Assembly (NCBI GenBank): GCA_963820825.1
Contig: CAWGBN010000008.1
Span: 320,001-384,000, forward strand
Reading direction: 5' to 3'
Length of the DNA: 64,000 nucleotides
From: Vulcanimicrobiota bacterium
Lineage (GTDB): Bacteria > Vulcanimicrobiota > Vulcanimicrobiia > Vulcanimicrobiales > Vulcanimicrobiaceae
Every line of letters starts with the position of its first letter. The first letter of the stretch is position 1. The translations under genes were made by a program, and so were the position numbers. The notes under the pieces are model-generated. The model was given only the letters and a program-made list of their open reading frames with translations. It did no database searches and had not been told where the DNA came from. This document shows positions 1 through 64,000 of the stretch, piece by piece.

Positions 1-845
1 CCGGCGCGCACGTCGGTGATGAATTTCCAGTTCGGCGAGACGACGTTCTTCCAATCCGGGCCGTAACGGATGTGGCGCACCGCCTGGTAGCTCGACCACT
101 GCGCGCCGTCGCCGCTCGCCCGGCTGCCGTACCAGCTGGCATAGAACCGCCATGAAAGCTTCGATTTGTCGAGCTCGTCACCGAGCGTCGTATAGTCGTA
201 GCACGGTTTGATCCGCGGGCCGTCCGGGTCGCGCGTTTTGGTGATCGTGGCGACGAGATCGTCCTTTCCGTTTCCGCAGCCCCACTCGTGGGTCGGCAGA
301 TTGACGCTCCATGCCGCCTGCGCGGCGATGATGTACTGATGCGCGGCGTAGCTCTCGTCGATCTGCGATTGAAACATCCGGTCTGCCAGCACCCATTCGC
401 GTGCCATGTCGAAGTACGGCTTCGACTCGCGATGCGGCACGTAAACGTACTCCGGGTTCGGAGGCCCGAAGATCGATTTCTCTTTATCGAAGCCGTCCAT
501 CGCGCAATCGGTGCCGGGTAGCTTACCCGTTCCGTTGCACGCCGCAAACATGGCCTGCGCCGAGTGATCGATCTCATACCATTTCGTCAGGCTGACCGGC
601 TTGAGACGAATCGTTTCGCCTAAGGAGTTCTTTCCCTTGGAGACGGTATCGGCTCCCGGATAGCCCTGGAAGAGATTATCGAAGCTGCGGTTCTCTTGGA
701 CGATGAAGATCACGTGCTCGATCTTCCCCGCACCGGTCGCCTTGAGCGCACGCAGTGCCGCGCCGTGCTGCATGTAGGGCAGCGAGCCTTGCCCACACCC
801 CGTCAACGCCAGCGCGAGCGCGGCGCTACTCGTAATCCGGCGCAA
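1..845 (-). CDS. Phosphoesterase/phospholipase C family lipoprotein (3' end outside window)
   Basis: Manual translation: LALALTGC lipobox, [32 protein letters not shown]. Start uncertain (TTG at 845). Continues past base 1. Confidence 0.85.
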   Translation of the reverse strand, partial: MRRITSSAALALALTGCGQGSLPYMQHGAALRALKATGAGKIEHVIFIVQENRSFDNLFQGYPGADTVSKGKNSLGETIRLKPVSLTKWYEIDHSAQAMFAACNGTGKLPGTDCAMDGFDKEKSIFGPPNPEYVYVPHRESKPYFDMAREWVLADRMFQSQIDESYAAHQYIIAAQAAWSVNLPTHEWGCGNGKDDLVATITKTRDPDGPRIKPCYDYTTLGDELDKSKLSWRFYASWYGSRASGDGAQWSSYQAVRHIRYGPDWKNVVSPNWKFITDVRA

Positions 846-2181
846 AGTAATCGTTGGGAAGCGAGCGCATGAAGAACTTCGGCGGATACGGCGCCGCGAT
901 CTTCACGAACGGCCGCGGTTGCTGGTTGAAGTCGAAGCAATCGTCGGCGGGTGAGGCCGCGCGCCGGTCGGCGGCGTGGAGCTGCTTGAGGCCGAAGAGG
1001 TTCTCGGCGAAACGCAGGACGCTCGCCGTCTCGTACTGTTTGTGCGAGACGTAGTCTCTCTTGGCATAGGGTGAGATCACGAGCAGCGGGATGCGGAAAC
1101 CGAGCCCGTCGTAATCTTTATACGGCGGCGGAACGTGATCGTAGAGCCCGCCCCAATCGTCCCAGAGCACGAAGATCGCGGTCGATTTCCAAAACTTGCT
1201 CTGGCCCAGGGTATTGACCAGCGCCGCAACCCATGACGGCCCGTACCCGCCGCTGCAGTTGACGTGGTCGGAATCGTCACAGACCGGCGTGATCCAGGTG
1301 AAGGCGGCGAGCTTTCCGGCACGCACGTCGGTGATGAACTTCCAGTTCGGCGAGATGACGTCTCTCTTCCAATCGGGACCGTAATAGATGTGCTTCACGG
1401 CCTGATAGGCCGACCATTCGCCGCCGTCGCCCTGCGAACGATTCCCGTAGGAACCGGCGTAGAATCGCCACGGAAGATGCGCATCGTCAAGCTCGTCGCC
1501 GAGTGTCTCATAGTTGAAGCACGGCGGTTCCTTGGCTCCGTACTGGCGATTCTTGGTGATCGTTGCAACCGTCTCTTGCGAGCCGCCCTCGCAACCCCAC
1601 GCCAAGCCGAACGGCACGTTCACGGCGGATGCCGCTTGCGCGGCGATAACGTACTGATGCGCCACGAAGCTTTCGTCGAGCTGCGATTGAAACGTGCGAT
1701 CGCTCAGCACCCACTCGTGCGCCATGTCGAAATACGGCTTCGTATCCACATGCGGGACGTAGACGTACATCGGATAGCGGTTGCCGTGCGGCCCGCCGCT
1801 GTGCCCCTCCTGGTCGAAGCCGTCCATCCGGCACTTCGTCCCTGGCAGCGTTCCAGTACCGTTGCAGTCGGCGAACATCGCGGCGGACGAATGATCGAGG
1901 ACGTATTGTTCGGAGAGCGGGACCGGCTGGAGCGGCACGCGGTTTCCATGGGAGTCTTTGCCGCTCGAGACGGTGTCCGCGTGCGGATAGCCCTGAAAGA
2001 GATCGTCGAAACTGCGATTCTCTTGCACGATGAAGACGACGTGCTCGATCTTCCCGGCACCCGTCGCGCCGAGCGCACGTATCACCGCACCGTGCCGCAT
2101 GTACGGCAACACGGTGTCACCGTGGGCGCTAGAACAGCCCACCAGAGCAACGGCGAAAATCCAGAACGGTATCCGGTTCAT
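826..2181 (-). CDS. Phosphoesterase/phospholipase C family lipoprotein
   Basis: LVGC lipobox; [19 protein letters not shown] and [11 protein letters not shown] motifs. Start taken at MNRIPF. Confidence 0.9.
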   Translation of the reverse strand: MNRIPFWIFAVALVGCSSAHGDTVLPYMRHGAVIRALGATGAGKIEHVVFIVQENRSFDDLFQGYPHADTVSSGKDSHGNRVPLQPVPLSEQYVLDHSSAAMFADCNGTGTLPGTKCRMDGFDQEGHSGGPHGNRYPMYVYVPHVDTKPYFDMAHEWVLSDRTFQSQLDESFVAHQYVIAAQAASAVNVPFGLAWGCEGGSQETVATITKNRQYGAKEPPCFNYETLGDELDDAHLPWRFYAGSYGNRSQGDGGEWSAYQAVKHIYYGPDWKRDVISPNWKFITDVRAGKLAAFTWITPVCDDSDHVNCSGGYGPSWVAALVNTLGQSKFWKSTAIFVLWDDWGGLYDHVPPPYKDYDGLGFRIPLLVISPYAKRDYVSHKQYETASVLRFAENLFGLKQLHAADRRAASPADDCFDFNQQPRPFVKIAAPYPPKFFMRSLPNDYFAPDYE

Positions 2182-2273
2182 CGGTCCGGTACTCTTGGGC
2201 GAGGGCCAATGGGACCCTTGCATCTAACCGGCGAAAATATCGGTCCTTCGGACCCGGCAGAAGGGAGGCCGCT

Positions 2274-2475
2274 ATGGTGATTCCTTTCGCTGTTGCTCGC
2301 GGCATTTACGTTCGCGGCGATCCCGCTCGACGAGACCGGCAACCAAGGCAACGCCATCGTCCGCGGCACCGTGCGCGACAATGTGCGGCAACGAAACGTC
2401 GGCGGCGCGGCGGTATACGCAATCTCGAACGTCGACGTTCAAGCGACGCCGAGCGATCAGAAACCGTGTGGGTGA
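2274..2475 (+). pseudogene. Truncated secreted protein fragment (carboxypeptidase-regulatory-like domain start)
   Basis: GGGAGG RBS before ATG 2274, signal-like segment, then IVRGTVRD...VGGAAVYA. A frame change and an early stop at 2475. Confidence 0.35.
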
Positions 2476-2515
2476 TGAACGCCTGCCATTGACCGTCGCC
2501 CCATGAGAGCAATTG

Positions 2516-2539
2516 AAAAAGGGCCCTCAAAGGGCCCTT
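2516..2539 (-). terminator. Intrinsic terminator
   Basis: AAGGGCCCT-CAA-AGGGCCCTT hairpin with an A5 run on the left (U-tail on minus), downstream of the 2577-3159 gene. Confidence 0.6.
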
Positions 2540-2576
2540 CCAGGGAGGTGACTCGGCCGCTTAATCGCCGGCCTTT

Positions 2577-3159
2577 TCAACCTCGAAGGTATAATAGCCG
2601 TCGGGACGCTTCCCGCTTTCCGGAAGGTCCGAGGCGATCTCGCGGCTGCTTATGCCCTGGGCTAGTTCCCTGTTGCTCTCTGCGAACCGCTGTCGGAGGA
2701 GTTCCTCGATGCTCATTCTTGAACCCATTATAGCCATCCAGTGCTAGGAACACAACTAACGCTGCTACGGTTACCCAAAGCAGCCACTTAAATGATCGGC
2801 TTTTGCTCGCAACCAGGTCATCATTGTAGTGTATCGCGTTTATCTTCTCGAGAATGACGCTATCTCTGACGCGTTTAGGATTACGAATATAATCACCCGC
2901 GAAGCGTGCGGCCCTTGGGGCGCGCCTATACGGTCTTAGGCTCAGAGAAATTAACGTAAGCACGGTAAGGACCGTAAACGCTAATGCCCCCGCGAAACCG
3001 GGCCAATCCTTTGCCAAACTGTTCTTCCTGAAGCTCGAGCAACGGAAGAACGACCGCGGCCGCCCTCTCGTTATCGGCGTCATCATTGCGTGAGCTCGTG
3101 TCGCGCACCGATTCGAGAACGCTTCTAACCGCTCTTAAAAGCTCGGTGACTCCTTGCAA
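2577..3159 (-). pseudogene. Lower-GC membrane protein, frameshifted or partial
   Basis: Two overlapping ORFs (2926-3159, 2577-3086); two hydrophobic helices (FAGALAFTVLTVLTLISLSL, WLLWVTVAALVVFLAL). Confidence 0.4.
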
Positions 3160-3439
3160 CGTCTCCGGGATGTTACGAATACTTTACAGGACTCCAAGTC
3201 TCAGCGATGGCTCCGGCATATCGTCCGGACCGTCCACGTTCTCAATCATATCATTCTGAAAGATGCTTGGTCCACGAAGTACCCAGTCGCCGGAGACGGG
3301 TAGCGCTATCCCCAAAGCGGCCGATCATCCGATCCCCATCGAGGCTGCCGATGAGTAGAGTCCCTAACAGAATTTAGAGAATCTTGACTTTCGGCGCGTA
3401 GATAGGTTTGAAGGAGCTCTGCTTCGAGGAGGTTTACCG

Positions 3440-3901
3440 ATGCTGCGTAGAGTCGATCTGCTTTCAATGGCCGCCGGGCTTTTGTTATTGGCGGGATGCG
3501 CGTCCGGGCAGACTGCATCTCAAACAGGCGCCCCTGCCGCGCTCCCCATGCAACGAGGGCACTCACCCTCAACAATTCAACCGGACAAAGGTTGCGCCGG
3601 CTCACGTCACGTCGACATGACTCCCTGTCCGGTTCTACTCACGGCCGATACCAAAGATGGCATCGTGGTAACCGTCAAAGGGCGGCATGTCGCCGATTCG
3701 GCGATCGGCAAGATGACTTCGTGTTTTAACGCCGATCACTGCTACAACGTGGCGCGCGTCGGTAGCAGTCGAACGCAGTGGCTCTTCACATCGGGGCCGG
3801 CCTGCGGAGACGCACTCGTCAAGTTCCGCGCGCGCAATGCGGACGGACGCAGGATTGGGATCTATTACCTGGAGGTCTCCAACACGTACTGCCCGAGCTA
3901 G
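3440..3901 (+). CDS. Cys-rich hypothetical lipoprotein
   Basis: GAGGAGG RBS, LLLLAGC lipobox, 153 aa. Confidence 0.75.
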   Translation: MLRRVDLLSMAAGLLLLAGCASGQTASQTGAPAALPMQRGHSPSTIQPDKGCAGSRHVDMTPCPVLLTADTKDGIVVTVKGRHVADSAIGKMTSCFNADHCYNVARVGSSRTQWLFTSGPACGDALVKFRARNADGRRIGIYYLEVSNTYCPS

Positions 3902-3918
3902 AGCCTCCGAAGAGAGTA

Positions 3919-3952
3919 TCGGGGGCGACCCATCGGCATTGTCCGCCCCCGA
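3919..3952. terminator. GC hairpin between convergent genes
   Basis: TCGGGGGCG...CGCCCCCGA inverted repeat between the lipoprotein and pilin stops. Confidence 0.45.
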
Positions 3953-3963
3953 CCCCAGCTACG

Positions 3964-4125
3964 TTAGAGCGAGCCCGCGACGCCGTTGAACATGCCGTTG
4001 AGGCCGGTACCCAATGCTTTTACACCAACGACGGCAACTAGAGCGATGAACGCGACCAGCAAACCATATTCGACCATCGTTGCGCCTTCGTCGTTGTTGA
4101 TCAGGGACTTGAGGATAGTAAGCAA
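3964..4125 (-). CDS. flp: Flp family type IVb pilin
   Basis: Not in the ORF track. Manual translation MLTILKSLINNDEG|ATMVEYGLLVAFIALVAVVGVKALGTGLNGMFNGVAGSL; G|xxxxEY motif; TTG start after AAGGGAG RBS. Confidence 0.92.
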   Translation of the reverse strand: MLTILKSLINNDEGATMVEYGLLVAFIALVAVVGVKALGTGLNGMFNGVAGSL

Positions 4126-4260
4126 GGTGTGTCTCCCTTAAAATGTGAGATGTGACGAAACTTGCCGCTTTCTTAAGCGGCTCGCCGACAATGGTACCAC
4201 GTTGCTATCCAGGCCGCTATGGTGCGTTTGTACCGACTCGTAAACGGCGGGCACTAATCG

Positions 4261-4336
4261 TGGTGGGCGATGACGGGCTCGAACCGCCGACATCCTCCTT
4301 GTAAGGGAGGCGCTCTCCCAGCTGAGCTAATCGCCC
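4261..4336 (-). tRNA. tRNA-Val (TAC)
   Basis: Reverse complement GGGCGATTAGCTCAGCTGGGAGAGCGCCTCCCTTACAAGGAGGATGTCGGCGGTTCGAGCCCGTCATCGCCCACCA; 76 nt, TAC anticodon, encoded CCA. Confidence 0.97.
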
Positions 4337-4352
4337 TCGCGGATCGCCTCGG

Positions 4353-5897
4353 TCACCACGGGAAATGGCGCCGGTTGGCCAGTTTGAACGTGACGTAGGC
4401 GAGAGCCTTCGTCGCAAGTTCCAATATGAACGGATCGTTGTTCGAGAGATTGTCGCACCAGCGATGCGGATGGTCGACGCAGCCACCGTTAAAGCTCGGG
4501 ATCTTGCCCTCGTAGTTGCCGAGGAAGCCGCCCCAGACGTTCTTCTCCCACGGATGCTTGCAGCAGTCTTGCTCGGTGAGAATGCCCGAGTTGGGAACGC
4601 CGACGAGGCTGAAGGCAAACGAGTCGGTTCCGTCGTTGCCGAAGCGCGCCGGGCGTCCGATCACGCCGCCGGCATGGAAGTAATCCTTGAAATAATCGTT
4701 GCCGATCTTTGAGTCGGGAACGACGTTGGGTGGAAAACGCTTTACCTTGGTGGCGTGCGCCGGATCGGCGATGAGGATGTCGTAGTTCGGCGTCGCCGTC
4801 ACGTCGGCATCAATGTCGAAGACGATATCCTGGAGCTCCGATTTCGCGAGATGCGTGGTGTAGTAGCGCGAGCCCAACAGTCCGAGCTCCTCGCCGCCGA
4901 ACCAGATGTAGCGGAGCCGATTGACCGTGTGCGTCTTTGCCAGGTTGAGCGCGATCTCAAGAATCGATGTCGAGCCCGAAGCGTTGTCGAGCATTCCAGC
5001 GCCGTAGATTGCGTCGAGGTGCGCGTCGACGACCACGACACGCTGAGGATTGCCGTACGGCGAATCGGCGATCACGTTGTAATCGAGATCGCTGCGCGAC
5101 TGCTTCCGGATCTCGATGCGAACGACCGGCGCGCGTCCGGAGAGAGATCGGTGCACGAGATCGAGGCCGACTTGCGACGTGACGACGCCGGCGACCGGAA
5201 CGCGCGCGGGATCGATCAGCCGCGCCTCGTAGGCGCCGCGCCGCGGATCGTCAGCGTAAAGAATCACCGCAGCGGCGCCGGCCGACTCCGCGTTCTCGAC
5301 CTGCGTATCGAAATCGCAATCGCCGGCCTCCAGTAACGCAACGTGACCGCGGGAGAAACCCGCGAGATCGCCCGGCGAGCAGCCGGCCGCAGAGCCTGCC
5401 GGCGCTTCGACCGCAGCCGTCACCGCCCCGGCGCCCGAAAGCCGCGCAACGTACCAATCGCGCTCGAGTGCATAGTTGTTATCACTCGTGCGAAAAACGG
5501 GCACGCCGACGACTTCGGATTTCTTATAGACGTACTGCTGAATCGTTACGTTATAGCCGGCTTTTCGCATGAGCCCGGCGACGTAGGCAACCGAAGCGGC
5601 GTAACCCGGCGTTCCGGTGTCGCGATTGGGATGGCCTTGGCCGCCGGGGTTCTGATCGGCGATCCGCTGAAAATGCGCTAACCGGCGCCAGAGCGAGGCC
5701 CGCGCAATGCACGCTTCGAGCTTCGCCAAGGTATCGTTGACCCGGCGCTCGCAGCTTCGCGGCCCCAGCGCTCGGCCGGCGCTCGGCGCGGCGTCGCCGG
5801 CCGGCACGGAAGGCGCCTGCTGCAGTCCCGCCGGCTGGCAAGCGGTCAATGCGCACAGCAAAACGGAAAGCGCGAGGCGACCGATCAGGTTTAACAT
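4353..5897 (-). CDS. M28 family aminopeptidase with PA domain (lipoprotein)
   Basis: DAHLD, GMLDNASG and FGGEELGLLGS motifs; PA-domain CDFDTQVENAESAGA; ALTAC lipobox. Confidence 0.9.
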   Translation of the reverse strand: MLNLIGRLALSVLLCALTACQPAGLQQAPSVPAGDAAPSAGRALGPRSCERRVNDTLAKLEACIARASLWRRLAHFQRIADQNPGGQGHPNRDTGTPGYAASVAYVAGLMRKAGYNVTIQQYVYKKSEVVGVPVFRTSDNNYALERDWYVARLSGAGAVTAAVEAPAGSAAGCSPGDLAGFSRGHVALLEAGDCDFDTQVENAESAGAAAVILYADDPRRGAYEARLIDPARVPVAGVVTSQVGLDLVHRSLSGRAPVVRIEIRKQSRSDLDYNVIADSPYGNPQRVVVVDAHLDAIYGAGMLDNASGSTSILEIALNLAKTHTVNRLRYIWFGGEELGLLGSRYYTTHLAKSELQDIVFDIDADVTATPNYDILIADPAHATKVKRFPPNVVPDSKIGNDYFKDYFHAGGVIGRPARFGNDGTDSFAFSLVGVPNSGILTEQDCCKHPWEKNVWGGFLGNYEGKIPSFNGGCVDHPHRWCDNLSNNDPFILELATKALAYVTFKLANRRHFPW

Positions 5898-5923
5898 CGC
5901 TCGCACGCCGGGAAGGTTCCAAA

Positions 5924-6343
5924 GTGTACGCACATCCCGAGACGAGCTTGAACAAGCACTACCAGGCCGCCTACACCAGCGACATCCGAAACGTGGCGCT
6001 GGCGCGCCAGGAGATTGCTCGCTTTGCGATCGCGTGCGGATTCTCGGAGGAGGACGTCTCGGATATCCGCCTGGCCGCCGGCGAAGCGCTGAGCAATGCG
6101 GTCGAACATGGCTGCGCGACCTCCGACCGCAGCTTCACCGTGAGGTGCGGGTTTGACGGGGAGCGACTCACGATCGTGATTCAAGACAGCGGTCGCGGCT
6201 TTGCCGAGCCGGTCCACCGGGTGAGCGTCGAACCCGACGACCGCGGACGCGGCTTCGGCATCTTCTTGATGCGCCGCTTGATGGACGAAGTCTCCTTCGC
6301 GCGCAACGGGAGCGTCGTGCGGCTTGTCCGCCGACATCCCTAG
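5924..6343 (+). CDS. Anti-sigma factor/Ser kinase-like ATP-binding protein (RsbW-like HATPase)
   Basis: DIRLAAGEALSNAVEHG, IQDSGRGF, GRGFGIFLMRRLMDEV. Start codon uncertain (GTG 5924). Confidence 0.88.
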   Translation: MYAHPETSLNKHYQAAYTSDIRNVALARQEIARFAIACGFSEEDVSDIRLAAGEALSNAVEHGCATSDRSFTVRCGFDGERLTIVIQDSGRGFAEPVHRVSVEPDDRGRGFGIFLMRRLMDEVSFARNGSVVRLVRRHP

Positions 6344-6350
6344 CTCGCGC

Positions 6351-7685
6351 TTAGGTCTTATTCGTCGCGATCTTCTTCTGCAGCAACGCGATGGCGGCGC
6401 GCAGCTGAGCGTCGGTCGCGACGTCACCGAACCGGGCGTCGCGGTTCTCGTCGACGCGAACGTCCGGGTCGATTCCGCGCAGATTGATGTCGCGCCGGCT
6501 CGGCGTGAGATAGTGCGCGGTCGTGATTTTGATTGCGGCGCCGTCGGGCAGCGGCGTGAGCGTCTGCATGACACCCTTTCCGAAGGTCTTCGCGCCGACG
6601 AGCATCCCGATGCCGTCATCTTGCAGCGCTCCGGCGGTGATCTCCGACGCCGACGCGGTGTATTGATTCACCAGCACCGTCACCGGCAAGCTGATCGACG
6701 GATTGCCGTCGGCATCGATCGTGGTGGCGCGTTTGCCGCGCTCTTCGACCGTAAGCAACGCCTTGTTCGCGATGAAGCGCGAGCTGATGTCGAGCGCCGA
6801 GTTGACGTATCCGCCGCCGTCGTTGCGGAGATCGAGCACGAGCGCCTTGGCTCCCAGTGCGTTGAGGCGCGAAACCGCCGTATCGAACTCGTTGGGCGTC
6901 GCTCGGCCGAACTCCATCACCCAAACGTATCCGATGCCGTCGGCAAGCATCTTGAAGACGACGGTCGGCGGCTGCACGTCCTCACGCGTGATCGTGAAAA
7001 CGGCCGGAGCGTTGGCGTGCTGCACCGATACGGCGACGACGGTCCCGGATTTGCCGCGAAGCCGCCCGCTGACGACGTCGACGGTTTGACCCTTCGTGGA
7101 GACTCCGTCGATGGCCGTGACGACGTCGCCGACCGCCATCCCCGCGCGTTCGGCCGGCGTCGCGGGCAATACGTACGTTACCCGTACGCATCCCGTTGCC
7201 TGATCGGGCTCGATCATCACCCCGATGCCGCTGATCTTTTCGGGATCGAGAGCCTGGTTAAACGCCTTGAACTCGGCGGGCGTAAAGAACTGCGTGTACC
7301 GGTCGTTGGTTGCCTTCGCCATTCCCGCGATGGCGGCGTACGCAAAATCGCTCGGCGATGCGTGCGCGGTGCGCGCGGCCGACGCAATCGCGCCGTCGAG
7401 CTCGGCGAGCGTCGCGTCGCGATCGCCCTCCACTTTCAGCGTCGGCGGAGCCATCGTCACGCCGTGCTTGTGCGCGGCATCTGAAAGCGCGTTGGCTGCG
7501 GCCGCAAGCAGCGCTTGCGGATCGACCGTGTCGTAGTAGGTGCCGGTTAGAAGTTGGAAGCTCTCGGTTACGTCGCCGGCGACTTGATACGGAAGCGCGG
7601 GCGGCGCAGACGTCGCGCCCAAGCAGAGCGCGAACAATGCGGAGATGGCAACGGTACGTCCAACGAGCTCAGAAAACGGCTTCAT
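6351..7685 (-). CDS. S41 C-terminal processing peptidase (CtpA-like, PDZ)
   Basis: GIGVMI PDZ segment, DLRNDGGG, TASASEI, TFGKGVMQ. Confidence 0.93.
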   Translation of the reverse strand: MKPFSELVGRTVAISALFALCLGATSAPPALPYQVAGDVTESFQLLTGTYYDTVDPQALLAAAANALSDAAHKHGVTMAPPTLKVEGDRDATLAELDGAIASAARTAHASPSDFAYAAIAGMAKATNDRYTQFFTPAEFKAFNQALDPEKISGIGVMIEPDQATGCVRVTYVLPATPAERAGMAVGDVVTAIDGVSTKGQTVDVVSGRLRGKSGTVVAVSVQHANAPAVFTITREDVQPPTVVFKMLADGIGYVWVMEFGRATPNEFDTAVSRLNALGAKALVLDLRNDGGGYVNSALDISSRFIANKALLTVEERGKRATTIDADGNPSISLPVTVLVNQYTASASEITAGALQDDGIGMLVGAKTFGKGVMQTLTPLPDGAAIKITTAHYLTPSRRDINLRGIDPDVRVDENRDARFGDVATDAQLRAAIALLQKKIATNKT

Positions 7686-7728
7686 GGGTCCCCTCTTCGA
7701 TTCTTATCGCAATAACGCATAGCAAGCG

Positions 7729-8688
7729 TCAAGCGTTTCGGCTTGCCGCCGCCCGGACGAGGCGGTCCATCATCGCAAGGCCCAACCCAGCCTCGGGTAA
7801 AGGCTGAGCATCGATCCGCTCGAGTCCAAGGGAGTCGAGCTCGTGGAGCGCTTCGAAGAAAGATGCGGCTGCCGCACGCAAGTCCCCTTCCCGGGAGAGC
7901 GTCCGGACTGCCGCGTACCCCTCGCTCTCGTCGCGCAACGCGAGCAGTCCGGCCCGCCGGCGCTGCGCGAGCGGCACCAGGGCCGGATCGATTAGCCGCA
8001 GCGGCGTCCGCGGCGCGTAATGGTGCGGCAACTGCCCCGGGGCCGTCGCCGGACCCGTTCGAGCCCCGCGCTCGAGCGGGCCGGTGATCGACTCGATCGC
8101 CTCGATAGGAATCGCTCCCGGGCGCAGCAGGGCCGGACGGGGCTCGAGGGCGACGATCGTCGACTCGATACCGTGCTCGCAGGGGCCGCCGTCCAGAACG
8201 AGATCGACGCGGTCACCGAGGCCCTCGCTGACGTGCTGCGCGCGCGTCGGACTCAAGTGACCGAACGGGTTCGCGCTCGGCGCGGCCAGCGGCGCCCCCA
8301 GCGTTGCAAGCAACGTGCGCGCGACCGGATGCGAGGGCACGCGTACCGCGACCGTGCTCAAGCCGGCCGTCACCAGCCCGGGAACCGCGGCGCTCTTGCC
8401 GAGCACCAACGTGAGCGCGCCCGGCCAGAAGCGATCGATCAGACGTTCTGCCGACTCCGGAACTCGTGAGACGACGCTTGCGAGCATCGCACGATCGAGT
8501 ACGTGCACGATCAGCGGATCGAAGCTCGGCCGCTGCTTGATCTCAAAGATTCGCGCGACCGCAGCACGATCGAAAGCAAGCGCTCCGAGACCGTAGACCG
8601 TTTCGGTAGGAAACGCGACGACGCCGCCGGAGCGCAACGCAGCGGCCGCTCGCGCGATGCTCTGCGAATCTGCCGGCAAGACGGGCAC
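7729..8688 (-). CDS. sua5: L-threonylcarbamoyladenylate synthase (Sua5/TsaC)
   Basis: VAFPTETVYGLGA, KQRPSFDPLIVH, APSANPFG, APGQLPHHYAP and a SUA5 C-terminal domain. Confidence 0.95.
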   Translation of the reverse strand: MPVLPADSQSIARAAAALRSGGVVAFPTETVYGLGALAFDRAAVARIFEIKQRPSFDPLIVHVLDRAMLASVVSRVPESAERLIDRFWPGALTLVLGKSAAVPGLVTAGLSTVAVRVPSHPVARTLLATLGAPLAAPSANPFGHLSPTRAQHVSEGLGDRVDLVLDGGPCEHGIESTIVALEPRPALLRPGAIPIEAIESITGPLERGARTGPATAPGQLPHHYAPRTPLRLIDPALVPLAQRRRAGLLALRDESEGYAAVRTLSREGDLRAAAASFFEALHELDSLGLERIDAQPLPEAGLGLAMMDRLVRAAASRNA

Positions 8689-8730
8689 GAGGAAGGGATG
8701 GCGCCCGGCCCCGGACGATACCTTTAAACC

Positions 8731-10092
8731 ATGCCGGGTCTTGGGCGCTCCCCGCGGCTTTTACCGCTCGCCGCGCTACTATTGGCCGCCTTCTTTTCCG
8801 TGCTGCTCGAGGGTTGCAGCGGCGGCGGCTCGACGCCGTCGGCTGCGGGCCCGCTCCCGCCACCGCCGCCGGCGAAGCAGGGAAAGTACTTCACGCACAT
8901 CGTGATCGTCGTCCAAGAGAACCGCACCTTCGACAATCTCTTCGCGACGTTTCCGAATGCCGACGGCACGACGCGCGGCAAGACGCATAACGGTAAGACG
9001 TATTTGCTTCGCAAGGCCAATCTCGAGAGTCCGATCTCCCCGAATAACGGCTACCAATACTGGAAGCGCGACTGGAACAACGGAAAGATGAACGGGTTCG
9101 ACACCGTTCCGATCGGCAAGACGCCCGGAACCTACGTCTACCAATACGTCAACCCCGATCAGATCCGCTCCTATTGGGAGCTCGCCTCGCAGTACGTGCT
9201 CGCCGATCACACCTTTCAGAGTCAGGGCAGCGGCAGCTTTACCGCGCATCAAGACCTGATTCGCGGCGGTACGCAGATCGACGCGACGCAGAGCCTCATC
9301 GACTTTCCGAGCAGCGCACCGTGGGGATGCGACTCGCCGACGGGAACGCGAACGTCCCTGATCACCGCGGCCAATCAGTACGAGTTTCTGCAAGGCCCGT
9401 TTCCGTGCCTGAGCTATCGTACGCTGCGCGATCTGCTCGACGGTTCCGGCATATCGTGGCGCTACTACACGCCGGCAGTCGGAAGCTTCGGCGGCAATCT
9501 CTGGAACGCGTTCGATGCGATCGGGGCGGTCCGCAACGGCCCGGAATGGGCCGCAAACGTCATCTCGCCGGAGACGCAAGTCTTCACCGATATCGATCGC
9601 AACACGTTACCGGCAATCTCGTGGGTCATTCCGGATTTCAAGAACTCCGATCACCCGGGAGACAACTCCGATACCGGGCCGTCGTGGGTTGCGCAGGTCG
9701 TCAATGCGATCGGCAAGAGTCCCGCGTGGAAGACGACCGCGATCCTGATTGTTTGGGACGATTGGGGCGGGTGGTACGATCACGTCGCGCCGCCGGGCGG
9801 TCGCCGGTTCGGCGGCTTGGGATTCCGCGTTCCGCTCATCTCCGTCGCCCCGTACTCGAAGGAAGGCTACGTCGCGAGCCGCGCCTACGAGTTCGGCAGC
9901 ATCGTGCGATTCGTCGAGGATAACTGGGATCTCGGACGTCTCGGAACGACCGACCAGCATTCGGCCGATTTCGTGCACGACTTTTTCGATTTCACTCAGA
10001 ACCCGCGCAAGTTCGTCCCCGTCGACTCATCCTATTCTAGAGCGTATCTCCTGGCGCAGCCGCCGTCGAACGAGCCGGTCGACAACGAATAA
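8731..10092 (+). CDS. Phosphoesterase/phospholipase C family lipoprotein
   Basis: LEGC lipobox; QENRTFD, QGSGSFTAHQ, SDHP, WDDWGGWYDHV. Confidence 0.9.
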   Translation: MPGLGRSPRLLPLAALLLAAFFSVLLEGCSGGGSTPSAAGPLPPPPPAKQGKYFTHIVIVVQENRTFDNLFATFPNADGTTRGKTHNGKTYLLRKANLESPISPNNGYQYWKRDWNNGKMNGFDTVPIGKTPGTYVYQYVNPDQIRSYWELASQYVLADHTFQSQGSGSFTAHQDLIRGGTQIDATQSLIDFPSSAPWGCDSPTGTRTSLITAANQYEFLQGPFPCLSYRTLRDLLDGSGISWRYYTPAVGSFGGNLWNAFDAIGAVRNGPEWAANVISPETQVFTDIDRNTLPAISWVIPDFKNSDHPGDNSDTGPSWVAQVVNAIGKSPAWKTTAILIVWDDWGGWYDHVAPPGGRRFGGLGFRVPLISVAPYSKEGYVASRAYEFGSIVRFVEDNWDLGRLGTTDQHSADFVHDFFDFTQNPRKFVPVDSSYSRAYLLAQPPSNEPVDNE

Positions 10093-10094
10093 AA

Positions 10095-11432
10095 GTGACC
10101 AAGATTAGTGACGTTTATCAACCCCTACGCCATACGCGTTCGGTCAAATGGAAGACCGGCTCAGACGGCGAACCGTCGGAAGAGTTCGGTATGCATATTT
10201 TAGAGAAGTCGTGGGGCGCTATTGCCCCTAAACACCGGCTACAATCGGTGCCGGTGATCCTTGCCGACTTCGAGCGGATCGGAGTCACCGAGCCCGTCGC
10301 ACAAGACGAGCTCAAAACGATTCAAGCGCACTTCATGACGCTCGCGCAGTGCGCCGCGCGTGGGATCGTCGACGAGGCCGAGCGCGAGCGCCTGGCCGCA
10401 AACTTACGGGAGCGCATGGCGCGTTACGGCACCTCGTCGGAGTACATCGCGCAACGCCAAGTCAGCGTGCTTACCTCGTGCTTCGTCGAGCCCGACGCCG
10501 CCAATCCGTCGGACCTCGTGCGCCGCTACGGCGACTTGCGCGCGCCGACCGGCGAAGCGCTCGACGAGCGGATGACTCTCTACGAAGAGGTTGCCTGCGA
10601 CGTCTTCGAACGCGTCTATGCCGATTCCGAAGCGCCGCCCGACGAGATCGTGCACGTGAGCTGTTCGGGATACGTTTCGCCGAGCCCGGTTCAGACGTTC
10701 CTATCGCGGCGCGGCTGGCTCAACGTCGGCGTGACGCACTCGTACCACATGGGCTGCTACGGCGCGTTTCCGGCGATTCGCACGGCAGTCGGCCTCGTCG
10801 GATCCTCCTACGTATCGCTGCCGAAGCCGAAGCGGCGCGTCGATCTCGTTCACACCGAGTTTCTCTCGCTCCACTTCGACCTGCTCGGCGAAGAGCCCGA
10901 CAACTTCGTCACCTCGACGCTCTTCGCCGACGGCTTCATTAAGTATCGCGCCTATCCGGAGTCTGAGTTCCCGCAGGGCCGCAGCGGACTCAAGATCCTC
11001 GCGATCGACGAGCACATTCTGCCCGATTCGCTCCCCGAGATGACGCTGCGCCCGGGACCCCTGCAGTTCGACATGTCGCTCTCCAAGCGAGTTCCGTTCA
11101 TGATTCGCGACTCGATCGCCGATTTCGTTCGTTCGATCTGCGCGCAGACCGGTCTCGACTTCGAGCGCGAGAAGTCGGCGATGGTCTTTGCGATTCATCC
11201 CGGCGGTCCGGCGATTCTCAATCAGATACGCAGCCGAATCGGCATCGAGGAGTCACAGATCGCACTGAGCCGCCGCGTTCTCTACGAACACGGCAACATG
11301 GCCTCGGCGACCGCGCCGCACATCTGGCAGCATATCGTGGAATCGCCCGAGATTCCCAGCGGAGCGAAGGTCCTAAGCATGGCATTCGGACCCGGTTTAA
11401 CGGTTATCGGCGCACTCTTCGAGAAAGTGTAG
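10095..11432 (+). CDS. Type III polyketide synthase (chalcone synthase-like)
   Basis: Catalytic triad motifs HMGCYGA (Cys), IHPGG (His), GNMASAT (Asn); AFGPGLT. Start may be ATG 10191. Confidence 0.92.
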   Translation: MTKISDVYQPLRHTRSVKWKTGSDGEPSEEFGMHILEKSWGAIAPKHRLQSVPVILADFERIGVTEPVAQDELKTIQAHFMTLAQCAARGIVDEAERERLAANLRERMARYGTSSEYIAQRQVSVLTSCFVEPDAANPSDLVRRYGDLRAPTGEALDERMTLYEEVACDVFERVYADSEAPPDEIVHVSCSGYVSPSPVQTFLSRRGWLNVGVTHSYHMGCYGAFPAIRTAVGLVGSSYVSLPKPKRRVDLVHTEFLSLHFDLLGEEPDNFVTSTLFADGFIKYRAYPESEFPQGRSGLKILAIDEHILPDSLPEMTLRPGPLQFDMSLSKRVPFMIRDSIADFVRSICAQTGLDFEREKSAMVFAIHPGGPAILNQIRSRIGIEESQIALSRRVLYEHGNMASATAPHIWQHIVESPEIPSGAKVLSMAFGPGLTVIGALFEKV

Positions 11433-11503
11433 AGTCAGATGGCTACTGACGCTAAGACACCGCAGAGACATGTCTCCGTGCCTGGGCCCTTCGTACTTGG
11501 AGC

Positions 11504-12607
11504 GTGCGCACCGTACACGCCGCCGCTCCACTCTTCGTAGGCCTGGGCAATCTCGAATCGCTGATGCTCTCGCGCAGCTTGGCGACGCAACGAGTCGATC
11601 GCCCGGTTTATATCTGCGGCCTACCGCGGGCCGGCACGACGATCACGCTGCAGATGCTCAGCGAGCATCCCGACGTCGTCACGCACAAGTACGCGGACTT
11701 CCTGATGCCCTACATGCCGTGGGTCTGGAACAACGTCTTCCCGCGCATCCCGGTCGACGCGATGCGCAAACCGGTGCCGCGCATCCATCGCGACCGCATC
11801 GAGGTGACGCGCGACAGCGCCGAGATGGGCGAAGAGATTCTCTGGGAACACTTCTTCCCGTTCATCCACGACGAATCGAAGTACAGCGTCCTCGATAGCT
11901 CGACGTCGAATCCGGCCTTCGAGCGCTTCTACAGCGAGCATCTGCGCAAGCTGGCGATGGTCCGCGGACGCAGCCGCTACGTCAGCAAAGCGATTCTCTG
12001 CGTGCTGCGCATGCAGTACCTGCGCAAGATTTTCCCCGACGCGCGCTTCCTGCTCTACGTTCGCAACCCGATCGATCACGTCGCCTCGCTGATCAAGCAG
12101 GACCGCATTTGGGCCGAGCTCGAGCGCGACGACCCGCGTCAGATCGAGATCATCGAGCTCACCGGGCACCACGAGTTCGGCACGCGCCAGGTCATGGCGA
12201 ACGTCGGCAGCCCCGGGACTCTGCGCGAGATCCGCCGGCTCTTCGACGAAGGAAAGTGGGCGCAGTCCCGCGCGCGTTACTGGGCCTACGTCTACGGCTT
12301 CGTCGCCGGACAGCTCGATGCCGATCCCGAGCTCGCGCGCAGCGTCTGCATCGTCCGCTACGAAGACCTCTGCAGCGACTCGCCGACGACGATCGACCGC
12401 ATTCTGACGCACACCGGTCTCGACGCGGCGAGCTTTGCCGACGCCAAGGCCAAGTACGACGAGAAGCTCTCCTTCCCCGATTACTACAAGCCTACGTTTA
12501 CCGCCGACGTCATGGACGATATCATTGCCAGCACCTCCGATGTAGCCAAACGGTTCAACTACGACGTCGGCGCCATCGCGCAGAGAGTCGGCGTTGTCGC
12601 GTCGTGA
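11504..12607 (+). CDS. PAPS-dependent sulfotransferase
   Basis: 5'-PSB GLPRAGTT, 3'-PB VRNPIDHVAS, VRYEDL. The true start may be ATG 11439 with an indel near 11500. Confidence 0.88.
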   Translation: MRTVHAAAPLFVGLGNLESLMLSRSLATQRVDRPVYICGLPRAGTTITLQMLSEHPDVVTHKYADFLMPYMPWVWNNVFPRIPVDAMRKPVPRIHRDRIEVTRDSAEMGEEILWEHFFPFIHDESKYSVLDSSTSNPAFERFYSEHLRKLAMVRGRSRYVSKAILCVLRMQYLRKIFPDARFLLYVRNPIDHVASLIKQDRIWAELERDDPRQIEIIELTGHHEFGTRQVMANVGSPGTLREIRRLFDEGKWAQSRARYWAYVYGFVAGQLDADPELARSVCIVRYEDLCSDSPTTIDRILTHTGLDAASFADAKAKYDEKLSFPDYYKPTFTADVMDDIIASTSDVAKRFNYDVGAIAQRVGVVAS

Positions 12608-14019
12608 CGCTCCGCTCTCGCTGCGCTCTGGCGATTGCCGCTAGCGTAGCCGTAACCGCCTGCGGCGGCGGAGTAAACGGAACGCCGCCGCTCACCGAAC
12701 TCCCCGGCCGCCATCACCGCTCGGGCAGCTCGCCGATCACGCACGTGGTGCTGATCATTCAAGAGAACCGAACCTTCAATAATCTCTTCGCGGGCTTTCC
12801 CGGTGCGACCAGCTCGCTCACCGGCGAAGAGCTCGTCAAGCAAGGCAACGGATACGTCGAGCAAAAGATCAGCCTCACCAAGACCAAGCTCACCGACAAG
12901 CAGAACATCGCCCATCTCTATAAAGCCTTCTTAACCGCGTGGCAGAAAGGCGCGATGGACGGCTTCAGCCTGGTGAAGTTCACCCGCACCGGACAACCCG
13001 AAGGTAAGACACCCTATCAGTACGTCGACCCGGCACAGATCGTCCCCTATCGCACGATGGCCGCGCAGTGGGGCCTCGCCGACGAGATGTTTCAGACCCA
13101 GGGCAGCGACAGCTTTACGGCCCATCAGGATCTCATCCGCGGCGGCACGTTCATCAACAGCACCCAGAGCCTGATCGACCCGCCGACCTCACCCTACGTC
13201 TGGGGCTGCGATGCCGGACCCGGCGCGAAGACCTCGCTGATCACCACGAAACTCAAGCTCAAAGTCGATGCGGGTCCCTTCCCGTGCTCGAACGCCTTCC
13301 CCAACTACGGATCGGGCGGGTATAAGACGCTGCGCGATTTGCTCGAAGCGAAGTCGCTCTCGTGGAAGTACTACACGCCGCAGTTCGAGCACTCGCAGCC
13401 CAACGGCATGTGGGACGCCTTCGACGTGATCGCACCCGTACGGTACAGTTCGGAGTGGACGACGAACATCTCATCGCCCGAAACGAACATCCTCACCGAC
13501 ATCTCGAACGGCGATCTGCCGGCGATGTCGTGGGTAGTTCCCGACGCGGCGAACTCCGACCATCCCGGCTACGCGCGCAAGGATACCGGCCCGTCGTGGG
13601 TCGCGAGCATCGTCAACGCGATCGGAGAGAGTCAATACTGGAACTCGACGGCGGTGATCGTCGTTTGGGACGACTGGGGCGGATTCTACGATCCGGTCGC
13701 GCCTCCGAAGCAGGATAATGAAGGCGGCCCGGGCTTCCGCGTTCCGATGATCGTCGTCTCGCCGTACGTTAAGACCGGTAGCGGCAGCCAAGGCGGTTAC
13801 GTCTCGCATACGATCTACGAGTTCGGCAGCATCCTGCGCTTCGTCGAAGATACCTTCGGGCTGGGCAGATTGGGAACGACCGACTCGACCTGCACGAGCA
13901 TGGGCGACATGTTCGATCTCGGCCAATCGCCGCGCACGTTCAAACAGATCGGGTCGAAGTATTCCAAGGAGTATTTCCTTCGCGAAAAGCCGTCAAACTA
14001 TCCCGTCGACACCGAGTAA
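12604..14019 (+). CDS. Phosphoesterase/phospholipase C family lipoprotein
   Basis: GTG start overlapping the sulfotransferase stop; VTAC lipobox; [28 protein letters not shown]. Confidence 0.9.
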   Translation: MTLRSRCALAIAASVAVTACGGGVNGTPPLTELPGRHHRSGSSPITHVVLIIQENRTFNNLFAGFPGATSSLTGEELVKQGNGYVEQKISLTKTKLTDKQNIAHLYKAFLTAWQKGAMDGFSLVKFTRTGQPEGKTPYQYVDPAQIVPYRTMAAQWGLADEMFQTQGSDSFTAHQDLIRGGTFINSTQSLIDPPTSPYVWGCDAGPGAKTSLITTKLKLKVDAGPFPCSNAFPNYGSGGYKTLRDLLEAKSLSWKYYTPQFEHSQPNGMWDAFDVIAPVRYSSEWTTNISSPETNILTDISNGDLPAMSWVVPDAANSDHPGYARKDTGPSWVASIVNAIGESQYWNSTAVIVVWDDWGGFYDPVAPPKQDNEGGPGFRVPMIVVSPYVKTGSGSQGGYVSHTIYEFGSILRFVEDTFGLGRLGTTDSTCTSMGDMFDLGQSPRTFKQIGSKYSKEYFLREKPSNYPVDTE

Positions 14020-14026
14020 TAGAGTC

Positions 14027-15442
14027 ATGAACCTCGCGTACCGTTCGATGCCGATGCTGCTGTCGGCGAGTCTCGCGCTCTCCGGCTGCGCCGCCGGCGT
14101 ATCCTCCTCGATTCCGAGCATCGAGTCGCCCTTTACCGCGCCGCCGCCGTCCGCGTCGAAGATCACGCACGTCGTGCTGATGATTCAGGAGAACCGGACC
14201 TTCAACAATCTCTTCGCCGGTTTTCCGAATGCGAAGAGCTCGCTTACCGGCGAAGAGCTGGTTAAGCAAGGCGGCAAATACGTCGAGCAAAAGGTTAACC
14301 TCACCAAAGCCGACCTCACGTATAAGGGCAACCTCACCCATCTTTACGACGCATTCTTAACGGCGTGGCACAAGGGCGGGATGGACGGATTCAACCTGGT
14401 CAAGTACGTCCGCAACGGTCAGCCCGAAGGGACGGCGCCCTATCAATACGTCGATCCATCGCAGATCGGGCCGTACCGCACGCTGGCGGCGCAGTGGGGT
14501 CTTTCCGACGAGATGTTTCAGACGCAGGGCAGCGACAGCTTCACCGCCCACCAGGATCTGATTCGCGGCGACACGTTCATCAACTCGACCCAGAGTCTGA
14601 TCGATCCGCCGACTTCGCCCGACGCCTGGGGCTGCGATTCGGGACCGGGTTCGAAGACGCAAGTGATCACGACGAAACTCAAGTTCCTCCACAACGCCGG
14701 GCCCTTTCCGTGCACCAAAGACTTCCCAGGCGGCTCGAGCAGCTATCCGACGCTGCGCGACCTGCTCGATGCGAAATCGGTCTCGTGGAAGTATTATGCG
14801 CCGCCGTTCGAGCACTCGCAGCCGAACGGGCTCTGGAACGCCTTCGACATGATCGCGCCCGTTCGCTACGGCTCGGAATGGACGACGAACATCTCCTCGC
14901 CGGAGAAGAACGTGCTCTCCGACATCAAGAACGGCAACCTTCCGGCGATGTCGTGGGTGATTCCCGATGCCGCAAACTCCGACCACCCCGGATACGCGGC
15001 GCACGATACCGGTCCGTCGTGGGTTGCCTCCGTCGTCAATGCGATCGGCCAGAGCCACTACTGGAACTCGACGGCGATCATCGTCGTTTGGGACGACTGG
15101 GGCGGCTTCTACGACCCCGTGGCTCCGCCGCCGCAAGATAATCAGGGCGGCCCCGGCTTCCGCGTCGCGATGATCGTCGCCTCACCCTACGTTCGCCTCA
15201 ACGGCGCCGGCAAGGCGGGCTACGTCTCGCACACGCTCTACAGCTTTGGCAGCATCCTTCGCTTCATCGAAGACATGTTCGCGCTCGGACGCCTCGGCAC
15301 GACCGATTCGACCTCCAAGAGCATCGGTGATATGTTCAACTTCAAGCAATCGCCGCGCAAGTTTCAGAAGATCCAAACGCAGTACTCGCGCGACTTCTTC
15401 GTCCGGCAGCGACCCTCACGACTCCCCGTCGACACCGACTAG
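14027..15442 (+). CDS. Phosphoesterase/phospholipase C family lipoprotein
   Basis: LSGC lipobox; close paralog of the preceding gene (QGSDSFTAHQ). Confidence 0.9.
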   Translation: MNLAYRSMPMLLSASLALSGCAAGVSSSIPSIESPFTAPPPSASKITHVVLMIQENRTFNNLFAGFPNAKSSLTGEELVKQGGKYVEQKVNLTKADLTYKGNLTHLYDAFLTAWHKGGMDGFNLVKYVRNGQPEGTAPYQYVDPSQIGPYRTLAAQWGLSDEMFQTQGSDSFTAHQDLIRGDTFINSTQSLIDPPTSPDAWGCDSGPGSKTQVITTKLKFLHNAGPFPCTKDFPGGSSSYPTLRDLLDAKSVSWKYYAPPFEHSQPNGLWNAFDMIAPVRYGSEWTTNISSPEKNVLSDIKNGNLPAMSWVIPDAANSDHPGYAAHDTGPSWVASVVNAIGQSHYWNSTAIIVVWDDWGGFYDPVAPPPQDNQGGPGFRVAMIVASPYVRLNGAGKAGYVSHTLYSFGSILRFIEDMFALGRLGTTDSTSKSIGDMFNFKQSPRKFQKIQTQYSRDFFVRQRPSRLPVDTD

Positions 15443-15461
15443 CGGGGCGCCGCTGCGGCGG

Positions 15462-16799
15462 CTAATCTGCGTCGGGGATGCGATCGTCGAGCGGCTGGTT
15501 GATGAAGAACTGCGCGTCGTGCGGCGCTTTGATCGGCACGAACTTGCGCGGCTTCTGGGTAAAATCGAGGCAGTCTGGTGCGGGCGATCTCGCGCGCTTG
15601 TCGGCGGCTGAGAGCGAAGGGAGCCCGAAGAGGTCTTCAGCGAATCGCAGTACGCTTGCGGTCTCGTACTGCTTGTGCGAAACGAAATCTTTCTTTGCAT
15701 AGGGCGAGATGACGATCAGTGGAACGCGGAAGCCGAGCCCGTCGTAATCCCTAAACGGCGGCGGCACGGGATCGTAGAGACCCCCCCAATCGTCCCACTG
15801 CACGAAGATCACCGTCGAGTCCCAAAACTTGCTCTTCCCGACCGCGTTGACTACCGACGCGACCCACGACGGACCATAGCCGCCGCCGCAATCGAGATGG
15901 TCGGAGTCGGGACAGAGCGGCGTTACCCACGTGAAGGCCGAGAGCTTGCCGGCGGCGACGTCTTTCAGGAACCGGTGCTGCGGCGTGATGATATTCTTCT
16001 TCCAATCCGGGCCGTGGAAGATGTGCTTCACCGCCTGATACCCCGACCAGAGGCCGCTATACGGTTTATTGTACTTGCTCGTGTAGAAGCGCCAGCTCAA
16101 TCCCGCGCCGTCGAGCTCGTCACCGAGCGTGGTGTAGTCGAAGCACGGCGCCTGGGGCTTGCCGTAGGTTCGCTTCATCGTGATCGTCGGTTCGGGGTCG
16201 CCTTTGCCGCCTTCGCAACCCCACCAGCCGCCGGGCACGTCGACGCTCGACTGCGCTTGGGCGGCGATGATGTACTGATGCGCGACGAAGCTCTCGTCGA
16301 GCTGCGATTGGAACATCTTGTCGGCGAGCACCCACTCGTGCGCCATGTCCCAATACGGCTTCGACTCCGAGTGCGGAACGTAAGCGTATTGGGCATCACC
16401 GCCGCCGCCGACGGAGCCCTCCTTGTCGAAACCGTTCATCCGGCATTTCGTTCCGGGAAGCGAGCCGGTTCCGTTGCAGGCAAGAAACATCGCCTCCGCG
16501 CCGTGCGCGATCTCGTAGGTCTTGGTCAGGCTCACCGGACGCAGCGCAATGGTCTTGCCGCGCGAGTCCTTCCCGCTCGAGACCGTATACGCGTTGGGAT
16601 AACCTTCGAACATATCGTTGAAGCTGCGATTCTCCTGGACGACCCAGACGACGTGCTGGATCTTTCCGGCGCCCGTGCCGTTGAGCGTTTCGATGGCCGC
16701 ATCGCCACGCATATAGGGCAGCGCCCCACCGCTGTTACCGCCGTAAGCGCACGCGGTGAGCGCCAGCGCCGTCGTAACTGCAAAGATTCGTTTACTCAT
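15462..16799 (-). CDS. Phosphoesterase/phospholipase C family lipoprotein
   Basis: LTAC lipobox; [27 protein letters not shown]. Confidence 0.9.
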   Translation of the reverse strand: MSKRIFAVTTALALTACAYGGNSGGALPYMRGDAAIETLNGTGAGKIQHVVWVVQENRSFNDMFEGYPNAYTVSSGKDSRGKTIALRPVSLTKTYEIAHGAEAMFLACNGTGSLPGTKCRMNGFDKEGSVGGGGDAQYAYVPHSESKPYWDMAHEWVLADKMFQSQLDESFVAHQYIIAAQAQSSVDVPGGWWGCEGGKGDPEPTITMKRTYGKPQAPCFDYTTLGDELDGAGLSWRFYTSKYNKPYSGLWSGYQAVKHIFHGPDWKKNIITPQHRFLKDVAAGKLSAFTWVTPLCPDSDHLDCGGGYGPSWVASVVNAVGKSKFWDSTVIFVQWDDWGGLYDPVPPPFRDYDGLGFRVPLIVISPYAKKDFVSHKQYETASVLRFAEDLFGLPSLSAADKRARSPAPDCLDFTQKPRKFVPIKAPHDAQFFINQPLDDRIPDAD

Positions 16800-18141
16800 A
16801 ATCGGGTGCGAAGTAATCGTCGGGGAACTGCTTCATAAAGAACTTCGGCGGATGCGAGGCGTAGATTTTGACGAACGGCCGCGGCTTCTGCGAGAAATCG
16901 AAGGCATCTTTGCCGGGTGCGTTCGCGCGCGCGTCGGCGTGGGAAAGTTGCTTCAACCCGAAGAGGTTCTCGGCGAAGCGTAAGACGCTCGCCGTCTCGT
17001 ATTGGACGTGGGTGACGTGGTCCGCCCGGGCGTACGGCGAGATGATCAGCAGCGGAACGCGGAAGCCCAGGCCGTCGCGCCCTTCGTACGGCGGTGGAAC
17101 GTGGTCGTAGAGTCCGCCCCAATCATCCCACTGCACGAAGATGACCGTCGAGTCCCAAAACTTACTCTTTCCGACCGTGTTGACCAGCGCCGCGACCCAC
17201 GACGGTCCGAAGGTTCCGGGGCAGTTCACGTGATCGGAATCGTCGCAGACCGGCGTCACCCAGGTGAAATTTGCAAGCTCGCCGTTACGAACGTCGGTAA
17301 TGAACTTCCAGTTGGGCGAGATGACGTTCTTCCAGTCCGGACCGTAACGAATGTGCTTGACGGCCTCGAAGCTCGACCACTCCGCTCCGCCGTCGCTCTG
17401 GCCGCTCCCGTACTTGGCCGAGTAGAAACGCCAAGTGAGCTTCGCGCTGTCGAGTTCGTCGGCGAGCGTCTCGTAGTCGAAGCAGGGATGGCTCGAACGC
17501 ATGTCGATCGTTCGCTGCGCAGTGATGGTGTCGAGCGTATCGTACTTCCCGCCGCCGCAGCCCCAGCGGCCGTTCGGCAGATCGACGGAATAGTCGGCCT
17601 GCGCCGCAATAATATACTGATGTGCGACGAAGCTCTCGTCGAGCTGCGATTGGAACATCTTGTCGGCGAGCACCCACTCGTGCGCCATGTCCCAGTACGG
17701 CTTCACTTGTTTGTAGGGAGCGTAAACATACTCGCGATTCTTCGGTCCGCCGAAGCCCCACTCGTTGTCGAAGCCGTTCATCTGACAGTCGGTACCGGGA
17801 AGCTTTCCCGTTCCGTTGCACGCCGCGAACATCGCCGTCACAGAGTGGTCGATCTCAAACGGGTGGCCGAGCGGATAGGGCCGCAGCTTGATGACGTGCC
17901 CTTTCGAATCCTTGCCGCTCGAAACGGTGTCGGCGTTCGGATAGCCTTGGAAGAGGTTGTCGAAGCTGCGGTTCTCCTGGACGATGTAGACGATGTGCTG
18001 GATCTTTCCGGCACCCGTATCGTTGAGCGCGCCCAGCGCTGCGTCGCCGCGCATGTACGGCAAGGCCCCGCCGGCGGTGGAGGATGAAGCACAGCCGGCG
18101 AGCATCAGAGCCGCCGCGATAAAGACGATATATTTATTCAT
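16792..18141 (-). CDS. Phosphoesterase/phospholipase C family lipoprotein
   Basis: LAGC lipobox; [27 protein letters not shown]. Confidence 0.9.
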
Positions 18142-19501
18142 AATCCGGTATCATGTCGTCGTTAGGGAGTTGGTGCATGAAGAATCTCGGCGGTTTCGGC
18201 GCCGCAATCTTCACGAACGGGAGCGGTTTTTGGCGAAAGTCGAAGCACTCACGCGCCGGCGAGTTTGCACGCGCGTCGGCCGCCGCGAGCTGCCCCAAGT
18301 CCCACAGGTTCTCGGCGAAGCGCAGCACGCTTGCCGTCTCGTACTGTTGGTGCGCGACGGTGCCGCGCCGCGCGTACGGTGAGACGACGATCAGCGGGAC
18401 TCGGAATCCGAGCCCGTCGTAATCTTCGTATGGCGGCGGAACGTGATCGTACATTCCGCCCCAATCGTCCCAGGTCACGAAGATCGCCGTCGACTTCCAG
18501 AACTTGCTTTCGCCGACGGTATTGACGAGCGCGGCGACCCACGAAGGCCCGTACCCGCCGCCGCAGTTCGAATGATCGGAGTCGGCGCAGACCGGCGTGA
18601 TCCAGGTGAAGTTTGCAAGCTCGCCGTTGCGTACGTCGGTGATGAACTTCCAGTTCGGCGAGACGACGTTCTTCCAGTCGGGACCGTACCGGATGTGCCG
18701 GACGGCTTGGAAACTCGACCAGAGACTCGCATTGCCGCTCGACGGGCTACCGTATCGCGACGCGTAAAACCGCCAGGAGAGTTTTGCCGCGTCGAGCTCG
18801 TCCGCGAGCGTCTGATAGTTGTAGCACGGATGAATGAGCTGTCCGTACGTCATCCGGTTCTTGGTAATCGTGAAGATGACGTTCTGCTTTCCACCGCCGC
18901 AGCCCCAGAAGCCGCGCGGCAGATTGACGCTCGCGGCCGCCTGGGCGGCGATAACGTATTGATGCGCGACGAAACTCTCGTCTAGCTGCGACTGAAACAT
19001 CCGGTCGGCGACCACTCCTTCGCGCGCCATGTCCCAGTACGGCTGTGAGTCCTTGCGCGGGACGTAGACGTACTGGTCGTGCGTCGGACCTCCGAACGAC
19101 GTCTCTTTATCGAAGCCGTCCATGAGACAGTCGATTCCCGGCAGTACCTGCTTGCCGTCGCACGCGCGAAACATCGCCGTGGTCGAATGATCGACCTGGT
19201 ACTGCAAGGCGAGACTCGCGGGCCGAAGCCGGATCGTCTCTCCCGCGGAGTCCTTGCCTTTCGTTACCGTATCGGCCCCGGGATACCCCATGAAGAGGTT
19301 GTCGAAACTGCGATTCTCCTGCACGATGAAGATGACGTGCGAAATCTTTCCCGCGCCGGTCTCGCCGAGCGCGCGCATTGCCGCGCCGCTTCGCATTCTG
19401 TCATCCTGAGCGGAGCGACCGGAGGGAGCGAAGTCGAAGGACTGCCGTACGCAGCCGGCGAGCATCAAACCCGCCGCGATAAAAACGATCCGCTTACTCA
19501 T
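18134..19501 (-). CDS. Phosphoesterase/phospholipase C family lipoprotein
   Basis: Start at MSKRIVF (19501), LAGC lipobox; family motifs; REP-like insert in the linker. Confidence 0.9.
19399..19442. repeat. REP-like palindromic element inside CDS
   Basis: TGTCATCCTGAGCGGAGCG...GAAGTCGAAGGA. Confidence 0.75.
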
Positions 19502-20837
19502 AATCCGGTGCGAAGTAGTCGTCGGGGAGTTGCTGCATAAAGAACTTCGGGGGCAGCGGCGCCGCGATCTTAACGAACGGGCGCGGTTTCTGGGTGAAAT
19601 CGAAGCAGTCTTTGGCCGGCGAGGCCGCGCGCCGGTCGGCCGCCGCGAGCTGATCGAGCCCGAAGACGTCTTCGGCGAAGCGCAGCACGCTTGCCGTCTC
19701 GTACTGGACGTGCGAAACGTGACCGTGCTTTGCGTAGGGTGAGATGACGAGCAGCGGAACGCGGAAGCCGAGGCCGTCGCGACCGACGTACGGCGGCGCA
19801 ACGTGATCGTAGAGGCCGCCCCAGTCGTCCCAAATCACGAAGATCGCGGTCGAGTCCCAGAACTTGCTCTTGCCGACGGTGTTGACCAGCGCCGCGACCC
19901 ACGACGGACCGTACCCGCCGTAGCAGGCGACGTGATCGGAATCGTCACAGACCGGCGTGATCCAGGTGAAGTTCGCGAGCTCGCCGTTGCGAACGTCGGT
20001 GATGAACTTCCAGTTCGGCGAGATGACGTCTTTCTTCCAGTCGGGGCCGTAACGGATGTGGCGGACGGCTTGATAGCTGGAATACGCGGAGCTCTGTCCG
20101 CTCTGTTTGCTCCCGAACTTCGCGGCATAGAAGCGCCAGGTAAGCTTCGCTTTGTCGAGCTCGTCGCCGAGCGTTTGATAATCGAAGCAGGGCGCGATCT
20201 TGGGACCGTGGGTGTCGCGGTCTTTGGTGATCGTCGCGACCGTATCTCGCTTGCCGCCGGTGCAGCCCCAGTCGTAGGTTGGGAGATCGACGCTCCAGGC
20301 CGCCTGCGCCGCGATGATGTACTGATGCGCGACGAAACTCTCGTCGAGCTGCGACTGAAACGTCTGGTCGGAAACGACCCACTCGCCGGCCATGTCCCAA
20401 TACGGCTTCGAATCGCGGTGCGGCACGTAGACGTAGGCCGGATTCGTCGGGCCGCCCGAATCTTGCTCGTTGTTGAAGCCGTCCATCCGGCAGTCGGTTC
20501 CCGGCAGCTTCCCGGTTCCGTCGCATGCCGCAAACATCGCCGCCGACGAGTGATCGATGTCGTAAGGAAAGCCTTTGAGATGATAGGGAATCAGCTTGAT
20601 CGTCTTACCGTAGGAATCTTTGCCGCTGGGGACCGTATCGGCGTGCGGATAGCCCTGGAAGAGATTGTCGAAGCTGCGGTTCTCTTGCACGATAAAGACG
20701 ACGTGCTCGATCTTTCCCGCACCCGTCTCGTTGAGCGCTTGCAGCGCCGTCCCCGCACGCATGTACGGCAATGCGCCGGCATGCGAACACGCAGCGAGCG
20801 CGAGGGCAAGCCCCGCGCAGGCCAAGCGCTTATTCAT
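19494..20837 (-). CDS. Phosphoesterase/phospholipase C family lipoprotein
   Basis: LAAC lipobox; [27 protein letters not shown]. Confidence 0.9.
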
Positions 20838-22167
20838 AATCGGGTATCTGGTATTCGCCGGACCCGTGCATGAAGAAACTCGGCGGCTTCGGCGCCGCGA
20901 TCTTCACGAAAGGCCGCGGTTTCTGCGCGAAATTGAAGCAGTCTTTAGCCGGCGACTTCGCCCGCCCGTCGGCCGCGGCCATCTGGGGTAAGCCGAAGAG
21001 ATCCTCGGCGAAGCGCAGCACGCTGGCCGTTTCATAATGGATGTGCGAGACGTGCCCGTGCTTGGCGTAGGGAGATATCACGAGCAGCGGAACGCGAAAA
21101 CCGAGGCTGTCGCGGTCGAGATAGGCGGGGGCGACGTGGTCGTAGAGACCGCCCCAATCGTCCCACTGCACGAAGATTGCGGTCGAATCCCAGAACTTGC
21201 TCGCGCCGACGGTATTGACCAGGGCCGCGACCCACGACGGGCCGTAGCCGCCGCCGCAGTTGGTATGGTCGGAGTCGCTGCAGACCGGCGTGATCCAGGT
21301 GAAGTTCGCGAGTTCTCCCTTACGGACGTCGGTGATGAACTTCCAGTTCGGCGAGATGACGTCTTTCTTCCAGTCGGGACCGTAGCGAATGTGCTCGATC
21401 GCGTCGTAGCTCGACCATTCGGCGCCTTGTCCGCTCGAGCGACTGCCGAATTTGCTCGCATAGAAGCGCCACGTGAGCTTTGCCTTGTCGAGCTCGTCGC
21501 CCAGCGTATCGTAGTCGTAGCAGGGCGCGATCTTCGGGCCGAGCGGACTGCGGTCTTTGGTAATCGTTCGAACGTAATCGTAACCTTTGCCGTCGCAGCC
21601 CCACATTCCGAGGGGAATGTTGACGCTCCAGGCGGCTTGCGCGGCGATGATGTATTGGTGCGCGACGAAGCTCTCATCGAGCTGCGATTGGAACATGCGA
21701 TCCGCCAGCACCCATTCGCCGGCCATGTCGAAGTACGGTTTCGACTCCTTATGCGGGACGTACACGTACTGTCCGTTGAGAGGGCCGCCGTAGTTCTTCT
21801 CGTTATTGAAGCCGTCCATTTTGCAGTCGGTTCCGGGAAGTTTTCCGGTGCCGTCGCAGGCAGCGAACATCGCCGTCGTCGAGTGATCGATATCGTATTT
21901 CTGGCGCAGGCTCATCGCCCGCAGCTTGATCGTCTTGCCGTCGGACATCTTCCCCGTCGAAACGGTATCGGCGCCCGGATATCCGTGGAAGAGATCGTCG
22001 AAGCTGCGGTTCTCCTGGACGATGAAGACCACGTGCGAGATTTTGCCGGCTCCGGTCTCGCCGAGCGCAGTAAGGGGCGCCTCGCCGCGCATATACGGCA
22101 GCGACGACTGGGCCGCGGAACAGCTCGCGAGCGCAATCGCCGCAGCGACCGTCGTAAATCGTTTCAT
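20830..22167 (-). CDS. Phosphoesterase/phospholipase C family lipoprotein
   Basis: LASC lipobox; family motifs. Confidence 0.9.
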
Positions 22168-23489
22168 AAATCCGTGTCGGGCATCCGCGGGTCGACCGGC
22201 TGATTCATAAAGAAGGCCTCACCTTTCGGCGCCTTGATCGGCACAAAGTTGCGCGGCTGCTGGTTGAAGTCGAAGCAGTCTTGCGCCGGCGAGGTCGCTC
22301 GGGAATCGGCATCCGCAAGATGACCGAGTCCGAAGAGATCCTCGGCGAAGCGCAGCACGCTCGCGGTTTCGTAGGGCACGTGCGAGACGTAGTTCTGCTT
22401 GGCATAGGCGGAGATCACGATGAGCGGCACCCGAAAGCCGAGACCGTCAAAATCCTTGAACTTCGGCGGAACCGGATCGTAGAATCCGCCCCAATCGTCC
22501 CACTGCACGAAAACGACCGTGGAATCCCAAAAGTTGCTCTTGCCGACGGCGTTGACGACCGAGGCGACCCAAGAGGGCCCGAATCCGCCGCCGCAGGCCG
22601 GGTGGTCGGAATCGGGACAGGTCGGCGTAACCCAGGTAAAGGCCGCGAGCTTGCCGGCCTTCACGTCGGTGAGAAACTTCTTCTGCGGCGTGATGACGTT
22701 CTTCCAGTCGGGGCCGTTAAAAATATGATTGACTGCCTGATAGCTCGACCAATACCCGCTCGTCGGCACGGTGTACGCGCTGGTGTAAAAGCGCCAGTCG
22801 AGATGCGCGCCGTCGAGCTCGTCGCCGAGCGTCTGGTAGTCGAAGCAAGGCTGCTGTGAGGCGCCGATCGTGCGCTGCGCGGTGAGCGTCGCGACGGAAT
22901 CGGTCTTCCCGCCCGGGCAGCCCCACGGCGCGATCGAAGGAACGTTGACGCTCGACAGCGCCTGCGCCGCGATGACGTATTGATGGGCGACGAAACTCTC
23001 ATCGAGCTGCGACGCGAACATGTGATCGGCGACGACGAACTCGTGCGCCATGTCGAAGTACGGCTTACTCTCCTTATGCGGCACGTACGCGAACTGACCG
23101 TTCTTCGGCCCGCCCATCAGAAACTCGAGATCGAAGCCGTGGTTCGTGCACTTGGTTCCGGGCAGCTTGCCCTTCCCGTAGCAGGCTCGGAACATCGCAC
23201 TCGACGAGTGATCGATGTCGTACTGCGTCGCGAGCGAGACCGGCTGGAGCGCGATGGTCCCGCCGCGCGAGTCGATCCCTTTCGAAACGGTCTTGGCTCC
23301 CGGATACCCTTCGAAGAGATCGTTGAAGCTGCGGTTCTCTTGAACCACGTAGACGACGTGCGCGATCTTCCCGGAGCCTGATGAGCTCAGCGCTCGCACC
23401 GCCGCGCCGCCTCGCATGTATGGCAGCTGCGGGGCGGTAGAACAGCCCGCGAGAGCCAGAGCGGCAACCATCGCGGCGGTCCGGATCAT
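22164..23489 (-). CDS. Phosphoesterase/phospholipase C family lipoprotein
   Basis: LAGC lipobox; family motifs. Confidence 0.9.
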
Positions 23490-24862
23490 TGCGCGTCGGG
23501 AATCCGCGGATCGACCGGTTGATTCAAAAAGAAGGCTTCGTCCTTGGGCGCCTTGATCGGAACGAACTTGCGCGGCTTCTGCAAGAAATTGAAGCAGTCT
23601 TTGGCCGGAGAGAGCGCGCGCGCGTCGGCGGCGGAGAGCTGATTGAGACCGAAGAGATCTTCGGCATACCGCAACACGCTCGCGGTCTCGTACTGCTTGT
23701 GCGAGACGAAGTCTTTCTTCGCGTACGGTGAGATGATGATGAGCGGAACGCGGAAACCCAGGCCGTCGTAATCTTTAAAGGGCGGCGCAACGTGATCGTA
23801 GAGCCCGCCCCAATCGTCCCACTGCACGAAGACCACGGTCGAATCCCAGAACTTGCTCTCGCCGACCGCATTGACCAACGACGTCACCCACGACGGTCCC
23901 AAGCCGCCGCCGCAGTCGGAGTGATCGGAGTCGGGACAGGTCGGCGTGATCCAGGTAAACGCCGCAAGCTTTCCCGACTTCACGTCGGTGAGAAAGCGCT
24001 TTTGCGGATTGATTACGTCCTTCTTCCAATCGGGTCCGTAGAAGATATGCTTCACCGCCTGATAGCTCGACCAGAAGCCTCCATACGGAACCGTGTACTT
24101 GTTCGTGTAGAACCGCCACGCCAAGCCGGCCTTGTCGAGTTCGTCGCCGAGCGTCTGGTAATTGAAGCACGGGACGAGGGAATTGCCGTACTGCCGATTC
24201 TTGGTGAGCGTCGAAACCGAGTCGGCGCGTCCTCCGCCGCATCCCCAGTAGAGGTCGGGAACGTCGACGGCCGAGTTCGCCTGCGCGGCGATGATGTACT
24301 GATGCGCGACGAAGCTCTCGTCGAGCTGCGAGGCGAAGGTGCGATCGGAGAGCACGAACTCGTGGGCCATGTCGAAGTACGGCTTCGACTCGTCATGCGG
24401 AACGTAGGCGTACATTCCGTAGTAGGGGCCGCCGTAGGAGCGCTCCTTATTAAAGCCGTTCATCCGGCACTCCGTTCCGGGCAGCTTTCCCTTGCCGTTG
24501 CACGCGAGGAACATCCCTTCGGCCGAATGGTTCATCTCATAGGCCGTCGTCAACGAGATCGGTTTGAGCGGAACTTTGAAGCCGTCGGAGTCCTTGCCCT
24601 TCGAGACCGTGTCGGCGCCAGGATAGCCTTGAAACATATCGTCGAAGCTGCGGTTCTCTTGAACGATCCAGACGATGTGTTTGATCTTTCCCGCGCCGCT
24701 CGTGAGCATCGTTTCGACCGTCGCGCTCCCGCCGGCTCCCGCCCCGGCGTATGGGAGTGCCGGCGCGTTCGATGCGGTACATCCGGAAAAGACGAAGACG
24801 GCGGCTGCTACCGCCGCGACTGAAAAAAGCCGGCCCATGATGGTGCCCAATGCCCCAAGCAC
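23486..24862 (-). CDS. Phosphoesterase/phospholipase C family lipoprotein
   Basis: FSGC lipobox; family motifs; first gene of a 7-gene minus-strand array. Start may be 24838. Confidence 0.9.
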
Positions 24863-25037
24863 GGGCGCCTTCCCTCCGTTCGTTTCCGGAAGAGGCTGAG
24901 CAGGCGTCCGCCTAGCCGCCTTGAGATTATTCCCCTGGTTCGCGCGTTCCTTAAATGTCCCCCTCGGGGGAGGTAGGCGGACCTACCGGACCTAAGTCAC
25001 ACCCTCCCAGATTAGGCCTACGTTATAAGGAGCTTTT

Positions 25038-26234
25038 GTGAACGCACCCGTGAAACTTGTGGTGCCGCTTCTTGCGACACTCGCATTCGCCGCATGTAAT
25101 GCCGGCGGCAGTTCAAATTTGCCGGGCTCGCCCGGCCAGAGCATCTCTCAAGGCCACTCCGTTGTTCCGGAGTGGCAAGCTAAGCATCTCGCCCGGCGCG
25201 CCTGCCCCGACGTACCGCCGGGTTACGCGCGTTGCGACGCGCTGATCATCAACGGCGGCAACAAGATCGGCCCCGATTACCCGGGCTGGAAGCCCGCCGA
25301 TTTTCAGGCGCGCTACAAGCTGCCCATCACCCAGGGCGCCGGGCAGATCGTCGCGATCGTCGATGCGTACGACAATCCGAACGCAGCGACCGACTTGGCC
25401 ACGTACCGCACCGCGTACGGGCTCGGAACGGCGAACTTCAAGAAGTACAACCAGACCGGGCAACAGAGCAACTATCCCAAGGGCAGCCAGGGCTGGGGCC
25501 TCGAGGAAGACCTCGACATCGAAATGGCCTCGGCCTCGTGCCCGAAGTGCACGGTCTATCTCGTCGAAGCGAACGGCGCCGACACGAACGACCTCGAGAC
25601 CGCGGAAGCCGAAGCGGTAACGCTCGGCGCGCACATCGTCAGCAACAGCTGGGGATGCCCGGGCTCGAACTCCTGCGTCAGCAGTTCGTACTTCAGTAAG
25701 TCCGGCGTGGTCTTTCTCGCATCGGCCGGCGACAGCGGCTACGGCACGCAGGCACCTGCGGCGCTCGCTAGCGTCGTCTCCGTCGGCGGAACGGTCATGT
25801 CGAAGAGCGGCTCGCCGCCGGTCTACAACGAGACCGCCTGGAACGGCAGCGGCTCGGGATGCGCGACGGGCATCGGCAAACCGTCGTGGCAGCACGACAC
25901 CGGCTGCTCGTCTCGCACGATGAACGACATCTCGGCCGTGGCATTCCAAGCCTCCGAGTACGACACCTACGGTTACGGCGGCTGGTTTACGGTCGGCGGA
26001 ACGAGCGTTTCCTCGCCGTTGATTGCCGGCGTCTTCGGTCTGGCCGGCAATGCCAGCTCGCTCGATGACGCTAAGAAATTCTGGACCCTCAAGAAGAAGG
26101 CCCGGAAGAAAGCCTACAACGACATCATCAGCGGCAGCAACGGTTCGTGCGGCGGAGGCTATCTCTGCACCGCGGGCAAGGGCTACGACGGACCGACCGG
26201 TTGGGGAACACCCAAAGGCGTCAAGGCGTTCTAG
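25038..26234 (+). CDS. Sedolisin-like (S53/S8) serine peptidase lipoprotein
   Basis: FAAC lipobox; EEDLD (Glu/Asp), SAGDSG, GGTSVSSP (Ser), GYDGPTGWGTP. Confidence 0.88.
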   Translation: MNAPVKLVVPLLATLAFAACNAGGSSNLPGSPGQSISQGHSVVPEWQAKHLARRACPDVPPGYARCDALIINGGNKIGPDYPGWKPADFQARYKLPITQGAGQIVAIVDAYDNPNAATDLATYRTAYGLGTANFKKYNQTGQQSNYPKGSQGWGLEEDLDIEMASASCPKCTVYLVEANGADTNDLETAEAEAVTLGAHIVSNSWGCPGSNSCVSSSYFSKSGVVFLASAGDSGYGTQAPAALASVVSVGGTVMSKSGSPPVYNETAWNGSGSGCATGIGKPSWQHDTGCSSRTMNDISAVAFQASEYDTYGYGGWFTVGGTSVSSPLIAGVFGLAGNASSLDDAKKFWTLKKKARKKAYNDIISGSNGSCGGGYLCTAGKGYDGPTGWGTPKGVKAF

Positions 26235-26246
26235 AGAGGAGTATTT

Positions 26247-27449
26247 GTGAACGCAACCTTCAAACTCGCAGTGCCGCTGCTTGCGGCGCTCGCAATGACC
26301 GCTTGTAACGCAGGCGGTTCGAACGGCGTGCCGGGAATGGCCGGCACGTCAACTACGCAAACGCAATCACGCACCCTCCTACCGGATTGGCAAGCGAAGG
26401 GTCTGGCAAAGCCGGCCTGCCCGCAAGTCACCGGTAAAGCGACGTGCTTGGCGCTGATCCAATCCAAGAGCGGCATCCGGCCCGACGTTGCCGGTTGGGC
26501 GCCCGCCGATTTCCAGGCGCGCTACCACCTGCCGTCGGGGACGAACGGAGCCGGACAGATCGTCGCGATCGTCGACGCCTACGACAATCCGAACGTTGCT
26601 ACGGATCTCGCGAACTATCGCAGCCAGTTCGGGCTGGGAACTGCGAACTTCTTCAAGTACAACCAAGTCGGGCAACAGAGCAATTACCCAAGCGGAAGCA
26701 CCGGTTGGGGCGTCGAGATCGATCTCGACGTCGACATGGTCTCGGCTGGTTGCCCGAAGTGCACGATCTACCTCGTTGAAGCGAACAGCAACAACACCAG
26801 CGATCTAGAAGCAGCCGAAAACGAGGCTGTTGCACTCGGTGCGAAGATCATCTCGAATAGCTGGATCTGCTACGACTCGTCGTGCGGAACTTCGCAGTCG
26901 TACTTCGACACGCCGGGCATCATGTATCTGGCCGCCTCGGGCGACGCCGGCTACAACAACAACGGCCCGCCGATGTGGTTCCCCAGCGTCGTCGCGGTCG
27001 GCGGCACCGTGCTCTCGAAGAGCGGTTCCACCTACAGCGAATCGGTGTGGAACGGCGCGGGCTCGGGCTGCTCGCCGGGTCAGACGAAACCGTCGTGGCA
27101 GCACGACACGGGCTGCACCACGCGCACGGCTGCCGACGTATCGGCAGTTGCGTGGCAGGTCGCGGAGTATGACACGTATGGTTACGGCGGCTGGTTCACG
27201 GTCGGCGGCACGAGCGCGGCTTCGCCGATGATCGCGGCCGTCTACGGTCTGGCCGGCAACGCCAGCAAGATGGACGCGGCCAAGAAGCTCTGGTCGCTCA
27301 AGAAGAGGCACCGCAAGCACTGGCTGAACGACATCACGACCGGTCAAAACGGCTCGTGCAGCGGCAGCCAGGCCTACCTCTGCCACGGCGGCGCCGGCTA
27401 CGACGGACCGACGGGTTGGGGAACGCCCAAGGGCATCAAGGCATTCTAA
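26247..27449 (+). CDS. Sedolisin-like (S53/S8) serine peptidase lipoprotein
   Basis: EIDLD, ASGDAG, GGTSAASP, GYDGPTGWGTP; AGGAG RBS. Confidence 0.88.
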   Translation: MNATFKLAVPLLAALAMTACNAGGSNGVPGMAGTSTTQTQSRTLLPDWQAKGLAKPACPQVTGKATCLALIQSKSGIRPDVAGWAPADFQARYHLPSGTNGAGQIVAIVDAYDNPNVATDLANYRSQFGLGTANFFKYNQVGQQSNYPSGSTGWGVEIDLDVDMVSAGCPKCTIYLVEANSNNTSDLEAAENEAVALGAKIISNSWICYDSSCGTSQSYFDTPGIMYLAASGDAGYNNNGPPMWFPSVVAVGGTVLSKSGSTYSESVWNGAGSGCSPGQTKPSWQHDTGCTTRTAADVSAVAWQVAEYDTYGYGGWFTVGGTSAASPMIAAVYGLAGNASKMDAAKKLWSLKKRHRKHWLNDITTGQNGSCSGSQAYLCHGGAGYDGPTGWGTPKGIKAF

Positions 27450-27476
27450 TTTAGAGACGCCTTACGCCTAACAATG

Positions 27477-27504
27477 AGAGGCGGCGCATCGCGCCGCCTC
27501 TTTT
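27477..27504 (+). terminator. Intrinsic terminator (probably bidirectional)
   Basis: AGAGGCGGCGC-ATC-GCGCCGCCTCT followed by TTT, between convergent genes. Confidence 0.75.
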
Positions 27505-28846
27505 ATTGTTCGTCGGGAATGCGCCGGTCGGCGTGCTGCAGATGGAGGAACCATTCGATGCCTTTGGGCGCGCGAATCGGAACGAAGGCGCGCGGCCTCT
27601 GATTGAAATCGAAGCAATCGGCGGCCGGTGAGGTCGCGCGCGCGTCGGCCGCGGCGAGCTGCGGCAGTTTCCAAAGGTCTTCGGCAAACCGCAAGACGCT
27701 CGCCGTCTCGTACTGCACGTGCGAGACGTAGTCTCTCTTCGCGTACGGCGAGATCACGAGCATCGGAACGCGGAAGCCGAGACCGTCGTAATCCTTAAAC
27801 GGCGGCTTGACCGGATCGTAGAGGCCGCCCCAATCGTCCCACTGCACGAAGATGACGGTCGAATCCCAGAACTTGCTCTTGCCGATCGTGTTGACGATCG
27901 CGCTGACCCACGAGGGACCGAAGCCGCCGCCGCAGTTGGTGTGATCGGAGTTCGCGCAGAGCGGCGTGATCCAGGTAAAATCGGCGAGCTTGCCCTTCGG
28001 AACGTCGGTAAGAAACCGTTTCTGCGGATAGAGGACGTTCTTGGCCCAATCGGGGCCTTCGTAGATGTGCTTCACGGCCTGATAGCTCGACCAGACCGCA
28101 CCGAACCCGCTCGAGGGCGTACCGTATTGGCTCGAGTAGAACTTCCACGAGAGCCCGGCCTTGTCGAGCTCGTCGCCGAGCGTCTGATAGTCGAAGCAGG
28201 GTATCTGTCTTGGCCCGTACGTGCGATCGGAGTTCAACGTGTTGACGAAGTCGCTCGGGCCCGGCGGGCAGCCCCACGGGCCGTACGGCAAATCGACGCT
28301 CGTTTGCGCCTGCGCCGCGATCGCGTATTGATGGGCAACGAAACTCTCGTCGATCTGCGATTGGAACATGCGATCGGCGAGCACCCATTGGTGCGCCATG
28401 CTGAAGTATGGCTTCGAATCCTCGTGCGGCACGTAGGCGTACTGCGGAAACTTGATGCCCGGCGGGCCGTCGGCGAACCATTCTTTGTCGAAGCCGTCCA
28501 TCCGGCAGTGCGTGCCCGGAAGCCCTCGCGCGCTATTGCACGCCGCGAACATCGCCGTTGAGGAATGATCGATCGTGTACTTAAAGCGCAGCTTGATCGG
28601 CTGGAGCACGAGCGTCTTTCCCTTGGAATCCTTTCCGCTGGTGACCGTGTACGCTCCGGGATATCCGTAGAAGAGATTGTTGAAGCTGCGGTTCTCTTGC
28701 ACGACGAAGACGACGTGTAGAATCTTGCCGGCGCCGGTTGGAGCGGCCGGCGGGACGCCGTGCATCGGAAGCGATGCCGGCGTGCCGGACGAGCAAGCGC
28801 TTAGCACGGCTGCGGCAAGGAATGATCCCGCCAAAGGCGTCTTCAC
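27503..28846 (-). CDS. Phosphoesterase/phospholipase C family lipoprotein
   Basis: LSAC lipobox; [27 protein letters not shown]. Confidence 0.9.
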   Translation of the reverse strand: MKTPLAGSFLAAAVLSACSSGTPASLPMHGVPPAAPTGAGKILHVVFVVQENRSFNNLFYGYPGAYTVTSGKDSKGKTLVLQPIKLRFKYTIDHSSTAMFAACNSARGLPGTHCRMDGFDKEWFADGPPGIKFPQYAYVPHEDSKPYFSMAHQWVLADRMFQSQIDESFVAHQYAIAAQAQTSVDLPYGPWGCPPGPSDFVNTLNSDRTYGPRQIPCFDYQTLGDELDKAGLSWKFYSSQYGTPSSGFGAVWSSYQAVKHIYEGPDWAKNVLYPQKRFLTDVPKGKLADFTWITPLCANSDHTNCGGGFGPSWVSAIVNTIGKSKFWDSTVIFVQWDDWGGLYDPVKPPFKDYDGLGFRVPMLVISPYAKRDYVSHVQYETASVLRFAEDLWKLPQLAAADARATSPAADCFDFNQRPRAFVPIRAPKGIEWFLHLQHADRRIPDEQ

Positions 28847-28912
28847 GAGGGACGCCTTCCGCGCGGGCCTAACCTAGCCTTCCCAAGCTCTACTCGCAAA
28901 AGGAGCACACCA

Positions 28913-30142
28913 ATGAACGCATCGTTCAAACTTCTGGTGCCGCTCGCCGCAACGCTCGCAATCGTTGCATGCAATTCGGGCGGCTCTTCCAACATGCCGG
29001 CCTCCGCGGGAACCTCGACCTCGAACGGAACGTCGTCGCAAGTGCACTTCCCGCTGCACGGGCCGACGCCGTCGTGGATTGCAAAGGGCCTCGCCAAGGC
29101 CGCCTGTCCGCAAGTGACCGGTAAGCCGACGTGCCTCGCGCTCATTCAATCGAAGAGCGGAATCAATCCCATGGTCGCCGGCTGGGCACCGATCGATTTC
29201 CAGACGCGCTATCACCTGCCGTCGTCGACGAACGGCACCGGACAGATCGTCGCGATCGTCGATGCCTACGACAATCCGAACGTCGCATCCGACCTCGCGG
29301 CATATCGCAGTGAGTTCGGTCTGGGAACGGCCAACTTCTTCAAGTACAATCAGCTCGGTCAACAGAGCAACTATCCGTCGGGGAGCACCGGCTGGGGCGT
29401 CGAGATCGATCTCGACGTCGACATGGTCTCGGCGGTCTGTCCGAAATGCACCATCTATCTGATCGAAGCGAACGGTGCCGATTCGAGCGATCTCGAGGCC
29501 GCGGAGGCCGAAGCGGTAACGCTCGGCGCGCACATCATCAGCAACAGCTGGATCTGCTACGGCTCGGTGAGCTGCGTCGACTCGTCGTACTTCGATACGC
29601 CGCACGTGCTCTATCTGGCCGCGTCGGGCGATGTCGGCTATGACGAGAACGGCGCACCCGAGGCGCTCGCGAACGTCGTTTCGGTCGGCGGAACCGTGCT
29701 CGCGAAGAGCGGCTCGACCTACAGCGAAACGGTCTGGGACGGCGCGGGCGGCGGTTGCGCAACGGGCGTAACGAAACCGGCGTGGCAGCACGATCCGGAT
29801 TGTACGTCGCGTACCGACTCCGACGTCTCGGCGGTCGCGTGGCAGGTCGCCGAGTACGACACCTACGGCTACAGCGGATGGTTCACCGTCGGCGGCACGA
29901 GCGTCGCTTCGCCCTTGACCGCTGCGGTCTACGGGCTCAACGGTAACGCCGAGCACCGCCAGGCTGGGCGCCGCTTCTGGAATCTCACCAAGAAACGCCG
30001 CGCCTTGCAGCTCAACTACATCAGCAGCGGTAGCGACGGAAGCTGCGGCGGTGAGTATCTCTGCCAAGCCGGTACGAATCAGTTCGGAACCTACTCCGGC
30101 CCGGCCGGTTGGGGAACGCCGCTCGGCATCAAAGCCTACTAA
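28913..30142 (+). CDS. Sedolisin-like (S53/S8) serine peptidase lipoprotein
   Basis: IVAC lipobox; EIDLD, ASGDVG, GGTSVASP. Confidence 0.88.
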   Translation: MNASFKLLVPLAATLAIVACNSGGSSNMPASAGTSTSNGTSSQVHFPLHGPTPSWIAKGLAKAACPQVTGKPTCLALIQSKSGINPMVAGWAPIDFQTRYHLPSSTNGTGQIVAIVDAYDNPNVASDLAAYRSEFGLGTANFFKYNQLGQQSNYPSGSTGWGVEIDLDVDMVSAVCPKCTIYLIEANGADSSDLEAAEAEAVTLGAHIISNSWICYGSVSCVDSSYFDTPHVLYLAASGDVGYDENGAPEALANVVSVGGTVLAKSGSTYSETVWDGAGGGCATGVTKPAWQHDPDCTSRTDSDVSAVAWQVAEYDTYGYSGWFTVGGTSVASPLTAAVYGLNGNAEHRQAGRRFWNLTKKRRALQLNYISSGSDGSCGGEYLCQAGTNQFGTYSGPAGWGTPLGIKAY

Positions 30143-30149
30143 TAGGAAC

Positions 30150-31109
30150 TTAACGCTGCGGAGGGCCGCTGATCGCGACACCGTAGAGCGTCTCTCCGCG
30201 AATCCCCTGAGCGTGAAAGATCTTGACCGGCTTGCCGCCGTCGGGATAGGGCCAGCGTCCGACGAGCGTATCTTGTTGACCCGCGGTCGTAACGACGTCG
30301 CCGCCATCGAGCCAGAACGTAACGCCGCGATTTGCAAGTCCCTTGAGATGCGTGGTGCCGAGAACCGTCGCGCCGCTCGCCGTGACCCGTACGCGGTCGA
30401 TCGCGGCGAAACGCCGCGCGAACCCGCTATCCTCGATCGCGAGATTCGTTCCGTCGAATTCGACGCCGCCCGGGCGCACCAGCGGCGGGCTGAGCGTGAG
30501 GTTCGTCAGCGCGCTCGCGCCCTTCGCGAGCTCGGCGAGCTGGTAGCTCCCGTTCCCGTCGACGAAGAGATTCCCGTGCGTGTCGTAGCCACAGTACGCG
30601 ACGCTCATCTGCGAATCGAAGTAGCGCGTCGGCGAACCGCTCGCGTGCTTATAGACCGCGACGTTGTCGGCACCAGTCGTTCCTTGGTCGTAACTCGTCA
30701 CCGCAAGATCGCCGGTTATCGGATCGCTCGAACAGTCGGCGGCAACGTAGCCGTCGTCGCGCAGCGTCGCGATCGGGGTCGTGCCGCCGTGCGCGTACTC
30801 CTCGATGCGCGACGACGTCGCGCTCTCCTCGACCGAAAAGAAGACGTTGCCGTGCGTGTCGGCGCAGGCGCCCCAAACTTCGGCGGCGTTGGCGATGGTG
30901 AAGCTCCCGACGATGCCGCCGTGCGGGTAGTCAAAGACGAACGCGTGGCCCGCAATCGTGGCGACGTAGAGCAGCTGCGAATTCTTAACCTGCGTCCTCG
31001 TGTGGTCCGGCGGCGCGGCCGGCGACCGGGGGGTCGCCGCGATCGCGCCGCAGCCCGCGACCGTAAAAGCGAAAAGGGCCGCCGCAATGCGGTCGAAATT
31101 GCGAATCAC
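30150..31109 (-). CDS. Hypothetical lipoprotein, beta-propeller-like repeats
   Basis: VAGC lipobox; YAHGGTTPIATL and CSSDPITGDLAV repeats shared with the 43.7-45.8 kb genes. Confidence 0.8.
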   Translation of the reverse strand: MIRNFDRIAAALFAFTVAGCGAIAATPRSPAAPPDHTRTQVKNSQLLYVATIAGHAFVFDYPHGGIVGSFTIANAAEVWGACADTHGNVFFSVEESATSSRIEEYAHGGTTPIATLRDDGYVAADCSSDPITGDLAVTSYDQGTTGADNVAVYKHASGSPTRYFDSQMSVAYCGYDTHGNLFVDGNGSYQLAELAKGASALTNLTLSPPLVRPGGVEFDGTNLAIEDSGFARRFAAIDRVRVTASGATVLGTTHLKGLANRGVTFWLDGGDVVTTAGQQDTLVGRWPYPDGGKPVKIFHAQGIRGETLYGVAISGPPQR

Positions 31110-31181
31110 GTCGAGGTTATTGGCACTGGGCTCCGGGAAGCCTTCGCAAGTCCCCGAAGTCTCTTCCTAAAGGGAGCTTCC

Positions 31182-32336
31182 TTGAGCCTATCCTCAACGC
31201 GCGGAGCGTTGCTCGTTGCGACGCTCGCGGCGACGGCTTGCAGCGCCGGCCAAACCACCCTGCCGCTTGCAAGCGTTCAATCCTCCGGGGCGACGCGCGC
31301 CTGCAATGGGGACCGCGTGCACCTCGCGCAATGCGATCTGCTCCTCGAGCGACGGGGCGTCGGCCCGCGGGTCGCGGGCTGGACGGCAACCGATATCCAG
31401 ACCGCGTATAATTTTCCGTCGTCGCGAAAGGGCTACGGTCAGATCGTTGCAATCGTCGACGCGTTCGACAATCCCAAAGTGGCCTCGGATTTGGCCGCGT
31501 ATCGCTCCTATTTCGGGATGCCCAAAGCAAATTTCGCAAAGTACAATCAAGAGGGGAAGCAGAGCCACTATCCGCAGCACGCCAAAGGATGGGGCCAAGA
31601 GATCGATCTCGACGTCGACATGGTCTCTGCGGTCTGCCCGAATTGTACGATCTATCTTATTGAGGCGAAGACGAACTCGCCCACCAATCTCTATGCCGCC
31701 GAGCAGACGGCGGTGAAGCTCGGTGCGACGATCGTCAGCAATAGCTGGGGAGCCGGTGGCGGCTTTCCGTCGGGCGGCGCCTTCGATACGCCCGGCGTGA
31801 CATACGTTGCCAGCGCCGGCGACGATGGCTACGGCATGCAGGATCCGGCCGATTATGACGACGTCGTCTCGGTCGGTGGAACCGTTCTATCCAAGCACTC
31901 GGGAAAATACAGCGAGACTATCTGGGAAGATACCGGCGGCGGTTGTTCGGTTGAAAAGAAGCCGATTTGGCAGCACGATCCGCGTTGCCTGTATCGCACC
32001 GGAAACGATGTCTCCGCGGTCGCTTCGAACGTCGCCTTCTACGACACCTACGGTCTCGACGGCTGGTCGACTGCCGACGGCACCAGCGTCTCGGCGCCGA
32101 TCATCGCGGGCGCGTTCGCGCTCGCCGGCGACGCGACGAGGCAACAGGGCGGACGAAGATTCTGGCGGCTGCGCCGTTCGCGCGAACACGATCTGCATTA
32201 CATTTCGAGCGGTCAAATCGCCGGATGTCCGCCGAGCCTGCTGGGAACCTACCTGTGCAGCGCCGGCACGAATCAATTTGAAACGTACTCCGCTCCCGCG
32301 GGTTGGGGTACGCCCAACGGTATCGGCGCCTTCTAA
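31182..32336 (+). CDS. Sedolisin-like (S53/S8) serine peptidase lipoprotein
   Basis: TTG start after AGGGAG; ATAC lipobox-like; EIDLD, SAGDDG, DGTSVSAP. Confidence 0.85.
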   Translation: MSLSSTRGALLVATLAATACSAGQTTLPLASVQSSGATRACNGDRVHLAQCDLLLERRGVGPRVAGWTATDIQTAYNFPSSRKGYGQIVAIVDAFDNPKVASDLAAYRSYFGMPKANFAKYNQEGKQSHYPQHAKGWGQEIDLDVDMVSAVCPNCTIYLIEAKTNSPTNLYAAEQTAVKLGATIVSNSWGAGGGFPSGGAFDTPGVTYVASAGDDGYGMQDPADYDDVVSVGGTVLSKHSGKYSETIWEDTGGGCSVEKKPIWQHDPRCLYRTGNDVSAVASNVAFYDTYGLDGWSTADGTSVSAPIIAGAFALAGDATRQQGGRRFWRLRRSREHDLHYISSGQIAGCPPSLLGTYLCSAGTNQFETYSAPAGWGTPNGIGAF

Positions 32337-32340
32337 CTCC

Positions 32341-33693
32341 ATGCTCGGTAAGAGCGCTCCTTGGTTCATCGCATCGGCGCTCGTCGTTGCCGGATGTTCG
32401 AACGCCGCAACCAACGCGGGACTCCCAACCCCCGTCACACACAGTGGTGTCACGACCGCATCGCCAATTCAACACGTGGTCTTCATCGTCCAAGAGAACC
32501 GCTCGTTCAACAACCTCTTCATGGGCTATCCGGGCGCGACGACGCAGAGCTACGGCTACGACACCAACGGCAAGAAGATCACGCTGCAAAAAGTCGATCT
32601 TTCCACGAGCTGGGACATCGACCACTTCTCCGCGTCGTTCTTCGCAGCGTGCGATAGTGCGAAAGGGCTTCCGGGAACGCACTGCAAGATGGACGGCTGG
32701 AACGAGGAGCACGCCACGCTCGGCGCGCCGATGAACCCCGCGTACTCGTTCGTCCGCAAGCACGACATCCAGCCCTACTGGGATCTGGCCAAGCAGTACG
32801 TGCTCGCCGACAGAGCGTTCGCATCGAACATGGACGGCAGCTTCGTCGCGCACCAGTACACGATTGCCGCGTATGCCGGCCGTTCGGTCGACGGTCCACT
32901 CTCGGAGTGGGGTTGTGAGGGCGGGAAGGACGACACGATCGCGACGCTCACGAAAAAGCGCAAGCTCGGGCCGTCGGTCGTCGCCTGTTTCAACAATGCG
33001 ACGATCGGCACGAACGCCGACGCAACCGGCGCTACCTGGCGCTACTATACCGCGGGCATCTACGACGACGGCGGACTCTGGTCGGCCTATCAAGCCATCG
33101 CCCCGGTCTACAATAGGCCCGACTGGAGCGCCGACGTGATCAACCCGGCCGCGCAGTTTCTCACCGACGTCAAGAGCGGCACGCTCGCGAACGTCACCTG
33201 GATCACGCCGACCTACGAGAACTCCGATCATCCCGGACTCAGAGCGAGCGGCGGGCCGGGCTGGGTCGCTTCTCTGGTCGATGCAATCGGCCAGAGCAAG
33301 TTTTGGCAATCGACGGCGATCTTCATTATGTGGGATGATTGGGGCGGTATGTTCGATCCGGTGAAACCGGTCTACGAAGATTACGACGGGCTCGGCTTCC
33401 GCGTCCCGCTGATCGTTATCTCGCCCTACGCGAAGCAGAGCAGCGTGACTCACAAACAATACGAAACGGCGAGCGTCCTACGCTTCATAGAGGATAACTT
33501 CAACCTGCCGCGGATGGCCAAGAGCGATGCGCGCGCGAACGATCCCGCGGGCGACCCCGCCGTCTTCGACTACAATCAGCCGCCGCGCGCCTTCAGGAAG
33601 ATTCGCGGCGCGAAGCCCACGCAATATTGGATCGAGCAGGCCCGGCACTCGACGCTGCGCGGCAAACCCGCAACGATGATCGGCGATGACTAA
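32341..33693 (+). CDS. Phosphoesterase/phospholipase C family lipoprotein
   Basis: Start MLGKSAPW; VAGC lipobox; QENRSFN, NMDGSFVAHQ, WDDWGGMFDPV. Confidence 0.9.
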   Translation: MLGKSAPWFIASALVVAGCSNAATNAGLPTPVTHSGVTTASPIQHVVFIVQENRSFNNLFMGYPGATTQSYGYDTNGKKITLQKVDLSTSWDIDHFSASFFAACDSAKGLPGTHCKMDGWNEEHATLGAPMNPAYSFVRKHDIQPYWDLAKQYVLADRAFASNMDGSFVAHQYTIAAYAGRSVDGPLSEWGCEGGKDDTIATLTKKRKLGPSVVACFNNATIGTNADATGATWRYYTAGIYDDGGLWSAYQAIAPVYNRPDWSADVINPAAQFLTDVKSGTLANVTWITPTYENSDHPGLRASGGPGWVASLVDAIGQSKFWQSTAIFIMWDDWGGMFDPVKPVYEDYDGLGFRVPLIVISPYAKQSSVTHKQYETASVLRFIEDNFNLPRMAKSDARANDPAGDPAVFDYNQPPRAFRKIRGAKPTQYWIEQARHSTLRGKPATMIGDD

Positions 33694-35050
33694 ACAGTTC
33701 GCCACGCTCCTAGTAGCGCTCACGCTCGCAGCCTGCGGGCAGTCCGATCGTGTCATCCTGAGCGGAGCGACCAACGGGAGCGGAGTCGAAGGAGCGTTCG
33801 GCGATACGCCCACGGCTTCGCCGATCAAACACGTGGTCTTCATCATTCAGGAGAATCGTTCGTTCAACAACCTCTTCTTGGGCTATCCGGGAGCGACGAC
33901 GCAGAGCTGGGGCTACAACACGAAGGGCAAGAAAATTCAGCTTCACGCGCAAGGCCTCTCGACCTCGTGGGACCTCGATCACTCCGCTCAGAATTTCTTC
34001 AACGATTGCGACCGTCAAGGGAGTCTGCCCGGAACCGATTGCAAGATGGACGGCTGGAATACCGAGGGCGCAGGCTTCGGCCATCCGAAGAAGTTCGATT
34101 ACGCATACGTTCCGAAGAACGAGATTGCGCCGTACTGGGATATCGCCAATCAGTACGTCCTTGCCGATATGATGTTCGCATCGAACTTGGACGGCAGCTT
34201 CATCTCGCATCAGTACGCGATTGCCGCCTTCGCCAGCCACGCGGTCGACAGTCCCGACCGACGCTGGGGATGTGAAGGCGGAAAGACCAACACCATCGCC
34301 ACGCTCACCGACCAGCGAACTTACGGGCCGCGCATCGTCGGCTGTTTTAGCAATCCGACGATCGGCAGCAAGGCCGACAAAGCCCAGATCAGTTGGCGGT
34401 ACTACACGGGAGCGATCTATAGCGACGGCGGGCTCTGGTCGGCCTATCAGGCCGATGCCAAGATCTACAAGAGCCCCGACTGGTACAAGTACGTCATCAA
34501 TCCGCAGTCGCAGTTCCTCACCGACGTCGCCGCCGGAAAGCTCGCGAGCATCACCTGGATCACGCCGGCCGGGGAAGCCTCCGATCATCCCGGCTTCAAC
34601 GCGAGCCAAGGACCGGCGTGGGTCGCCTCGCTCGTCGATGCGATCGGGACGAGCAAATTCTGGAAGTCGACGGCGATCTTCATCATGTGGGACGATTGGG
34701 GCGGCTGGTTCGACCCGGTCCCGCCGGTCTACGAGGATTACGATGGGCTCGGATTTCGCGTGCCGCTGCTCGTCGTCTCGCCCTACGCCAAGCAAGGCTC
34801 GGTAACGCACACGCAATACGAAACCGCGAGCGTGCTGCGCTTCATGGAAGATACCTTCGGCCTGCCGCAGCTCGCGCCGAGCGATACGCGCGCGAACGAC
34901 CCGGCGAACGATCTGACGGTCTTCGACTACTCGCAATCGCCGCGCGCGTTCAAAAAGATCTCCGGCTCGAAGCCCGCCGCCTATTGGGTGCGCCTCCAGC
35001 AAGATTTCGTGCGTCGCGGCATGCCCGGATCGATCCGCGGCGATGATTAA
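33686..35050 (+). CDS. Phosphoesterase/phospholipase C family lipoprotein
   Basis: LAAC lipobox; NLDGSFISHQ; REP-like linker insert. Confidence 0.9.
   Translation: MTKQFATLLVALTLAACGQSDRVILSGATNGSGVEGAFGDTPTASPIKHVVFIIQENRSFNNLFLGYPGATTQSWGYNTKGKKIQLHAQGLSTSWDLDHSAQNFFNDCDRQGSLPGTDCKMDGWNTEGAGFGHPKKFDYAYVPKNEIAPYWDIANQYVLADMMFASNLDGSFISHQYAIAAFASHAVDSPDRRWGCEGGKTNTIATLTDQRTYGPRIVGCFSNPTIGSKADKAQISWRYYTGAIYSDGGLWSAYQADAKIYKSPDWYKYVINPQSQFLTDVAAGKLASITWITPAGEASDHPGFNASQGPAWVASLVDAIGTSKFWKSTAIFIMWDDWGGWFDPVPPVYEDYDGLGFRVPLLVVSPYAKQGSVTHTQYETASVLRFMEDTFGLPQLAPSDTRANDPANDLTVFDYSQSPRAFKKISGSKPAAYWVRLQQDFVRRGMPGSIRGDD
33751..33793. repeat. REP-like palindromic element inside CDS
   Basis: TGTCATCCTGAGCGGAGCG...GGAGTCGAAGGA, read as VILSGATNGSGVEG. 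Confidence 0.75.
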
Positions 35051-36419
35051 ATACTTCGCAGCTTTCGCGGTTCTCGTTTTGGGAGCGTGTACGTCCTTCG
35101 ACGCCGCTCCCTCCGGCCGCTTCGCTCAGGATGACACAAATGGACATGTCACCCTGAACTTGTCGAAAGGGGACGCGCGCTACACCACCACGCCGATCAA
35201 ACACGTCGTTTTCATCATTCAAGAGAACCGCTCGCTCAACAACCTCTTCATGGGTTTTCCCGGCGCGACCACGCAGAGCTACGGATACGATACGAGCGGC
35301 AACAAGATCGCGCTGCAGCCGATCGATCTCTATACGCAATGGGATATCGATCACTCGTCGATCGCCTTCTTTGCGGCTTGCGACGGAACGGGAACGCTCC
35401 CCGGCACGAACTGCAAGATGGACGGCTGGAACAACGAGAAGGCGACGCTCCACGCACCGCCCAACGCGCCGTACGCCTACGTGCCGCGCAACGATATTGC
35501 GCCATACTGGACGATGGCGCAGCAGTACGTGCTCTCCGACCAGACCTACGCCTCGAATCTCGATGCGAGCTTCGTCGCGCATCAGTACGCCGTCGCCGGC
35601 TATGCGGACCGAACGGTGAACGGGCCCGACGGCGCGTGGGGATGCGAGGGCGGTAAGCCCGATACGACGCCGCTGCTCACGAAGAAGCGAACGATCTCGA
35701 AGAACCGCGTCGTTACCTGTTTCGATTTCACCACGCTTGCCGACGAAGCCGATGCGGCCGGCGTGAGCTGGCGCTTCTACGCCGAAGGGATCTACGATCA
35801 AGGCGGCATCTGGTCGTCGTACCAAGCCGACGACAAGATCTACAACGGCCCCGATTGGAGCGCTGACGTGATCAGCCCGGCATCGCAGTTCATTATCGAC
35901 GTCGGCAACGGCGAGCTCGCGAACGTCACCTGGATCACGCCGACCTACGCCAACTCCGACCACGGCGGGCTGCAAGCGAGCGGCGGACCGGCGTGGGTCG
36001 CCTCGCTCGTCGACGCGGTCGGCAAGAGCAAGTTCTGGAAGTCGACCGCGATCTTTCTGATGTGGGACGATTGGGGCGGCTGGTTCGATCCGGAGCCGCC
36101 GCCGTACAAAGATTACGACGGGCTCGGTTTCCGCGTTCCCTTGATCGTCGTGTCGCCCTATGCCAAGCACGGCTCCGTGACGCACGTGCCATACGAAACC
36201 TCGAGCGTGCTGCGTTTCATCGAGGATAACTTCGGGCTCGCACCGATGGCCAAGAGCGACGCGCGTGCGAACGATCCCGCAAGCGACTCGGCGGCCTTCG
36301 ATTTTTCGCAGAAGCCGCGCAAGTTCAAGAGGATCGCGGGTTCGAAGCCGGTCTGGTATTGGCTGCAAATAGAACGCTCGCCGGCAACGAGGCCGCCGAG
36401 CATGGTGGGTGACGATTAA
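35043..36419 (+). CDS. Phosphoesterase/phospholipase C family lipoprotein
   Basis: LGAC lipobox; NLDASFVAHQ; REP-like linker insert. Confidence 0.9.
   Translation: MIKYFAAFAVLVLGACTSFDAAPSGRFAQDDTNGHVTLNLSKGDARYTTTPIKHVVFIIQENRSLNNLFMGFPGATTQSYGYDTSGNKIALQPIDLYTQWDIDHSSIAFFAACDGTGTLPGTNCKMDGWNNEKATLHAPPNAPYAYVPRNDIAPYWTMAQQYVLSDQTYASNLDASFVAHQYAVAGYADRTVNGPDGAWGCEGGKPDTTPLLTKKRTISKNRVVTCFDFTTLADEADAAGVSWRFYAEGIYDQGGIWSSYQADDKIYNGPDWSADVISPASQFIIDVGNGELANVTWITPTYANSDHGGLQASGGPAWVASLVDAVGKSKFWKSTAIFLMWDDWGGWFDPEPPPYKDYDGLGFRVPLIVVSPYAKHGSVTHVPYETSSVLRFIEDNFGLAPMAKSDARANDPASDSAAFDFSQKPRKFKRIAGSKPVWYWLQIERSPATRPPSMVGDD
35094..35172. repeat. REP-like element pair inside CDS
   Basis: TCCTTCGAC...GCTCAGGATGACA (inverted copy), then TGTCACCCTGAACTTGTCGAAAGGG. 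Confidence 0.7.
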
Positions 36420-37796
36420 ATGAAAGCTCGCGCGCTCTTTGCCATTGGCGCCACGCTGCTGCTTTGCGCTTGCGGGCCGTCCTTCGACTCCGCCCTTCGC
36501 TTCGCTCCGGGCTCCGCGCCGCAGGCGCGAAGTCGAAGGACGAGCGACGAAAGAGCGACCACGTCGCCGATCAAACACGTTGTCTTCATCGTTCAGGAGA
36601 ACCGCTCGTTCAACAATCTCTTCATGAGCTTTCCGGGCGCAACGACCGCGACGTTCGGCTACGACAACAAGCGCAACAAGATCGCGCTGCAGGCAGAGAA
36701 TCTCGCAACGGCGTGGGACATGGGTCACTCGGGCGAGGCGTTCTTCGCCGCGTGCCACGGCAAGGGCAAGACTCCCGGAACGAAATGCCGGATGGACGGC
36801 TGGAACCAAGAGCGTACGATCGGCCGCGTTCCGCCGAATCCCGCCTATTCGTACGTCCCGCAGGACCAGATCGCGCCCTACTGGACGCTGGCCAAGCAGT
36901 ACGTATTATCCGACGAAACGTTCTCGTCGAATCTGGACGGAAGCTTCATCGCCCATCAGTACGCCGTTGCCGCATTCGCGAGCCACGCGTACGATTTTCC
37001 GAGCAGCGATTGGGGTTGCGAAGGCGGCCCCAGCGATACGATCCCAACGCTAGATAAAAATCGCAAGATCGGAGCGCCCATCGGCGTCTGCTTCAATAAT
37101 CCGACGATCGGCTCGGAGGCCGATGGCGCCGGCGTGAGCTGGCGATTCTACGCCGGTGCAACTAATGGCGACGGCGGGCTTTGGTCGTCGTATCAGGCCA
37201 TCTCGCCGATCTACCACGGCCCCGATTGGAGCGCCGACGTGATCAGTCCGCCGGCGCAGTTCCTCACCGACGTCGGCGGCGGCACGCTCGCAAACGTTAC
37301 CTGGATTACGCCGACCTTTGAGACCTCCGACCATCCGGGAGCGGAGGCATCGAAAGGCCCGGCTTGGGTGGCGAGTATCGTCGACGCAATCGGCGCGAGC
37401 AAATTCTGGAAATCGACAGCGATCTTCATCATCTGGGACGACTGGGGCGGCATGTTCGATCCGGTCAAGCCGATCTACAAAGATTACGACGGCCTCGGTT
37501 TTCGCGTCCCGCTGCTCGTCGTCTCGCCGTACGCAAAGCAAGGCAAGGTGACGCACGTGCAGTACGAGACGACGAGCGTGCTGCGTTATATGGAAGACAA
37601 CTTCGGACTCGCGCAGCTCAATAAGGCCGACAAACGCGCGCAAGATCCGGCGAACGATCCGGCGGTCTTCAACTACGCGCAGAAACCGCGCAAGTTCAAG
37701 AAGATCTCCGGTTCGAAGCCCGCCCGGTATTGGGTTCAGCTCGAGCGCAACTCGACGATCCGCGGCATTCCGCCGACGATTCTTGGCGATGACTAA
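36420..37796 (+). CDS. Phosphoesterase/phospholipase C family lipoprotein
   Basis: LCAC lipobox; NLDGSFIAHQ; REP-like linker insert. Confidence 0.9.
   Translation: MKARALFAIGATLLLCACGPSFDSALRFAPGSAPQARSRRTSDERATTSPIKHVVFIVQENRSFNNLFMSFPGATTATFGYDNKRNKIALQAENLATAWDMGHSGEAFFAACHGKGKTPGTKCRMDGWNQERTIGRVPPNPAYSYVPQDQIAPYWTLAKQYVLSDETFSSNLDGSFIAHQYAVAAFASHAYDFPSSDWGCEGGPSDTIPTLDKNRKIGAPIGVCFNNPTIGSEADGAGVSWRFYAGATNGDGGLWSSYQAISPIYHGPDWSADVISPPAQFLTDVGGGTLANVTWITPTFETSDHPGAEASKGPAWVASIVDAIGASKFWKSTAIFIIWDDWGGMFDPVKPIYKDYDGLGFRVPLLVVSPYAKQGKVTHVQYETTSVLRYMEDNFGLAQLNKADKRAQDPANDPAVFNYAQKPRKFKKISGSKPARYWVQLERNSTIRGIPPTILGDD
36479..36541. repeat. REP-like palindromic element inside CDS
   Basis: GTCCTTCGACT...AGTCGAAGGAC inverted ends. 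Confidence 0.7.
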
Positions 37797-39141
37797 ACGC
37801 TTCGCGCTGGTCGCAACGATAGCGCTCGCGGCGTGCGGAGCGCCCTTCGACTCCGCTCCCCCTCATGGTGTCATCATGAGCGGAGCGCCGGCGGCGCGAA
37901 GTCGAAGGTCGCCCATCAAGCACGTTGTGTTCGTCATTCAAGAGAACCGCTCGTTCAACAATCTCTTCATGGGCTTTCCCGGTGCGACGACGGCGAAGTA
38001 CGGCTACGATCAATCGGGCAACAAGATCGAGATCAAGCCCCGCGATCTCGGCGCGCAGTTCGATCTCGGCCATGCCTCCGCAGCGTTCTTCGCGGCCTGC
38101 GACGGTACGGGGAAGCTGCCCGGAACCGACTGCAAGATGGACGGCTGGAATAATGAGGGCGCGACCGGAAAGTATCCGCCGAACCCAGCCTATTCGTACG
38201 TACCGGAGAGAGAGATCGCATCGTATTGGGCGCTGGCGCAGCAGTACGTGCTCGCCGACAACGCGTTCGCGTCGAATCTCGACGGGAGCTTCATCGCGCA
38301 TCAATATGCCATCGCCGCATACGCAAGCCACGCCGTCGACTTTCCCGCCGGTCCCTGGGGCTGTCCGGGCGGCAGCGGCGACACGGTTGCGACGCTGAAA
38401 AAGGATCGCACGATCGGCCCTCCGATTCCGCCCTGTTTCGAGAACCCGACGATCGCCTCCGAGGCCGATGCGGCCGGCGTGAGCTGGCGTTTCTACGCCG
38501 GCGCCATTGGCGGCGACGGCGGCATCTGGTCGGCCTATCAAGCGGACCACAACATCTACTACGGATCGCACTGGAAGACCGACGTCGTCAATCCGCCGTC
38601 GAAGTTTCTCAAAGACGTGGCGAAGGGGCAGCTCGCGTCGGTCACCTGGATCACGCCGACCTTCGAGACCTCCGATCATCCGGGGATCAAAGCGGCGCAG
38701 GGACCGAAATGGATCGCAAGCGTCGTCAATGCGATCGGTGCGAGCAAGTTTTGGAGCTCGACGGCAATCTTCATCTTCTGGGACGATTGGGGCGGCATGT
38801 TCGATCCCGTCAAGCCGGTCTACGAAGATTACGACGGCTTGGGCTTCCGAGTTCCGTTCATCATCGTCTCGCCCTACGCCAAGAGCGGCTCGGTGACGCA
38901 CGTCCAATACGAGACGGCGAGCGTGCTGCGCTTTATTGAAGATAACTTCGGCCTGCTGCCGCTGGCGAAGAGCGATGCGCGCGCGAACGATCCAGCGAGC
39001 GACCCCGCTACCTTCGACTACAAGCAGAAGCCGCGCAAGTTCAAGAAGATCGCCGGCGCGAAACCGGCCGCCTACTGGATTCGGCTCGAAACCAACTCGC
39101 TGCTACGAGGTAAACCGAAGGTGATCGACGGTGATGATTAA
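37789..39141 (+). CDS. Phosphoesterase/phospholipase C family lipoprotein
   Basis: LAAC lipobox; NLDGSFIAHQ; REP-like linker insert. Confidence 0.9.
   Translation: MTKRFALVATIALAACGAPFDSAPPHGVIMSGAPAARSRRSPIKHVVFVIQENRSFNNLFMGFPGATTAKYGYDQSGNKIEIKPRDLGAQFDLGHASAAFFAACDGTGKLPGTDCKMDGWNNEGATGKYPPNPAYSYVPEREIASYWALAQQYVLADNAFASNLDGSFIAHQYAIAAYASHAVDFPAGPWGCPGGSGDTVATLKKDRTIGPPIPPCFENPTIASEADAAGVSWRFYAGAIGGDGGIWSAYQADHNIYYGSHWKTDVVNPPSKFLKDVAKGQLASVTWITPTFETSDHPGIKAAQGPKWIASVVNAIGASKFWSSTAIFIFWDDWGGMFDPVKPVYEDYDGLGFRVPFIIVSPYAKSGSVTHVQYETASVLRFIEDNFGLLPLAKSDARANDPASDPATFDYKQKPRKFKKIAGAKPAAYWIRLETNSLLRGKPKVIDGDD
37843..37908. repeat. REP-like palindromic element inside CDS
   Basis: CCCTTCGACTCCGCTC...TGTCATCATGAGCGGAGCG...GAAGTCGAAGG. 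Confidence 0.7.
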
Positions 39142-40483
39142 GCGATTTGCACTGCTCGCCACATTCGCGCTCGCCGCATGCGGGTCCAACAGTGTCATCC
39201 TGAGCGAGGCGCGCAGCGCCGAGTCGAAGGGCGAAGGGCGCACGACCGCGTCGCCGATCAAGCACGTCGTCTTCATCGTCCAAGAGAACCGATCGTTCAA
39301 CAACCTCTTCATGGGCTATCCTGGCGCAACGACGCAGAACTACGGCTACGATACGAACGGCGTGAAGATTGCGCTGCAAGGCTTCGATCTCGGAATCCTC
39401 TGGGATCTCGGCCACTCCGCCTCCGATTACTTCGCCGCCTGCGACGGAACGGGAAGCCTACCGGGAACCGATTGCAAGATGGACGGTTGGAACAACGAGT
39501 TGGCCGGCCCGTATCCGCCGAAAAACGCGCCGTACTCGTACGTGCTACAGAAAGACATTAAGCCCTATTGGGATATCGCCAAGCAGTATTCGCTTGCAGA
39601 TAATATGTTCGCTTCGAACCTCGACGGGAGCTTCGTCGCGCATCAGTACATCGTCGCGGCGTACGCGAGCCGCGCCGTCGATTATCCGCTCACAACGTGG
39701 GGCTGCGAGGGCGGGAAGACCGACACCGTAACGACGCTCACCAAAAAGCGCACGATCGGTAAGCCGATCGTCGCCTGCTTCAACAATCCGACCATCGCTT
39801 CGGAGGCCGACGCGGCCGGCATCAGCTGGCGATTCTATGCCGACGTGATCCACGGCTTCGGGGGGTTTTGGTCGTCCTATCAAGCCGACCGGCAGATCTA
39901 CAAGGGGCCGGATTGGAATACGGACGTGATTACGCCGCCCTCGCAGTTTCTCACCGATCTCGGCAACGGCAACCTCGCGACGATCACCTGGATTGCCCCG
40001 CTCTGGGCCAACTCCGATCACCCGGGCGATACGGCGAACGGCGGTCCGGCGTGGGTCGCGAGTCTGGTGAACGCGATCGGGACGAGCTCGTTCTGGAACT
40101 CGACCGCGATCTTCATCATCTGGGACGATTGGGGCGGCTTCTTCGATCCGGTCCAACCACCCCATGCCGATTACGACGGGCTCGGCTTCCGCGTTCCGCT
40201 CATGATCGTCTCGCCGTATACCAAGCGCGATAGGGTGACGCACGTGCAGTACGAAACGGCGAGCGTGCTTCGCTACATGGAAGATAACTTCGGCCTCGCG
40301 CAGCTCGCCCCGGCCGATACGCGCGCCGCGGATCCGGCGAGCGATCCCAACGCGTTCGACTACTCGATGAAACCGCGGGCGTTCAAGACCATCGGCGGCG
40401 GCAAGCCGTTATCGTACTGGCGGCGGATCGAAGGTTCGCAGCAGATGCGCGATGGGAAACACGGTCTGGACGATGGCGACTAA
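39131..40483 (+). CDS. Phosphoesterase/phospholipase C family lipoprotein
   Basis: LAAC lipobox; NLDGSFVAHQ; REP-like linker insert. Confidence 0.9.
   Translation: MMIKRFALLATFALAACGSNSVILSEARSAESKGEGRTTASPIKHVVFIVQENRSFNNLFMGYPGATTQNYGYDTNGVKIALQGFDLGILWDLGHSASDYFAACDGTGSLPGTDCKMDGWNNELAGPYPPKNAPYSYVLQKDIKPYWDIAKQYSLADNMFASNLDGSFVAHQYIVAAYASRAVDYPLTTWGCEGGKTDTVTTLTKKRTIGKPIVACFNNPTIASEADAAGISWRFYADVIHGFGGFWSSYQADRQIYKGPDWNTDVITPPSQFLTDLGNGNLATITWIAPLWANSDHPGDTANGGPAWVASLVNAIGTSSFWNSTAIFIIWDDWGGFFDPVQPPHADYDGLGFRVPLMIVSPYTKRDRVTHVQYETASVLRYMEDNFGLAQLAPADTRAADPASDPNAFDYSMKPRAFKTIGGGKPLSYWRRIEGSQQMRDGKHGLDDGD
39193..39231. repeat. REP-like palindromic element inside CDS
   Basis: TGTCATCCTGAGCGAGGCG...GAGTCGAAGGG, read as VILSEARSAESKG. 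Confidence 0.75.
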
Positions 40484-41824
40484 ACGGTTGGCCGCGCTCG
40501 CGCTCGGCTGCGCGCTCGCCGCATGCTCTTCCACAAATAGTGTCATCCTGAGCGGAGCCCGAAGCGAAGCGAGGGGCGGAGTCGAAGGGCGCGCCACGAG
40601 CACACCCATACAGCACGTTGTTTTCGTGGTTCAGGAGAACCGTTCGTTCAACAATCTCTTTCTGAACTATCCGGGTGCGACGACGCAGGGCTACGGATAC
40701 GATTCGAAGGGGAACAAGATCACGTTGCAGGGCAGTTCGCTCGGCACGTCGTGGGATTTAGGCCACGGTTCGGGCGCATTCTTTACCGACTGCGACGGCC
40801 GAGGGAAGATTCGCGGCACCAGTGCAAGATGGACGGTTGGGATAAGGAACGCGTCCTCGGATCGGCGCCGCCCGATCCCGCATACACGTACGTGAATCAG
40901 GGCGACATCGCGCAATACTGGACGATCGCGAAGCGCTACGCGCTCTCGGATAACACCTTTGCTTCGAATCTCGACGGCAGCTTCGTCGCGCACCAGTATA
41001 CCGTGGCGGCGTACTCGAGCGCCGCCGTCGATTTTCCGGTTTCGCTATGGGGCTGCGAGGGAACCGGCGGCGACACCATCGCGACGCTCACGCCGCAGCG
41101 CAAGCACGGCCCCACAATCGCCCCCTGCTTTACGAATCCGACGATCGCTTCGGAGGCCGATGCCAAGGGCGTGAGCTGGCGATTCTACGCCGGGTCGATC
41201 ATCGGCGACGGCGGAATCTGGTCGTCGTATCAAGCCGACCAGGCGATCTACAATGGTCCCGATTGGAAGGCCGACGTCATCAATCCGCCATCGAAGTTTC
41301 TCAACGACGTTGCCGGCGGCACGCTCGCCGCGATCACATGGATCTCACCCACCTTCGAAACCTCGGATCATCCCGGCATGAACGAGACGCAGGGGCCGGC
41401 CTGGATCGCGAGCGTCGTCAATGCGATCGGTGAGAGCAAGTTCTGGAATTCGACCGCGATCTTTATCTTGTGGGACGATTGGGGCGGCTTCTTCGATCCG
41501 GTCAAGCCCGTCTTCGAAGATTACGACGGCTTGGGATTTCGCGTTCCGCTTATCGTCGTCTCGCCCTACACCAAGCGCGGCGGCGTCACGCACGTGCAGT
41601 ACGAGACGGTAAGCGTGCTGCGCTTCATCGAAGATAACTTCGGACTCGGGCGGCTCGCCGCGGCCGACGTGCGCGCGAACGATCCCGCGAGCGATCCTCT
41701 GGCCTTCGATTACGCGATGAAACCGCGCGCGTTTAAGAAAATCGGCGGGTCAAAACCCGCCGCGTACTGGATGGAGCTCGATCGCAGACCGCGCGCGCCG
41801 GCGAACGTCCTCGGCGACGACTAA
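40473..41824 (+). pseudogene. Phosphoesterase/phospholipase C family lipoprotein, one frameshift near 40820
   Basis: N-terminal half in ORF 40452-40895, remainder in ORF 40751-41824. One base is missing in the GT-x-CKMDG motif (real or sequencing error). Confidence 0.85.
40541..40589. repeat. REP-like palindromic element inside CDS
   Basis: TGTCATCCTGAGCGGAGC...GGAGTCGAAGGG. Confidence 0.75.
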
Positions 41825-41857
41825 AAAAAGAGGGCCCGGCGTGATGCCGGGCCCTCT
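41823..41857. terminator. Intrinsic terminator between convergent genes
   Basis: A-run then AGAGGGCCCGGC-GTGAT-GCCGGGCCCTCT. Confidence 0.8.
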
Positions 41858-41898
41858 CACTATTCTAAGCAGTGTCGCTTACGCGACGTGGCCGAGAT

Positions 41899-42420
41899 TT
41901 AGTAGATTCCGTACGTTCCCGAAGCCGTAACGCTGGGGTAGTAGTACAGATAGACGTTCTCGCTGTTCTTGAAACGCGCCTTGGGGTGGGCCGAGTAATG
42001 GCGACCAGGCGTGATGTAGTCGTACGTCGGGTTGCCGGGGCTCGGATACCACTGCTGGCTCGCGATCTGTCCATGGCCGACCGGAGCGCCGGTCTTCCAG
42101 TGGGTGATGTTCGAGCTGGCTACGATGTCATACGTCGGCGGGCAGCTGTACGTGGTGCAAGCATACCAGTAGTCGTATGGGCCGGAGCCGTAGTTCAGCG
42201 CGTAGCAGCCGTTCGGGAACGGCGTGGCATCGCACGGGCCGCGGCTATCCGCATGGAGGTTCGCCGCCTTCAGGCCGATGCCATGGTGGTGCTTGGCCAT
42301 CGATGAGACGCCCGACCCGCCGCTCGGGATGGACGACGAGCTGCCGGCACCGCCGGAGCACGCCGAAAGAACGAGGCTAGCTGCGAGCGCAGTGCTCGCA
42401 CAGAGAAGGGTGAAACGCAC
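41899..42420 (-). CDS. Tyr/Pro-rich hypothetical lipoprotein
   Basis: LSAC lipobox, AAGGAG RBS, 173 aa. Confidence 0.8.
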   Translation of the reverse strand: MRFTLLCASTALAASLVLSACSGGAGSSSSIPSGGSGVSSMAKHHHGIGLKAANLHADSRGPCDATPFPNGCYALNYGSGPYDYWYACTTYSCPPTYDIVASSNITHWKTGAPVGHGQIASQQWYPSPGNPTYDYITPGRHYSAHPKARFKNSENVYLYYYPSVTASGTYGIY

Positions 42421-42534
42421 GTTTGAACTCCTTCAATAGCTAGGTGATAAGGCCGCGCTCCGAATAAACGGGGCGCCGCTTGGTGGGCAATGCGGCCTAG
42501 AGCCCGACCCCTCCTGCCCAAAAACGGCCTCTCG

Positions 42535-43599
42535 TCACTTTTTTTTCAGCAGTTTGTGCGCGAAGGCGGCGGCTTCGACGTCGTCGCCCTGAGTCAGCCC
42601 TTTGTTGAAGCTGTAGAGGTAGGTCACATGGGCCGGCTTGTACGAGTAGACGTCGACTTGGCCGTAGGCAATATCGCCGAGCGCCAGCTCGTTACCCTTC
42701 TCGTTCAGGCTGCCGTAGAAGGAATCGCCTTGGAGCGCAAACGGCCCGCCGACCACGTGGCAGGTGGGATTGCAGCCCTTGTAGACCCAGAGGGCCGGCG
42801 TCTCCCAATCGACCGAGATCAGGTTTCCGCCGTGATCGCGCGCGAGTCCGCCGTAGTAGACGTTCTTCCACCCCTGCGCCACTTGCCCGGTGCCCTTGCA
42901 GCCTTTAAAGAACGTTAAGGTTGCGTGGCTAAACGAGGGGTCGTCCTCCGACGCGATCCAGCAGTCGCCGGTCGTCTTCGAATAGGCGACGCCGCCGCCG
43001 TAGTAGCTGATATGCGAGTTGTGCAGCACGCGCGAACAGCCGTGGGCGAGCGTGCAGACGGCAATGTTGCCGGCCTTGTTGCTCCCGCTCTCCTCGATGT
43101 TCCCGACGACGATCGTTCCGGTCTGCGCGTCGGCGGCGACGGCGTCGCTCGCCTGGCCGTACGGATCCTTGAACTTGCCCATGATCGTCTTGCAGGCATG
43201 CGGGCCTTTGTAGACCGTCACTCCGGCGGGATAGCCGTTGGGCACGACGAGATCGCCGAGGTTGTCGACGCTGAAGCCGTTGACGAACGCGGCGGGCACT
43301 TTGCAGATCGGCTTTTCGTTGTGCTGATTCGGCGCGACGTAGCCGAGCAGATCGGGCCCGTAGAACTGGGCTGCATAGATGCCGACCTGCTTCTTCTTCT
43401 TTTTGAGGTCGTCGTAGACGAAGGGCTGCTGCGCGGGCGTGCTGCGCATCAAGAACGGGTGCATCCACTGCGGCACGACGCTCGCCGGTGCGTCGGCGGA
43501 TTGCGGTGCCGCCATCGGCGTCGCAACGATGCCGGCACTGCAGCCGGCGAGAAATGCTACTGCAAGCGCTGCATAGAGCGCTTTGGGAACGGGGCGCAT
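42535..43599 (-). CDS. Hypothetical lipoprotein, beta-propeller-like
   Basis: LAGC lipobox; repeated GDLVV/GNLIS-type strands with paired Cys. Confidence 0.8.
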   Translation of the reverse strand: MRPVPKALYAALAVAFLAGCSAGIVATPMAAPQSADAPASVVPQWMHPFLMRSTPAQQPFVYDDLKKKKKQVGIYAAQFYGPDLLGYVAPNQHNEKPICKVPAAFVNGFSVDNLGDLVVPNGYPAGVTVYKGPHACKTIMGKFKDPYGQASDAVAADAQTGTIVVGNIEESGSNKAGNIAVCTLAHGCSRVLHNSHISYYGGGVAYSKTTGDCWIASEDDPSFSHATLTFFKGCKGTGQVAQGWKNVYYGGLARDHGGNLISVDWETPALWVYKGCNPTCHVVGGPFALQGDSFYGSLNEKGNELALGDIAYGQVDVYSYKPAHVTYLYSFNKGLTQGDDVEAAAFAHKLLKKK

Positions 43600-43680
43600 G
43601 ACTTTGAGTCTCCTTGCAAATTGTAGTTCCTATTATGGAGGACTTACCTTGTCAATGCGGCTTCGCAGCGCTCGACTCCT

Positions 43681-44646
43681 TCAACGGCTGCCGGCCGTGC
43701 TGAGCACCGCGCCGACCGGCTGGCGCAGCCCGGTCACCCGGGCGGTGGGGCTGCCCCCGGCGGGGTAGCGCCAGAGAGCGACGCCGCTGGGCTTGCGGGA
43801 GCAGCTTTCGTAATCGCCGGCGGCGACCCGGCTCTTCCCGACCCAGGCCTCGGCCACGTCGCAGGCGCCCGCGAGCGTCGTCCTTCCGACGATTCGCGCT
43901 TTCGTTCCCGCGACGGTGAGCCGGTAGAGACACGAGCTCGCCGAGTCGCGGCATTGCTGATCGCCGAGCACGAGCTTCGAACCGCTCCAGGCGACGGTTC
44001 CCGGAAAGTAGATCGTTCCGCCGGAGACCGCCACGAGCGCGATCGAGTTCGCACCGCGCGCGAGAACGCCGAGCGCGAAGAGGTGCTGCGAGCTCGCGCC
44101 GCTGACGTAGAGATTGCCGCTGCCGTCGTAGCCGGCAAAGTAATAGGAGTAGATGCTCTTGCTCTCGTAGGCGGCCGGCGTTCCACGCGCGTGTTTGTAG
44201 AGCAGAACGATCCCCGCGCCGCTGAAATTCTCGAGGTTCGTCACCGCAAGATCGCCGGTACTCGGATTCACGGCGCAGCCGACCGGATAACCGAACGCAT
44301 CGCGCAGCGTCGCGATCGGCGCCGTCCCGCCGTGCGCGTACTCGCGCATCTCGGACGACTGCGTGTTGGCGACCCAAACGTCGCCCGCCGAATCGGCGCA
44401 GAGGCCTTGCGGGCCGTCGAAGCCGGTTAATTTTCCCGCCGCTTTGAGCGACGGATACTCGTAGACGTGCACGGTAAACGTGCCGAGGTCGGAGACGTAG
44501 AGCAGCGCTTTCGCGGCGCTCGCCCGCGGCGACATCCACGATCTTGCGCCAGTTCCGATGCTCGGTGCGAGTTGCGAGGCCCCGCTGCACGCCGCTAGCG
44601 TTGCGGCGAACAAAAGACATGCGGGCCCGCCGAAGCGAGCCCGCAT
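43681..44646 (-). CDS. Hypothetical lipoprotein, beta-propeller-like
   Basis: LAAC lipobox; LLYVSD, PQGLCAD, YAHGGTAPIATL, GCAVNPSTGDLAV. Confidence 0.82.
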   Translation of the reverse strand: MRARFGGPACLLFAATLAACSGASQLAPSIGTGARSWMSPRASAAKALLYVSDLGTFTVHVYEYPSLKAAGKLTGFDGPQGLCADSAGDVWVANTQSSEMREYAHGGTAPIATLRDAFGYPVGCAVNPSTGDLAVTNLENFSGAGIVLLYKHARGTPAAYESKSIYSYYFAGYDGSGNLYVSGASSQHLFALGVLARGANSIALVAVSGGTIYFPGTVAWSGSKLVLGDQQCRDSASSCLYRLTVAGTKARIVGRTTLAGACDVAEAWVGKSRVAAGDYESCSRKPSGVALWRYPAGGSPTARVTGLRQPVGAVLSTAGSR

Positions 44647-44680
44647 GTTGCTTTTCCCTGCGTAGGACGCGATGACCAGC

Positions 44681-45778
44681 TTACTTCGTGCTGATCGCCG
44701 CGCCGGTCGGCAACGTGTAGGAGTTGTCGGGAATCACGTGGTTCGTGGGCGTTCCGCCGCCCGTATAGCCCCAGCGGTTGAACGAGCTGCTGGCAGTGCC
44801 GCAGTACTCGTAGTCGCCGCCGGCAACGTACTTCTTACCCTTGGCCGCGATCACGCCCTGAATCAGGTCGCAGACCGAGCCCTCGTTGTAGTTCGAGTAG
44901 GTCGTCGGCGTACCGAGCGCCGTTCCGTTCACCGGATAGCTGCACGCTTCGGTCGTGTCGTTGCAGAGCTGGTCGAAGACGACCCACTGGCCGCGCGCGT
45001 TATCCCATTGCACCGCGCCCGGGAAGTAGATCGTTCCGCCGGTGAGATTGAGCGTGCTGCAGCTCGAGACGCCGCAGACCGAGAGCTGGTAGAAACCGCT
45101 AGGGTTGCGTCCGCTCACCCAGAGGTCGCTGCCCGGGCCGTAGCCCAGGAAGTAGTAGAAATAGCCGCTCGGATTGGTCAGCACCGTCGGGCTCGAGGAC
45201 GGGCTCGAGAAGACGAGCACTTGTCCGGCGCCGCTGTTGCCGAAGAGGTTCGCGACCGCGAGGTTACCCGTTGCCGGGTCGACTGCGCAGCCGACCGGAT
45301 AGCCGTAGCTATCCGTGTAGGTGTTGAGCAGCGTGCCGGTGCGCGAGTATTCCAGGACCTGGAAGCCTCCGGTATTCGCAATGTAGATGTTGCCGTGCGT
45401 ATCGGAACACTCACCTTGCGGCTCGGAGAAGCCGGTCAGCGTGCCCTTGAGCGCCATGTCCGGCATCGTATAGATGTAGACGTCGTAGGTACCGGAATCG
45501 GAGGCGAAGTAGAGACGCGGCGCGAGCGCGGCGTCGGGCGAGACCCACGACTTGCGCGTGTCGCGGTGTACCTTCATGCCGTTCCACTTTACGCCGATGA
45601 ATGTATCGGCGATGCCGTGCCCGTGATGCATCGGATTGACGCCGTGCGAGCTGTCCGGCACAGCGGCCGGTGCGAGTCCTAACGCGCCGGTCGAAGAGCC
45701 GCTGCTGCTACAGGCGGCGAGCAATGCGGCGGCCGCGAGTACGCCAACAGCGTATGCGGCCGACCTTGTAATCTTCAT
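44681..45778 (-). CDS. Hypothetical lipoprotein, beta-propeller-like
   Basis: Start MKITRS; LAAC lipobox; PQGECSD, GCAVDPATGNLAV, IYFPGAV; paralog of its neighbour. Confidence 0.82.
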   Translation of the reverse strand: MKITRSAAYAVGVLAAAALLAACSSSGSSTGALGLAPAAVPDSSHGVNPMHHGHGIADTFIGVKWNGMKVHRDTRKSWVSPDAALAPRLYFASDSGTYDVYIYTMPDMALKGTLTGFSEPQGECSDTHGNIYIANTGGFQVLEYSRTGTLLNTYTDSYGYPVGCAVDPATGNLAVANLFGNSGAGQVLVFSSPSSSPTVLTNPSGYFYYFLGYGPGSDLWVSGRNPSGFYQLSVCGVSSCSTLNLTGGTIYFPGAVQWDNARGQWVVFDQLCNDTTEACSYPVNGTALGTPTTYSNYNEGSVCDLIQGVIAAKGKKYVAGGDYEYCGTASSSFNRWGYTGGGTPTNHVIPDNSYTLPTGAAISTK

Positions 45779-45859
45779 TGAAAAATGCTCCTTTTTGCTT
45801 TCATGAAAGTGCCTGTGAAGGCAAGACCACGGAGCCCGGCAAGACCGCCGGGGAGGCAA

Positions 45860-47254
45860 TTAGTCCGACAACCGGTAGGATTCACCTGCCGAATACGACG
45901 GCTTCCGGTGCAGGAAGAACGCCTTGGATTGCTTCGCGTGGATCGGTTTGAACGCGATCGGCGCTTTCGTGTAGTCGAAGCAATCGGCGATGCTCGTCGC
46001 GCGCCGGTCGGTTCGCCCGAGCGGCTTGAGACTCCAGTTCTCATCGATGTATTTGAGGATGCTGCCGAACTCGTACTGCGTCTTGGAGATGTGCCCGGGC
46101 TTCGCGTAGGGTGAGACGACGATCGCCGGCACGCGCAAACCGAGTCCGCCGTAACCAAGCTGCGGCGGATTGAGGTTGTCGTAGAGTCCACCCCAATCGT
46201 CCCAGACGATCACGATCGCCGTCGAGTTCCAATACGCGCTCTCGCCGATCGCGTTGACGAGGCTTGCGACCCACGAGGGTCCGGTGTCGGAGCTGGTGCC
46301 GGGATGATCGGAATCGTTCTGGTCGGGAATCACCCAAGAGACGGCTTGCAGCGTGCCGTTGGTGAGATCGCCGAAGATCTTCTGCTGCGGCATCGCGATG
46401 TGACCGTCGCTCCACTGCGGTCCCTCGCGCACGGCCTTGATCGCGTCGAATGCGTTGAGCAGCTTGCCGTTGGCCGTGCAGCAGATCGGCGGCACGTAGT
46501 AACGCCACGTCACCCTCTTTGCGTCGAGACGATCGCGCAGCGTCGGATAGGAGAGGCACGGAAACGGACCCTGCCCGGGCTTGAAGACGTTCTCTTTGGT
46601 GATCAGCGAGGTTCGCGTTCCGTGCGGTGCGTTGCAGCCCCAGGGCGACTGGCTGGGCAGATCGACGAGCGCCTCGCCGTCGCCGATCACCGAATCGCCG
46701 GCGATGAGCGCTTGATGCGCGGTAAAGCTGCTGCTGCCTTGCGTGGTAAACATATGCTCGGCCAGCGTGTACTGCTCGGCGATATCCCAGTACGGCTTGA
46801 TCTCGTTCGGATCGGTGTACTGATACGGATACGTGCATTCGGGCGATCCGCTCTCGAAGTTTACCGCATCGAAGCCGTCCATCTTCCCGCCGTTACGCGC
46901 CGTATCGTACCCCTTGTAGCCGTGGTTGAGATCGTGCGGATTTCCGTGCAGCCTCGTAACGAGAGACATCTTCGTCAACGCGATCGTCTTCTCGCTCTTG
47001 ATGCCGCAGGCCGCACTCGGCTCGGCCTTGCCGGTCGTCGTGCCGTCGGCGCCGGGAAAGGTCGCGAAGAAATCGTTGAACGTTCGGTTCTCTTGAACGA
47101 TGAGCACCACGTGTTTGATCGGCGAAGCCGTCGTTCGACTGCGCGCCTGCGGCGCTTCGCTCAGGATGACACCGTTGGGTGGCGTGACGCTGTTATTGCA
47201 CGCGGCGAGAAGCGTGCAGAGCGCGAGGATGGCTGCTCGTTCAGCCTTCCGCAA
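45860..47254 (-). CDS. Phosphoesterase/phospholipase C family lipoprotein
   Basis: LAAC lipobox; [30 protein letters not shown]-like linker insert. Confidence 0.9.
   Translation of the reverse strand: MRKAERAAILALCTLLAACNNSVTPPNGVILSEAPQARSRTTASPIKHVVLIVQENRTFNDFFATFPGADGTTTGKAEPSAACGIKSEKTIALTKMSLVTRLHGNPHDLNHGYKGYDTARNGGKMDGFDAVNFESGSPECTYPYQYTDPNEIKPYWDIAEQYTLAEHMFTTQGSSSFTAHQALIAGDSVIGDGEALVDLPSQSPWGCNAPHGTRTSLITKENVFKPGQGPFPCLSYPTLRDRLDAKRVTWRYYVPPICCTANGKLLNAFDAIKAVREGPQWSDGHIAMPQQKIFGDLTNGTLQAVSWVIPDQNDSDHPGTSSDTGPSWVASLVNAIGESAYWNSTAIVIVWDDWGGLYDNLNPPQLGYGGLGLRVPAIVVSPYAKPGHISKTQYEFGSILKYIDENWSLKPLGRTDRRATSIADCFDYTKAPIAFKPIHAKQSKAFFLHRKPSYSAGESYRLSD
47134..47171. repeat. REP-like palindromic element inside CDS
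   Basis: TTCGACT...GCTCAGGATGACA, read on minus as VILSEAPQARSR. Confidence 0.75.
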
Positions 47255-48651
47255 TGCTGGTCACCGCCGTCACCAGCGAATCTTTCCCTTTCGTGGCCGT
47301 CAGTATCGCCATGCGCGCGTAATCGATCACCTCGGGCAGGCGGCGCGCGTAGCCGCTGATGAACCGCCACGAGAAGAGGCGCTTCGGCGAGAGATACTCG
47401 GCCTCGTAGAGCAGGAGCAGGTTCGCTAGGACGAAGTGGCGCATCGCGCTGCCGCGGTTGATGTGGACGCGCCAGCGCTTGGAGATGTCCACGTTGGTGA
47501 AGACGTCGTTACGCAACGAGCCGGAGAGCACCGAGGGGCTCACCGAGATGACGCTGTCGTATCGCTGCGGCATGCGCTCGCTGCGCTCGATCTTTCCCTT
47601 CCCAAAGTCGACGCACCAGTACTCTTGCTGGCGTGTGTCGATGGTGAAGACCCAGCGCGTATTGCGGATGAGCGGGCGCAACAGGCGAGTCGCGCGGAAG
47701 AACTTATCGAAGTACTTGGCAAAGTCGTCGAAGGCGATTTCCTTCGCCGCTTCGGAGCGATAGGTTTTCTCGAGACGCTCGCTCTCGGCTTGCGCGCGCT
47801 GCTCCGAATACGCCACGATGTCTTCGACGACGTTGTCGGTCAGCTCGAAATCCCGACGCCGCCGACCAGCGGCTTCCGACCGGCATGATCACCAGCGACG
47901 TCTCCGGCGCGCGCGAGGCGTTTGCGTTGAAGTAGTCGCGCATCTCCGGCGCCGAGACGAGGAAACGGTTCTCGTCGATTACCTCGCGATGCAGGTGGCA
48001 GATGCCGCTCGCGAACGGAATCGCGTAACGCGGGCGAAGCTGTTGCGCCGCGGCCGCGAAGGCTTCCATATACGTGCGGGCGTCGACGGGAAGCCGGTCG
48101 CCCGGATCTTCGAAGGTGTAGCGCGTCGGATACGACCACGCCGGCGAGTGGCTGCGCAGCATGAAATCCGGCTTGGGATACTTCGCACGGAAGGCGCGCC
48201 AGGTCGAAGGCAGCGGCTTTGCATCGTTGAGATCCATTAGCACCGTTCCGCCCGATTCGACGACCGCGACGCTGTCGTCTTGAAAGCTGATCTGATAGCT
48301 GGTGAGATAGAAATCGTCGCCGAGCTTGATGCGCTCGCCGTGGCGCAGTTCGACGATGCGCTCGAATCCGATCTGCTCGAGTTGCTGCCGCAATCCCGAG
48401 ATCGGAAACTTGGGAACGATCGCGGTCGTCGTCTTCGCGAACTTCTTGAGCGTCTTGGGATCGAAGTGGTCGAAGTGCCAATGCGTGATGTAGACGTAGT
48501 CCGCGCCGAAAATATCCTCGCCGAAGATCGGCGGCGGGCAATGCCACCACGACGACCAATAGGTCGGTTCGTTCAGCCAGGGATCGATGACCAGCCGCTT
48601 GCCGCTTGCTTTCACATCGATGCAGGCGTGGCTGACGATACGGAACTCCAT
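47241..48651 (-). pseudogene. MBL-fold metallo-hydrolase (UlaG/CMP-Neu5Ac hydroxylase-like), frameshifted near 47850
   Basis: VSHAC, IDPWL and THWHFDH (HxHxDH). The C-terminal part continues in ORF 47241-47816. Confidence 0.75.
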
Positions 48652-48662
48652 GAAACCCCGTT

Positions 48663-48708
48663 CTTCGCTCTTCGTCCGTTCGCCCTTCACCCTTCGTCCT
48701 TCGTCCTT
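48663..48708. repeat. Degenerate heptamer tandem repeat (CCTTCGT-like)
   Basis: cttcgct cttcgtc cgttcgc ccttcac ccttcgt ccttcgt cctt in the intergenic spacer. Confidence 0.5.
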
Positions 48709-48726
48709 GATGACGCAGGTTAAATA

Positions 48727-50127
48727 CTATTCAGTATCGACCGGGAGATATGAAGGCGGTCTATGCAAAAAGTAGCTGCGCGAGTACTTTGCCGCAATCG
48801 GAACGAAGGCGTGCGGCGGTACGTTGAAGTCGAAGCAGTCGACGAGGCTGTTCGCACGGATGTCGGTCGTTCCCAATCTTCCCAATCCCCAGACGTCCTC
48901 GACGAACTTGAGAATGCTGCCGAACTCGTAGGGCGTGTGCGAGATGTAGCCGGGCTGGCTCGGCTTGGTACGGCGCACGTACGGCGAGACAACCATCATC
49001 GGCACGCGAAATCCCAGGCCGCCCCATTTGTCGAAAAAGAGCGGTGGGACGTGATCGTAGAGGCCGCCCCAATCGTCCCACACGATGACGATCGCGGTGC
49101 TCTGCCAATACGAGCTCTCTCCCACCGCGTTGACGATGCTCGCGACCCACGACGGTCCCGTATCGGATTTATTTCCCGGATGATCGGAGTCCGGGTTGTC
49201 GGGCACGATCCACGAAACGGCCGGAAGCGTCCCGTTCGCGACGTCGTTGAAGAAAACGGGCGTCCGGGCGATGTTCGTCGTCCACTCCGGACCGTCACGC
49301 ACGGCCTTGATCGCATCGAATGCATTCCAGAGCGAGCCGGTGCCGTGCGGTTCGGCCGGCGAGTAGTACTTCCAGGAGACGTACTTCGCATCGAGCAGAT
49401 CGCGCATCGTCGGATACGTAAGGCAGGGAAACGGGCCTTTTTGGTACTCATCGTGGATCGTATGGTCTTTCACCACCAGCATTGAGGTGGTCGTTCCCGG
49501 CGGCGCGTCGCAGCCCCACGGCCGCTGCGAAGGAAAATCGACCAGACTCTTGGTGTCTTTCGGCTGATTGATCAGCGTGGCACCCGCGATCAAATCCTGA
49601 TGCGCGGTAAAACTTCCGCTGCCTTGCGTCTGGAAGAGGTGATCGGCGAGCACGTACTGCTGCGCGATCGACCAGTCGGGTGCGAGCTCGGTCGGATCCA
49701 CGTACTGATAGACCTTCGTCCCGACTTTGCCGGGGCATTTCTTGCTGCCGCCTTCCAAACCGAAGCCGTCCATCTTGCCGTGGTCGTAATCGACCGCGAC
49801 GATATGATAGGAGTGACCGAAGTCGCACGCACCGACGAGATCGACTCTCTGCAGCGGCACGTATTGATCGCCCGATCCCGATGGATTCTTCATGTAGCCA
49901 CCCGACGTGCCGTCGGCGCCCGGAAAGGTCGCGAAGAAATTGTCGAAGCTGCGATTCTCTTGAATCACGATGATCACGTGCTGGATGTCTCCGTTTCCGG
50001 ACGGCGCCCTTCGCACGCCGGCGCTGTCAGCCTGTCGAAGGGTGACCGGCGTCGATTGGGACGAGCAGGCGGCGCATGCGGCGGCGAGCGCAATTGCAAG
50101 GAAGAGCAGCCGGGTCTTTCTTGTCAT
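48727..50127 (-). CDS. Phosphoesterase/phospholipase C family lipoprotein
   Basis: Start MTRKTRLL; CAAC lipobox-like; [28 protein letters not shown]. Confidence 0.9.
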   Translation of the reverse strand: MTRKTRLLFLAIALAAACAACSSQSTPVTLRQADSAGVRRAPSGNGDIQHVIIVIQENRSFDNFFATFPGADGTSGGYMKNPSGSGDQYVPLQRVDLVGACDFGHSYHIVAVDYDHGKMDGFGLEGGSKKCPGKVGTKVYQYVDPTELAPDWSIAQQYVLADHLFQTQGSGSFTAHQDLIAGATLINQPKDTKSLVDFPSQRPWGCDAPPGTTTSMLVVKDHTIHDEYQKGPFPCLTYPTMRDLLDAKYVSWKYYSPAEPHGTGSLWNAFDAIKAVRDGPEWTTNIARTPVFFNDVANGTLPAVSWIVPDNPDSDHPGNKSDTGPSWVASIVNAVGESSYWQSTAIVIVWDDWGGLYDHVPPLFFDKWGGLGFRVPMMVVSPYVRRTKPSQPGYISHTPYEFGSILKFVEDVWGLGRLGTTDIRANSLVDCFDFNVPPHAFVPIAAKYSRSYFLHRPPSYLPVDTE

Positions 50128-50132
50128 GAGCC

Positions 50133-51530
50133 TCACTCGCTGTCGACGGGTAGATACGAGGGCCGCTGCGCCTCGAAGTAGGCGGGGGAATACTTCGCCT
50201 TGATCGGGGTGAAAGCGCGCGGCGCTTGGGTGAAGTCGAAACAATCGCCGATGCTCGTCGCGCGCTGATCGGTCGTGCCGAGACTGCCTAGCCCCCAGAC
50301 CGCTTCGACGAACTTCAGAATGCTGCCGAACTCGTACTGCGTGTGCGAGATGTAGCCGGGCGTGCTCGGATAGGCTTCGCGCGCGTAGGGCGAGACGACG
50401 AGCATCGGCACGCGAAAGCCGAGGCCGCCCCATTGATCGAAGAACGGCGGCGGTTCGTGATCGAAGAAGCCGCCCCAATCATCCCACACGACGATCACCG
50501 CGCTCGTGCTCCAGTAGTCGCTCTTGCCGACCGCGTTGACGATGCTCGCCACCCACGACGGGCCCGTGTCGGAACCGTTGCCGGGATGGTCGGAGTTCGG
50601 ATTGTCCGGCACGACCCACGAGAGCGCGGGAAGCCGCCCTTTCTTGACGTCGAGAAAGAAGCTTTTCGCCGAAGCGATGTTGGTGCGCCACTCGCGGCGC
50701 TCGCGCACCGCCTTGATCGCATCGAACGCGTTCCAAAATCCGCCCGTTCCGTCCGGCTCGGGCGGCGAGTAGGTCTTCCACGTAACGCCCTTGGCGTCGA
50801 GCAGATCGCGCAGCGTCCGATAGGTGAGGCAGGGAAACGGACCCTGATGGCGCTTGTAGGCGAGTCGCGATCCGCGTACTTCCAAGAGCGAGGTCTTCGT
50901 GTCGCGGCGCGCGTCGCATCCCCACGGCACGTGCGACGGAAAGTCGACGAGAGTCTTTGTTCGGCCCGGATTGATGAAGGTGGCGCCGGCGATGAGATCC
51001 TGATGCGCGGTGAAGCTCCCGCTCCCTTGCGTCTGGAACATGTGATCGGCGAGCACGTACGTTTTCGCGATCTCCCAGTAGGGCGCGATCTGCGACGGAT
51101 CGACGTACTGATAGGTCTCGAGTCCGGCCGGTCCCGGACACGGCTTTCCGCCGCCCTCGAGATTGAAGCCGTCCATCTTGCCGTTATCGTACTCTTTGAG
51201 AAAACCCGCGCGCGAATGGCCGAAATCGCACTTCTCGTTGAGCGGCGCCGAATGCAGGTAGACGTAGGTGTAGCCGCTCGGCGTCTTTATTCGTCCCCGC
51301 GTCGTGCCGTCGGCTTTTGGAAACGTCGCGAAGAGATTATCGAAGGTGCGGTTCTCTTGAACGACGATGATGACGTGCTGCAAGACGTCGGACCCGCCGC
51401 TCGATGCGGGCGGGATGGCGTTGCTTCCCGCACTCGTCGCGTTACGCACCGGACCGGCGCACGAAACGCCGGCCACCAGAGCGATCGAACCGATAAGGGC
51501 GCGCGCGAGCGCGCGCCGGCGACTCGTCAC
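50133..51530 (-). CDS. Phosphoesterase/phospholipase C family lipoprotein
   Basis: [28 protein letters not shown]. Confidence 0.9.
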   Translation of the reverse strand: MTSRRRALARALIGSIALVAGVSCAGPVRNATSAGSNAIPPASSGGSDVLQHVIIVVQENRTFDNLFATFPKADGTTRGRIKTPSGYTYVYLHSAPLNEKCDFGHSRAGFLKEYDNGKMDGFNLEGGGKPCPGPAGLETYQYVDPSQIAPYWEIAKTYVLADHMFQTQGSGSFTAHQDLIAGATFINPGRTKTLVDFPSHVPWGCDARRDTKTSLLEVRGSRLAYKRHQGPFPCLTYRTLRDLLDAKGVTWKTYSPPEPDGTGGFWNAFDAIKAVRERREWRTNIASAKSFFLDVKKGRLPALSWVVPDNPNSDHPGNGSDTGPSWVASIVNAVGKSDYWSTSAVIVVWDDWGGFFDHEPPPFFDQWGGLGFRVPMLVVSPYAREAYPSTPGYISHTQYEFGSILKFVEAVWGLGSLGTTDQRATSIGDCFDFTQAPRAFTPIKAKYSPAYFEAQRPSYLPVDSE

Positions 51531-52234
51531 CGCTGCCGCAAGTCGATGGCGCCCGTCGTGGTCTCGAGCCGAATCCGCCCGCCGCCGTTTCCGATCGTAC
51601 CGCCGCCACGCGCGCCGACGAGGTGTTCGCGCTCCTGCGTCACGCCGGGAACGTTGCTGGCAAAATCGCCGACCGTGCTAAATGCCTGCACCGCCGCGTT
51701 GCTCCCGGGCGCGATCGTCAGCGTGACCGCGCCGGTCGTCGCGCGCAGGGCGATCGATCGATTTGCGTTGACGCTGCCCGCGTCGGCGGTAATCTCGCCG
51801 GCCTGGGTCTCCACGTCGAGATTTCCGCGCACGCCGGCAAGGTCGATGGCGCCGGCATCGTTGGTGATGCGCAGCGAGGCGCCCTCGGGCACGGAGATCT
51901 TATAGCGGACCCCGCCGCCGTGCACGCCGCCTGAGTACCGTGTTTTGACCGAGACCCCGTCGATCTCGCGGCGGACGTCGATCGTTACGCCGCGCAGTTC
52001 CTCGGGGTCGTGGCCGTATTTCGTTGCCTGGACGTCCACGATCGGCTTCGGCCAGCCCTCGACCCGGACGGCGCCGGCGACGTTCTCGATTTCGACCGCG
52101 GGCGAGGCACCGGCGGCGATGCTCTGGTGCACCTGCTCCCGAACCCGCTCTCCGAGGTTTCCACTGCACCCGCCGAGCGCCGGGAGGATGCAAAAGGCGG
52201 TCGCGATTCCTCGAGCGAAGGCCTTGAGGGCCAT
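51527..52234 (-). CDS. DUF4097-like beta-strand repeat (adhesin-like) lipoprotein
   Basis: LGGC lipobox; repeated IENVAGAV/ITNDAGAI/VETQAGEI/LETTTGAI units. Confidence 0.8.
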   Translation of the reverse strand: MALKAFARGIATAFCILPALGGCSGNLGERVREQVHQSIAAGASPAVEIENVAGAVRVEGWPKPIVDVQATKYGHDPEELRGVTIDVRREIDGVSVKTRYSGGVHGGGVRYKISVPEGASLRITNDAGAIDLAGVRGNLDVETQAGEITADAGSVNANRSIALRATTGAVTLTIAPGSNAAVQAFSTVGDFASNVPGVTQEREHLVGARGGGTIGNGGGRIRLETTTGAIDLRQR

Positions 52235-52289
52235 AGTCGCGGTCACTCCGCGTCTACGGACGGTATCCCCTGCCTTGCCAACCGTCAAA

Positions 52290-52964
52290 ATGCTGCTGCA
52301 CGGAAGGACCGAGACCAGAACGATGGCCATACAGCCGGCACGGGTCCTTTTTATCGCCTCCTTCCCCCCACGGGAATGGGGCGTCGCGACCTTCACGCAG
52401 GACCTGGTGACGAACTATGCGGCCCTGAGCGGCGCTCGCGTCGACGTCATCCCGGTTTCGAACCCCGATTTCCGCGAGACGATCGCTTACCGGATCGTCG
52501 GTAATATCGCGGCAGCGCATCCGCAATCGTATTACGAAGCGGCCGCACGCGCGAATCGCGATCCGTACGAGGTCGTAAACATCCAGCACGAATACCGCTC
52601 CTTCGGGGGCGACACTGGCGAATGGTGCATCGGCTTCATGCGCGCACTCCGCAAGCCCGTCGTGCTCTCGCTCCACTCCGTCGTGCCGAATCCCAGCCCG
52701 AAGCATGCGACGATCGTGCGCGCCCTCTGCAACGCGGCCGCGAAAATCGTCGTGCTCGGCCGCGGCCCGCGCAAGCATTTGATCGCCAACTACGGCATCG
52801 ATCCGCTGAAGATCAAGGTAATTCTCGACGATCTTCCCGATATGCAAGCAGGCCTTCGCATCGCGCGGACGCACGCCGTCCTTTTTAAAGCCGTCCGCAG
52901 TTGGAACGTGGTACGCTCGCTCCCGCTCATGACGCCGGTCAGCCTCCCGACCTGCGCCGTCTAG
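52290..52964 (+). CDS. Glycosyltransferase family 4, N-terminal domain only
   Basis: FIASFPPREWGVATF, VVNIQHEY and VLSLHSV match a GT4 N-domain; no C-terminal nucleotide-sugar domain. Confidence 0.65.
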   Translation: MLLHGRTETRTMAIQPARVLFIASFPPREWGVATFTQDLVTNYAALSGARVDVIPVSNPDFRETIAYRIVGNIAAAHPQSYYEAAARANRDPYEVVNIQHEYRSFGGDTGEWCIGFMRALRKPVVLSLHSVVPNPSPKHATIVRALCNAAAKIVVLGRGPRKHLIANYGIDPLKIKVILDDLPDMQAGLRIARTHAVLFKAVRSWNVVRSLPLMTPVSLPTCAV

Positions 52965-52993
52965 GGCGTAGAACAACCTCTTCGGGGGGCGAG

Positions 52994-53059
52994 ACGAAGC
53001 AGCGGCGCGGTCGCCGTGACGCGCGATGGAACTCGTCCCGCGTCGCGCCGCTGCTTCGT
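52994..53059. terminator. Long inverted repeat between convergent genes
   Basis: Perfect 16-bp arms ACGAAGCAGCGGCGCG / CGCGCCGCTGCTTCGT. Confidence 0.6.
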
Positions 53060-53063
53060 TGAC

Positions 53064-54413
53064 TTACAACTGTCGGCGCTTGAGCAGACGCCGTGCCGGG
53101 ATGCCGTTGCGTCCAAAGGCGTCAATCCCGTGCGGTACCACCGGCATCGCATTGAGCTCGCGAGCAAGCGCGCCGGTGGCCGACGTCTTGCTGGTCAGAA
53201 CCCACGCCGCGTTATAGTTAAGCTGGTACCAAGGGCCGCCCCAGGCACCGAGGCTCTCCCACGCATTGCCATTTGAGTACATCGTATCCTGAAGCACCTC
53301 CACCATGCACACAGTGGTGTTGGTTGAATCGAGATAGTAGTCCATCGCGTTCGTCTCGTATATGCCCAAGATTGGGTCGAGATCCCAGTATGCTTCCTTC
53401 ACATCCGTGGCCTCTTCCCCGGAAAGCGTACCGCACGCCGACGGCATCGTCACCGTTCCGGCAACCGTATAATTGTCGACGTACGCGGGGTCGGGCAGCG
53501 CACCGCCTCCTGGATACCAGTCGGGCACCTGGGTCCTCCCGGTCGGGAAGGGCAATGGCGCCGTCCCCGAGGCCGTTACCGGGATATGCTCGTTTTTCAC
53601 CGCAGCGAACTTCCACGTTTCGGGGTTGACCCCGAGCCCCGGTAGGGAAAGCACGTACGTCGCCGGCTTGCCGAACGCGAAGTCGTACTGCTCGGCGTAG
53701 CCGCCATAGCTGCCGTAGTTCGCGAGCTGGTCCTGGCCAATGTACGAGCCGTCCGCGCCGTTGGTGCTACTGCCGTTGGCGCTGTATCCACCCGATCCGG
53801 TCTGCTTCTCAGAGTAGCTGGCGATACTTGCGGCCGCGCCACTCCAGGAGGAACCACTCGTCGCCGGATAGACGAATGCCGTCGCCCCTTGCGGATAAGT
53901 GGTCAAAGCGCTGTACTTAAACGTGCCGCTGGTTTCGGCAATCTTGGAAGAATAGTCAACCTGCGTGATAGACGACCCCGATGCGACGAAACCAAAGAGG
54001 GTCGATTGTTTCGACTTTCCTCCGGTCGATGTCGTATCTTTGGTTATCTCGGTATATATGCCGGTCTTCTTGTCGACGGAGAACTTGTAGATGAAAGTGC
54101 CGGTGGCGGTATTCGTTGGCCCCGGGCTCGGCGCGGCTGTCGGCCCGGACCATCTCGTAACGTTGTCGCTGCGATTCCATGCGTAAGTCAGGGTCTCGCC
54201 AGGGTTAAACGGGGGTGTCGCTTCGGTGTACGGCCCGGGCGGCCGAAGCAGCAGCCCTGAAGCCGTCTCGCGCACGGCCGCGGTCGAGTGCCCGGCATTG
54301 GGGAGTGCACTGGAACCCGAAGGCTGCATTCCAAGGCTCGAGCACGCCGCCACCCCGACGGCGCACATTCCTAGAAACAACGAACCAAGTCTTGGCCAAA
54401 GGCAACGATTCAT
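53064..54413 (-). CDS. Ser/Thr/Tyr-rich hypothetical secreted lipoprotein
   Basis: VAAC lipobox, AAAGGAG RBS, 449 aa. Confidence 0.8.
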   Translation of the reverse strand: MNRCLWPRLGSLFLGMCAVGVAACSSLGMQPSGSSALPNAGHSTAAVRETASGLLLRPPGPYTEATPPFNPGETLTYAWNRSDNVTRWSGPTAAPSPGPTNTATGTFIYKFSVDKKTGIYTEITKDTTSTGGKSKQSTLFGFVASGSSITQVDYSSKIAETSGTFKYSALTTYPQGATAFVYPATSGSSWSGAAASIASYSEKQTGSGGYSANGSSTNGADGSYIGQDQLANYGSYGGYAEQYDFAFGKPATYVLSLPGLGVNPETWKFAAVKNEHIPVTASGTAPLPFPTGRTQVPDWYPGGGALPDPAYVDNYTVAGTVTMPSACGTLSGEEATDVKEAYWDLDPILGIYETNAMDYYLDSTNTTVCMVEVLQDTMYSNGNAWESLGAWGGPWYQLNYNAAWVLTSKTSATGALARELNAMPVVPHGIDAFGRNGIPARRLLKRRQL

Positions 54414-54562
54414 CCGAGAGCTCCTTTCAATCCAACAGCGGCGAGGCCTGAAGGGCGAGGGATTCTAGCATCAAGCGGGCCCATTAGACCTAAGATGCGC
54501 CTACCTGCTGCCCTTGTAACATGTATCCATGATGGCGCTGCGGCGCGATTAGCGGAACGGAC

Positions 54563-54585
54563 ACTTGGACAACCGACTTGGACAA
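54563..54585. repeat. Tandem ACTTGGACAA boxes
   Basis: ACTTGGACAA at 54563 and 54576; partial TCGGACAAG near 54625. Confidence 0.5.
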
Positions 54586-54840
54586 GTGCGACCGATGCCG
54601 CCGAGGGCGTCAAGGCGCGGAGTCTCGGACAAGGCTTTAGAAGAAGCCTGTGCGTCGGCCCACGGCTCCGCGGGCACCTTGCCGCTCGGCGGACCGTCGT
54701 CTTACCGCGCCCCTTGCCGCAACCGGTATTGAATCCATGCTACTACACTTCTGCCCGCTGATGCTAAGCCGTGTGCGGGCACTCCGTTGACGACGTCGTC
54801 GCGAACCAATGCCTGATGGACACGATGGGCTTCGCCGAGG

Positions 54841-54871
54841 GATAATACATAAGGGCCTTCAAACGTCCGGT
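54841..54871. repeat. 31-bp direct repeat, copy 1 (dif-like)
   Basis: GATAATACATAAGGGCCTTCAAACGTCCGGT. Confidence 0.92.
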
Positions 54872-54890
54872 GCTGCCGACCCCAGCGCAT

Positions 54891-55887
54891 TCACGCCTCC
54901 GAGGATTGCTCGCTCTCGCCTGACTGATCGACCCGCAGGATGGCCTCCGCGATCTCCGCGTCTAGTCCGGGCTCGCTGGCTTTGCGAAGCTCAATAAGCC
55001 GGTCAGCCGCCCAAGTGGCCACTTTATCAATCTGGCTCGCAAGGGACGCTCGCTCGACGTTTTGAATGACGCGGATCGCCTGTCGGCGCCTGCCTTCTTG
55101 GAAGTCCCATGCGATGACACCGTTGACCCCTTCCTGGATCGAGTTCGAGCGCGCTCTAAGCAGTTCAAAAAGCCGCGCGTTAACGCCCGAGTCGGCGTGA
55201 TACAAAAAGACGTCCGAGCGTAGCTGATTCCGTCCAAAATTGACTGAGTACGCTATCGCTCCTTGGTGGGTTCGCTCCAGTACGTAGTCGGTATAGCGAC
55301 TCAAGGGCTCCAGCAATCGAGCGAATGCGCCACTGGCAACGGCGATCTCATGGATGCTGTCAAAAACCGCATTGAGTTGCTCTTGATCGGGCGCAACTTC
55401 GGTGCTCCTGGCTATCTGCGAAGTGCTTTTTTGCCACTGGTTCGGCAAGACCACAGTTCGGAAGTTGACCGCCGGCTTGGAGTCGTCGCAGCACTTCGAC
55501 TTGGATTCCAAAGAAATGCCTTGTGGCGATCGTGTTTACGTTAAGCCAGTCCAACGCCGCGCGATGCTCCTCCCGAAAAGTTGGGCTAATCCAGACGATG
55601 TGCCTTGCGTCTAATCCGGATGCATACGTCAGGATTTGGCCGAGGTGACGATGGTCGGTCGGTTCGATCTGGTTCTCGATGATGACTAGATCGTCCGTGC
55701 CAACGACGCGTGCGAGGATGTCTAATGAGAACGAGCCGACTTCGGCCTCACGTTTTAACAACTCTAGTTCGAGGCCTAGCATATCGCCGAGACGGTCAAG
55801 ATTGTCGGCAACCCACTTCGAGAAATGCACAGGTTCCGTAGGGAAGGTCTCACGAGGATTCAAGAAACGAAGCGTCCCGAGATCCAT
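54891..55887 (-). pseudogene. DUF4268-type protein with N-terminal PD-(D/E)XK nuclease-like domain, frameshifted near 55490
   Basis: FSLDILA...VIIENQIEPTDHRHLGQILTYASGL; continues as DDSKPAVNFRTVVLPNQW in ORF 54891-55511. Confidence 0.75.
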
Positions 55888-55951
55888 ATTAGCCTGTTCT
55901 CCTGAGATTGATATCGCTTAGCAGCTAAGAGCCTTCGGCGCGAGCGGCGCT

Positions 55952-55982
55952 GATATTACATAAGGGCCTTCAAACGTCCGGT
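55952..55982. repeat. 31-bp direct repeat, copy 2 (dif-like)
   Basis: GATATTACATAAGGGCCTTCAAACGTCCGGT. Confidence 0.92.
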
Positions 55983-56021
55983 TTGCGTTCGGCAGATCGC
56001 GACGCGGGCACATTGCCAGTC

Positions 56022-57044
56022 CTATAAAGCCAAGGTAATTACAACGGCAGAAATTCTTATGAGCGCGCGCTTCGTGAAGGAGTGAATCGTGTTGATGGGA
56101 GCCACGTTACCATTGGAGCCGGCGGCATAAACGTTTATTCCGGCTGCGCGCCCGTTTGCTTCGTAGATGTTGTCGGAGCTGTCCAGAGCGATGCCAATTG
56201 GACGTCGCATCGTTGTCAGGTGTCCATGGATCTTGCGGATGGGTGCTTCGTTGCCATCGGCTCCCGCGGGGTACACCGTAGAGATAGGCTGGATTGGAGT
56301 TAAAGTCTGCCACGTATATGTTCCCGCTGGAATCGAACGCGAGCTCCGTAGGATGAACCAATTTCGTACGGCTGCCAGCGATCGTTCGCATGGGCGTAAC
56401 GTTAGCCGTGCTGCCAGCGGCGTAGACGGTGATAGACGCCCCCGGCGTTTGCAACGTAAATGTTTCCACTTGTGTCCAGCGTGATCCCAGCCGGGAAAGA
56501 CAGTCCGGTACTTGGGCCGCTGATTACTCCGAGGGGAGCGACGTTTCCACTTGCGCTCGCTGCGTAGATCGTGATGCTGTTGTTTTCCAGAGTTTGCAAC
56601 GTAGAACTCTTCATTGTATTGGTCGAAGGCAATGCCGAAAGGGCTGTTCAATCCCGTTGCTGGGCCTCTTATCTTCTGTATTGGCGCGACATTCCCCATC
56701 GCGCCAGCGGCGTAGACGGTAACGGAGTCCCCACCGCCCTGGTTTGTAACATACAGGTTGCCGCTTCCATCTTCCGCGACGTCCCTCGGCGCAGCAAGCC
56801 TGGTGTTTGAGCCGCTTATCTCTCGTATCTGCGCCCAGTTGCCGCTGGTGCCTTCGCGCCCAAAGACCGCCAACGTCCTGCTCCATAAGGTATATAGGCA
56901 GGGGCACGAACTCGTGCTCCGTTTGATAGTTCCTGATTGGTTTTGCTGAGCGGCGTTCGCGCTTGAAAAGAGGGTATTTCCCCCGCAGCTTGTAAGTAAC
57001 AAAATCGCCATCGATGGGGCAACGATGTACGTTGCGGTTGACAT
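56022..57044 (-). pseudogene. NHL-repeat beta-propeller lipoprotein, several frameshifts
   Basis: LTSC lipobox; repeated PxGIALDSSxNIYVAN...VYAAGxxGNVAP units spread over three frames. Confidence 0.75.
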
Positions 57045-57167
57045 GCGCACAATCACGCTCCTTTTTCTGCAACTTGCAATGCGCGGCAAGGTCCTAAGCT
57101 ACTTATCTAATGATCCCTGCCGCCCTCCTGGTGAATCAAAGGACAAGGCGGTCGGACCGCGGTTGCC

Positions 57168-57198
57168 GATACTACATAAGGGCCTTCAAACGTCCTGT
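57168..57198. repeat. 31-bp direct repeat, copy 3 (dif-like)
   Basis: GATACTACATAAGGGCCTTCAAACGTCCTGT. Confidence 0.92.
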
Positions 57199-57210
57199 TA
57201 GCCTGCGTCC

Positions 57211-59208
57211 TCATCCGTTGCTTACTGCATGCGTCATCGCTGGCACCCATGCAAACGAGAAGAGGTCGCGCATCCCATCTGCATCGATTCCGTTCGGTCC
57301 CACCCCGAACGCGTCGAAGAGTCTGCCGTACTTGCGGGTAAGCGCATAAACCAGGTTTACGTTCTCCTCAATCTGCTGCTCCGGCAGTTCCGGGTATTCG
57401 TCCGTCCGATTGCGGTGCGCCACATATTGGTTGGTGATGGTTACCAGCGCACGGCAAGCCTTCTTGAGCGCCTTTATGTCAGCCGCAATCTTCTCCGAGC
57501 TCATGTGAGTACCTGAGGCATCGGCAATGGCGGCAAAAGCTGCGGCGGCTTCGCCTTCGTATCGCTCTTGCCATTCGCGCCGAACCGACAGCGCTCTGGT
57601 CTTGAGCGTCTCGACGCACTTCTCAAGGCCGTAGGCCGTCGGATTGAGTTTTAGCTCTGTTAGGAAGTTTAGGAGGGAGACGCTGCGAACATCTGAGTCG
57701 ATCTGGCGGCGTACAGCCACCATGACGGATTCGACGACGGCTCTAGCGATGAACAAGAACATGTAGATGCTCGCAGGATGCTCGACGACGCGCGCATTCG
57801 ACATGCCAGCCGCGTGAATGACCTTGAAGTGTTGCCATACCGTCCAAGCATTGTTGATTTCAATGCCGATGGTTTCGATGTCAGCCTTCCATCTCGCGAT
57901 AAGGGCTTCGTCTGTGGGGATGCGACGGCGTTCCCATGGCTTGATCGCAACGAGTGTGCGGCGGAAGAACTCAAGGAAGCGCTCCAGGTCTGCGTGTGGA
58001 TCGGGATTGTAGAATGTGCCCGAGCCATCTTCGTGTTGCACTAAGACGACGTGCTTCATCGGTGAGCCGAGCAGAGCGAGCTTCGCCTTGTAACGAGCCA
58101 TAGCGATGACGTAATCACGCATCTCGCCTGTGAAGTAGTCCGCATCAGTGAAGTAGCCGAGCTCGACGGCTTTCGCGTCGATCTCTTCGTCGCTAAAATC
58201 GTTATCGTCGGCGTAGACTACCTGCTGGGTCAACAGCTCACGGTGAACCGAAGTGTGCCGCATATCGCGCAATAGCCCATAACTATCCCAGAACGCGTCC
58301 TCTTTGAACAGCGCATAAACCTCCGGTGCGCTCTGCTTGATAGCGCGTTGAAACGATGACTTGAGAGCGCCTATTTGAGAATCTGGAGTTGGCAAGTTGT
58401 ATGCTCTTACGATCAACGTCGCGGTTTGATCGAACGCGGTGTAAAGATTCACGTAGAACTGATTTAGATAGGCAGTGTATTCGAAACGGAAATCCTGACG
58501 CTCGAACCCTGCTCGGTGCGCCCAGCGATCCTGCTGACGGTAGAATGCCATCCGGTCGCGACTAAAGCAGAGCGTCTGGAGAGTCAGTACGAGCAGGCGC
58601 ATCGCTTCCGCGGTTTCCGACGACACCTTCTTCGACTGCTCCCACTCGTGGAGAATGTCCGTGAAAATGCTGTGCTCGCTCATTGCGTAGAACTGCATCC
58701 ATGGTTGAAACTTCGCCGCCCCTTCGAACGACCACGGAGCGTTAAAACCCTTGGCATGCAATTCCGCTTGTCGCAGAACTCCGGCTATCGTGCTCGTCAC
58801 CAGCGCCGAATCGTCGGTGATGGCTGGATGCAGCTGCTTTTCGTCGCCCGACAGAACAACGTCGCAGTCGTAGCGTCTCGCGATTCGTGCAACCTCGTCG
58901 GCGTCGGACTCATCGAAAGCCGCAATCTTACTAAACTCGACGGTGAGCGATTCGAGCGTGGCAATCGCAGTAGCCGCCTGCGCGGGAACGAACAACGTGA
59001 CCTTCAGATCATCGAAGCCGAGGTCCGCGAAATACCAGTTCAGCAGTTGGATGCGCGCGAGCCGTTCGCTGTTTGCGGCGTCCAGGGTCTGGTCGGCGAC
59101 GAGCACGTCCAATCCCCTCTTCCAGAGACCCGTGCTCGTTATCGTAGCCGTGCCGTAATCGTAGAGGAACCGTAGGGCGAGATTCCGTGGAATCATTTGA
59201 ACCACCAT
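57211..59208 (-). CDS. Multidomain HEPN protein (possible PIN-like + HEPN + AbiU2-like HEPN)
   Basis: 665 aa. Acidic N-terminal motif (SDADEV...DCDVVLSGD), RHTSVH (Rx4H), and a C-terminal DSDVRSVSL...TNQYVAHRN segment resembling AbiU2. Confidence 0.6.
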   Translation of the reverse strand: MVVQMIPRNLALRFLYDYGTATITSTGLWKRGLDVLVADQTLDAANSERLARIQLLNWYFADLGFDDLKVTLFVPAQAATAIATLESLTVEFSKIAAFDESDADEVARIARRYDCDVVLSGDEKQLHPAITDDSALVTSTIAGVLRQAELHAKGFNAPWSFEGAAKFQPWMQFYAMSEHSIFTDILHEWEQSKKVSSETAEAMRLLVLTLQTLCFSRDRMAFYRQQDRWAHRAGFERQDFRFEYTAYLNQFYVNLYTAFDQTATLIVRAYNLPTPDSQIGALKSSFQRAIKQSAPEVYALFKEDAFWDSYGLLRDMRHTSVHRELLTQQVVYADDNDFSDEEIDAKAVELGYFTDADYFTGEMRDYVIAMARYKAKLALLGSPMKHVVLVQHEDGSGTFYNPDPHADLERFLEFFRRTLVAIKPWERRRIPTDEALIARWKADIETIGIEINNAWTVWQHFKVIHAAGMSNARVVEHPASIYMFLFIARAVVESVMVAVRRQIDSDVRSVSLLNFLTELKLNPTAYGLEKCVETLKTRALSVRREWQERYEGEAAAAFAAIADASGTHMSSEKIAADIKALKKACRALVTITNQYVAHRNRTDEYPELPEQQIEENVNLVYALTRKYGRLFDAFGVGPNGIDADGMRDLFSFAWVPAMTHAVSNG

Positions 59209-59278
59209 GTTCTACAGCGCAGCGCGTCGCCGTCCGCCCTAGACCGTTTCAGCCCAGGAGAGTAGAGTATCACGTTCG

Positions 59279-60625
59279 TCAAGGCCTCTGGTTTCGTTCA
59301 GGGCTGTTGCTTGCGCGGCCGGTGACTCGGCGCCGGTTATTCTCGGCGAGCACGGCGCCTCGTTTCTTCGCCGCCTCGCCTCCGTGCCCGGGATTAAGAC
59401 CGGCCGCACGCATCTCAGCAAGCCGCGCCTGCGCCTTCTCGATCGGCTTCGCTACCTCGACGCTATAGCGCAGATAGCAATGGCGCCCGCAGAACTTCAG
59501 TCCTTTCCGCGGTAGCGGCTCCTTGCAGTAGCCGCAGGTGGACTCGATCCCACGCCGCGCGCCGCTGCTCGATCGGCTTCGGCGCTTCGCGAACCAGCCG
59601 CCGCGGCACGGCGATCCGGCGCAACTGCTTGGCGTAGTCGTTCGCGAGCTCCAGCGCCGCCTTGCGGAAACGGGGCATCAGCGCCGAGGCGAGGAGTCCC
59701 GTCAGATCGGGATCGAGCCGTACAACCCCATCGCGCAGCTCATGGAACATCGCCGGGTGCAGCTTCTCTTTGTGGAGCAGCTCCAGCGCCCACACGTCGG
59801 CCTTCGCTCGCAGCGGTTCGAGCAGATCGTAGATGAACGATTCGCGCAGCCGATCGTCGGTGTGGAGCAGCCCAAGGTCGGGGTCGAGCCCGACCGCCTC
59901 GCAGGCGATCCGCGTCTCCACTTCGAGCAGCGTATAGCAGTAGTTCAGGATCGCGTTGAACGGATCGGTCGCATCGCGTACCCGTTCGCGTCTCCCGTTT
60001 GTCCGCGGACGAGATCGCCGCCCAGTGCGCCGGTATCCGCTTGAGTGCCCACGGTCGCCACGGCAGCGGCGTCTCGACTAGGAGATTCCAGTAGACTTGT
60101 GCGGCACGTCCCTCCAGCGCGAGGAAGTCCACAAGCGTCGTCGTTTCCATCAGCGACGCTTTGCATGCGTGGATTTCCGAGGTTGCCGTGGACTTCCCGG
60201 AGACGTTCACGATTCCGAGTCTCGGAAAGTCTCGTTCGATCGCGGAAATCTGCGAGTCCAGTTTCTTTTCCAAGGAGGTACCGCGCCAAGTTCACCGCGT
60301 CGTCCGTCACCGCGGAGACCGCCTGTGCCCGCTTCACCGGTCCGTCGTGCGGCGCGTCGGGAACCATGCAGTTCAGCAAGGTACTGTCGGACGCCACGAA
60401 CGAGACGGCGATCCCCATGCGGGCACACCAGTCGATCGCCTCCATCGAGACGGTCCCGCCCGGCGCGCGAATGACGATCCGTTCGATCGAGCACCGTCCG
60501 CGCGGGAAGCGGATTTCCCGGGTCTTTCCTTCGCTTGCGAAACCGTCGCGCGTGACGAGGTGGCCTCGCTCGACAAATAGTTGCGCGTTGTAGCCTTCGA
60601 TGGTGAGAACGCGATCATTGTGCAT
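59279..60625 (-). CDS. cas1: Stand-alone Cas1 (casposase-like) with C-terminal zinc finger; three frameshifts as assembled
   Basis: N-domain GGTVSMEAIDWCARMGIAVSF; LEGRAAQVYW (Glu); ATDPFNAILNYCYTLLE; GLDPDLGLLHTD (His); SFIYDLLEPLR. Tail CGYC...FCGRHC, stop at 59279. Indels near 60270, 60005 and 59545. Confidence 0.9.
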
Positions 60626-61616
60626 GGTCTACTCCAATGACTTTTGGAACGAGTTTGTAGGTTGTTGCAAACGAGTCGATTGCGGTATCGATCCCCTGTG
60701 TGTCACCAGCGAGGTAAGCCGCCATATTCGCTATGCCCCTCTCGTCGTGACTGACGTCGAATGCACCAGCATAGGCGAGGCTGCGAAGCGCAGCATCCGT
60801 CGCCTCGAACTCCGATGCATCTTCGACGATCGGGTAGCTGGGCACCGGACGAATCGGCACGCGCACGCCGGCCGCTTCCAAACGCCCAATGAGCAGCGCC
60901 TGCATCTGCATCGTCTGAACCGCAGCGCGAACCTCCGGCTCGGGGGCATCTCCACTCGTAACGATCTGAAAATGGCTGTGCCGGCCCTGACGAAGCCAAG
61001 GCGTGATTTGGTCTAGTAGAAGCATTGCTTTGGGTGCAAACTCGATCGCTGCGCTCTCATCAACGCGCATCATTGTAAGTAATCGAATAACGTCGCGCTC
61101 GAAGAAAGCGCCCTCGTTGTAGGCTACGGGAAGCAGCATGCGGGCGGCATGCTCGGTAAGGTCTCGCGCTAGTTGGTAGGCGGGGTCAGCTTTGATCTTT
61201 CGCTTCGGCACGAACTCATTCGCCAGCTGTCGCGCAAGATGCGGGATGCGCCGCGGATGAAAGCCGATGCCGCTCCAGCTGTTCGCGCGATGGAGCTCCC
61301 GATCGACCTTCGCCAACGCCGCGGAAATTCGATCGCGGGCGCCGCGATGCACCCGGTCCCATGGAATGGTGTGGTAGTTGCGATAGGCCAGTTCGAGACA
61401 GAGGCCATCATGATCGCGGGCAAGCTGCATAGTGCCCTCGATCGACAATATGTATCGCAGATCGATCAGCGCGGCATCGGAGATCCGGTATTGGCGTCCG
61501 CAGCGCGTCGAGCGTACGCCAAAAATGCGTAGCCGGTGCAACTTGTCCGACCCGATCCTAAAGCCCTCAGCCCGCAGCTGGTCGAGGGCCTCGCTCAAAA
61601 GCGGTCCGTCAACCAC
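60615..61616 (-). CDS. Hypothetical protein (possible N-terminal DNA-binding domain), overlaps cas1 start
   Basis: 333-aa ORF whose stop overlaps the cas1 start by 11 nt. Confidence 0.65.
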   Translation of the reverse strand: MVDGPLLSEALDQLRAEGFRIGSDKLHRLRIFGVRSTRCGRQYRISDAALIDLRYILSIEGTMQLARDHDGLCLELAYRNYHTIPWDRVHRGARDRISAALAKVDRELHRANSWSGIGFHPRRIPHLARQLANEFVPKRKIKADPAYQLARDLTEHAARMLLPVAYNEGAFFERDVIRLLTMMRVDESAAIEFAPKAMLLLDQITPWLRQGRHSHFQIVTSGDAPEPEVRAAVQTMQMQALLIGRLEAAGVRVPIRPVPSYPIVEDASEFEATDAALRSLAYAGAFDVSHDERGIANMAAYLAGDTQGIDTAIDSFATTYKLVPKVIGVDHAQ

Positions 61617-61716
61617 CTAGAGGGTATTCGGCGCGGCAGCTTTTGGCTCCGCGTGAAGTTGTCAGTTCCGCGCCTTTTCTGGCGGCGTAGCAGGCGTCAG
61701 AAAGGAGGCCTGAGTC

Positions 61717-62214
61717 ATGGCCAAATCACGGGTGTTCCTGGGCATCGACCAACTGTTCTACCACCAGGACGCGTATCGACGCGCCCTCGATGCGATCGGC
61801 TTCAAGCGCCGACATCCCAAAATGTCGTTCACGAAAGCTGCGAAGCTGAGCGGCACCACGATCAAGACGGTTCGCAAGTACGCCGGATCGGCAATGGAGG
61901 TCCGATCCGGACGGATCGACGTAACGCGAACAGATGCGCTCAAGCGCCGGATGCGCATGCTCACGCCCCAGGGTGAGATCGCGGTCCCGACGACGAGCTC
62001 GCAGACTGCCTCGCGGATCAGCCGGTACAACAACGCGGTGCGCGAGTTTTACGCCACCGGCAAGACGGCGGCGCTCAAGCCATTCGTTGGTAAGTCAGTG
62101 CGTTCGGGTGGAAAGCGGTACGAGTTCGTCACGAATCCCGCCACGCTCAACCGGCTTGGCCGCGCTGGCAGCGTACACTTCTCGGAGATCTATGCTCCTG
62201 AGTCCGAATCATGA
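61717..62214 (+). CDS. Basic HTH-containing hypothetical protein
   Basis: AAAGGAGG RBS; SFTKAAKLSGTTIKTVRKYA helix-turn-helix pattern; ATGA overlap with the next gene. Confidence 0.75.
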   Translation: MAKSRVFLGIDQLFYHQDAYRRALDAIGFKRRHPKMSFTKAAKLSGTTIKTVRKYAGSAMEVRSGRIDVTRTDALKRRMRMLTPQGEIAVPTTSSQTASRISRYNNAVREFYATGKTAALKPFVGKSVRSGGKRYEFVTNPATLNRLGRAGSVHFSEIYAPESES

Positions 62215-62853
62215 GGCCCGTCTATCAGGAGCCAAACGACGGCAACGACACCAAGAAGCTGCTGCGCTTGGGCACCGATCGGCCGCGCTGTGCGAGCTGC
62301 CGGACCGACGACTTCCGGCAGCTCTGCTCCGTGCACGACGCTCGGGGCCGCAGACGGATCTTATGCCGGAACTGCCGCGCCAAGCACAAGCGCCTCTCAG
62401 CAGCAGCTGCAGCACGCAAACGGCGGCAGTTTGCAGCTGACGGCTACGAGCAGCCTGCATGCGTGGTGTGCGGGGAGCCAGCGCTGCAGCTGCTTGAGCG
62501 CGATCACCTCACGGGAGCTGCCAATAGCGGTAGCACGGAGCCTTTGTGCGCTAATCATCACGCGATCAAGTCGTACATGGCCGAGCACGGGCTGATGGCA
62601 GCTCTGCGGCTGCGTGATCCGGAGCGATCGGCCTTGCTTTTGCAGGCAGCATTCGAGTTCGGCCTTGGTGCGATGCTCGGGATGTTCGCAGTTGGGACGG
62701 CGCGCACGGAGAGACGGCACGCTGCATCTTCTTGGGTCGCCTCCGTGCTGCTCTTTGCATGGGCTGCGTGGAACGTTTCGGCGGACTGCGTACTTCGAGG
62801 GTGTACTGGGACCGGGCTACGATCGCGCGATCGGGGCGGCGGTGCCGCGATGA
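62211..62853 (+). CDS. Zinc-finger/HNH-like protein with hydrophobic C-terminus (frameshifted)
   Basis: CASC, CRNC, CVVC...RDHLTG...LCANHH. The likely true end YFEGVLGPGYDRAIGAAVPR* at 62853 overlaps the polB ATG. Confidence 0.65.
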
Positions 62854-64000
62854 TCCGGCGCGAGGCTCCGCGGGCGCGAAGGCGTCCCAACGGGCTCCGA
62901 AGGGCGCGGCCGCAAGCCTCAGCACCGTCCGAACTCGTCGCAATGGCGGCTCAGCCCCCTATCAGCAGGCGCAGGACGGGCATTCTCGCCGTCGATACGG
63001 CGATTCGGGCGTGGGTCGAACCGCACAAGGCGCACAGCGCGTCAACGGTAAGCCGAAGACCGTTGCGTGGCGTCCGCAGCCCTACGGCGATCGCGTTCTG
63101 GTCTTCGACACGGAAACCACGACCGACGCGGCGCAGCGGCTCCTCTTCGGGTTCTTTCGCCTCTACGAGCGTCGATCGGCTGATCGAGGAAGGCCTCATC
63201 GTCACCGACCTGCTCGATTACGAGCAGATGATGACGCTCGACCGAATACGCGGCGACAATGCCACTTGCCGATCTACAGCCGCGAGCGCTTCGTGGAAGA
63301 AGTGTTCTACCCGGAGGTTTACGAGCGACGGCACCCTCTGCGTGGGCTTCAACCTGCCGTTCGATCTCACGCGGATCGCCGTTCACGCGGGAATCGGCCG
63401 TGGCGAAAATCGCCGCAAGTTCCGCCTGGTCACTTTCGAGGCGCATTCGCTGGCACGATTTACGCATTGAATCCGCCTCGGGCCGTGCAGCCTTTATCGG
63501 GTTCATCCCCAAGCGCAAGCTCTTCGCGTGGGAGAAGCCGTTCTTCGCCGGGCGCTTCTGCGATCTCAGCACGCGTCGCAGTGCGTTCACCGGCAAGCGT
63601 CATACGCTCAAAAGCGCGGGCAATGCATTTACGGACCTAGCACGCGCAAGATGACGTGCGCCGGAGCTCGGCGTGATCGACCGGCGCTCCTGCTCTACGG
63701 GCGGCAGGACGTCCGTGCAACCTGGGCACTGTACAAGGCGCTACGTGCAGTGAGTACGAGCGACACCCCTTCGCTACGTTCGCGAACGAGCGCAGCAAAC
63801 CCAAGCACGGGCACGTTACATGGGGCGAGCTGTATTCCAGCGCGAGCATTGCCAAGCAATATCTGCGCCTGCTCGGGATTACGCCGCTGCTACATAAGCG
63901 CCCGGCACTTCTCGCGCAAGCTCTGGGCAACGCGATCGCCGCGTACTTCGGCGGCCGGGCCGACGTGCGCGTACGCAAGACGGACGTGCCGGTGCGCGTG
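62850..64000 (+). CDS. polB: Family B DNA polymerase, protein-primed type, N-terminal part; frameshifted, runs off window
   Basis: Across frames: ExoI VFDTETT, ExoII GFNLPFDL, ExoIII YGRQDV, and YFGGR preceding the expected motif A. Confidence 0.8.

Follow-up and report, generated by a model that had tools for sequence, protein, structure and literature searches.

Direct repeats around single genes at the probable end of a dead casposon in Candidatus Eremiobacterota

In a 64,000-nucleotide stretch of DNA from a Vulcanimicrobiota bacterium (hereafter the window), three direct copies of a 31-bp repeat each lie just past the end of a single gene on the minus strand. What are these repeats, and how did whole genes come to lie between them? 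An earlier note on this locus had read the repeat as a dif-like site, and the locus as an integron-like stack of cassettes moved by a Xer-type recombinase. In this study we propose a different answer, in which we have considerable confidence: the repeats are copies of the end of a dead casposon, with the intervening genes as cargo stacked there. Casposons are self-synthesizing mobile elements that use Cas1 for integration, according to PMC4046053.

The repeat and its occurrence

A pattern search with GATANTACATAAGGGCCTTCAAACGTCCKGT returned three matches in the window, all on the plus strand and without mismatches, at 54841-54871, 55952-55982 and 57168-57198 (periods 1111 and 1216 bp), while 100 dinucleotide-preserving shuffles gave none, even with three mismatches allowed. 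The flanks of the three copies are unrelated, and 19, 39 and 12 nt separate their ends from the stops of the minus-strand ORFs that come next; in both respects the earlier description was accurate.

These 31 bp are the inner part of a 33-nt terminal repeat, called R here, with the consensus GGGATAY TACAYAAGG - 8 variable nt - A[CG][GT]TCCGGT. A sequence logo of 41 distinct sites shows that positions 1-16 and 25-33 are conserved and positions 17-24 vary, a layout that the 11-6-11 parse proposed before does not fit. The R model matches 39 of the 91 genomes of the genus, and a reversed-pattern control matches none of the 91; furthermore, 52 of the 54 exact matches in a species-genome collection fall in records labelled Eremiobacterota. 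In the source genome (G000), a whole-genome profile search found only five copies, at two loci, and no inverted copy on contig C8, which carries the array.

A casposon family and its decayed copy in the window

In relatives, R also occurs in inverted pairs, which enclose 2.8-18 kb and are flanked by identical 14-bp target duplications in 7/7 cases; such duplications are a mark of transposition and not of Xer recombination. The larger pairs span 16,254 bp (G022), 16,204 bp (G035:C10), 18,063 bp (G005) and 16,992 bp (G081), and the smaller ones 7,395 bp (G029), 4,547 bp (G014) and 2,838 bp (G012). The terminal inverted repeats (TIRs) of these seven complete pairs measure 33-37 bp, except in G022, where they reach 1,242 bp, and the duplications of G022 and G081 have the same sequence. 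Back-to-back ends with one common 14-nt spacer were found at six loci, and again at 6 of another 54 outer ends. The insertion spot is one place in a conserved gene for a 412-aa protein, beside the coding sequence for QCLMDT|MGFA. This gene is intact and empty in the source genome (C8:190133-191371), and in G005 and G081 the element lies between two parts of it, which code for aa 1-185 and aa 181-412. A public run gives a weaker parallel from relatives, with one contig bearing an uninterrupted target and another a different R variant at that place.

The enzyme linked to R is Cas1, a predicted casposase. It matches Pfam Cas_Cas1 and NCBIfam cas1, its gene is intact in G007, G005, G081 and G022, and members of its clade lie inside or within 13 kb of R in G000, G005, G007, G017, G018, G035, G074, G077, G081 and G107, with a further one in G022. 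The best PDB match is 6OPM, both by sequence (E 1.1e-17 vs 3.6e-12 for the best CRISPR Cas1) and by fold (3.5e-15 vs 7.2e-13), a lead that is small in these comparisons and, for the Cas1 model, comes with mediocre quality (mean pLDDT 66.8). An alignment of Cas1 sequences (A1) contains invariant acidic and histidine columns, and the C-terminus has conserved cysteines (CxxC...CxxxC); no cas2 was seen. Moreover, the large elements encode a predicted divergent family B DNA polymerase, the product of a core ORF of about 1000 aa for which 475 relatives were found. Eight of ten homologues tested match PF03175 (E 7.9e-12 to 3.4e-03), those of G022 and G005 giving no match to this family. Across 20 sequences (alignment A2), the columns that we take to be the PolB exonuclease and polymerase motifs are invariant.

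A Cas1-family integrase, a PolB, TIRs at both ends, a target duplication of fixed length, and both occupied and empty sites are thus all present among relatives and the source genome, and the sequence evidence makes R the terminal repeat of a Candidatus Eremiobacterota casposon family.

The window contains a dead, one-ended copy of such an element, about 11 kb long, with cas1 and polB frameshifted and the far end gone. At its outer boundary, a 40-nt stub of the target gene (54785-54824, plus strand; in-frame ..VVANQCLMDT) forms a "leader" that adjoins the insertion point. In tblastn, aa 168-185 of the intact 412-aa protein align with 54786-54839 at 89% identity, blastn identities are 85% with C8:190633-190686 and 88% with G007 (L033:9941-10032), and the frames upstream of the stub contain stops. 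It is followed by one copy of the 14-nt target-site duplication, ATGGGCTTCGCCGA (54825-54838, plus strand), identical to the empty target at C8:190.6 kb, and placed and sized as are the 14-bp duplications of the seven complete elements. Next comes R1 (54839-54871, plus strand), which starts GGGATAA and matches the nhmmer profile over positions 1-33 with 38 bits. With its GGG start, the 14-nt duplication and the target-gene stub, R1 is the true casposon terminus.

Inside R1 lies the first cargo cassette, a PDC-S11/DUF4268-type candidate defence gene (54891-55887, minus strand) with one frameshift, matched by PADLOC PDC-S11 in an N part (55360-55887, E 7.4e-59) and a C part (54891-55511, E 2.3e-16), and by Pfam DUF4268 (E 3e-06). 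R2 (55950-55982, plus strand) is an internal direct copy that starts CTGATAT, matches profile positions 3-33 and is devoid of the two terminal G's. The second cassette (56022-57089, minus strand) is a 355-aa open frame for an NHL/SGL-like beta-propeller lipoprotein, with Pfam matches to SGL (E 2.3e-04) and NHL (E 1.7e-03) that both fall under the cut-off, and a translated N-terminus containing the lipobox-like LLLTSCGG. R3 (57166-57198, plus strand), the second internal direct copy, starts CCGATAC, ends CCTGT and is again devoid of the two terminal G's; a terminator-like hairpin at 57148-57160 adjoins it. The third cargo gene (57211-59208, minus strand) is intact and encodes a 665-aa HEPN (AbiU2-like) protein (Pfam HEPN_AbiU2, E 1.1e-08) with a second, weak HEPN match. 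The gene labels given before were roughly right, NHL being weak, with the first gene now assigned to the PDC-S11 type and found to be split by a frameshift. The cargo region has a G+C content of 52-58%, vs 63% for the genome.

The core genes follow. A cas1 pseudogene occupies 59306-60625 (minus strand), in contradiction to the statement in the earlier note that no recombinase is visible in the window. It matches Pfam Cas_Cas1 and is broken into four pieces in different frames (aa 2-121, 117-212, 204-360 and 359-438), with 73-86% identity to the Cas1 of G007 and 86-92% to that of G022. A conserved 333-aa gene (60615-61616, minus strand), whose start overlaps the cas1 end, has homologues upstream of cas1 in G007, G005, G081, G022 and G035; it has no match in Pfam, NCBIfam or PADLOC, and in the Atlas it finds unnamed Actinomycetota clusters with only a weak MerR-like resemblance. 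Two small conserved core genes (61717-62850, plus strand) are homologues of the 171-aa and 203-aa ORFs of G022 (tblastn, 61765-62211 at 59% and 62244-62816 at 67%). Finally, a frameshifted family B polymerase relic starts at 62873 on the plus strand, runs to the window end at 64000 and continues to about 65840; the 1010-aa PolB of G022 aligns (tblastn) with pieces of it in frames 1, 2 and 3 at 34-53%. The window copy being one-ended, the signs of mobility come from the elements of relatives and from the empty target.

Origin of the internal copies

Internal copies of R differ from outer ones in a regular manner. None of 12 starts with GG, 11 of the 12 retain the G at position 3, and they share a start of their own, mostly C-Y-G. 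Within 54 outer ends, internal matches are always direct and never inverted, and the outer and inner R of one end mostly differ in the central block. An antisense cargo gene accompanies each R on the inner side, which makes the locus look like [gene + R] modules stacked one on another. Other genomes also have single antisense genes that separate direct R copies, and in one metagenome contig R occurs four times. The content of the cassettes varies among relatives, as had been asked of a cassette array: the HEPN gene was found in 2 of 91 genus genomes (the window locus, plus a fragment in G012), and the PDC-S11 gene likewise in 2 of 91.

Two alignments connect internal copies with outer ends. 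R3 together with the 3' end of the HEPN gene aligns over 371 nt, at 93% identity, with an outer end in G012 (L026:12019-11649). In addition, positions 3743-5000 of a metagenome contig are 95% identical over 1259 nt to G035:C13 (L050:5302-6557), and the outer R of G035:C13 is an inner R in the metagenome contig, where it lies behind an added 1.6-kb module. Inner copies can thus arise from outer ones, and in this one pair of loci the break between outer and inner R falls exactly at GG|GATA.

We infer from these features how modules could be added. The stack would grow outward, at the target ("leader") side, where a newcomer would place its own terminal repeat and adjacent cargo gene outside the resident end. 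Most likely, the casposase would integrate repeatedly at one and the same leader/duplication site, and the newcomer would then lose its interior and far end, while the old terminus of the resident would persist without its terminal GG. Such a GG-less terminus is probably no longer usable for strand transfer, and it may still bind the casposase. Neither a 14-nt duplication nor any remnant of a newcomer's far end lies between the window cassettes. Random deletion would give a less exact break than the one at GG|GATA, and a more specific step may therefore act, for instance processing of the ends, joining at a specific site, or a loss of terminal bases linked to replication.

It is also possible, if somewhat unlikely, that the ends are double by design, internal copies being functional subterminal casposase sites, with the outer site cleaved and the inner one uncleaved, and the space between them a tolerated slot in which cargo genes have lodged. 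Some eukaryotic transposons have IR/DR ends, which resemble this arrangement of outer and inner repeats. The spacing from outer to inner R is only 67-90 nt and gene-free at at least five loci, G018, G014b and G074 among them, with L106, L098, L092, L111 and L112 as further cases, and G022 has the same [R-gene-R] in both of its 1,242-bp inverted ends beside an intact cas1. Both observations, like the common C-Y-G start, fit a built-in second binding site and not relics. On the other hand, the outer R that equals an inner R at another locus speaks against it, and gene entry into the slot and arrays of three to four copies are left unexplained. This design is compatible with stacked casposon ends, and the two do not exclude each other.

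Cas1-driven cassette capture appears improbable. Here the casposase would insert gene-sized DNA at the leader-proximal repeat, which would be duplicated, and the array would be the analogue, or the forerunner, of a CRISPR array, built of gene cassettes. Direct 31-33-nt repeats beside cas1 and a leader-like target, growth at the leader side and arrays of up to four copies would suit this idea, as would the central 8 nt, otherwise variable in the R family and identical among the three window copies. It would also suit the view, put forward in a paper that treats the solo TIRs of M. mazei, that casposon TIRs gave rise to CRISPR repeats (PMC4779613). However, the integrase of this family leaves duplications of 14 bp, not 31-33 bp, and no cas2 was seen; whole genes with tight borders are unlikely to result from capture of random fragments; and at position 7 the window copies have A, T and C, respectively, and their inner extensions of 10-12 nt also differ, which favours separate origins over copying in place. 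A CRISPR array proper was rejected, with spacings of 1111/1216 bp, no tandem array and no Rfam CRISPR match. The wider idea, that a dedicated process, dependent on Cas1 and polarised by the leader, has stacked [repeat + gene] modules into the reiterated end, is unlikely. If true, such stacking would be for gene cassettes what spacer acquisition is for CRISPR, and would be a present-day example of the proposed step from casposon end to repeat array in the origin of CRISPR.

The earlier reading, in which circles of one gene enter or leave at a dif-like site through Xer-type or other tyrosine recombinases, as in integrons or pdif modules, is very unlikely. Its account of a mobile-DNA integration site with accessory genes in recurrent arrays survives; its Xer agent is disfavoured. 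One gene per repeat, a single orientation, content that differs among relatives, and a variable centre between conserved arms that is constant within the window array are all as expected, TACATAA resembles a Xer arm, and one Xer-like recombinase gene exists in the 85%-complete genome (C5:41767). Nevertheless, the two conserved blocks of R are not inverted copies of each other in the logo, the inverted pairs carry transposition-type duplications, and within one end the outer copy mostly differs from the inner copy in the central block. Neither the window nor the complete elements scanned gave a tyrosine recombinase, and PF00589 has no match in the window, its five genomic matches being on other contigs or far away. 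The copies are not at a skew switch: GC skew is steady across the C8 array, in a test made soft by weak skew, the second locus (C6:626298) is 434 kb from dnaA in a genome of roughly 3 Mb, and a copy in G014 (2,001,542) is 420 kb from dnaA. On neither strand do the 61-nt regions around R fold better than their shuffles (z +0.41 to +1.91), which speaks against an attC-like hairpin. Identity of R with dif was therefore rejected (two loci, five copies, non-inverted arms, 14-bp duplications), as was an integron array (no PF00589 in the window, no hairpin fold). A separate dif candidate, a single-copy and perfectly palindromic CATAA-N6-TTATG, lies at C5:89651.

Hardly credible is an ordinary REP, terminator or operator box behind defence genes, which the position of R directly past gene stops and the hairpin near R3 might suggest, but which disagrees with five copies in the whole genome instead of a scatter, with the lack of a fold of its own, with promoter-like and terminator-like counts at shuffle level, and with the tie of R to duplications, Cas1 and PolB in relatives.

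Relation to known casposons and cassettes

Family 1 casposons have EF-2 as their target. By description, those of Thaumarchaeota resemble the present family in a protein-primed-type PolB and in insertion into a protein-coding gene, and differ in their archaeal hosts (PMC4779613). Bacterial family 3 casposons, also compared by description, have bacterial hosts and varied cargo as here, but are reported as intergenic and with an RNA-primed PolB (PMC4779613).

Close in several respects is family 2 (Methanosarcina mazei, Aciduliprofundum boonei), as far as the excerpts of PMC4779613, PMC6977970 and PMC6614799 extend. 6OPM, the nearest structure to our Cas1, is the M. mazei casposase, whose casposon also makes 14-bp duplications and has an end that reads ...TATATCCC-3' (PMC6977970); the R family end reads ...GTATCCC-3', and ...ATCCC-3' is common to both. 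Further shared features are the need for a leader motif ahead of the duplicated segment, insertion more than once at a single site to give tandem elements with one common duplication, and solo ends left over. Unlike family 2, the present family has bacterial hosts (Eremiobacterota), a target inside a protein-coding gene and a Cas1 C-terminus with CxxC...CxxxC rather than a recognised HTH; its polymerase is placed in PF03175, whereas RNA-primed PolBs are reported for families 2 and 3. In the excerpts of these three papers, GG-less internal direct copies with single cargo genes are not described. Like the solo TIRs of M. mazei, the end sequences studied here have outlasted element decay beside a conserved target (PMC4779613). 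Unlike those, they are repeated in direct order, near cas1 and with whole genes between them.

Short conserved sites also bound the small accessory gene modules of pdif, IMEX and integron cassette systems. The modules described here likewise differ in content among relatives, but no tyrosine recombinase was found with them in the window or the complete elements scanned, R has neither palindrome nor hairpin, and the sites are transposon ends with 14-bp duplications.

The repeat and the ends of a casposon family

The three-copy direct repeat described in an earlier note, with unrelated flanks and co-oriented minus-strand genes, holds: exact matches to the 31-bp pattern start at 54841, 55952 and 57168 of the window, all on the + strand and ending respectively 19, 39 and 12 nt from the stop of a minus-strand ORF, and none of 100 shuffles contained a match, even at ≤3 mismatches. 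A site-profile search of the whole assembly (9 contigs, 2.98 Mb, 85% complete) revealed five copies, namely these three and an inverted pair on contig C6 (625006-625038 on the - strand, 626295-626323 on the + strand); on the window's own contig, C8, the profile search found no inverted copy. The G+C content is 52-58% at 55.0-59.0 kb of the window, compared with 63% for the contig.

The 31 bp are the inner part of a 33-nt repeat, R, whose logo, built from 41 distinct sites, is conserved at positions 1-16 (GGGATAYTACAYAAGG) and 25-33 (A[CG][GT]TCCGGT) and varies at positions 17-24 between these two blocks. Inverted pairs of R span 2.8 to 18 kb, and the 14 bp outside both GGG ends are identical in all seven pairs examined. 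Moreover, R ends placed back to back, with exactly one 14-nt segment between them, were found at six loci and at 6 of 54 further outer ends (outer copies being those that start with GGG beside the 14-nt duplication). Such an arrangement is what repeated insertion at one target would leave, and it recalls Methanosarcina, for which tandem casposons with a common duplication and leftover solo ends are described in sections of PMC4779613.

The usual target is a conserved 412-aa ORF that has no Pfam match, and a label of C11 peptidase was abandoned. The window's genome has an uninterrupted, unoccupied target at C8:190133-191371 (site: ...aaccaatgcttgatggatacc/ATGGGCTTCGCCGA/cgcg), and in two relatives (G005 and G081) the ORF is split, with residues 1-185 on one side of the element and 181-412 on the other. 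A synonymous version (CAGTGCCTGATGG...) of the ~20-nt leader, the target-gene stretch beside the insertion point, precedes many other outer ends. The casposon of A. boonei likewise has a leader upstream of the duplicated segment, the motif being needed 9-15 bp upstream of it (PMC6614799, in part).

The accompanying enzymes agree with a transposon of this kind. Cas1 proteins of one clade (≥74% identity to the G007 protein) occur in full length in 11 of the 91 genus genomes and are broken in about 10 more, and R lies within 13 kb of Cas1 in the window's genome (G000) and in G005, G007, G017, G018, G035, G074, G077, G081 and G107, as well as in G022. The best PDB relative of this Cas1 is 6OPM, both in sequence (E 1.1e-17; the top CRISPR Cas1 reaches 3.6e-12) and in fold (3.5e-15 versus 7.2e-13, with a mediocre model of mean pLDDT 66.8). 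According to portions of PMC6977970, 6OPM is the casposase of M. mazei, the duplications made by its casposon measure 14 bp, and the crystal contains the end 5'-TATATCCC, to be set beside the ...GTATCCC-3' of the ends of the present family.

The core of the elements further contains a ~1000-aa ORF with 475 relatives. Pfam misses its closest copies, which had suggested an element lacking PolB, but this idea was dropped when 8 of 10 tested relatives matched PF03175 (DNA_pol_B_2). Invariant columns are present in an alignment of 20 sequences, and we take them to be the PolB exonuclease (DxE, NxxFD, YxxxD) and polymerase (DxxSMYP, KxxxNSxYG, DTDS) motifs. A casposon is defined, in the text available from PMC4046053, as a self-synthesizing element that relies on Cas1 and carries PolB, terminal inverted repeats and duplications; on its sequence features, the R/Cas1/PolB family qualifies as one. 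We therefore consider it very probable that R is a casposon end.

The earlier note had instead read the repeat as a dif-like site at which a Xer-type recombinase would add or excise one-gene circles. The arms of R are not inverted copies of one another, and R shows no intrinsic fold (z +0.4 to +1.9); a tyrosine recombinase is absent from the window and from the elements scanned, and the 14-bp duplications point to transposition. The copies do not sit at a replication terminus either: C8 has no skew switch at the array, the skew being weak, on C6 the cumulative skew peaks at ~680-690 kb, 60 kb away from the copy there, and the distances to dnaA also speak against it. What the note rightly recognised is that the cassettes are modular, variable and bounded by an integration site. 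A reading of R as coding sequence (YYIRAFKRP, + frame) was dropped, since variation among copies ignores codon position, and no tRNA, tmRNA or other RNA gene was found as an att site. A separate candidate dif lies at C5:89651-89676 (CTCTCCATAA-AAAACT-TTATGGAGCC); no other perfect CATAA-N6-TTATG exists in the genome, and the single Xer-like recombinase gene is 48 kb away. This palindrome occurs once each in 9 of the 41 genus genomes searched, and dnaA is on a different contig from it in the three carriers checked (G032, G006 and G025).

A degraded casposon in the window

Left of the window element lies a 40-nt stub of the target gene (54785-54824), followed by one copy of the 14-nt duplication (54825-54838) and by the first repeat, R1 (54839-54871), which has the GGG start. 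Between R1 and R2, which starts CTGATAT, lies a PDC-S11/DUF4268-type pseudogene (one gene broken by a frameshift), between R2 and R3, which starts CCGATAC, an NHL/SGL-like lipoprotein gene, and to the right of R3 the gene of a 665-aa HEPN protein, all three on the minus strand. Directly upstream of the HEPN gene, a cas1 pseudogene in four frame pieces occupies 59306-60625, so that a recombinase is visible in the window, where none had been noticed from the sequence alone. It is followed to the right by a conserved 333-aa gene, two small core genes and a frameshifted relic of the PolB gene that runs from 62873 to beyond the window end. Homology to the G005 element (83% over 6.5 kb) ends at window-equivalent 65861, and R is absent there. 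Judged by this layout, the window element is a dead, one-ended casposon of ~11 kb, sitting away from the native target.

Left of the target stub, a 70-250-nt sequence (window 54518-54777) occurs at ≥10 places in the genome with 68-100% identity, for example at C8:411101, 412977 and 414189, C6:466593 and 501564, C7:4933 and 6225, and C2:231838, 313323 and 317141; it could be a small repeat family or a common gene start. Along the gene strand, R3 is followed at 57148-57160 (-) by a GC-rich hairpin (GCGGTCCGACCGC) whose tail is T-rich, and TCGGxCCGCG-like motifs resembling it stand ahead of several internal R copies in other genomes.

Internal repeat copies and the proposed arrival of modules

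Twelve internal direct copies of R were collected regardless of their first bases. None starts with GG, 11 of them keep G at position 3, and CTG is the commonest start. Inside the 54 further outer ends, an internal match of ≥15 bits is present at 8 loci, and at 11 when E up to 1 is accepted; all these matches are direct and begin from profile position ≥2, and no inverted R was found there. Exactly one ORF antisense to R fills the slot between direct copies in G035:C13 (342 aa, DUF2332), G088 (348 aa), G102 (206 aa, CMD family), G035:C2 (400 aa) and at both G022 ends (359 aa); such a gene is absent from the slots of G107, G081 and G014a, and a metagenome contig bears four direct R copies separated by ORFs of 257, 384 and 468 aa. 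By eye and profile search, neither 14-nt nor other direct duplications flank each cassette, nor does a degenerate inverted R lie beside R2 or R3, and nothing conserved extends past a few bases upstream of the internal copies. Only two sequencing runs share 6% of the sampled words with the locus; what they cover are relatives of the HEPN gene and of the target stub, with no joint across any cassette, and they are uninformative on circles or variants of this array.

Over R3 and the final 340 nt of the HEPN gene, the window is 93% identical to the outer end of a 2.8-kb element in G012. R thus moves together with the gene lying to its inner side, and [R + gene] modules are common to different genomes. 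The three window copies differ in their 10-12-nt inner extensions, and each has another base at position 7, which favours independent origins over duplication in situ.

A comparison of two loci points to the side at which arrays change. The order in G035:C13 is leader, duplication, GGG-R(a), DUF2332 gene and R(b), and a 1259-nt stretch of the metagenome contig contains the same R(a)-gene-R(b) at 95% identity. On the contig, an extra module of 1.6 kb, with its own outer R and leader-like flank, precedes R(a), which is therefore internal (ACTGATAT...), and the homology begins exactly at GG/GATAT. In this pair, then, the array has grown, or at the least varies, on its leader side, and a former terminus has become an internal, GG-less copy.

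New modules would then arrive through casposase integration at the same leader/duplication site, and the interior and far end of the newcomer would afterwards be lost. As M. mazei casposon ends require a 3'-C (PMC6977970, in part), loss of the terminal GG should disable the old end. The case for this tandem-insertion route is about evenly balanced: no far end or duplication is left between cassettes, and the break point is very exact. Moreover, short gene-free double ends (outer-to-inner spacings of 67-90 nt in G018, G014b and G074) and the identical long ends of G022 speak against it, and suggest that the inner R may be a normal second binding site. Dedicated capture of cassettes driven by Cas1 seems to us improbable.

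Distribution, significance and other loci

With central bases free and ≤3 mismatches, the model GGATAYTACAYAA-N7-CAAACKTCCGG is found in 39 of 91 genus genomes, and the pattern read backwards in 0 of 91. A stricter pattern matches 9 of 36 genomes of the genus and 0 of 24 outside it. An exact scan with one genome per species gave 54 loci, 52 of them in records titled Eremiobacteraeota, Vulcanimicrobiota, Candidatus Cybelea or Candidatus Tumulicola, and the host names on Cas1 homologues agree with this distribution.

Casposons are regarded as having given rise to the CRISPR adaptation machinery, and few have been studied, mostly in archaea. Casposons as such, their 14-bp duplications, tandem insertion and solo ends are already known. 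In the main texts of the literature searched, no work with both "casposon" and "Eremiobacter" and nothing on casposons with reiterated ends was found; nor did the portions of it that were available mention this host phylum, this target, a bacterial casposon with a PF03175-type PolB, a terminal inverted repeat holding a gene, or reiterated GG-less ends with single cargo genes between them. The family is widespread in soil and peat Eremiobacterota; its target is intragenic and clearly sequence-specific, intact copies exist, and occupied sites occur alongside empty ones. The terminal repeat recurs in direct orientation beside cas1 and a leader-like target, and complete accessory genes, including candidate phage-defence genes, lie between the copies; at least one case shows growth at the leader side. 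The family is thus a concrete system for asking how casposons acquire and exchange cargo and whether end-derived repeat arrays form naturally. Short "dif-like" direct repeats around defence genes, by the same token, may be transposon ends.

Several further loci deserve description. An apparently intact casposon of 16,254 bp in G022:C1 (L108) has its inverted ends at 3256-4497 and 18270-19509; they form a 1,242-bp inverted repeat of 97.6% identity, each consisting of outer R, the 359-aa gene and inner R. The 18-kb casposon of G005:C47 encodes, at L039 1057-8306, a DruA (Druantia) homologue, a HerA-like ATPase and an Eco57I-type methylase, which indicates that complete casposons of this family bear defence-type cargo, and its opposite end holds a RelA/SpoT-ParA-like four-gene set. 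In G035:C2 (L027), two IS110-family copies (7174-8629 and 9828-11283; 378-aa transposase, Pfam DEDD_Tnp_IS110 and Transposase_20) sit at the same point of R, between ..GATAC and TACAYAAGG, and this element seems to target R itself; a further IS110-family gene adjoins the inner R in G102 (L042:8351-9355).

In the window's genome, a second casposon wreck lies in an IS-rich stretch at C6:616000-636000 (L040); it consists of the inverted R pair noted above, a Cas1 fragment ~5 kb from the closer R copy (C6:619993-620424), and IS3- and IS110-family genes nested in one another. Finally, PF03175 (DNA_pol_B_2) also matches C2:409202-409510, at a contig end, and C9:1541-1846, at a contig start, and a tyrosine integrase is found at C9:7817; the two matches probably belong to another self-synthesizing element, pipolin-like and unrelated to the casposon.

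Follow-up and report, generated by a model that had tools for sequence, protein, structure and literature searches.

What built a set of CRISPR-length direct repeats that lies beside a cas1 gene and holds whole genes between its copies? In the window, as we call the entire 64,000-nt stretch of DNA analysed, a pattern search with GATANTACATAAGGGCCTTCAAACGTCCKGT, allowing up to 3 mismatches, returned three direct copies of a 31-nt repeat on the + strand (54841-54871, 55952-55982 and 57168-57198), all with 0 mismatches; the same pattern gave 0 matches over 100 shuffles of the sequence. The copies are spaced at 1111 and 1216 nt and have the same 23-nt core. A candidate fourth copy at 63883 was rejected as a chance match, the motif not being continued there. 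The stack runs in the order copy 1, PDC-S11 gene, copy 2, NHL gene, copy 3, HEPN gene, cas1, with the three cargo genes and cas1 all on the minus strand and all three repeats upstream in coordinates, 3′ of cas1. Each of the two spacers contains exactly one gene, confirming the preliminary description of three co-oriented repeats (at 54841, 55952 and 57168) with one gene per ~1.1-1.2-kb spacer. The stack was also said to lie directly downstream of cas1 in the same orientation; it is downstream and co-oriented, but a 2-kb HEPN gene separates the two. G+C content is 55-56% over 55000-59000 and 60-65% in the flanks. We found no CRISPR-like tandem array in 50000-64000, no other cas families in a Pfam scan of 71 ORFs and no match to the Cas2 family in the window's own genome, which is 85% complete.

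The cas1 gene (59327..60625, minus strand; Pfam and PADLOC Cas1 matches) is a casposase pseudogene. It falls into four frame segments, 80-93% identical to the intact Cas1 (444 aa) of the related element L035, and thus carries three frameshifts. The L035 gene (L035:4720-6054) matches PF01867 at 2e-36, and the best PDB match of the relatives' Cas1 is 6opm_A (2e-15), given in the available part of PMC6977970 as the Methanosarcina mazei casposase complex. The casposon Cas1 carries a C-terminal zinc finger, and about eleven intact casposase genes occur in the 91 species genomes of the genus. Overlapping the start of cas1 is a conserved casposon gene, the p378 homologue (60618..61748, minus strand; 84% identity over 377 aa to L035:6044-7180), with no match in Pfam, NCBIfam, PADLOC, PHROG or PDB. 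It is followed on the + strand by a small conserved casposon gene, the p181 homologue (61696..62211; 88% identity), with a sub-threshold hint of a MerR-type HTH, and by the HNH-like p214 homologue (62211..62816), 79% identical to L035 p214, which matches PHROG 2255 (HNH endonuclease) at 4e-4.

Remnants of a probable family-B DNA polymerase, in several ORFs, occupy 62985..64000 (+ strand) and run on past the window to ~65873, the point up to which tblastx shows collinearity with an intact G005 gene of 1012 aa. An alignment of five homologues contains the blocks DTET, NLPFD, YGRQD, DFTAMY, SGAYG and CDTDS, which we take to be family-B polymerase motifs. In ESM Atlas the protein scored 0.99 against polymerase clusters, 12-36% of whose members carry PF03175; PF03175 itself matched weakly in two of the five homologues (best E 0.029), PHROG 1907 matched at 5e-4, and the top hit of a PDB profile search was a weak one to Pol alpha (E 0.64). 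If anything, the polymerase falls nearer to the protein-primed type, PF03175, though the leaning is weak. The window element has no right end and, with three frameshifts in cas1 and a fragmented polymerase as well, is inert.

Cargo gene 1 (54891..55887, minus strand), with a Pfam match to DUF4268, is a PDC-S11-type candidate defence gene split by one frameshift into 55360-55887 and 54891-55511; PADLOC PDLC04911 matched its N part at 7e-59 (profile positions 4-138) and its C part at 2e-16 (positions 140-311). Cargo gene 2 (56022..57089, minus strand; true start probably near 57045) encodes an NHL/SGL beta-propeller protein, according to weak matches in Pfam (SGL, NHL and SBBP), and has paralogues of 65-72% nucleotide identity in many genomes of the genus. 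Cargo gene 3 (57211..59208, minus strand) encodes 665 aa with HEPN AbiU2-like and Cthe_2314-like regions (Pfam: PF18734 at 1e-8, PF18730 at 1e-3). A search of the 90 other species genomes gave no match above 72% identity for cassette 1 or cassette 2, and hence no shared mobile cassettes were seen.

Comparison with related elements identifies the repeat, on sequence grounds, as a terminal inverted repeat (TIR), belonging to a bacterial casposon whose genes include those for a zinc-finger Cas1, an HNH-like protein and a probable family-B polymerase. The link to Cas1 drawn in the preliminary description therefore holds, the repeat being the end sequence of the Cas1/PolB element itself, and the objection raised there, that the cassettes contain no terminal inverted repeats, falls away because the repeats are these TIRs. 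In relatives the motif occurs in inverted pairs that delimit elements of 2.8-18 kb and also enclose a ~1000-aa protein, the polymerase candidate; the window has the left end only. The repeated length varies among elements, from 31 to 74 nt. Seven of the eight inverted pairs tested are flanked by identical 14-nt sequences, the pair in G085 being the exception, and the target sequence in these 14/14 duplications is the same as the window's or similar to it.

Insertion in relatives usually falls within a conserved gene of 412 aa, which L064, L035 and L113 have in split form; in the first two, its residues 181-186 are duplicated across the insert. In the window, the target sequence ATGGGCTTCGCCGA (54825..54838, + strand, exact match) forms the left copy of the target-site duplication; its only other exact match lies at C8:190673, within an intact and empty copy of the target gene in the same genome (C8:190133-191368). 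The right copy of the window's duplication was not found, nor is there a fourth direct copy at the right end, as had been envisaged; that end is missing. Immediately before ATGGGCTTCGCCGA lies a leader-like fragment of the target gene (54786..54824, + strand; resembling codons about 168-181), recognised by tblastn and from the relatives' context. The tblastn match covers 54786-54839 with 89% identity over 18 aa and there is no intact gene there; in relatives, too, ~40 nt of this leader-like context stand before terminal copies. Taken together, the occupied and empty sites show that these elements have been mobile.

Terminal and internal copies of the TIR differ at their outer edge. GG stands before all 13 terminal copies and before none of the 18 non-terminal ones that could be properly anchored; 8 of those 18 have CT instead. 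Copy 1 (54839..54881, + strand), which begins GG-GATAA and abuts the 14-nt target, is of the terminal type; copies 2 (55952..55994, + strand) and 3 (57168..57210, + strand) are internal and lack the terminal GG, with CT and CC before them, respectively. By our tally, at least one internal direct copy was present in about 7-8 of the 16 elements with an identified cas1-proximal end, and homologous elements carry similar repeat-gene stacks at that end. Copy spacing ranges from 82 nt to 2.6 kb, direct pairs in G073 and G018 being separated by just 82-89 nt, and the intact elements L035, L064 and L119 have no internal copy. L113 has TIRs of 1.24 kb that are 97.6% identical, each consisting of a terminal motif, a gene and an internal motif, and their homology stops at the inner motif.

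Copy 3 together with the 3′ end of the HEPN gene is 93% identical over 371 nt to the terminal TIR of L017 in G012, its orthologue, which has its own 14/14 target duplication; for this reason we read internal copies as buried former termini. Two relatives retain old target DNA next to internal copies: G094 has a near-perfect target sequence there (p=0.002), and in L115 ~100 nt are collinear with the target and the 3′ side of the gene at the same offset (p=0.004). For window copies 2 and 3, a target-context test gave p=0.55-0.99, and an adjoining old right end plus target was not significant (p=0.05 and 0.07).

We therefore consider it reasonably probable that the region represents a degenerate casposon at its cas1-proximal end, that the 31-43-nt repeat is its TIR and that the internal copies are older termini buried by the outward addition of units. 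Copy 1, at 54839, would be the present terminus, with a transferred strand ending ...CCC-3′. A new outer unit, comprising a TIR and one cargo gene, would go between the target and the old end, each addition turning the previous terminus into an internal copy. The stack would have grown outward gene by gene, HEPN being the oldest, the NHL propeller the next and PDC-S11 the latest. For each unit the casposase might insert in tandem or by one end at the retained target, or might use an outer surrogate end. Internal copies would keep the presumed casposase-binding core while GG loss inactivates them as ends; only the outermost copy would remain usable, since the others lack the terminal GG. We infer that the casposase adds the units and that GG loss inactivates old ends, and serial addition at the target-adjoining end is our best reading of the stack. 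To this extent the proposal that repeated Cas1 action built the array survives, although not by target duplication.

Several observations count against this reading, the non-significant results for copies 2 and 3 among them. Addition into a retained target should leave a 14-nt copy before each internal copy, and this is absent in the window. Identical cores next to unrecognisable old flanks need concerted evolution or selection on the core, and the recurrent CT/GCT before internal copies is not accounted for by simple decay. The closely set pairs of G073 and G018 (82-89 nt) have more the look of built-in subterminal sites for binding than of cargo additions. L115 has two units carrying paralogous lipoprotein genes, which makes tandem duplication of the terminal unit an alternative there, and no intact element of this kind shows activity in the window's own genome. 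A stronger version of serial addition sees in the stack the fossil remains of capture that was active and polarised: the casposase would repeatedly add TIR-plus-gene units at the target-proximal end of its own element and disarm the previous end through GG loss, leaving a direct array of TIR-derived repeats beside cas1. We hold this to be doubtful; if true, CRISPR array growth would have a natural counterpart at the scale of genes, with repeats derived from transposon ends and not from the target.

Tn7 and Mu have several transposase-binding sites per end, and the internal copies could likewise be built-in subterminal casposase-binding sites that were never termini, with cargo inserted later between these and the terminal site. 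The closely spaced pairs in G073 and G018 fit this, as do the retention of the core without GG in all 18 internal copies and the greater likeness of internal and terminal copies within one element than of copies between elements. The idea is nonetheless unlikely, given that L035, L064 and L119 are intact without an internal copy, that spacings are so variable, that the counterpart of copy 3 is terminal in G012 with its own target duplication, and that old target DNA adjoins internal copies in G094 and L115. Units of gene plus TIR might instead move or duplicate by recombination between TIRs (homologous, by unequal crossing-over or by gene conversion) with no casposase chemistry, conserved 5′ ends of cargo genes also being used and the whole working as a cassette platform. 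This would account for the identical 23-nt cores in the window, for successive units in L115 with 81-88% identical 5′ regions and for the p335 lipoprotein/propeller cargo family, whose N-termini are conserved across many loci. We think it quite unlikely: by our reasoning, canonical elements cannot yield neighbouring direct copies without inverted ones between them, cassettes 1 and 2 have no counterparts above the 72% threshold in the other genomes, and the repeats are short (31-75 nt).

The preliminary description put forward a model in which Cas1 inserts whole genes at one target, duplicating it each time, so that the repeats are target duplications. The position of the stack at the target-proximal end by cas1, and the seemingly outward addition of new units, agree with it. 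However, the duplication made by the element is a different, separate 14-nt sequence, ATGGGCTTCGCCGA, perfect in the relatives' pairs bar one; the repeat forms the inverted terminal pairs of the element itself; its length differs between elements; and the outermost copy has GG where the others do not. These points make the model very improbable. Even less credible is a reading of the copies as Xer sites of the dif kind or as attC sites of the integron type, with the genes as modules driven by a recombinase. The motif does contain ACATAA, a sequence like the inner part of XerD arms, and every unit consists of a single gene with a site at its 3′ end. Yet only 37 of the 91 genomes of the genus carry the 19-nt core (≤3 mismatches), several of them in 2-4 copies, and none of 16 relatives outside the genus does, while both loci with the core in the window's own genome carry cas1 remnants. 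No tyrosine or serine recombinase or integrase was present among the ORFs scanned (41.9-76 kb), and the copies form no hairpin (fold z-scores -0.18, +2.07 and +0.33).

Judged by features, family-3 (bacterial) casposons, which are self-synthesizing transposons with Cas1 and a family-B polymerase, come nearest among known systems. They share with the elements here a Cas1 integrase, an HNH gene, TIRs, site-specific insertion, a target duplication of ~14-15 nt, restriction-modification genes among the cargo and probably PolB. The available text of Krupovic et al. 2014 (PMC4046053) lists four of them, some elements having Cas1 zinc-finger fusions; casposon TIRs are given there as 25-602 nt long and the duplication as 15 nt in the median. 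Unlike described casposons, those here reside in MAGs of Candidatus Cybelea / Eremiobacterota, and our literature search found no paper joining 'casposon' with 'Eremiobacter'. They also differ from family 3 in their target, a coding motif within the 412-aa gene, and in the weak leaning of their polymerase to PF03175. Tandem casposons and solo-TIRs are reported from Methanosarcina in the accessible part of Krupovic et al. 2016 (PMC4779613), and are matched here by repeated target use, with adjacent elements sharing one duplication in G012, G017 and G099, and by TIR remnants without a full element. As far as that part goes, the Methanosarcina tandem units keep both inverted ends, whereas the window units have a single TIR in one orientation, no target copy between them and no terminal GG. 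Direct TIR stacks with genes between are not described in the available portions of PMC4046053, PMC4779613 and PMC9939771.

Like CRISPR arrays, the stack combines a Cas1-family integrase, growth at a leader-like end and direct repeats of CRISPR-like length; unlike them, its repeats are transposon ends and not duplicated target, its spacers are 1.1-1.2-kb genes, and no Cas2 match turned up in the 85%-complete genome. IR/DR elements, Tn7 and Mu have a cleavable terminal site and inner copies with the binding core but without the cleavage end. The casposon copies follow this pattern, but their spacing reaches kilobases with genes between, and several intact elements have no inner copies. Integron cassettes and pdif modules are single-gene units that each end in a conserved site, as do the co-oriented units here; these, however, show no integrase or Xer dependence and no folded attC-like site, the site being a transposon end.

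The comparative and in vivo mobility work on casposons that we found in the literature concerns archaeal elements. With its many elements, perfect 14-nt duplications and both occupied and empty sites, this genus is a good natural system for bacterial casposition. The stacked, disarmed TIR copies suggest a route by which casposons could gain cargo gene by gene, and indicate that direct arrays of Cas1-associated, CRISPR-length repeats can arise from transposon ends; the stack thus bears on the origin of CRISPR repeats. Besides elements with defence-gene cargo, the genus also holds miniature derivatives and IS110 insertions aimed at the TIR.

We identified three direct copies of a 31-nt repeat (GATAnTACATAAGGGCCTTCAAACGTCCkGT) in the window (contig C8, 320001-384000) at 54841, 55952 and 57168, all on the + strand, with 0 mismatches and spacings of 1111 and 1216 nt; 0 of 100 shuffles matched, confirming the repeat-gene-repeat stack reported in the preliminary description. 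The associated genes all lie on the - strand. A frameshift-split PDC-S11/DUF4268 candidate defence gene (54891-55887) separates copies 1 and 2, an NHL/beta-propeller gene (56022-57089) separates copies 2 and 3, and a 665-aa HEPN/AbiU2-like gene (57211-59208) lies between copy 3 and cas1 (59327-60625). The latter falls into four frame segments, implying three frameshifts, and is adjoined by a conserved gene of unknown function (60618-61748), a homologue of the casposon gene p378. G+C content is 55-56% across 55-59 kb of the window versus 60-65% in the surroundings. No Cas2 match was found in the 2.98-Mb, 85%-complete assembly, nor any CRISPR-like array within 50-64 kb of the window. An Rfam scan of the whole window returned a tRNA (4264-4336) as its sole match, with none in the non-coding stretch 54420-54840. 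Cassettes 1 and 2 had no match above 72% identity elsewhere in the genus in a genus-wide DNA search. In soil-metagenome run X1, contigs of the HEPN cargo gene covered window 57290-59096 at ~94-95% identity, with short cas1 pieces of lower identity; this run consists of contigs only, holding 5% of sampled words and no joints, and is thus uninformative on cassette dynamics.

The window repeats are casposon ends, neither duplicated targets nor dif sites. In relatives, the repeat forms inverted pairs, and the 14-nt outer flanks of the GGGATA ends were identical in 7 of the 8 pairs tested, the exception being the pair in genome G085. Such pairs split a 412-aa gene without a Pfam family in three loci (L064, L035 and L113), leaving residues 1-186 on one side of the insert and 181-412 on the other; this gene is intact and empty in the window's own genome (contig C8, 190133-191368). 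Exact matches to the 14-mer ATGGGCTTCGCCGA are confined to that intact gene and the position directly left of copy 1. The separate 14-nt duplications of the inverted pairs rule out the repeat as a target duplication. The earlier proposal that Cas1 built the stack by repeated insertion at one target was upheld in part, for the link to Cas1 and the serial addition, but the repeats themselves are terminal inverted repeats (TIRs).

A dif-like site, the other option raised at the outset, was not borne out. The 19-nt core (≤3 mismatches) was present in 37 of 91 genus genomes, often in 2-4 copies each, and in none of 16 relatives from outside the genus, a distribution unlike that of dif; a reversed control pattern gave scattered single matches only. 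The 23-nt core occurs in the own genome only at the three window sites and once on contig C6, where an HMM search recovered a second copy, and both repeat-bearing loci hold cas1 remnants. The C6 copy was rejected as a chromosomal dif because it sits in a second decayed casposon (C6:616000-635999, locus L031), which retains a C-terminal piece of cas1 (L031:3933-4398), one terminal TIR (9003-9040, - strand) flanked by target-like sequence, and another TIR copy in which 6 nt are inserted after GGGATAA (10295-10332). Neither contig C6 nor contig C8 showed a GC skew strong enough to locate a terminus. Recombinase-driven sites were likewise discarded, as the scanned ORFs of the element included no tyrosine or serine recombinase. 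A role as terminators was dismissed since a promoter/terminator scan performed no better than shuffles, and RNA folding at copies 1-3 gave no structure (z = -0.18, +2.07 and +0.33).

The elements in L035, L064 and L113 are 17-18 kb long and encode a Cas1 of 444-451 aa with a C-terminal CxxC...CxxxC finger; the top PDB match of the intact relatives' Cas1 was 6opm_A (2e-15), the M. mazei casposase-DNA complex (PMC6977970). They also carry an unknown-function gene upstream of and overlapping cas1, a small gene, an HNH-like gene (PHROG 2255, 4e-4) and a gene for a ~1000-aa candidate family-B polymerase. In an alignment of five sequences of this last protein, we take the conserved blocks to be the exonuclease and A/B/C motifs of family-B polymerases. 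Its ESM Atlas score was 0.99 to polymerase clusters in which 12-36% of members carry PF03175, and that Pfam family weakly matched two of five homologues (best E 0.029); PDB searches with this protein (sequence and profile) and with p378 (sequence) gave no significant match. Cargo includes DruA, HerA-like ATPase, Eco57I-type methylase, RelA/SpoT-like and ParA-like genes, and frequently also lipoprotein/propeller paralogues. Cas1 proteins 77-100% identical were found in MAGs labelled Candidatus Cybelea, Eremiobacterota or Vulcanimicrobiota, and in one short contig assigned to Gemmatimonadaceae.

The window module (59309-65873) is collinear with the element in genome G005 as far as the end of the polymerase gene, which is in fragments here and is followed by a peptidase S46 gene. 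A candidate fourth copy at 63883 is a chance match. The fourth direct copy predicted for a right end did not materialize, and no right TIR was detected at ≤5 mismatches to the core in C8:370001-400000 or by whole-genome HMM. There is also no second exact target copy near the element. Given the missing right TIR and target copy and the fragmented polymerase, the window element is a truncated, dead casposon.

Terminal and internal TIR copies differ in what precedes them. GG and target-like sequence stand in front of all 13 terminal copies examined, whereas among 18 properly anchored non-terminal copies GG was found in none and CT in 8. Copy 1 groups with the terminal copies, preceded by ~40 nt resembling the leader side of the target gene and then by ATGGGCTTCGCCGA; copies 2 and 3 group with the internal ones. 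The GG end corresponds to ...CCC-3' on the transferred strand and is absent from internal copies. A requirement for a 3'-C nucleotide is reported in PMC6977970 (supplementary-file legend), as is a target that must contain the duplicated segment together with 30 bp to one side of it. We infer that the casposase here shares the 3'-C requirement.

Four lines of evidence say that internal copies are former termini. Copy 3 and the HEPN gene's 3' end are 93% identical over 371 nt to loci L017/L022 of genome G012, where the counterpart of copy 3 terminates a miniature element of 2.8 kb whose 14-nt duplication is perfect. In G094, near-perfect target sequence precedes one internal copy (p=0.002). In L115, ~100 nt after the internal copy are collinear with the target and the 3' side of its gene, offset as at the true end (p=0.004, uncorrected for 16 tests). 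Finally, the ends of the intact casposon in L113 are 1.24-kb inverted repeats, 97.6% identical (1595-2834 and 16637-17850), each running from terminal motif through a whole 335/359-aa gene to an internal motif, at whose inner edge homology ends. This is as expected if an outer unit joined an older, shorter TIR, with the opposite end receiving a copy afterwards. Among 16 elements whose proximal end could be identified, we count about 7-8 with a cas1-proximal stack (the window, L113, L115, L120, G075-C13, G061, partial, G058, complex, and G073). A motif scan of metagenomes gave 20 loci, mainly terminal copies, and no new long stacks. Unit addition could be tandem or one-ended insertion with subsequent loss of the inner end, or could instead use an outer surrogate end, or duplication.

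Several observations count against former termini. Upstream of the window's internal copies, the signal for a decayed right end with its target was borderline (p=0.05 and 0.07), the same test was not significant at 4 of 7 internal sites, and target-gene context beside copies 2 and 3 was not significant. Units inserted into a retained target would leave a target copy before each internal copy, and these are absent in the window. Copies 1-3 share identical cores although any old flanks are gone, and CT/GCT recurs in front of internal copies without explanation. Copy pairs lying just 82-89 nt from each other in G073 and G018 look like subterminal binding sites. The L115 stack possibly arose by tandem duplication of the terminal unit, since both its units carry paralogous lipoprotein genes with 5' regions 81-88% identical, one of them broken by an IS110 element (L115:3753-5018).

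IS110-family elements were also seen in or beside casposon TIRs, with the junction always between CCATC and TACA (L060:6247-7655 and 8901-10309 in G075; L070:10221-11714 in G082; L074 in G100; L062:8351-9355 in G094). The two G075 copies are 98% identical and each splits a TIR copy. It looks as though this IS targets the casposon end.

The features of the genus elements match those of casposons in PMC4046053, where TIRs span 25-602 nt, target duplications have a median of 15 nt, HNH occurs in families 2 and 3 and some bacterial elements carry zinc-binding Cas1 fusions; the 1.24-kb TIRs of L113 exceed the longest listed there. Tandem casposons with one common duplication, and solo-TIRs, are described from Methanosarcina (PMC4779613), and tandem arrangements likewise occur in G012, G017 and G099. 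Direct TIR stacks with genes are not described in the excerpted texts of PMC4046053, PMC4779613, PMC6977970 and PMC9939771, and the entries listed by a literature search on casposon cargo, defence and metagenomes gave no sign of them; nor did a search return a report combining casposons with Eremiobacter. Casposons themselves are known; what is new is a bacterial casposon family with stacked, putatively disarmed end copies around cargo genes.

Miniature non-autonomous casposons of 2.8-7.4 kb, with both TIRs and perfect 14-nt duplications, contain cargo genes and mere fragments of cas1 or PolB (L022:9183-12023 in G012; L025:10035-14584 in G014; L066:6386-13784 in G090). A second casposon family may exist in the genus: another multi-copy Cas1 family (ORFs of 500-690 aa, ≤12 matches per genome) is 31-38% identical to the casposase, and the own genome holds a second PolB/p181-like set (C2:407456-411179 and C9:755-2919; 31-33% identity).

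Elsewhere in the window, 23 ORFs between 3 and 51530 match PF04185 (phosphoesterase/acid phosphatase-phospholipase C family), many being ~445-460-aa paralogues in head-to-tail runs (for example, 8731-10092, 15462-24862 and 33686-41824); one more lies just beyond the right end (L032:18174-19664, in the own genome), making an unusually dense array. The large family of lipoprotein/NHL-propeller-like paralogues (~320-400 aa; window 30150-31109 and 43681-45859, L032:13466-15661 and many relatives' loci) has N-termini 65-87% identical and divergent bodies, and occurs often, whether carried by casposons or next to phosphoesterase arrays. An IS3-family transposase remnant (HTH_21 + rve; L032:12875-13592), ~8 kb past the window's right edge, is flanked by a sortilin/BNR protein gene on one side and two lipoprotein/propeller paralogues on the other.

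What the first reader, a model, noticed from the sequence alone, without database searches (positions are those of the whole stretch)
59279..64000. Casposon-like element hidden by frameshifts
Seen: Cas1 catalytic motifs (LEGRAA, GLLHTD, DLLEPLR) split across frames, with no cas2, cas3 or CRISPR array in the window. A divergent operon runs HTH, HNH-like, then PolB (DTET, GFNLPFDL, YGRQD, YFGGR). Established: solo Cas1 plus family B polymerase, often with HNH and HTH genes, defines casposons, which are sparse in bacteria. Inference: a bacterial casposon in a little-studied lineage that ORF-level annotation would likely miss.
Basis: partly seen in the sequence, partly recalled or inferred. Interest (0 to 1): 0.78.

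Follow-up and report, generated by a model that had tools for sequence, protein, structure and literature searches.

The report
Truncated casposon copy in an Eremiobacterota genome
This is a damaged, one-ended copy of a casposon, a transposon that inserts with a Cas1 enzyme and carries its own DNA polymerase; intact relatives are common in one little-studied bacterial lineage and always land at the same spot in one host gene.

Summary
A Cas1 gene (59279-60625, minus strand) is cut by three 1-nt insertions. Facing away from it are an HTH gene, an HNH-like gene and a family B polymerase. The polymerase changes frame about 30 times and runs to 65873, past the window end.

Nineteen related loci from Eremiobacterota MAGs keep the same gene order, mostly with intact genes. 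They show casposon hallmarks: a conserved 38-nt terminal motif in inverted orientation, two perfect 14-bp target duplications, tandem arrays, and one fixed insertion point in a conserved 412-aa host gene. That gene is split at this point in at least 10 of 90 same-genus genomes. It is intact in this genome.

No Cas2, Cas3 HD domain or CRISPR array was found in the genome (85% complete).

The window copy keeps only its Cas1-side end: leader, 14-bp target copy and terminal motif at 54807-54876. It is cut off at the polymerase 3' end.

Whether the frameshifts are real is open. Substitutions look selected and there are no in-frame stops. Indels are mostly 1-nt insertions and cluster in the polymerase.

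I file it as a new member of a known kind, not reported for this phylum in the papers searched. Internal direct copies of the end motif behind each cargo gene remain unexplained.

The parts
54774..54824 (+). Remnant of the last ~17 codons of the usual target gene. It includes the conserved 'leader' CAATGCCTGATGGACACG at 54807-54824.
   Evidence: tblastn with the N-terminal half of the target gene from L013 and L016. The same leader stands before the end motif in L013, L016, L018, L023 and L025, and in diverged form in L017, L022 and L024.
54825..54838 (+). 14-bp copy of the target site, ATGGGCTTCGCCGA. This is one side of the target-site duplication; its partner is missing.
   Evidence: The same 14 bp occurs once in this genome's intact target gene, at C8:190673-190686. 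It flanks the ends in relatives.
54839..54876 (+). Terminal motif r1, the Cas1-side end of the element: GGGATAATACATAAGGGCCTTCAAACGTCCGGT...
   Evidence: Weight-matrix score 49.5 bits. Homologous to the ends of the 1242-bp inverted repeat of L013.
54891..55887 (-). Cargo gene, candidate defence gene PDC-S11 (DUF4268, nuclease-like). It is split by one frameshift near 55360-55511.
   Evidence: PADLOC PDLC04911 matches profile positions 4-138 at 7.4e-59 in one frame and 140-311 at 2.3e-16 in another. Pfam DUF4268 at 3e-06.
55950..55987 (+). Internal direct copy r2 of the terminal motif. It starts CTGATA and has no target copy before it.
   Evidence: 30 of 36 positions match r1.
56022..57089 (-). 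Cargo gene, a lipoprotein with NHL-like repeats, read in several overlapping frames (frameshifted).
   Evidence: Overlapping ORFs in three frames. The NHL label is my reading of the repeats and comes from no family search. It is not related to the F2 lipoprotein in the L013 arms.
57166..57203 (+). Internal direct copy r3 of the terminal motif. It starts CCGATA.
   Evidence: 30 of 36 positions match r1 and 32 of 36 match r2.
57211..59208 (-). Cargo gene, an intact 665-aa protein with an AbiU2-type HEPN domain (abortive-infection-like).
   Evidence: Pfam HEPN_AbiU2 at 1.1e-08 and HEPN_Cthe2314 at 0.0012. No PADLOC model matched.
59279..60625 (-). Cas1 (casposase) gene with a C-terminal Cys-rich (zinc-binding-like) tail. 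It has three frameshifts, near 59544, 60010 and 60265.
   Evidence: Catalytic E170, H253, D265 and E268 are invariant in 8 intact relatives.
60615..61748 (-). Conserved gene upstream of Cas1 (family F7, unknown function), with no frameshift. Relatives carry either F7 or an unrelated F4 at this place.
   Evidence: 84% identical to the L012 protein over 377 residues in one frame. 0 gaps in 1002 nt. No Pfam, NCBIfam or PHROG match.
61696..62214 (+). It is the first gene of the operon that faces away from Cas1.
   Evidence: 88% identical to the L012 protein. Found in 15 of 19 related loci. No family match, so 'HTH' is not shown.
62211..62850 (+). HNH-like Cys-rich protein, with frame changes near 62690, 62737 and 62788.
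   Evidence: The L012 orthologue matches PHROG 'HNH endonuclease' only weakly, at 4.3e-4.
62985..64000 (+). Family B DNA polymerase gene, N-terminal third. It continues beyond the window to 65873 (L003 11873). It has about 30 frame changes, and its last ~14 codons and everything beyond are replaced by unrelated DNA.
   Evidence: Homology to L012 ends at L003 11861.

Best explanation
The region 54839-65873 is one copy of a casposon family that is common in this Eremiobacterota genus.

How intact members work. The first points are shown by comparing loci.
- The element ends in inverted copies of a ~38-nt motif that begins GGGATA.
- It inserts at one 14-bp site (ATGGGnTTCGCnGA) in the middle of a conserved 412-aa host gene.
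- A conserved 'leader' (CARTGCCTGATGG) lies 5 nt upstream of that site.
- The 14 bp are duplicated on both sides of the insert.
- Repeated use of the site gives tandem arrays.

The following steps are inferred from studied casposases. The Cas1 protein, with its C-terminal Cys-rich tail, binds the ends and joins their 3' ends (...CCC-3') to the two target strands 14 bp apart. The element's polymerase, or a host polymerase, fills the gaps and copies the element. The HNH-like and small conserved proteins assist.

Between the core and the ends the elements carry variable cargo, largely candidate anti-phage genes.

The window copy cannot move. It keeps its Cas1-side junction (leader, 14-bp copy, end motif), next to only an ~80-nt scrap of the target gene. 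It is cut off inside the 3' end of the polymerase gene, so it has no second end. As assembled, Cas1, HNH and PolB are also frameshifted.
For: Gene order. Of 19 related loci, 13 have PolB, 12 have HNH and 15 have the small protein on the strand opposite to Cas1. Of the six without PolB, five hold under 2.6 kb on that side. The sixth (L024) is a 4.8-kb deletion derivative.

Ends and duplications.
- L013 has a 1242-bp inverted repeat at 97.6% identity bounding 16.25 kb.
- Its 14-bp flanking repeat matches 14 of 14.
- L017 matches 14 of 14, L022 12 of 14, L029 11 of 14 and L024 about 12 of 14.
- Tandem junctions made of end, 14 bp and end occur in L017, L022, L024 and L029.

Target.
- The end motif abuts the target gene in L011, L012, L013 (both sides), L014, L016, L018, L020, L023, L025 and the window.
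- The gene is present in 87 of 90 other genus genomes. In at least 10 it is broken at residues ~173-189 into two halves. Six of these lie on one contig, 3.1-17 kb apart.
- It is intact in this genome.

Cas1.
- The intact relatives pass the general Cas1 model (108.6 bits against a 71.7 cut-off) and no subtype model.
- The best solved-structure match is 6OPM, the M. mazei casposase, at 4.2e-22. The best CRISPR Cas1 match is at 1.1e-17.
- A second Cas1 class in the phylum (30-37% identical) sits beside PolB in 3 of 4 loci fetched.

PolB.
- Exo I-III, motifs A-C and KRY are invariant in 8 sequences.
- 5 of 8 match Pfam PF03175, best 1.3e-8.

No Cas2, Cas3_HD or array was found.

Truncation. Homology to L012 stops at L003 11861. 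No end motif lies to the right anywhere on the contig.
Against: - No second end or second target copy exists for this copy, so its own mobility history cannot be shown.
- The junction sits beside a scrap of the target gene, not in the genome's real target gene, and I cannot say how it got there.
- No named casposase references could be put in a tree.
- The polymerase profile found nothing among solved structures. It aligned to phi29 polymerase and E. coli Pol II at only 17.6% and 15.6% probability, though motifs B, C and KxY aligned correctly.
- The L012 polymerase itself has no Pfam match.
- HNH and HTH rest on weak or no family matches.
- The roles of Cas1 and PolB are inferred from other casposons and were not tested.
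Confidence: 0.85

Rival explanations
1. The frameshifts are consensus (assembly) errors in a poorly covered, strain-variable stretch. In the cells, Cas1, HNH and PolB of this copy are intact reading frames. The copy would still be a casposon and still lack one end.
For: - Once indels are removed, PolB against L012 has pN/pS 0.24 and 0 in-frame stops in 968 codons. Intact pairs give 0.23-0.28.
- On the window's own branch there are 69 synonymous, 70 non-synonymous and 0 stop changes. On the L012 branch there are 55, 42 and 0. That is far from neutral.
- PolB has 43 one-nt insertions, 21 one-nt deletions and 9 two-nt insertions in 2813 nt. Only 5 of the 43 insertions lie next to an identical base. 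The neighbouring F7 gene has 0 gaps in 1002 nt at similar divergence. So many indels against so few neutral substitutions is unlike ordinary gene decay.
- A second case in the same assembly: the start of C9 and the end of C2 differ by 155 mismatches and 42 gap openings in 5.6 kb.
- In relatives PolB is fragmented in 5 of 13 loci.
Against: - The assembly is otherwise sound. It has 436 ORFs of 500 aa or more in 2.98 Mb. Four host genes compared with relatives are unbroken.
- Structural damage is real and not a base-calling matter. The second end is missing. A second Cas1 remnant on C6 is cut by an IS3 element.
- Other genomes hold copies with stop codons. G154 has 1 TAA and G158 has 3 TGA. G194 holds one intact and one broken copy.
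- No reads could be examined. No independent assembly holds these proteins; each was seen on one contig only.
Confidence: 0.5
2. The locus is a domesticated remnant. The transposition genes are dead, but the cargo (AbiU2-like HEPN protein) and perhaps F7 and the small HTH-like protein are kept because they serve the host, for instance in phage defence.
For: - The 665-aa HEPN gene, F7 and the small protein together span about 3.5 kb without one frameshift. The rest of the island has about 40.
- Cargo in relatives is rich in defence-type genes. These include DruA, SIR2 with HerA, a Type ISP restriction enzyme, PDC-S59 and PDC-S11.
Against: - The other candidate defence gene here (PDC-S11) is itself frameshifted.
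- No expression or function data exist.
- The uneven spread of indels may be technical.
Confidence: 0.15
3. The Cas1 gene is the last trace of a decayed CRISPR-Cas locus, and the polymerase beside it belongs to an unrelated element such as a pipolin.
For: Pfam and NCBIfam name the protein simply Cas1. Public annotations call the relatives CRISPR-associated.
Against: - Cas1 and PolB stay linked in 13 of 19 loci, inside one pair of inverted ends.
- No Cas2, Cas3_HD or array was found in this genome. No Cas family appeared among 43 neighbouring proteins in relatives.
- No tyrosine recombinase lies in the elements.
- The polymerase has KRY, not the KTRG that defines pipolin polymerases (PMC5695915, passages).
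Confidence: 0.02

Closest known systems
Family 3 (bacterial) casposons, e.g. AceAut-C1, NitAL212-C1, HenMar-C1, StrAlb-C1 (Krupovic et al. 2014, PMC4046053, and 2016, PMC4779613; passages read)
   Same: Bacterial host. Solo Cas1 with PolB, an HNH gene and a small conserved protein. Terminal inverted repeats and target duplication. [quoted passage not shown]
   Different: Family 3 polymerases are described as RNA-primed type. Here 5 of 8 match Pfam PF03175 ('organellar and viral') and 1 of 8 matches PF00136 at 0.11. All family 3 elements were reported in intergenic regions, whereas these split a protein-coding gene at mid-length. The phylum was not reported in the papers searched (0 papers).
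Family 2 casposons of Methanosarcina mazei and Aciduliprofundum boonei, and the M. mazei casposase (PDB 6OPM; PMC6977970, passages read)
   Same: 14-bp target duplication. Site-specific insertion guided by sequence upstream of the duplicated segment. A 3'-terminal C at the element end. Tandem arrays that share one duplication, with a dead polymerase gene in one copy (PMC4779613). Core of Cas1, PolB, HNH and HTH proteins. Best solved-structure match of this Cas1.
   Different: Archaeal hosts, with targets at tRNA gene 3' ends or in intergenic DNA. Sequence identity is low; the match covers mainly residues 203-308.
Family 1 casposons of Thaumarchaeota
   Same: Insertion in a protein-coding gene (the 3'-distal part of aEF-2), and a polymerase of the protein-primed group (PMC4779613, passages).
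   Different: Archaeal. The Cas1 has no HTH. No HNH or HTH gene set is reported. The target is the 3' end of a gene, not its middle.
Pipolins (PMC5695915, passages read)
   Same: Bacterial self-replicating elements whose divergent family B polymerase shares the TPR1/TPR2 subdomains of protein-primed polymerases (PMC5695915). They often carry defence cargo (PMC11551731, abstract only).
   Different: Pipolins use tyrosine recombinases, and their polymerases have KTRG in place of KxY. Here the integrase is Cas1 and the motif is KRY.

Membership tests
Casposons (superfamily) | Cas1 homologue with the catalytic residues, not linked to cas2 or a CRISPR array | tested here: met
   Pfam Cas_Cas1 at 2.2e-36 for the L012 orthologue. 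E170, H253, D265 and E268 are invariant. Cas2, Cas3_HD and arrays were not found in the genome, which is 85% complete. 0 of 43 neighbouring proteins in relatives match a Cas family.
Casposons (superfamily) | Family B DNA polymerase gene in the same element | tested here: met
   Exo I-III, motifs A, B, C and KxY are invariant in 8 sequences. PF03175 matches 5 of 8. The window copy keeps Exo I-III, B, C and KxY. Weak points: no PDB sequence match and low hhalign probabilities.
Casposons (superfamily) | Terminal inverted repeats | tested here: met
   Met for the family. L013 has 1242 bp at 97.6%. Inverted end motifs occur in L017, L022, L024 and L029. This copy has one end only, at 54839-54876; no partner was found on the contig.
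Casposons (superfamily) | Target-site duplication of 14-15 bp | tested here: met
   L013 and L017 match 14 of 14. L022 matches 12 of 14, L029 11 of 14 and L024 about 12 of 14. The single 14-bp site is seen in the unoccupied gene. This copy has one side only.
Casposons (superfamily) | Cas1 falls in the casposase clade in a phylogeny | tested here: inconclusive
   No tree with named references could be made. Indirect evidence only. The best solved match is casposase 6OPM at 81.9 bits, against 67.4 bits for a CRISPR Cas1. No CRISPR subtype model is passed. The next Cas1 class in the phylum is PolB-linked in 3 of 4 loci.
Family 3 casposons | RNA-primed type PolB (PMC4779613) | tested here: inconclusive
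   Pfam points to PF03175 (5 of 8) rather than PF00136 (1 of 8, at 0.11). The KxY motif is the canonical KRY. No PolB tree was made.
Family 3 casposons | Insertion in intergenic regions (as reported for all members, PMC4779613) | tested here: not met
   Insertion falls after about residue 186 of a 412-aa gene.
CRISPR-Cas adaptation module | cas1 next to cas2 and a repeat array | tested here: not met
Pipolins | Tyrosine recombinase and a piPolB with KTRG | tested here: not met
   No Phage_integrase match among the 53 proteins of the window and of relatives' elements and flanks that were scanned with Pfam. KRY is invariant.

The most novel reading that the evidence does not exclude
The direct internal copies of the end motif are footprints of cargo capture. 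Each follows one cargo gene, and each resembles its own element's terminal copy more than it resembles other elements' ends. On this reading, the casposon gains single genes at its end by a step that duplicates the ~31-76-nt end motif. The result is a repeat-gene-repeat-gene-repeat array next to Cas1. That would be a living analogue of the step proposed between casposon ends and CRISPR repeats, or a Cas1-driven counterpart of integron cassettes.
Probability: 0.1. Interest if true: 0.85.

Novelty: new member of a known kind. Interest (0 to 1): 0.5.

Why it matters
Published bacterial casposons number a handful, and none has been studied at the bench. This family offers many intact members, sharply defined ends, a 14-bp duplication and a single conserved target with a recognisable upstream leader. 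That makes target recognition by a bacterial casposase directly testable.

The family also shows casposons acting as carriers of anti-phage genes in an uncultured soil phylum.

It is a warning for annotation too. The relatives are labelled 'CRISPR-associated Cas1' in public records, and this copy would be missed by ORF-based annotation altogether.

The window copy itself is ordinary wreckage.

Tried and rejected
- Inverted repeats within the copy itself: only chance-level pairs.
- tRNA genes as targets: none in the window or in 18 loci.
- Rfam on 54000-64000: only one sub-threshold snoRNA match.
- A fourth end-motif copy beyond PolB: none.
- The idea that the motif-gene-motif unit of the window matches the unit in the L013 arms: rejected, because the two lipoproteins are unrelated.
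- My first label for the target gene, 'clostripain (C11)-like', came from recalled motifs. It found no support: no Pfam match and no PDB match. I now call it a gene of unknown family.
- Island borders from the two closest genomes: homology covers only the neighbouring lipoprotein gene, 52976-54589.
- A near-identical copy in another genome, to check the frameshifts: the best is 83% identical.
- Public sequencing runs for the element: none was listed, so no reads were laid.
- Structure prediction of the polymerase: the tool was not accepting jobs, so no fold search was made.
- Polymerase profile against solved structures: nothing real.
- hhalign to phi29 polymerase and E. coli Pol II: the motifs align, but probabilities are low and do not separate the two types.
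- Earlier-findings look-ups by place and by sequence: nothing.

Full report
**What is in the window**

The window is G000:C8:320001-384000, from a 2.98-Mb, 9-contig genome that is 85% complete.

On the minus strand an intact 443-aa relative (P0019) aligns to 59306-60619 over its residues 2-438. It does so in four pieces of 81-92% identity, in frames -3, -1, -2 and -3. The three frame changes lie near 60265, 60010 and 59544, and each looks like a single inserted base. The pieces carry LEGRAA, GLLHTD and DLLEPLR. The last large piece matches Pfam Cas_Cas1 at 3.4e-13.

Upstream on the same strand is an unbroken gene of unknown family (F7, 60615-61748).

Facing away from them is an operon with three genes:
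- A small conserved protein (61696-62214, intact).
- A Cys-rich HNH-like protein (62211-~62850, broken at its end).
- A family B polymerase that starts at 62985 and runs past the window end to 65873. Against its closest intact orthologue it changes frame about 30 times.

The polymerase retains Exo I, II and III, YFGGR, motif B, motif C (CDTDS) and KxY (SAKRY). Motif A was not found with my pattern.

Genome-wide, Cas_Cas1 matches only this locus. Cas2 and Cas3_HD match nothing. A repeat scan found no CRISPR-like array.

**Relatives**

A search with the C-terminal Cas1 piece found 190 proteins at E<=1e-5 among 3430 candidates. The 120 listed are 70-92% identical, mostly 430-467 aa, and many come from Eremiobacterota MAGs.

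A scan of one genome per species returned 19 loci. On the strand opposite to Cas1, PolB is found in 13 of 19, HNH in 12 of 19 and the small protein in 15 of 19. Of the six loci without PolB, five hold under 2.6 kb on that side. The sixth is a short deletion derivative. PolB is a single unbroken match in 8 of the 13 and fragmented in 5.

The closest relative (L012) is 83% identical over 6582 nt, equal to window 59328-65861.

Distribution:
- In the genus, 24 of 90 other genomes match the core DNA.
- In a sample of the phylum, 40 of 401 genomes match Cas1 at E<=1e-40, and about 25 of them are at 52% identity or more. This tally includes one genome flagged unpublished, G275.

**Ends, duplication and target**

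A ~38-nt motif beginning GGGATA(n)TACATAAGGGC recurs near these Cas1 genes and almost nowhere else. There are six copies in this genome, all beside the two Cas1 remnants or, in one case, alone on C6.

In L013 the motif forms the tips of a 1242-bp inverted repeat at 97.6% identity that encloses 16.25 kb. Directly outside it stands a 14-bp direct repeat.

| Locus | Match between the two 14-bp flanks |
|---|---|
| L013 | 14 of 14 |
| L017 | 14 of 14 |
| L022 | 12 of 14 |
| L029 | 11 of 14 |
| L024 | about 12 of 14 |

Junctions of the form end, 14 bp, end show tandem elements.

The duplicated 14 bp (ATGGGnTTCGCnGA) lies in the middle of a conserved 412-aa gene. A conserved upstream stretch (CARTGCCTGATGG) sits 5 nt before it. 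End motifs abut one or the other half of that gene in L011, L012, L013, L014, L016, L018, L020, L023 and L025.

The gene is found in 87 of 90 other genomes of the genus. About 64 have it whole. At least 10 have it broken at residues ~173-189 into two halves; six of these lie on one contig, 3.1-17 kb apart. This genome has it whole, with the 14 bp present once. The gene has no Pfam or PDB match.

A 14-bp duplication, dependence on sequence upstream of it, a 3'-terminal C at the element end and tandem arrays are all described for studied casposons (PMC6977970 and PMC4779613, passages read).

**The window copy**

Leader, 14-bp copy and end motif stand at 54807-54876. Only ~80 nt of the target gene remain beside them.

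Reading inward from that end, the cargo is:
- A PDC-S11 candidate defence gene, split by one frameshift.
- A frameshifted lipoprotein gene.
- An intact 665-aa AbiU2-type HEPN gene.

The core follows. Homology to L012 stops about 14 codons before the end of PolB, 56 nt from the stop codon of a convergently oriented S46 peptidase gene. No second end exists on the contig. This copy therefore cannot transpose, whatever the status of its frames.

A second remnant on contig C6 keeps only the Cas1 C-terminus. It is 80% identical in DNA, is cut by an IS3 element, and has an end motif further on.

**Are the frameshifts real?**

Evidence that they are technical:
- With indels removed, PolB against L012 has pN/pS 0.24 and no in-frame stop in 968 codons, like intact pairs at 0.23-0.28.
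- Changes private to the window branch are 69 synonymous, 70 non-synonymous and 0 stops. The L012 branch has 55, 42 and 0.
- The indels are mostly single-base insertions: 43, against 21 single-base deletions. Only 5 of the 43 lie next to an identical base.
- The indels cluster. PolB has 82 gaps in 2813 nt, while F7 has none in 1002 nt at similar divergence.

Evidence that they are real:
- The rest of the assembly is sound, with 436 ORFs of 500 aa or more.
- The structural damage is real.
- Broken copies with stop codons occur in other genomes.

No run was listed for the stretch. No independent assembly holds these proteins. I leave it at about even odds.

**What kind of Cas1 and PolB**

Intact relatives pass the general Cas1 model but no CRISPR subtype model. 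Their best solved-structure match is the M. mazei casposase 6OPM at 4.2e-22. The best CRISPR Cas1 is at 1.1e-17.

A profile search of 1.84 billion representatives found 558 clusters at E<=1e-30. Many are ~500-540 aa and align through the Cys-rich tail. A second Cas1 class in this phylum (30-37% identical) lies beside PolB in 3 of 4 loci fetched.

The polymerase has all family B motifs, with KRY. 5 of 8 sequences match Pfam PF03175. Atlas look-alikes are ~1000-aa bacterial polymerase clusters in which 12-36% of members carry PF03175. The profile finds no solved structure by sequence.

**Comparison with the literature**

Bacterial (family 3) casposons are described from a few Actinobacteria, Proteobacteria and 'Ca. 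Acetothermum'. They are reported as intergenic and as having RNA-primed-type polymerases (PMC4046053 and PMC4779613, passages). The present family differs in phylum, in its target (mid-gene) and probably in polymerase type.

Searches for casposon together with Eremiobacter, WPS-2 or Vulcanimicrobi found 0 papers. Supplementary tables of the casposon papers were not read and could list more hosts.

This scan has already met bacterial casposons on other DNA, which tempers the novelty.

**Unexplained**

Two further copies of the end motif (55950, 57166) lie inside the element in the same orientation as the terminal one. Each sits 7-34 nt behind a cargo gene and has no 14-bp copy before it. Internal copies also occur in L013, L014 and L022.

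They match their own element's terminal copy at 30-35 of 36 positions in three of four elements, and at 22 of 36 in L014. Ends of different elements match at a mean of 23.4 of 36 over 55 pairs.

They therefore arise in place. How they arise is open, and the length of the duplicated stretch varies from ~31 to ~76 nt.

Noticed in passing
G000 contig C2 407264-411947 (L009) and contig C9 1-3800 (L010): A second HNH-like plus 1017-aa PolB module lies at two contig ends. It is intact on C2. On C9 it is frameshifted; the two copies are 96.3% identical, with 155 mismatches and 42 gap openings in 5.6 kb. Its PolB is 65% identical to one that lies beside a second-class Cas1 in another genome of the phylum (L040). 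It is probably a second casposon family whose Cas1 is not assembled here.
   Followed up: partly
G000 contig C6 ~619900-626330 (L004 9188-16328): Second remnant of the same family. A Cas1 C-terminus (137-aa ORF, 80% DNA identity to the window copy) is cut by an IS3-family element. End-motif copies lie at C6 625001 (with a target-like 14 bp beside it) and 626291.
   Followed up: partly
G000 contig C8 190133-191368 (L042 5133-6371): The family's usual target gene (412 aa, no Pfam or PDB match) is intact and unoccupied in this genome. The window copy sits 184 kb away beside only a scrap of such a gene.
   Followed up: yes
L012 408-4492 and 11414-13952; L017 11457-14512; L020 1049-4471; L013 11368-12735: Cargo of related elements is largely defence-type. 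It includes DruA with a HerA-like ATPase, SIR2 with HerA, a Type ISP restriction-modification enzyme, a RelA/SpoT-like protein and PDC-S59 (2.7e-126).
   Followed up: partly
L029 13920-15574 and L024 9220-~13990: Short derivatives are bounded by the same inverted ends and 14-bp repeats. One is a 1.65-kb unit without Cas1 or PolB. The other is a 4.8-kb unit with a truncated Cas1. They look like non-autonomous relatives.
   Followed up: no
L013 1589-2828 and 16601-17842: The 1242-bp inverted arms each contain a whole lipoprotein gene, bracketed by an outer and an inner copy of the end motif.
   Followed up: partly
G113 contig C2 292839-294146 and 308156-309460: Two full-length Cas1 genes of this family (76% and 75% identical to P0019) lie 15 kb apart on one contig, as expected for a tandem pair.
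   Followed up: no
window beyond its end: L003 17600-18600 (C8 ~391600-392600): An IS3-family element with the usual two overlapping frames lies 6 kb beyond the truncated polymerase. Copies of it also flank the C6 remnant.
   Followed up: no
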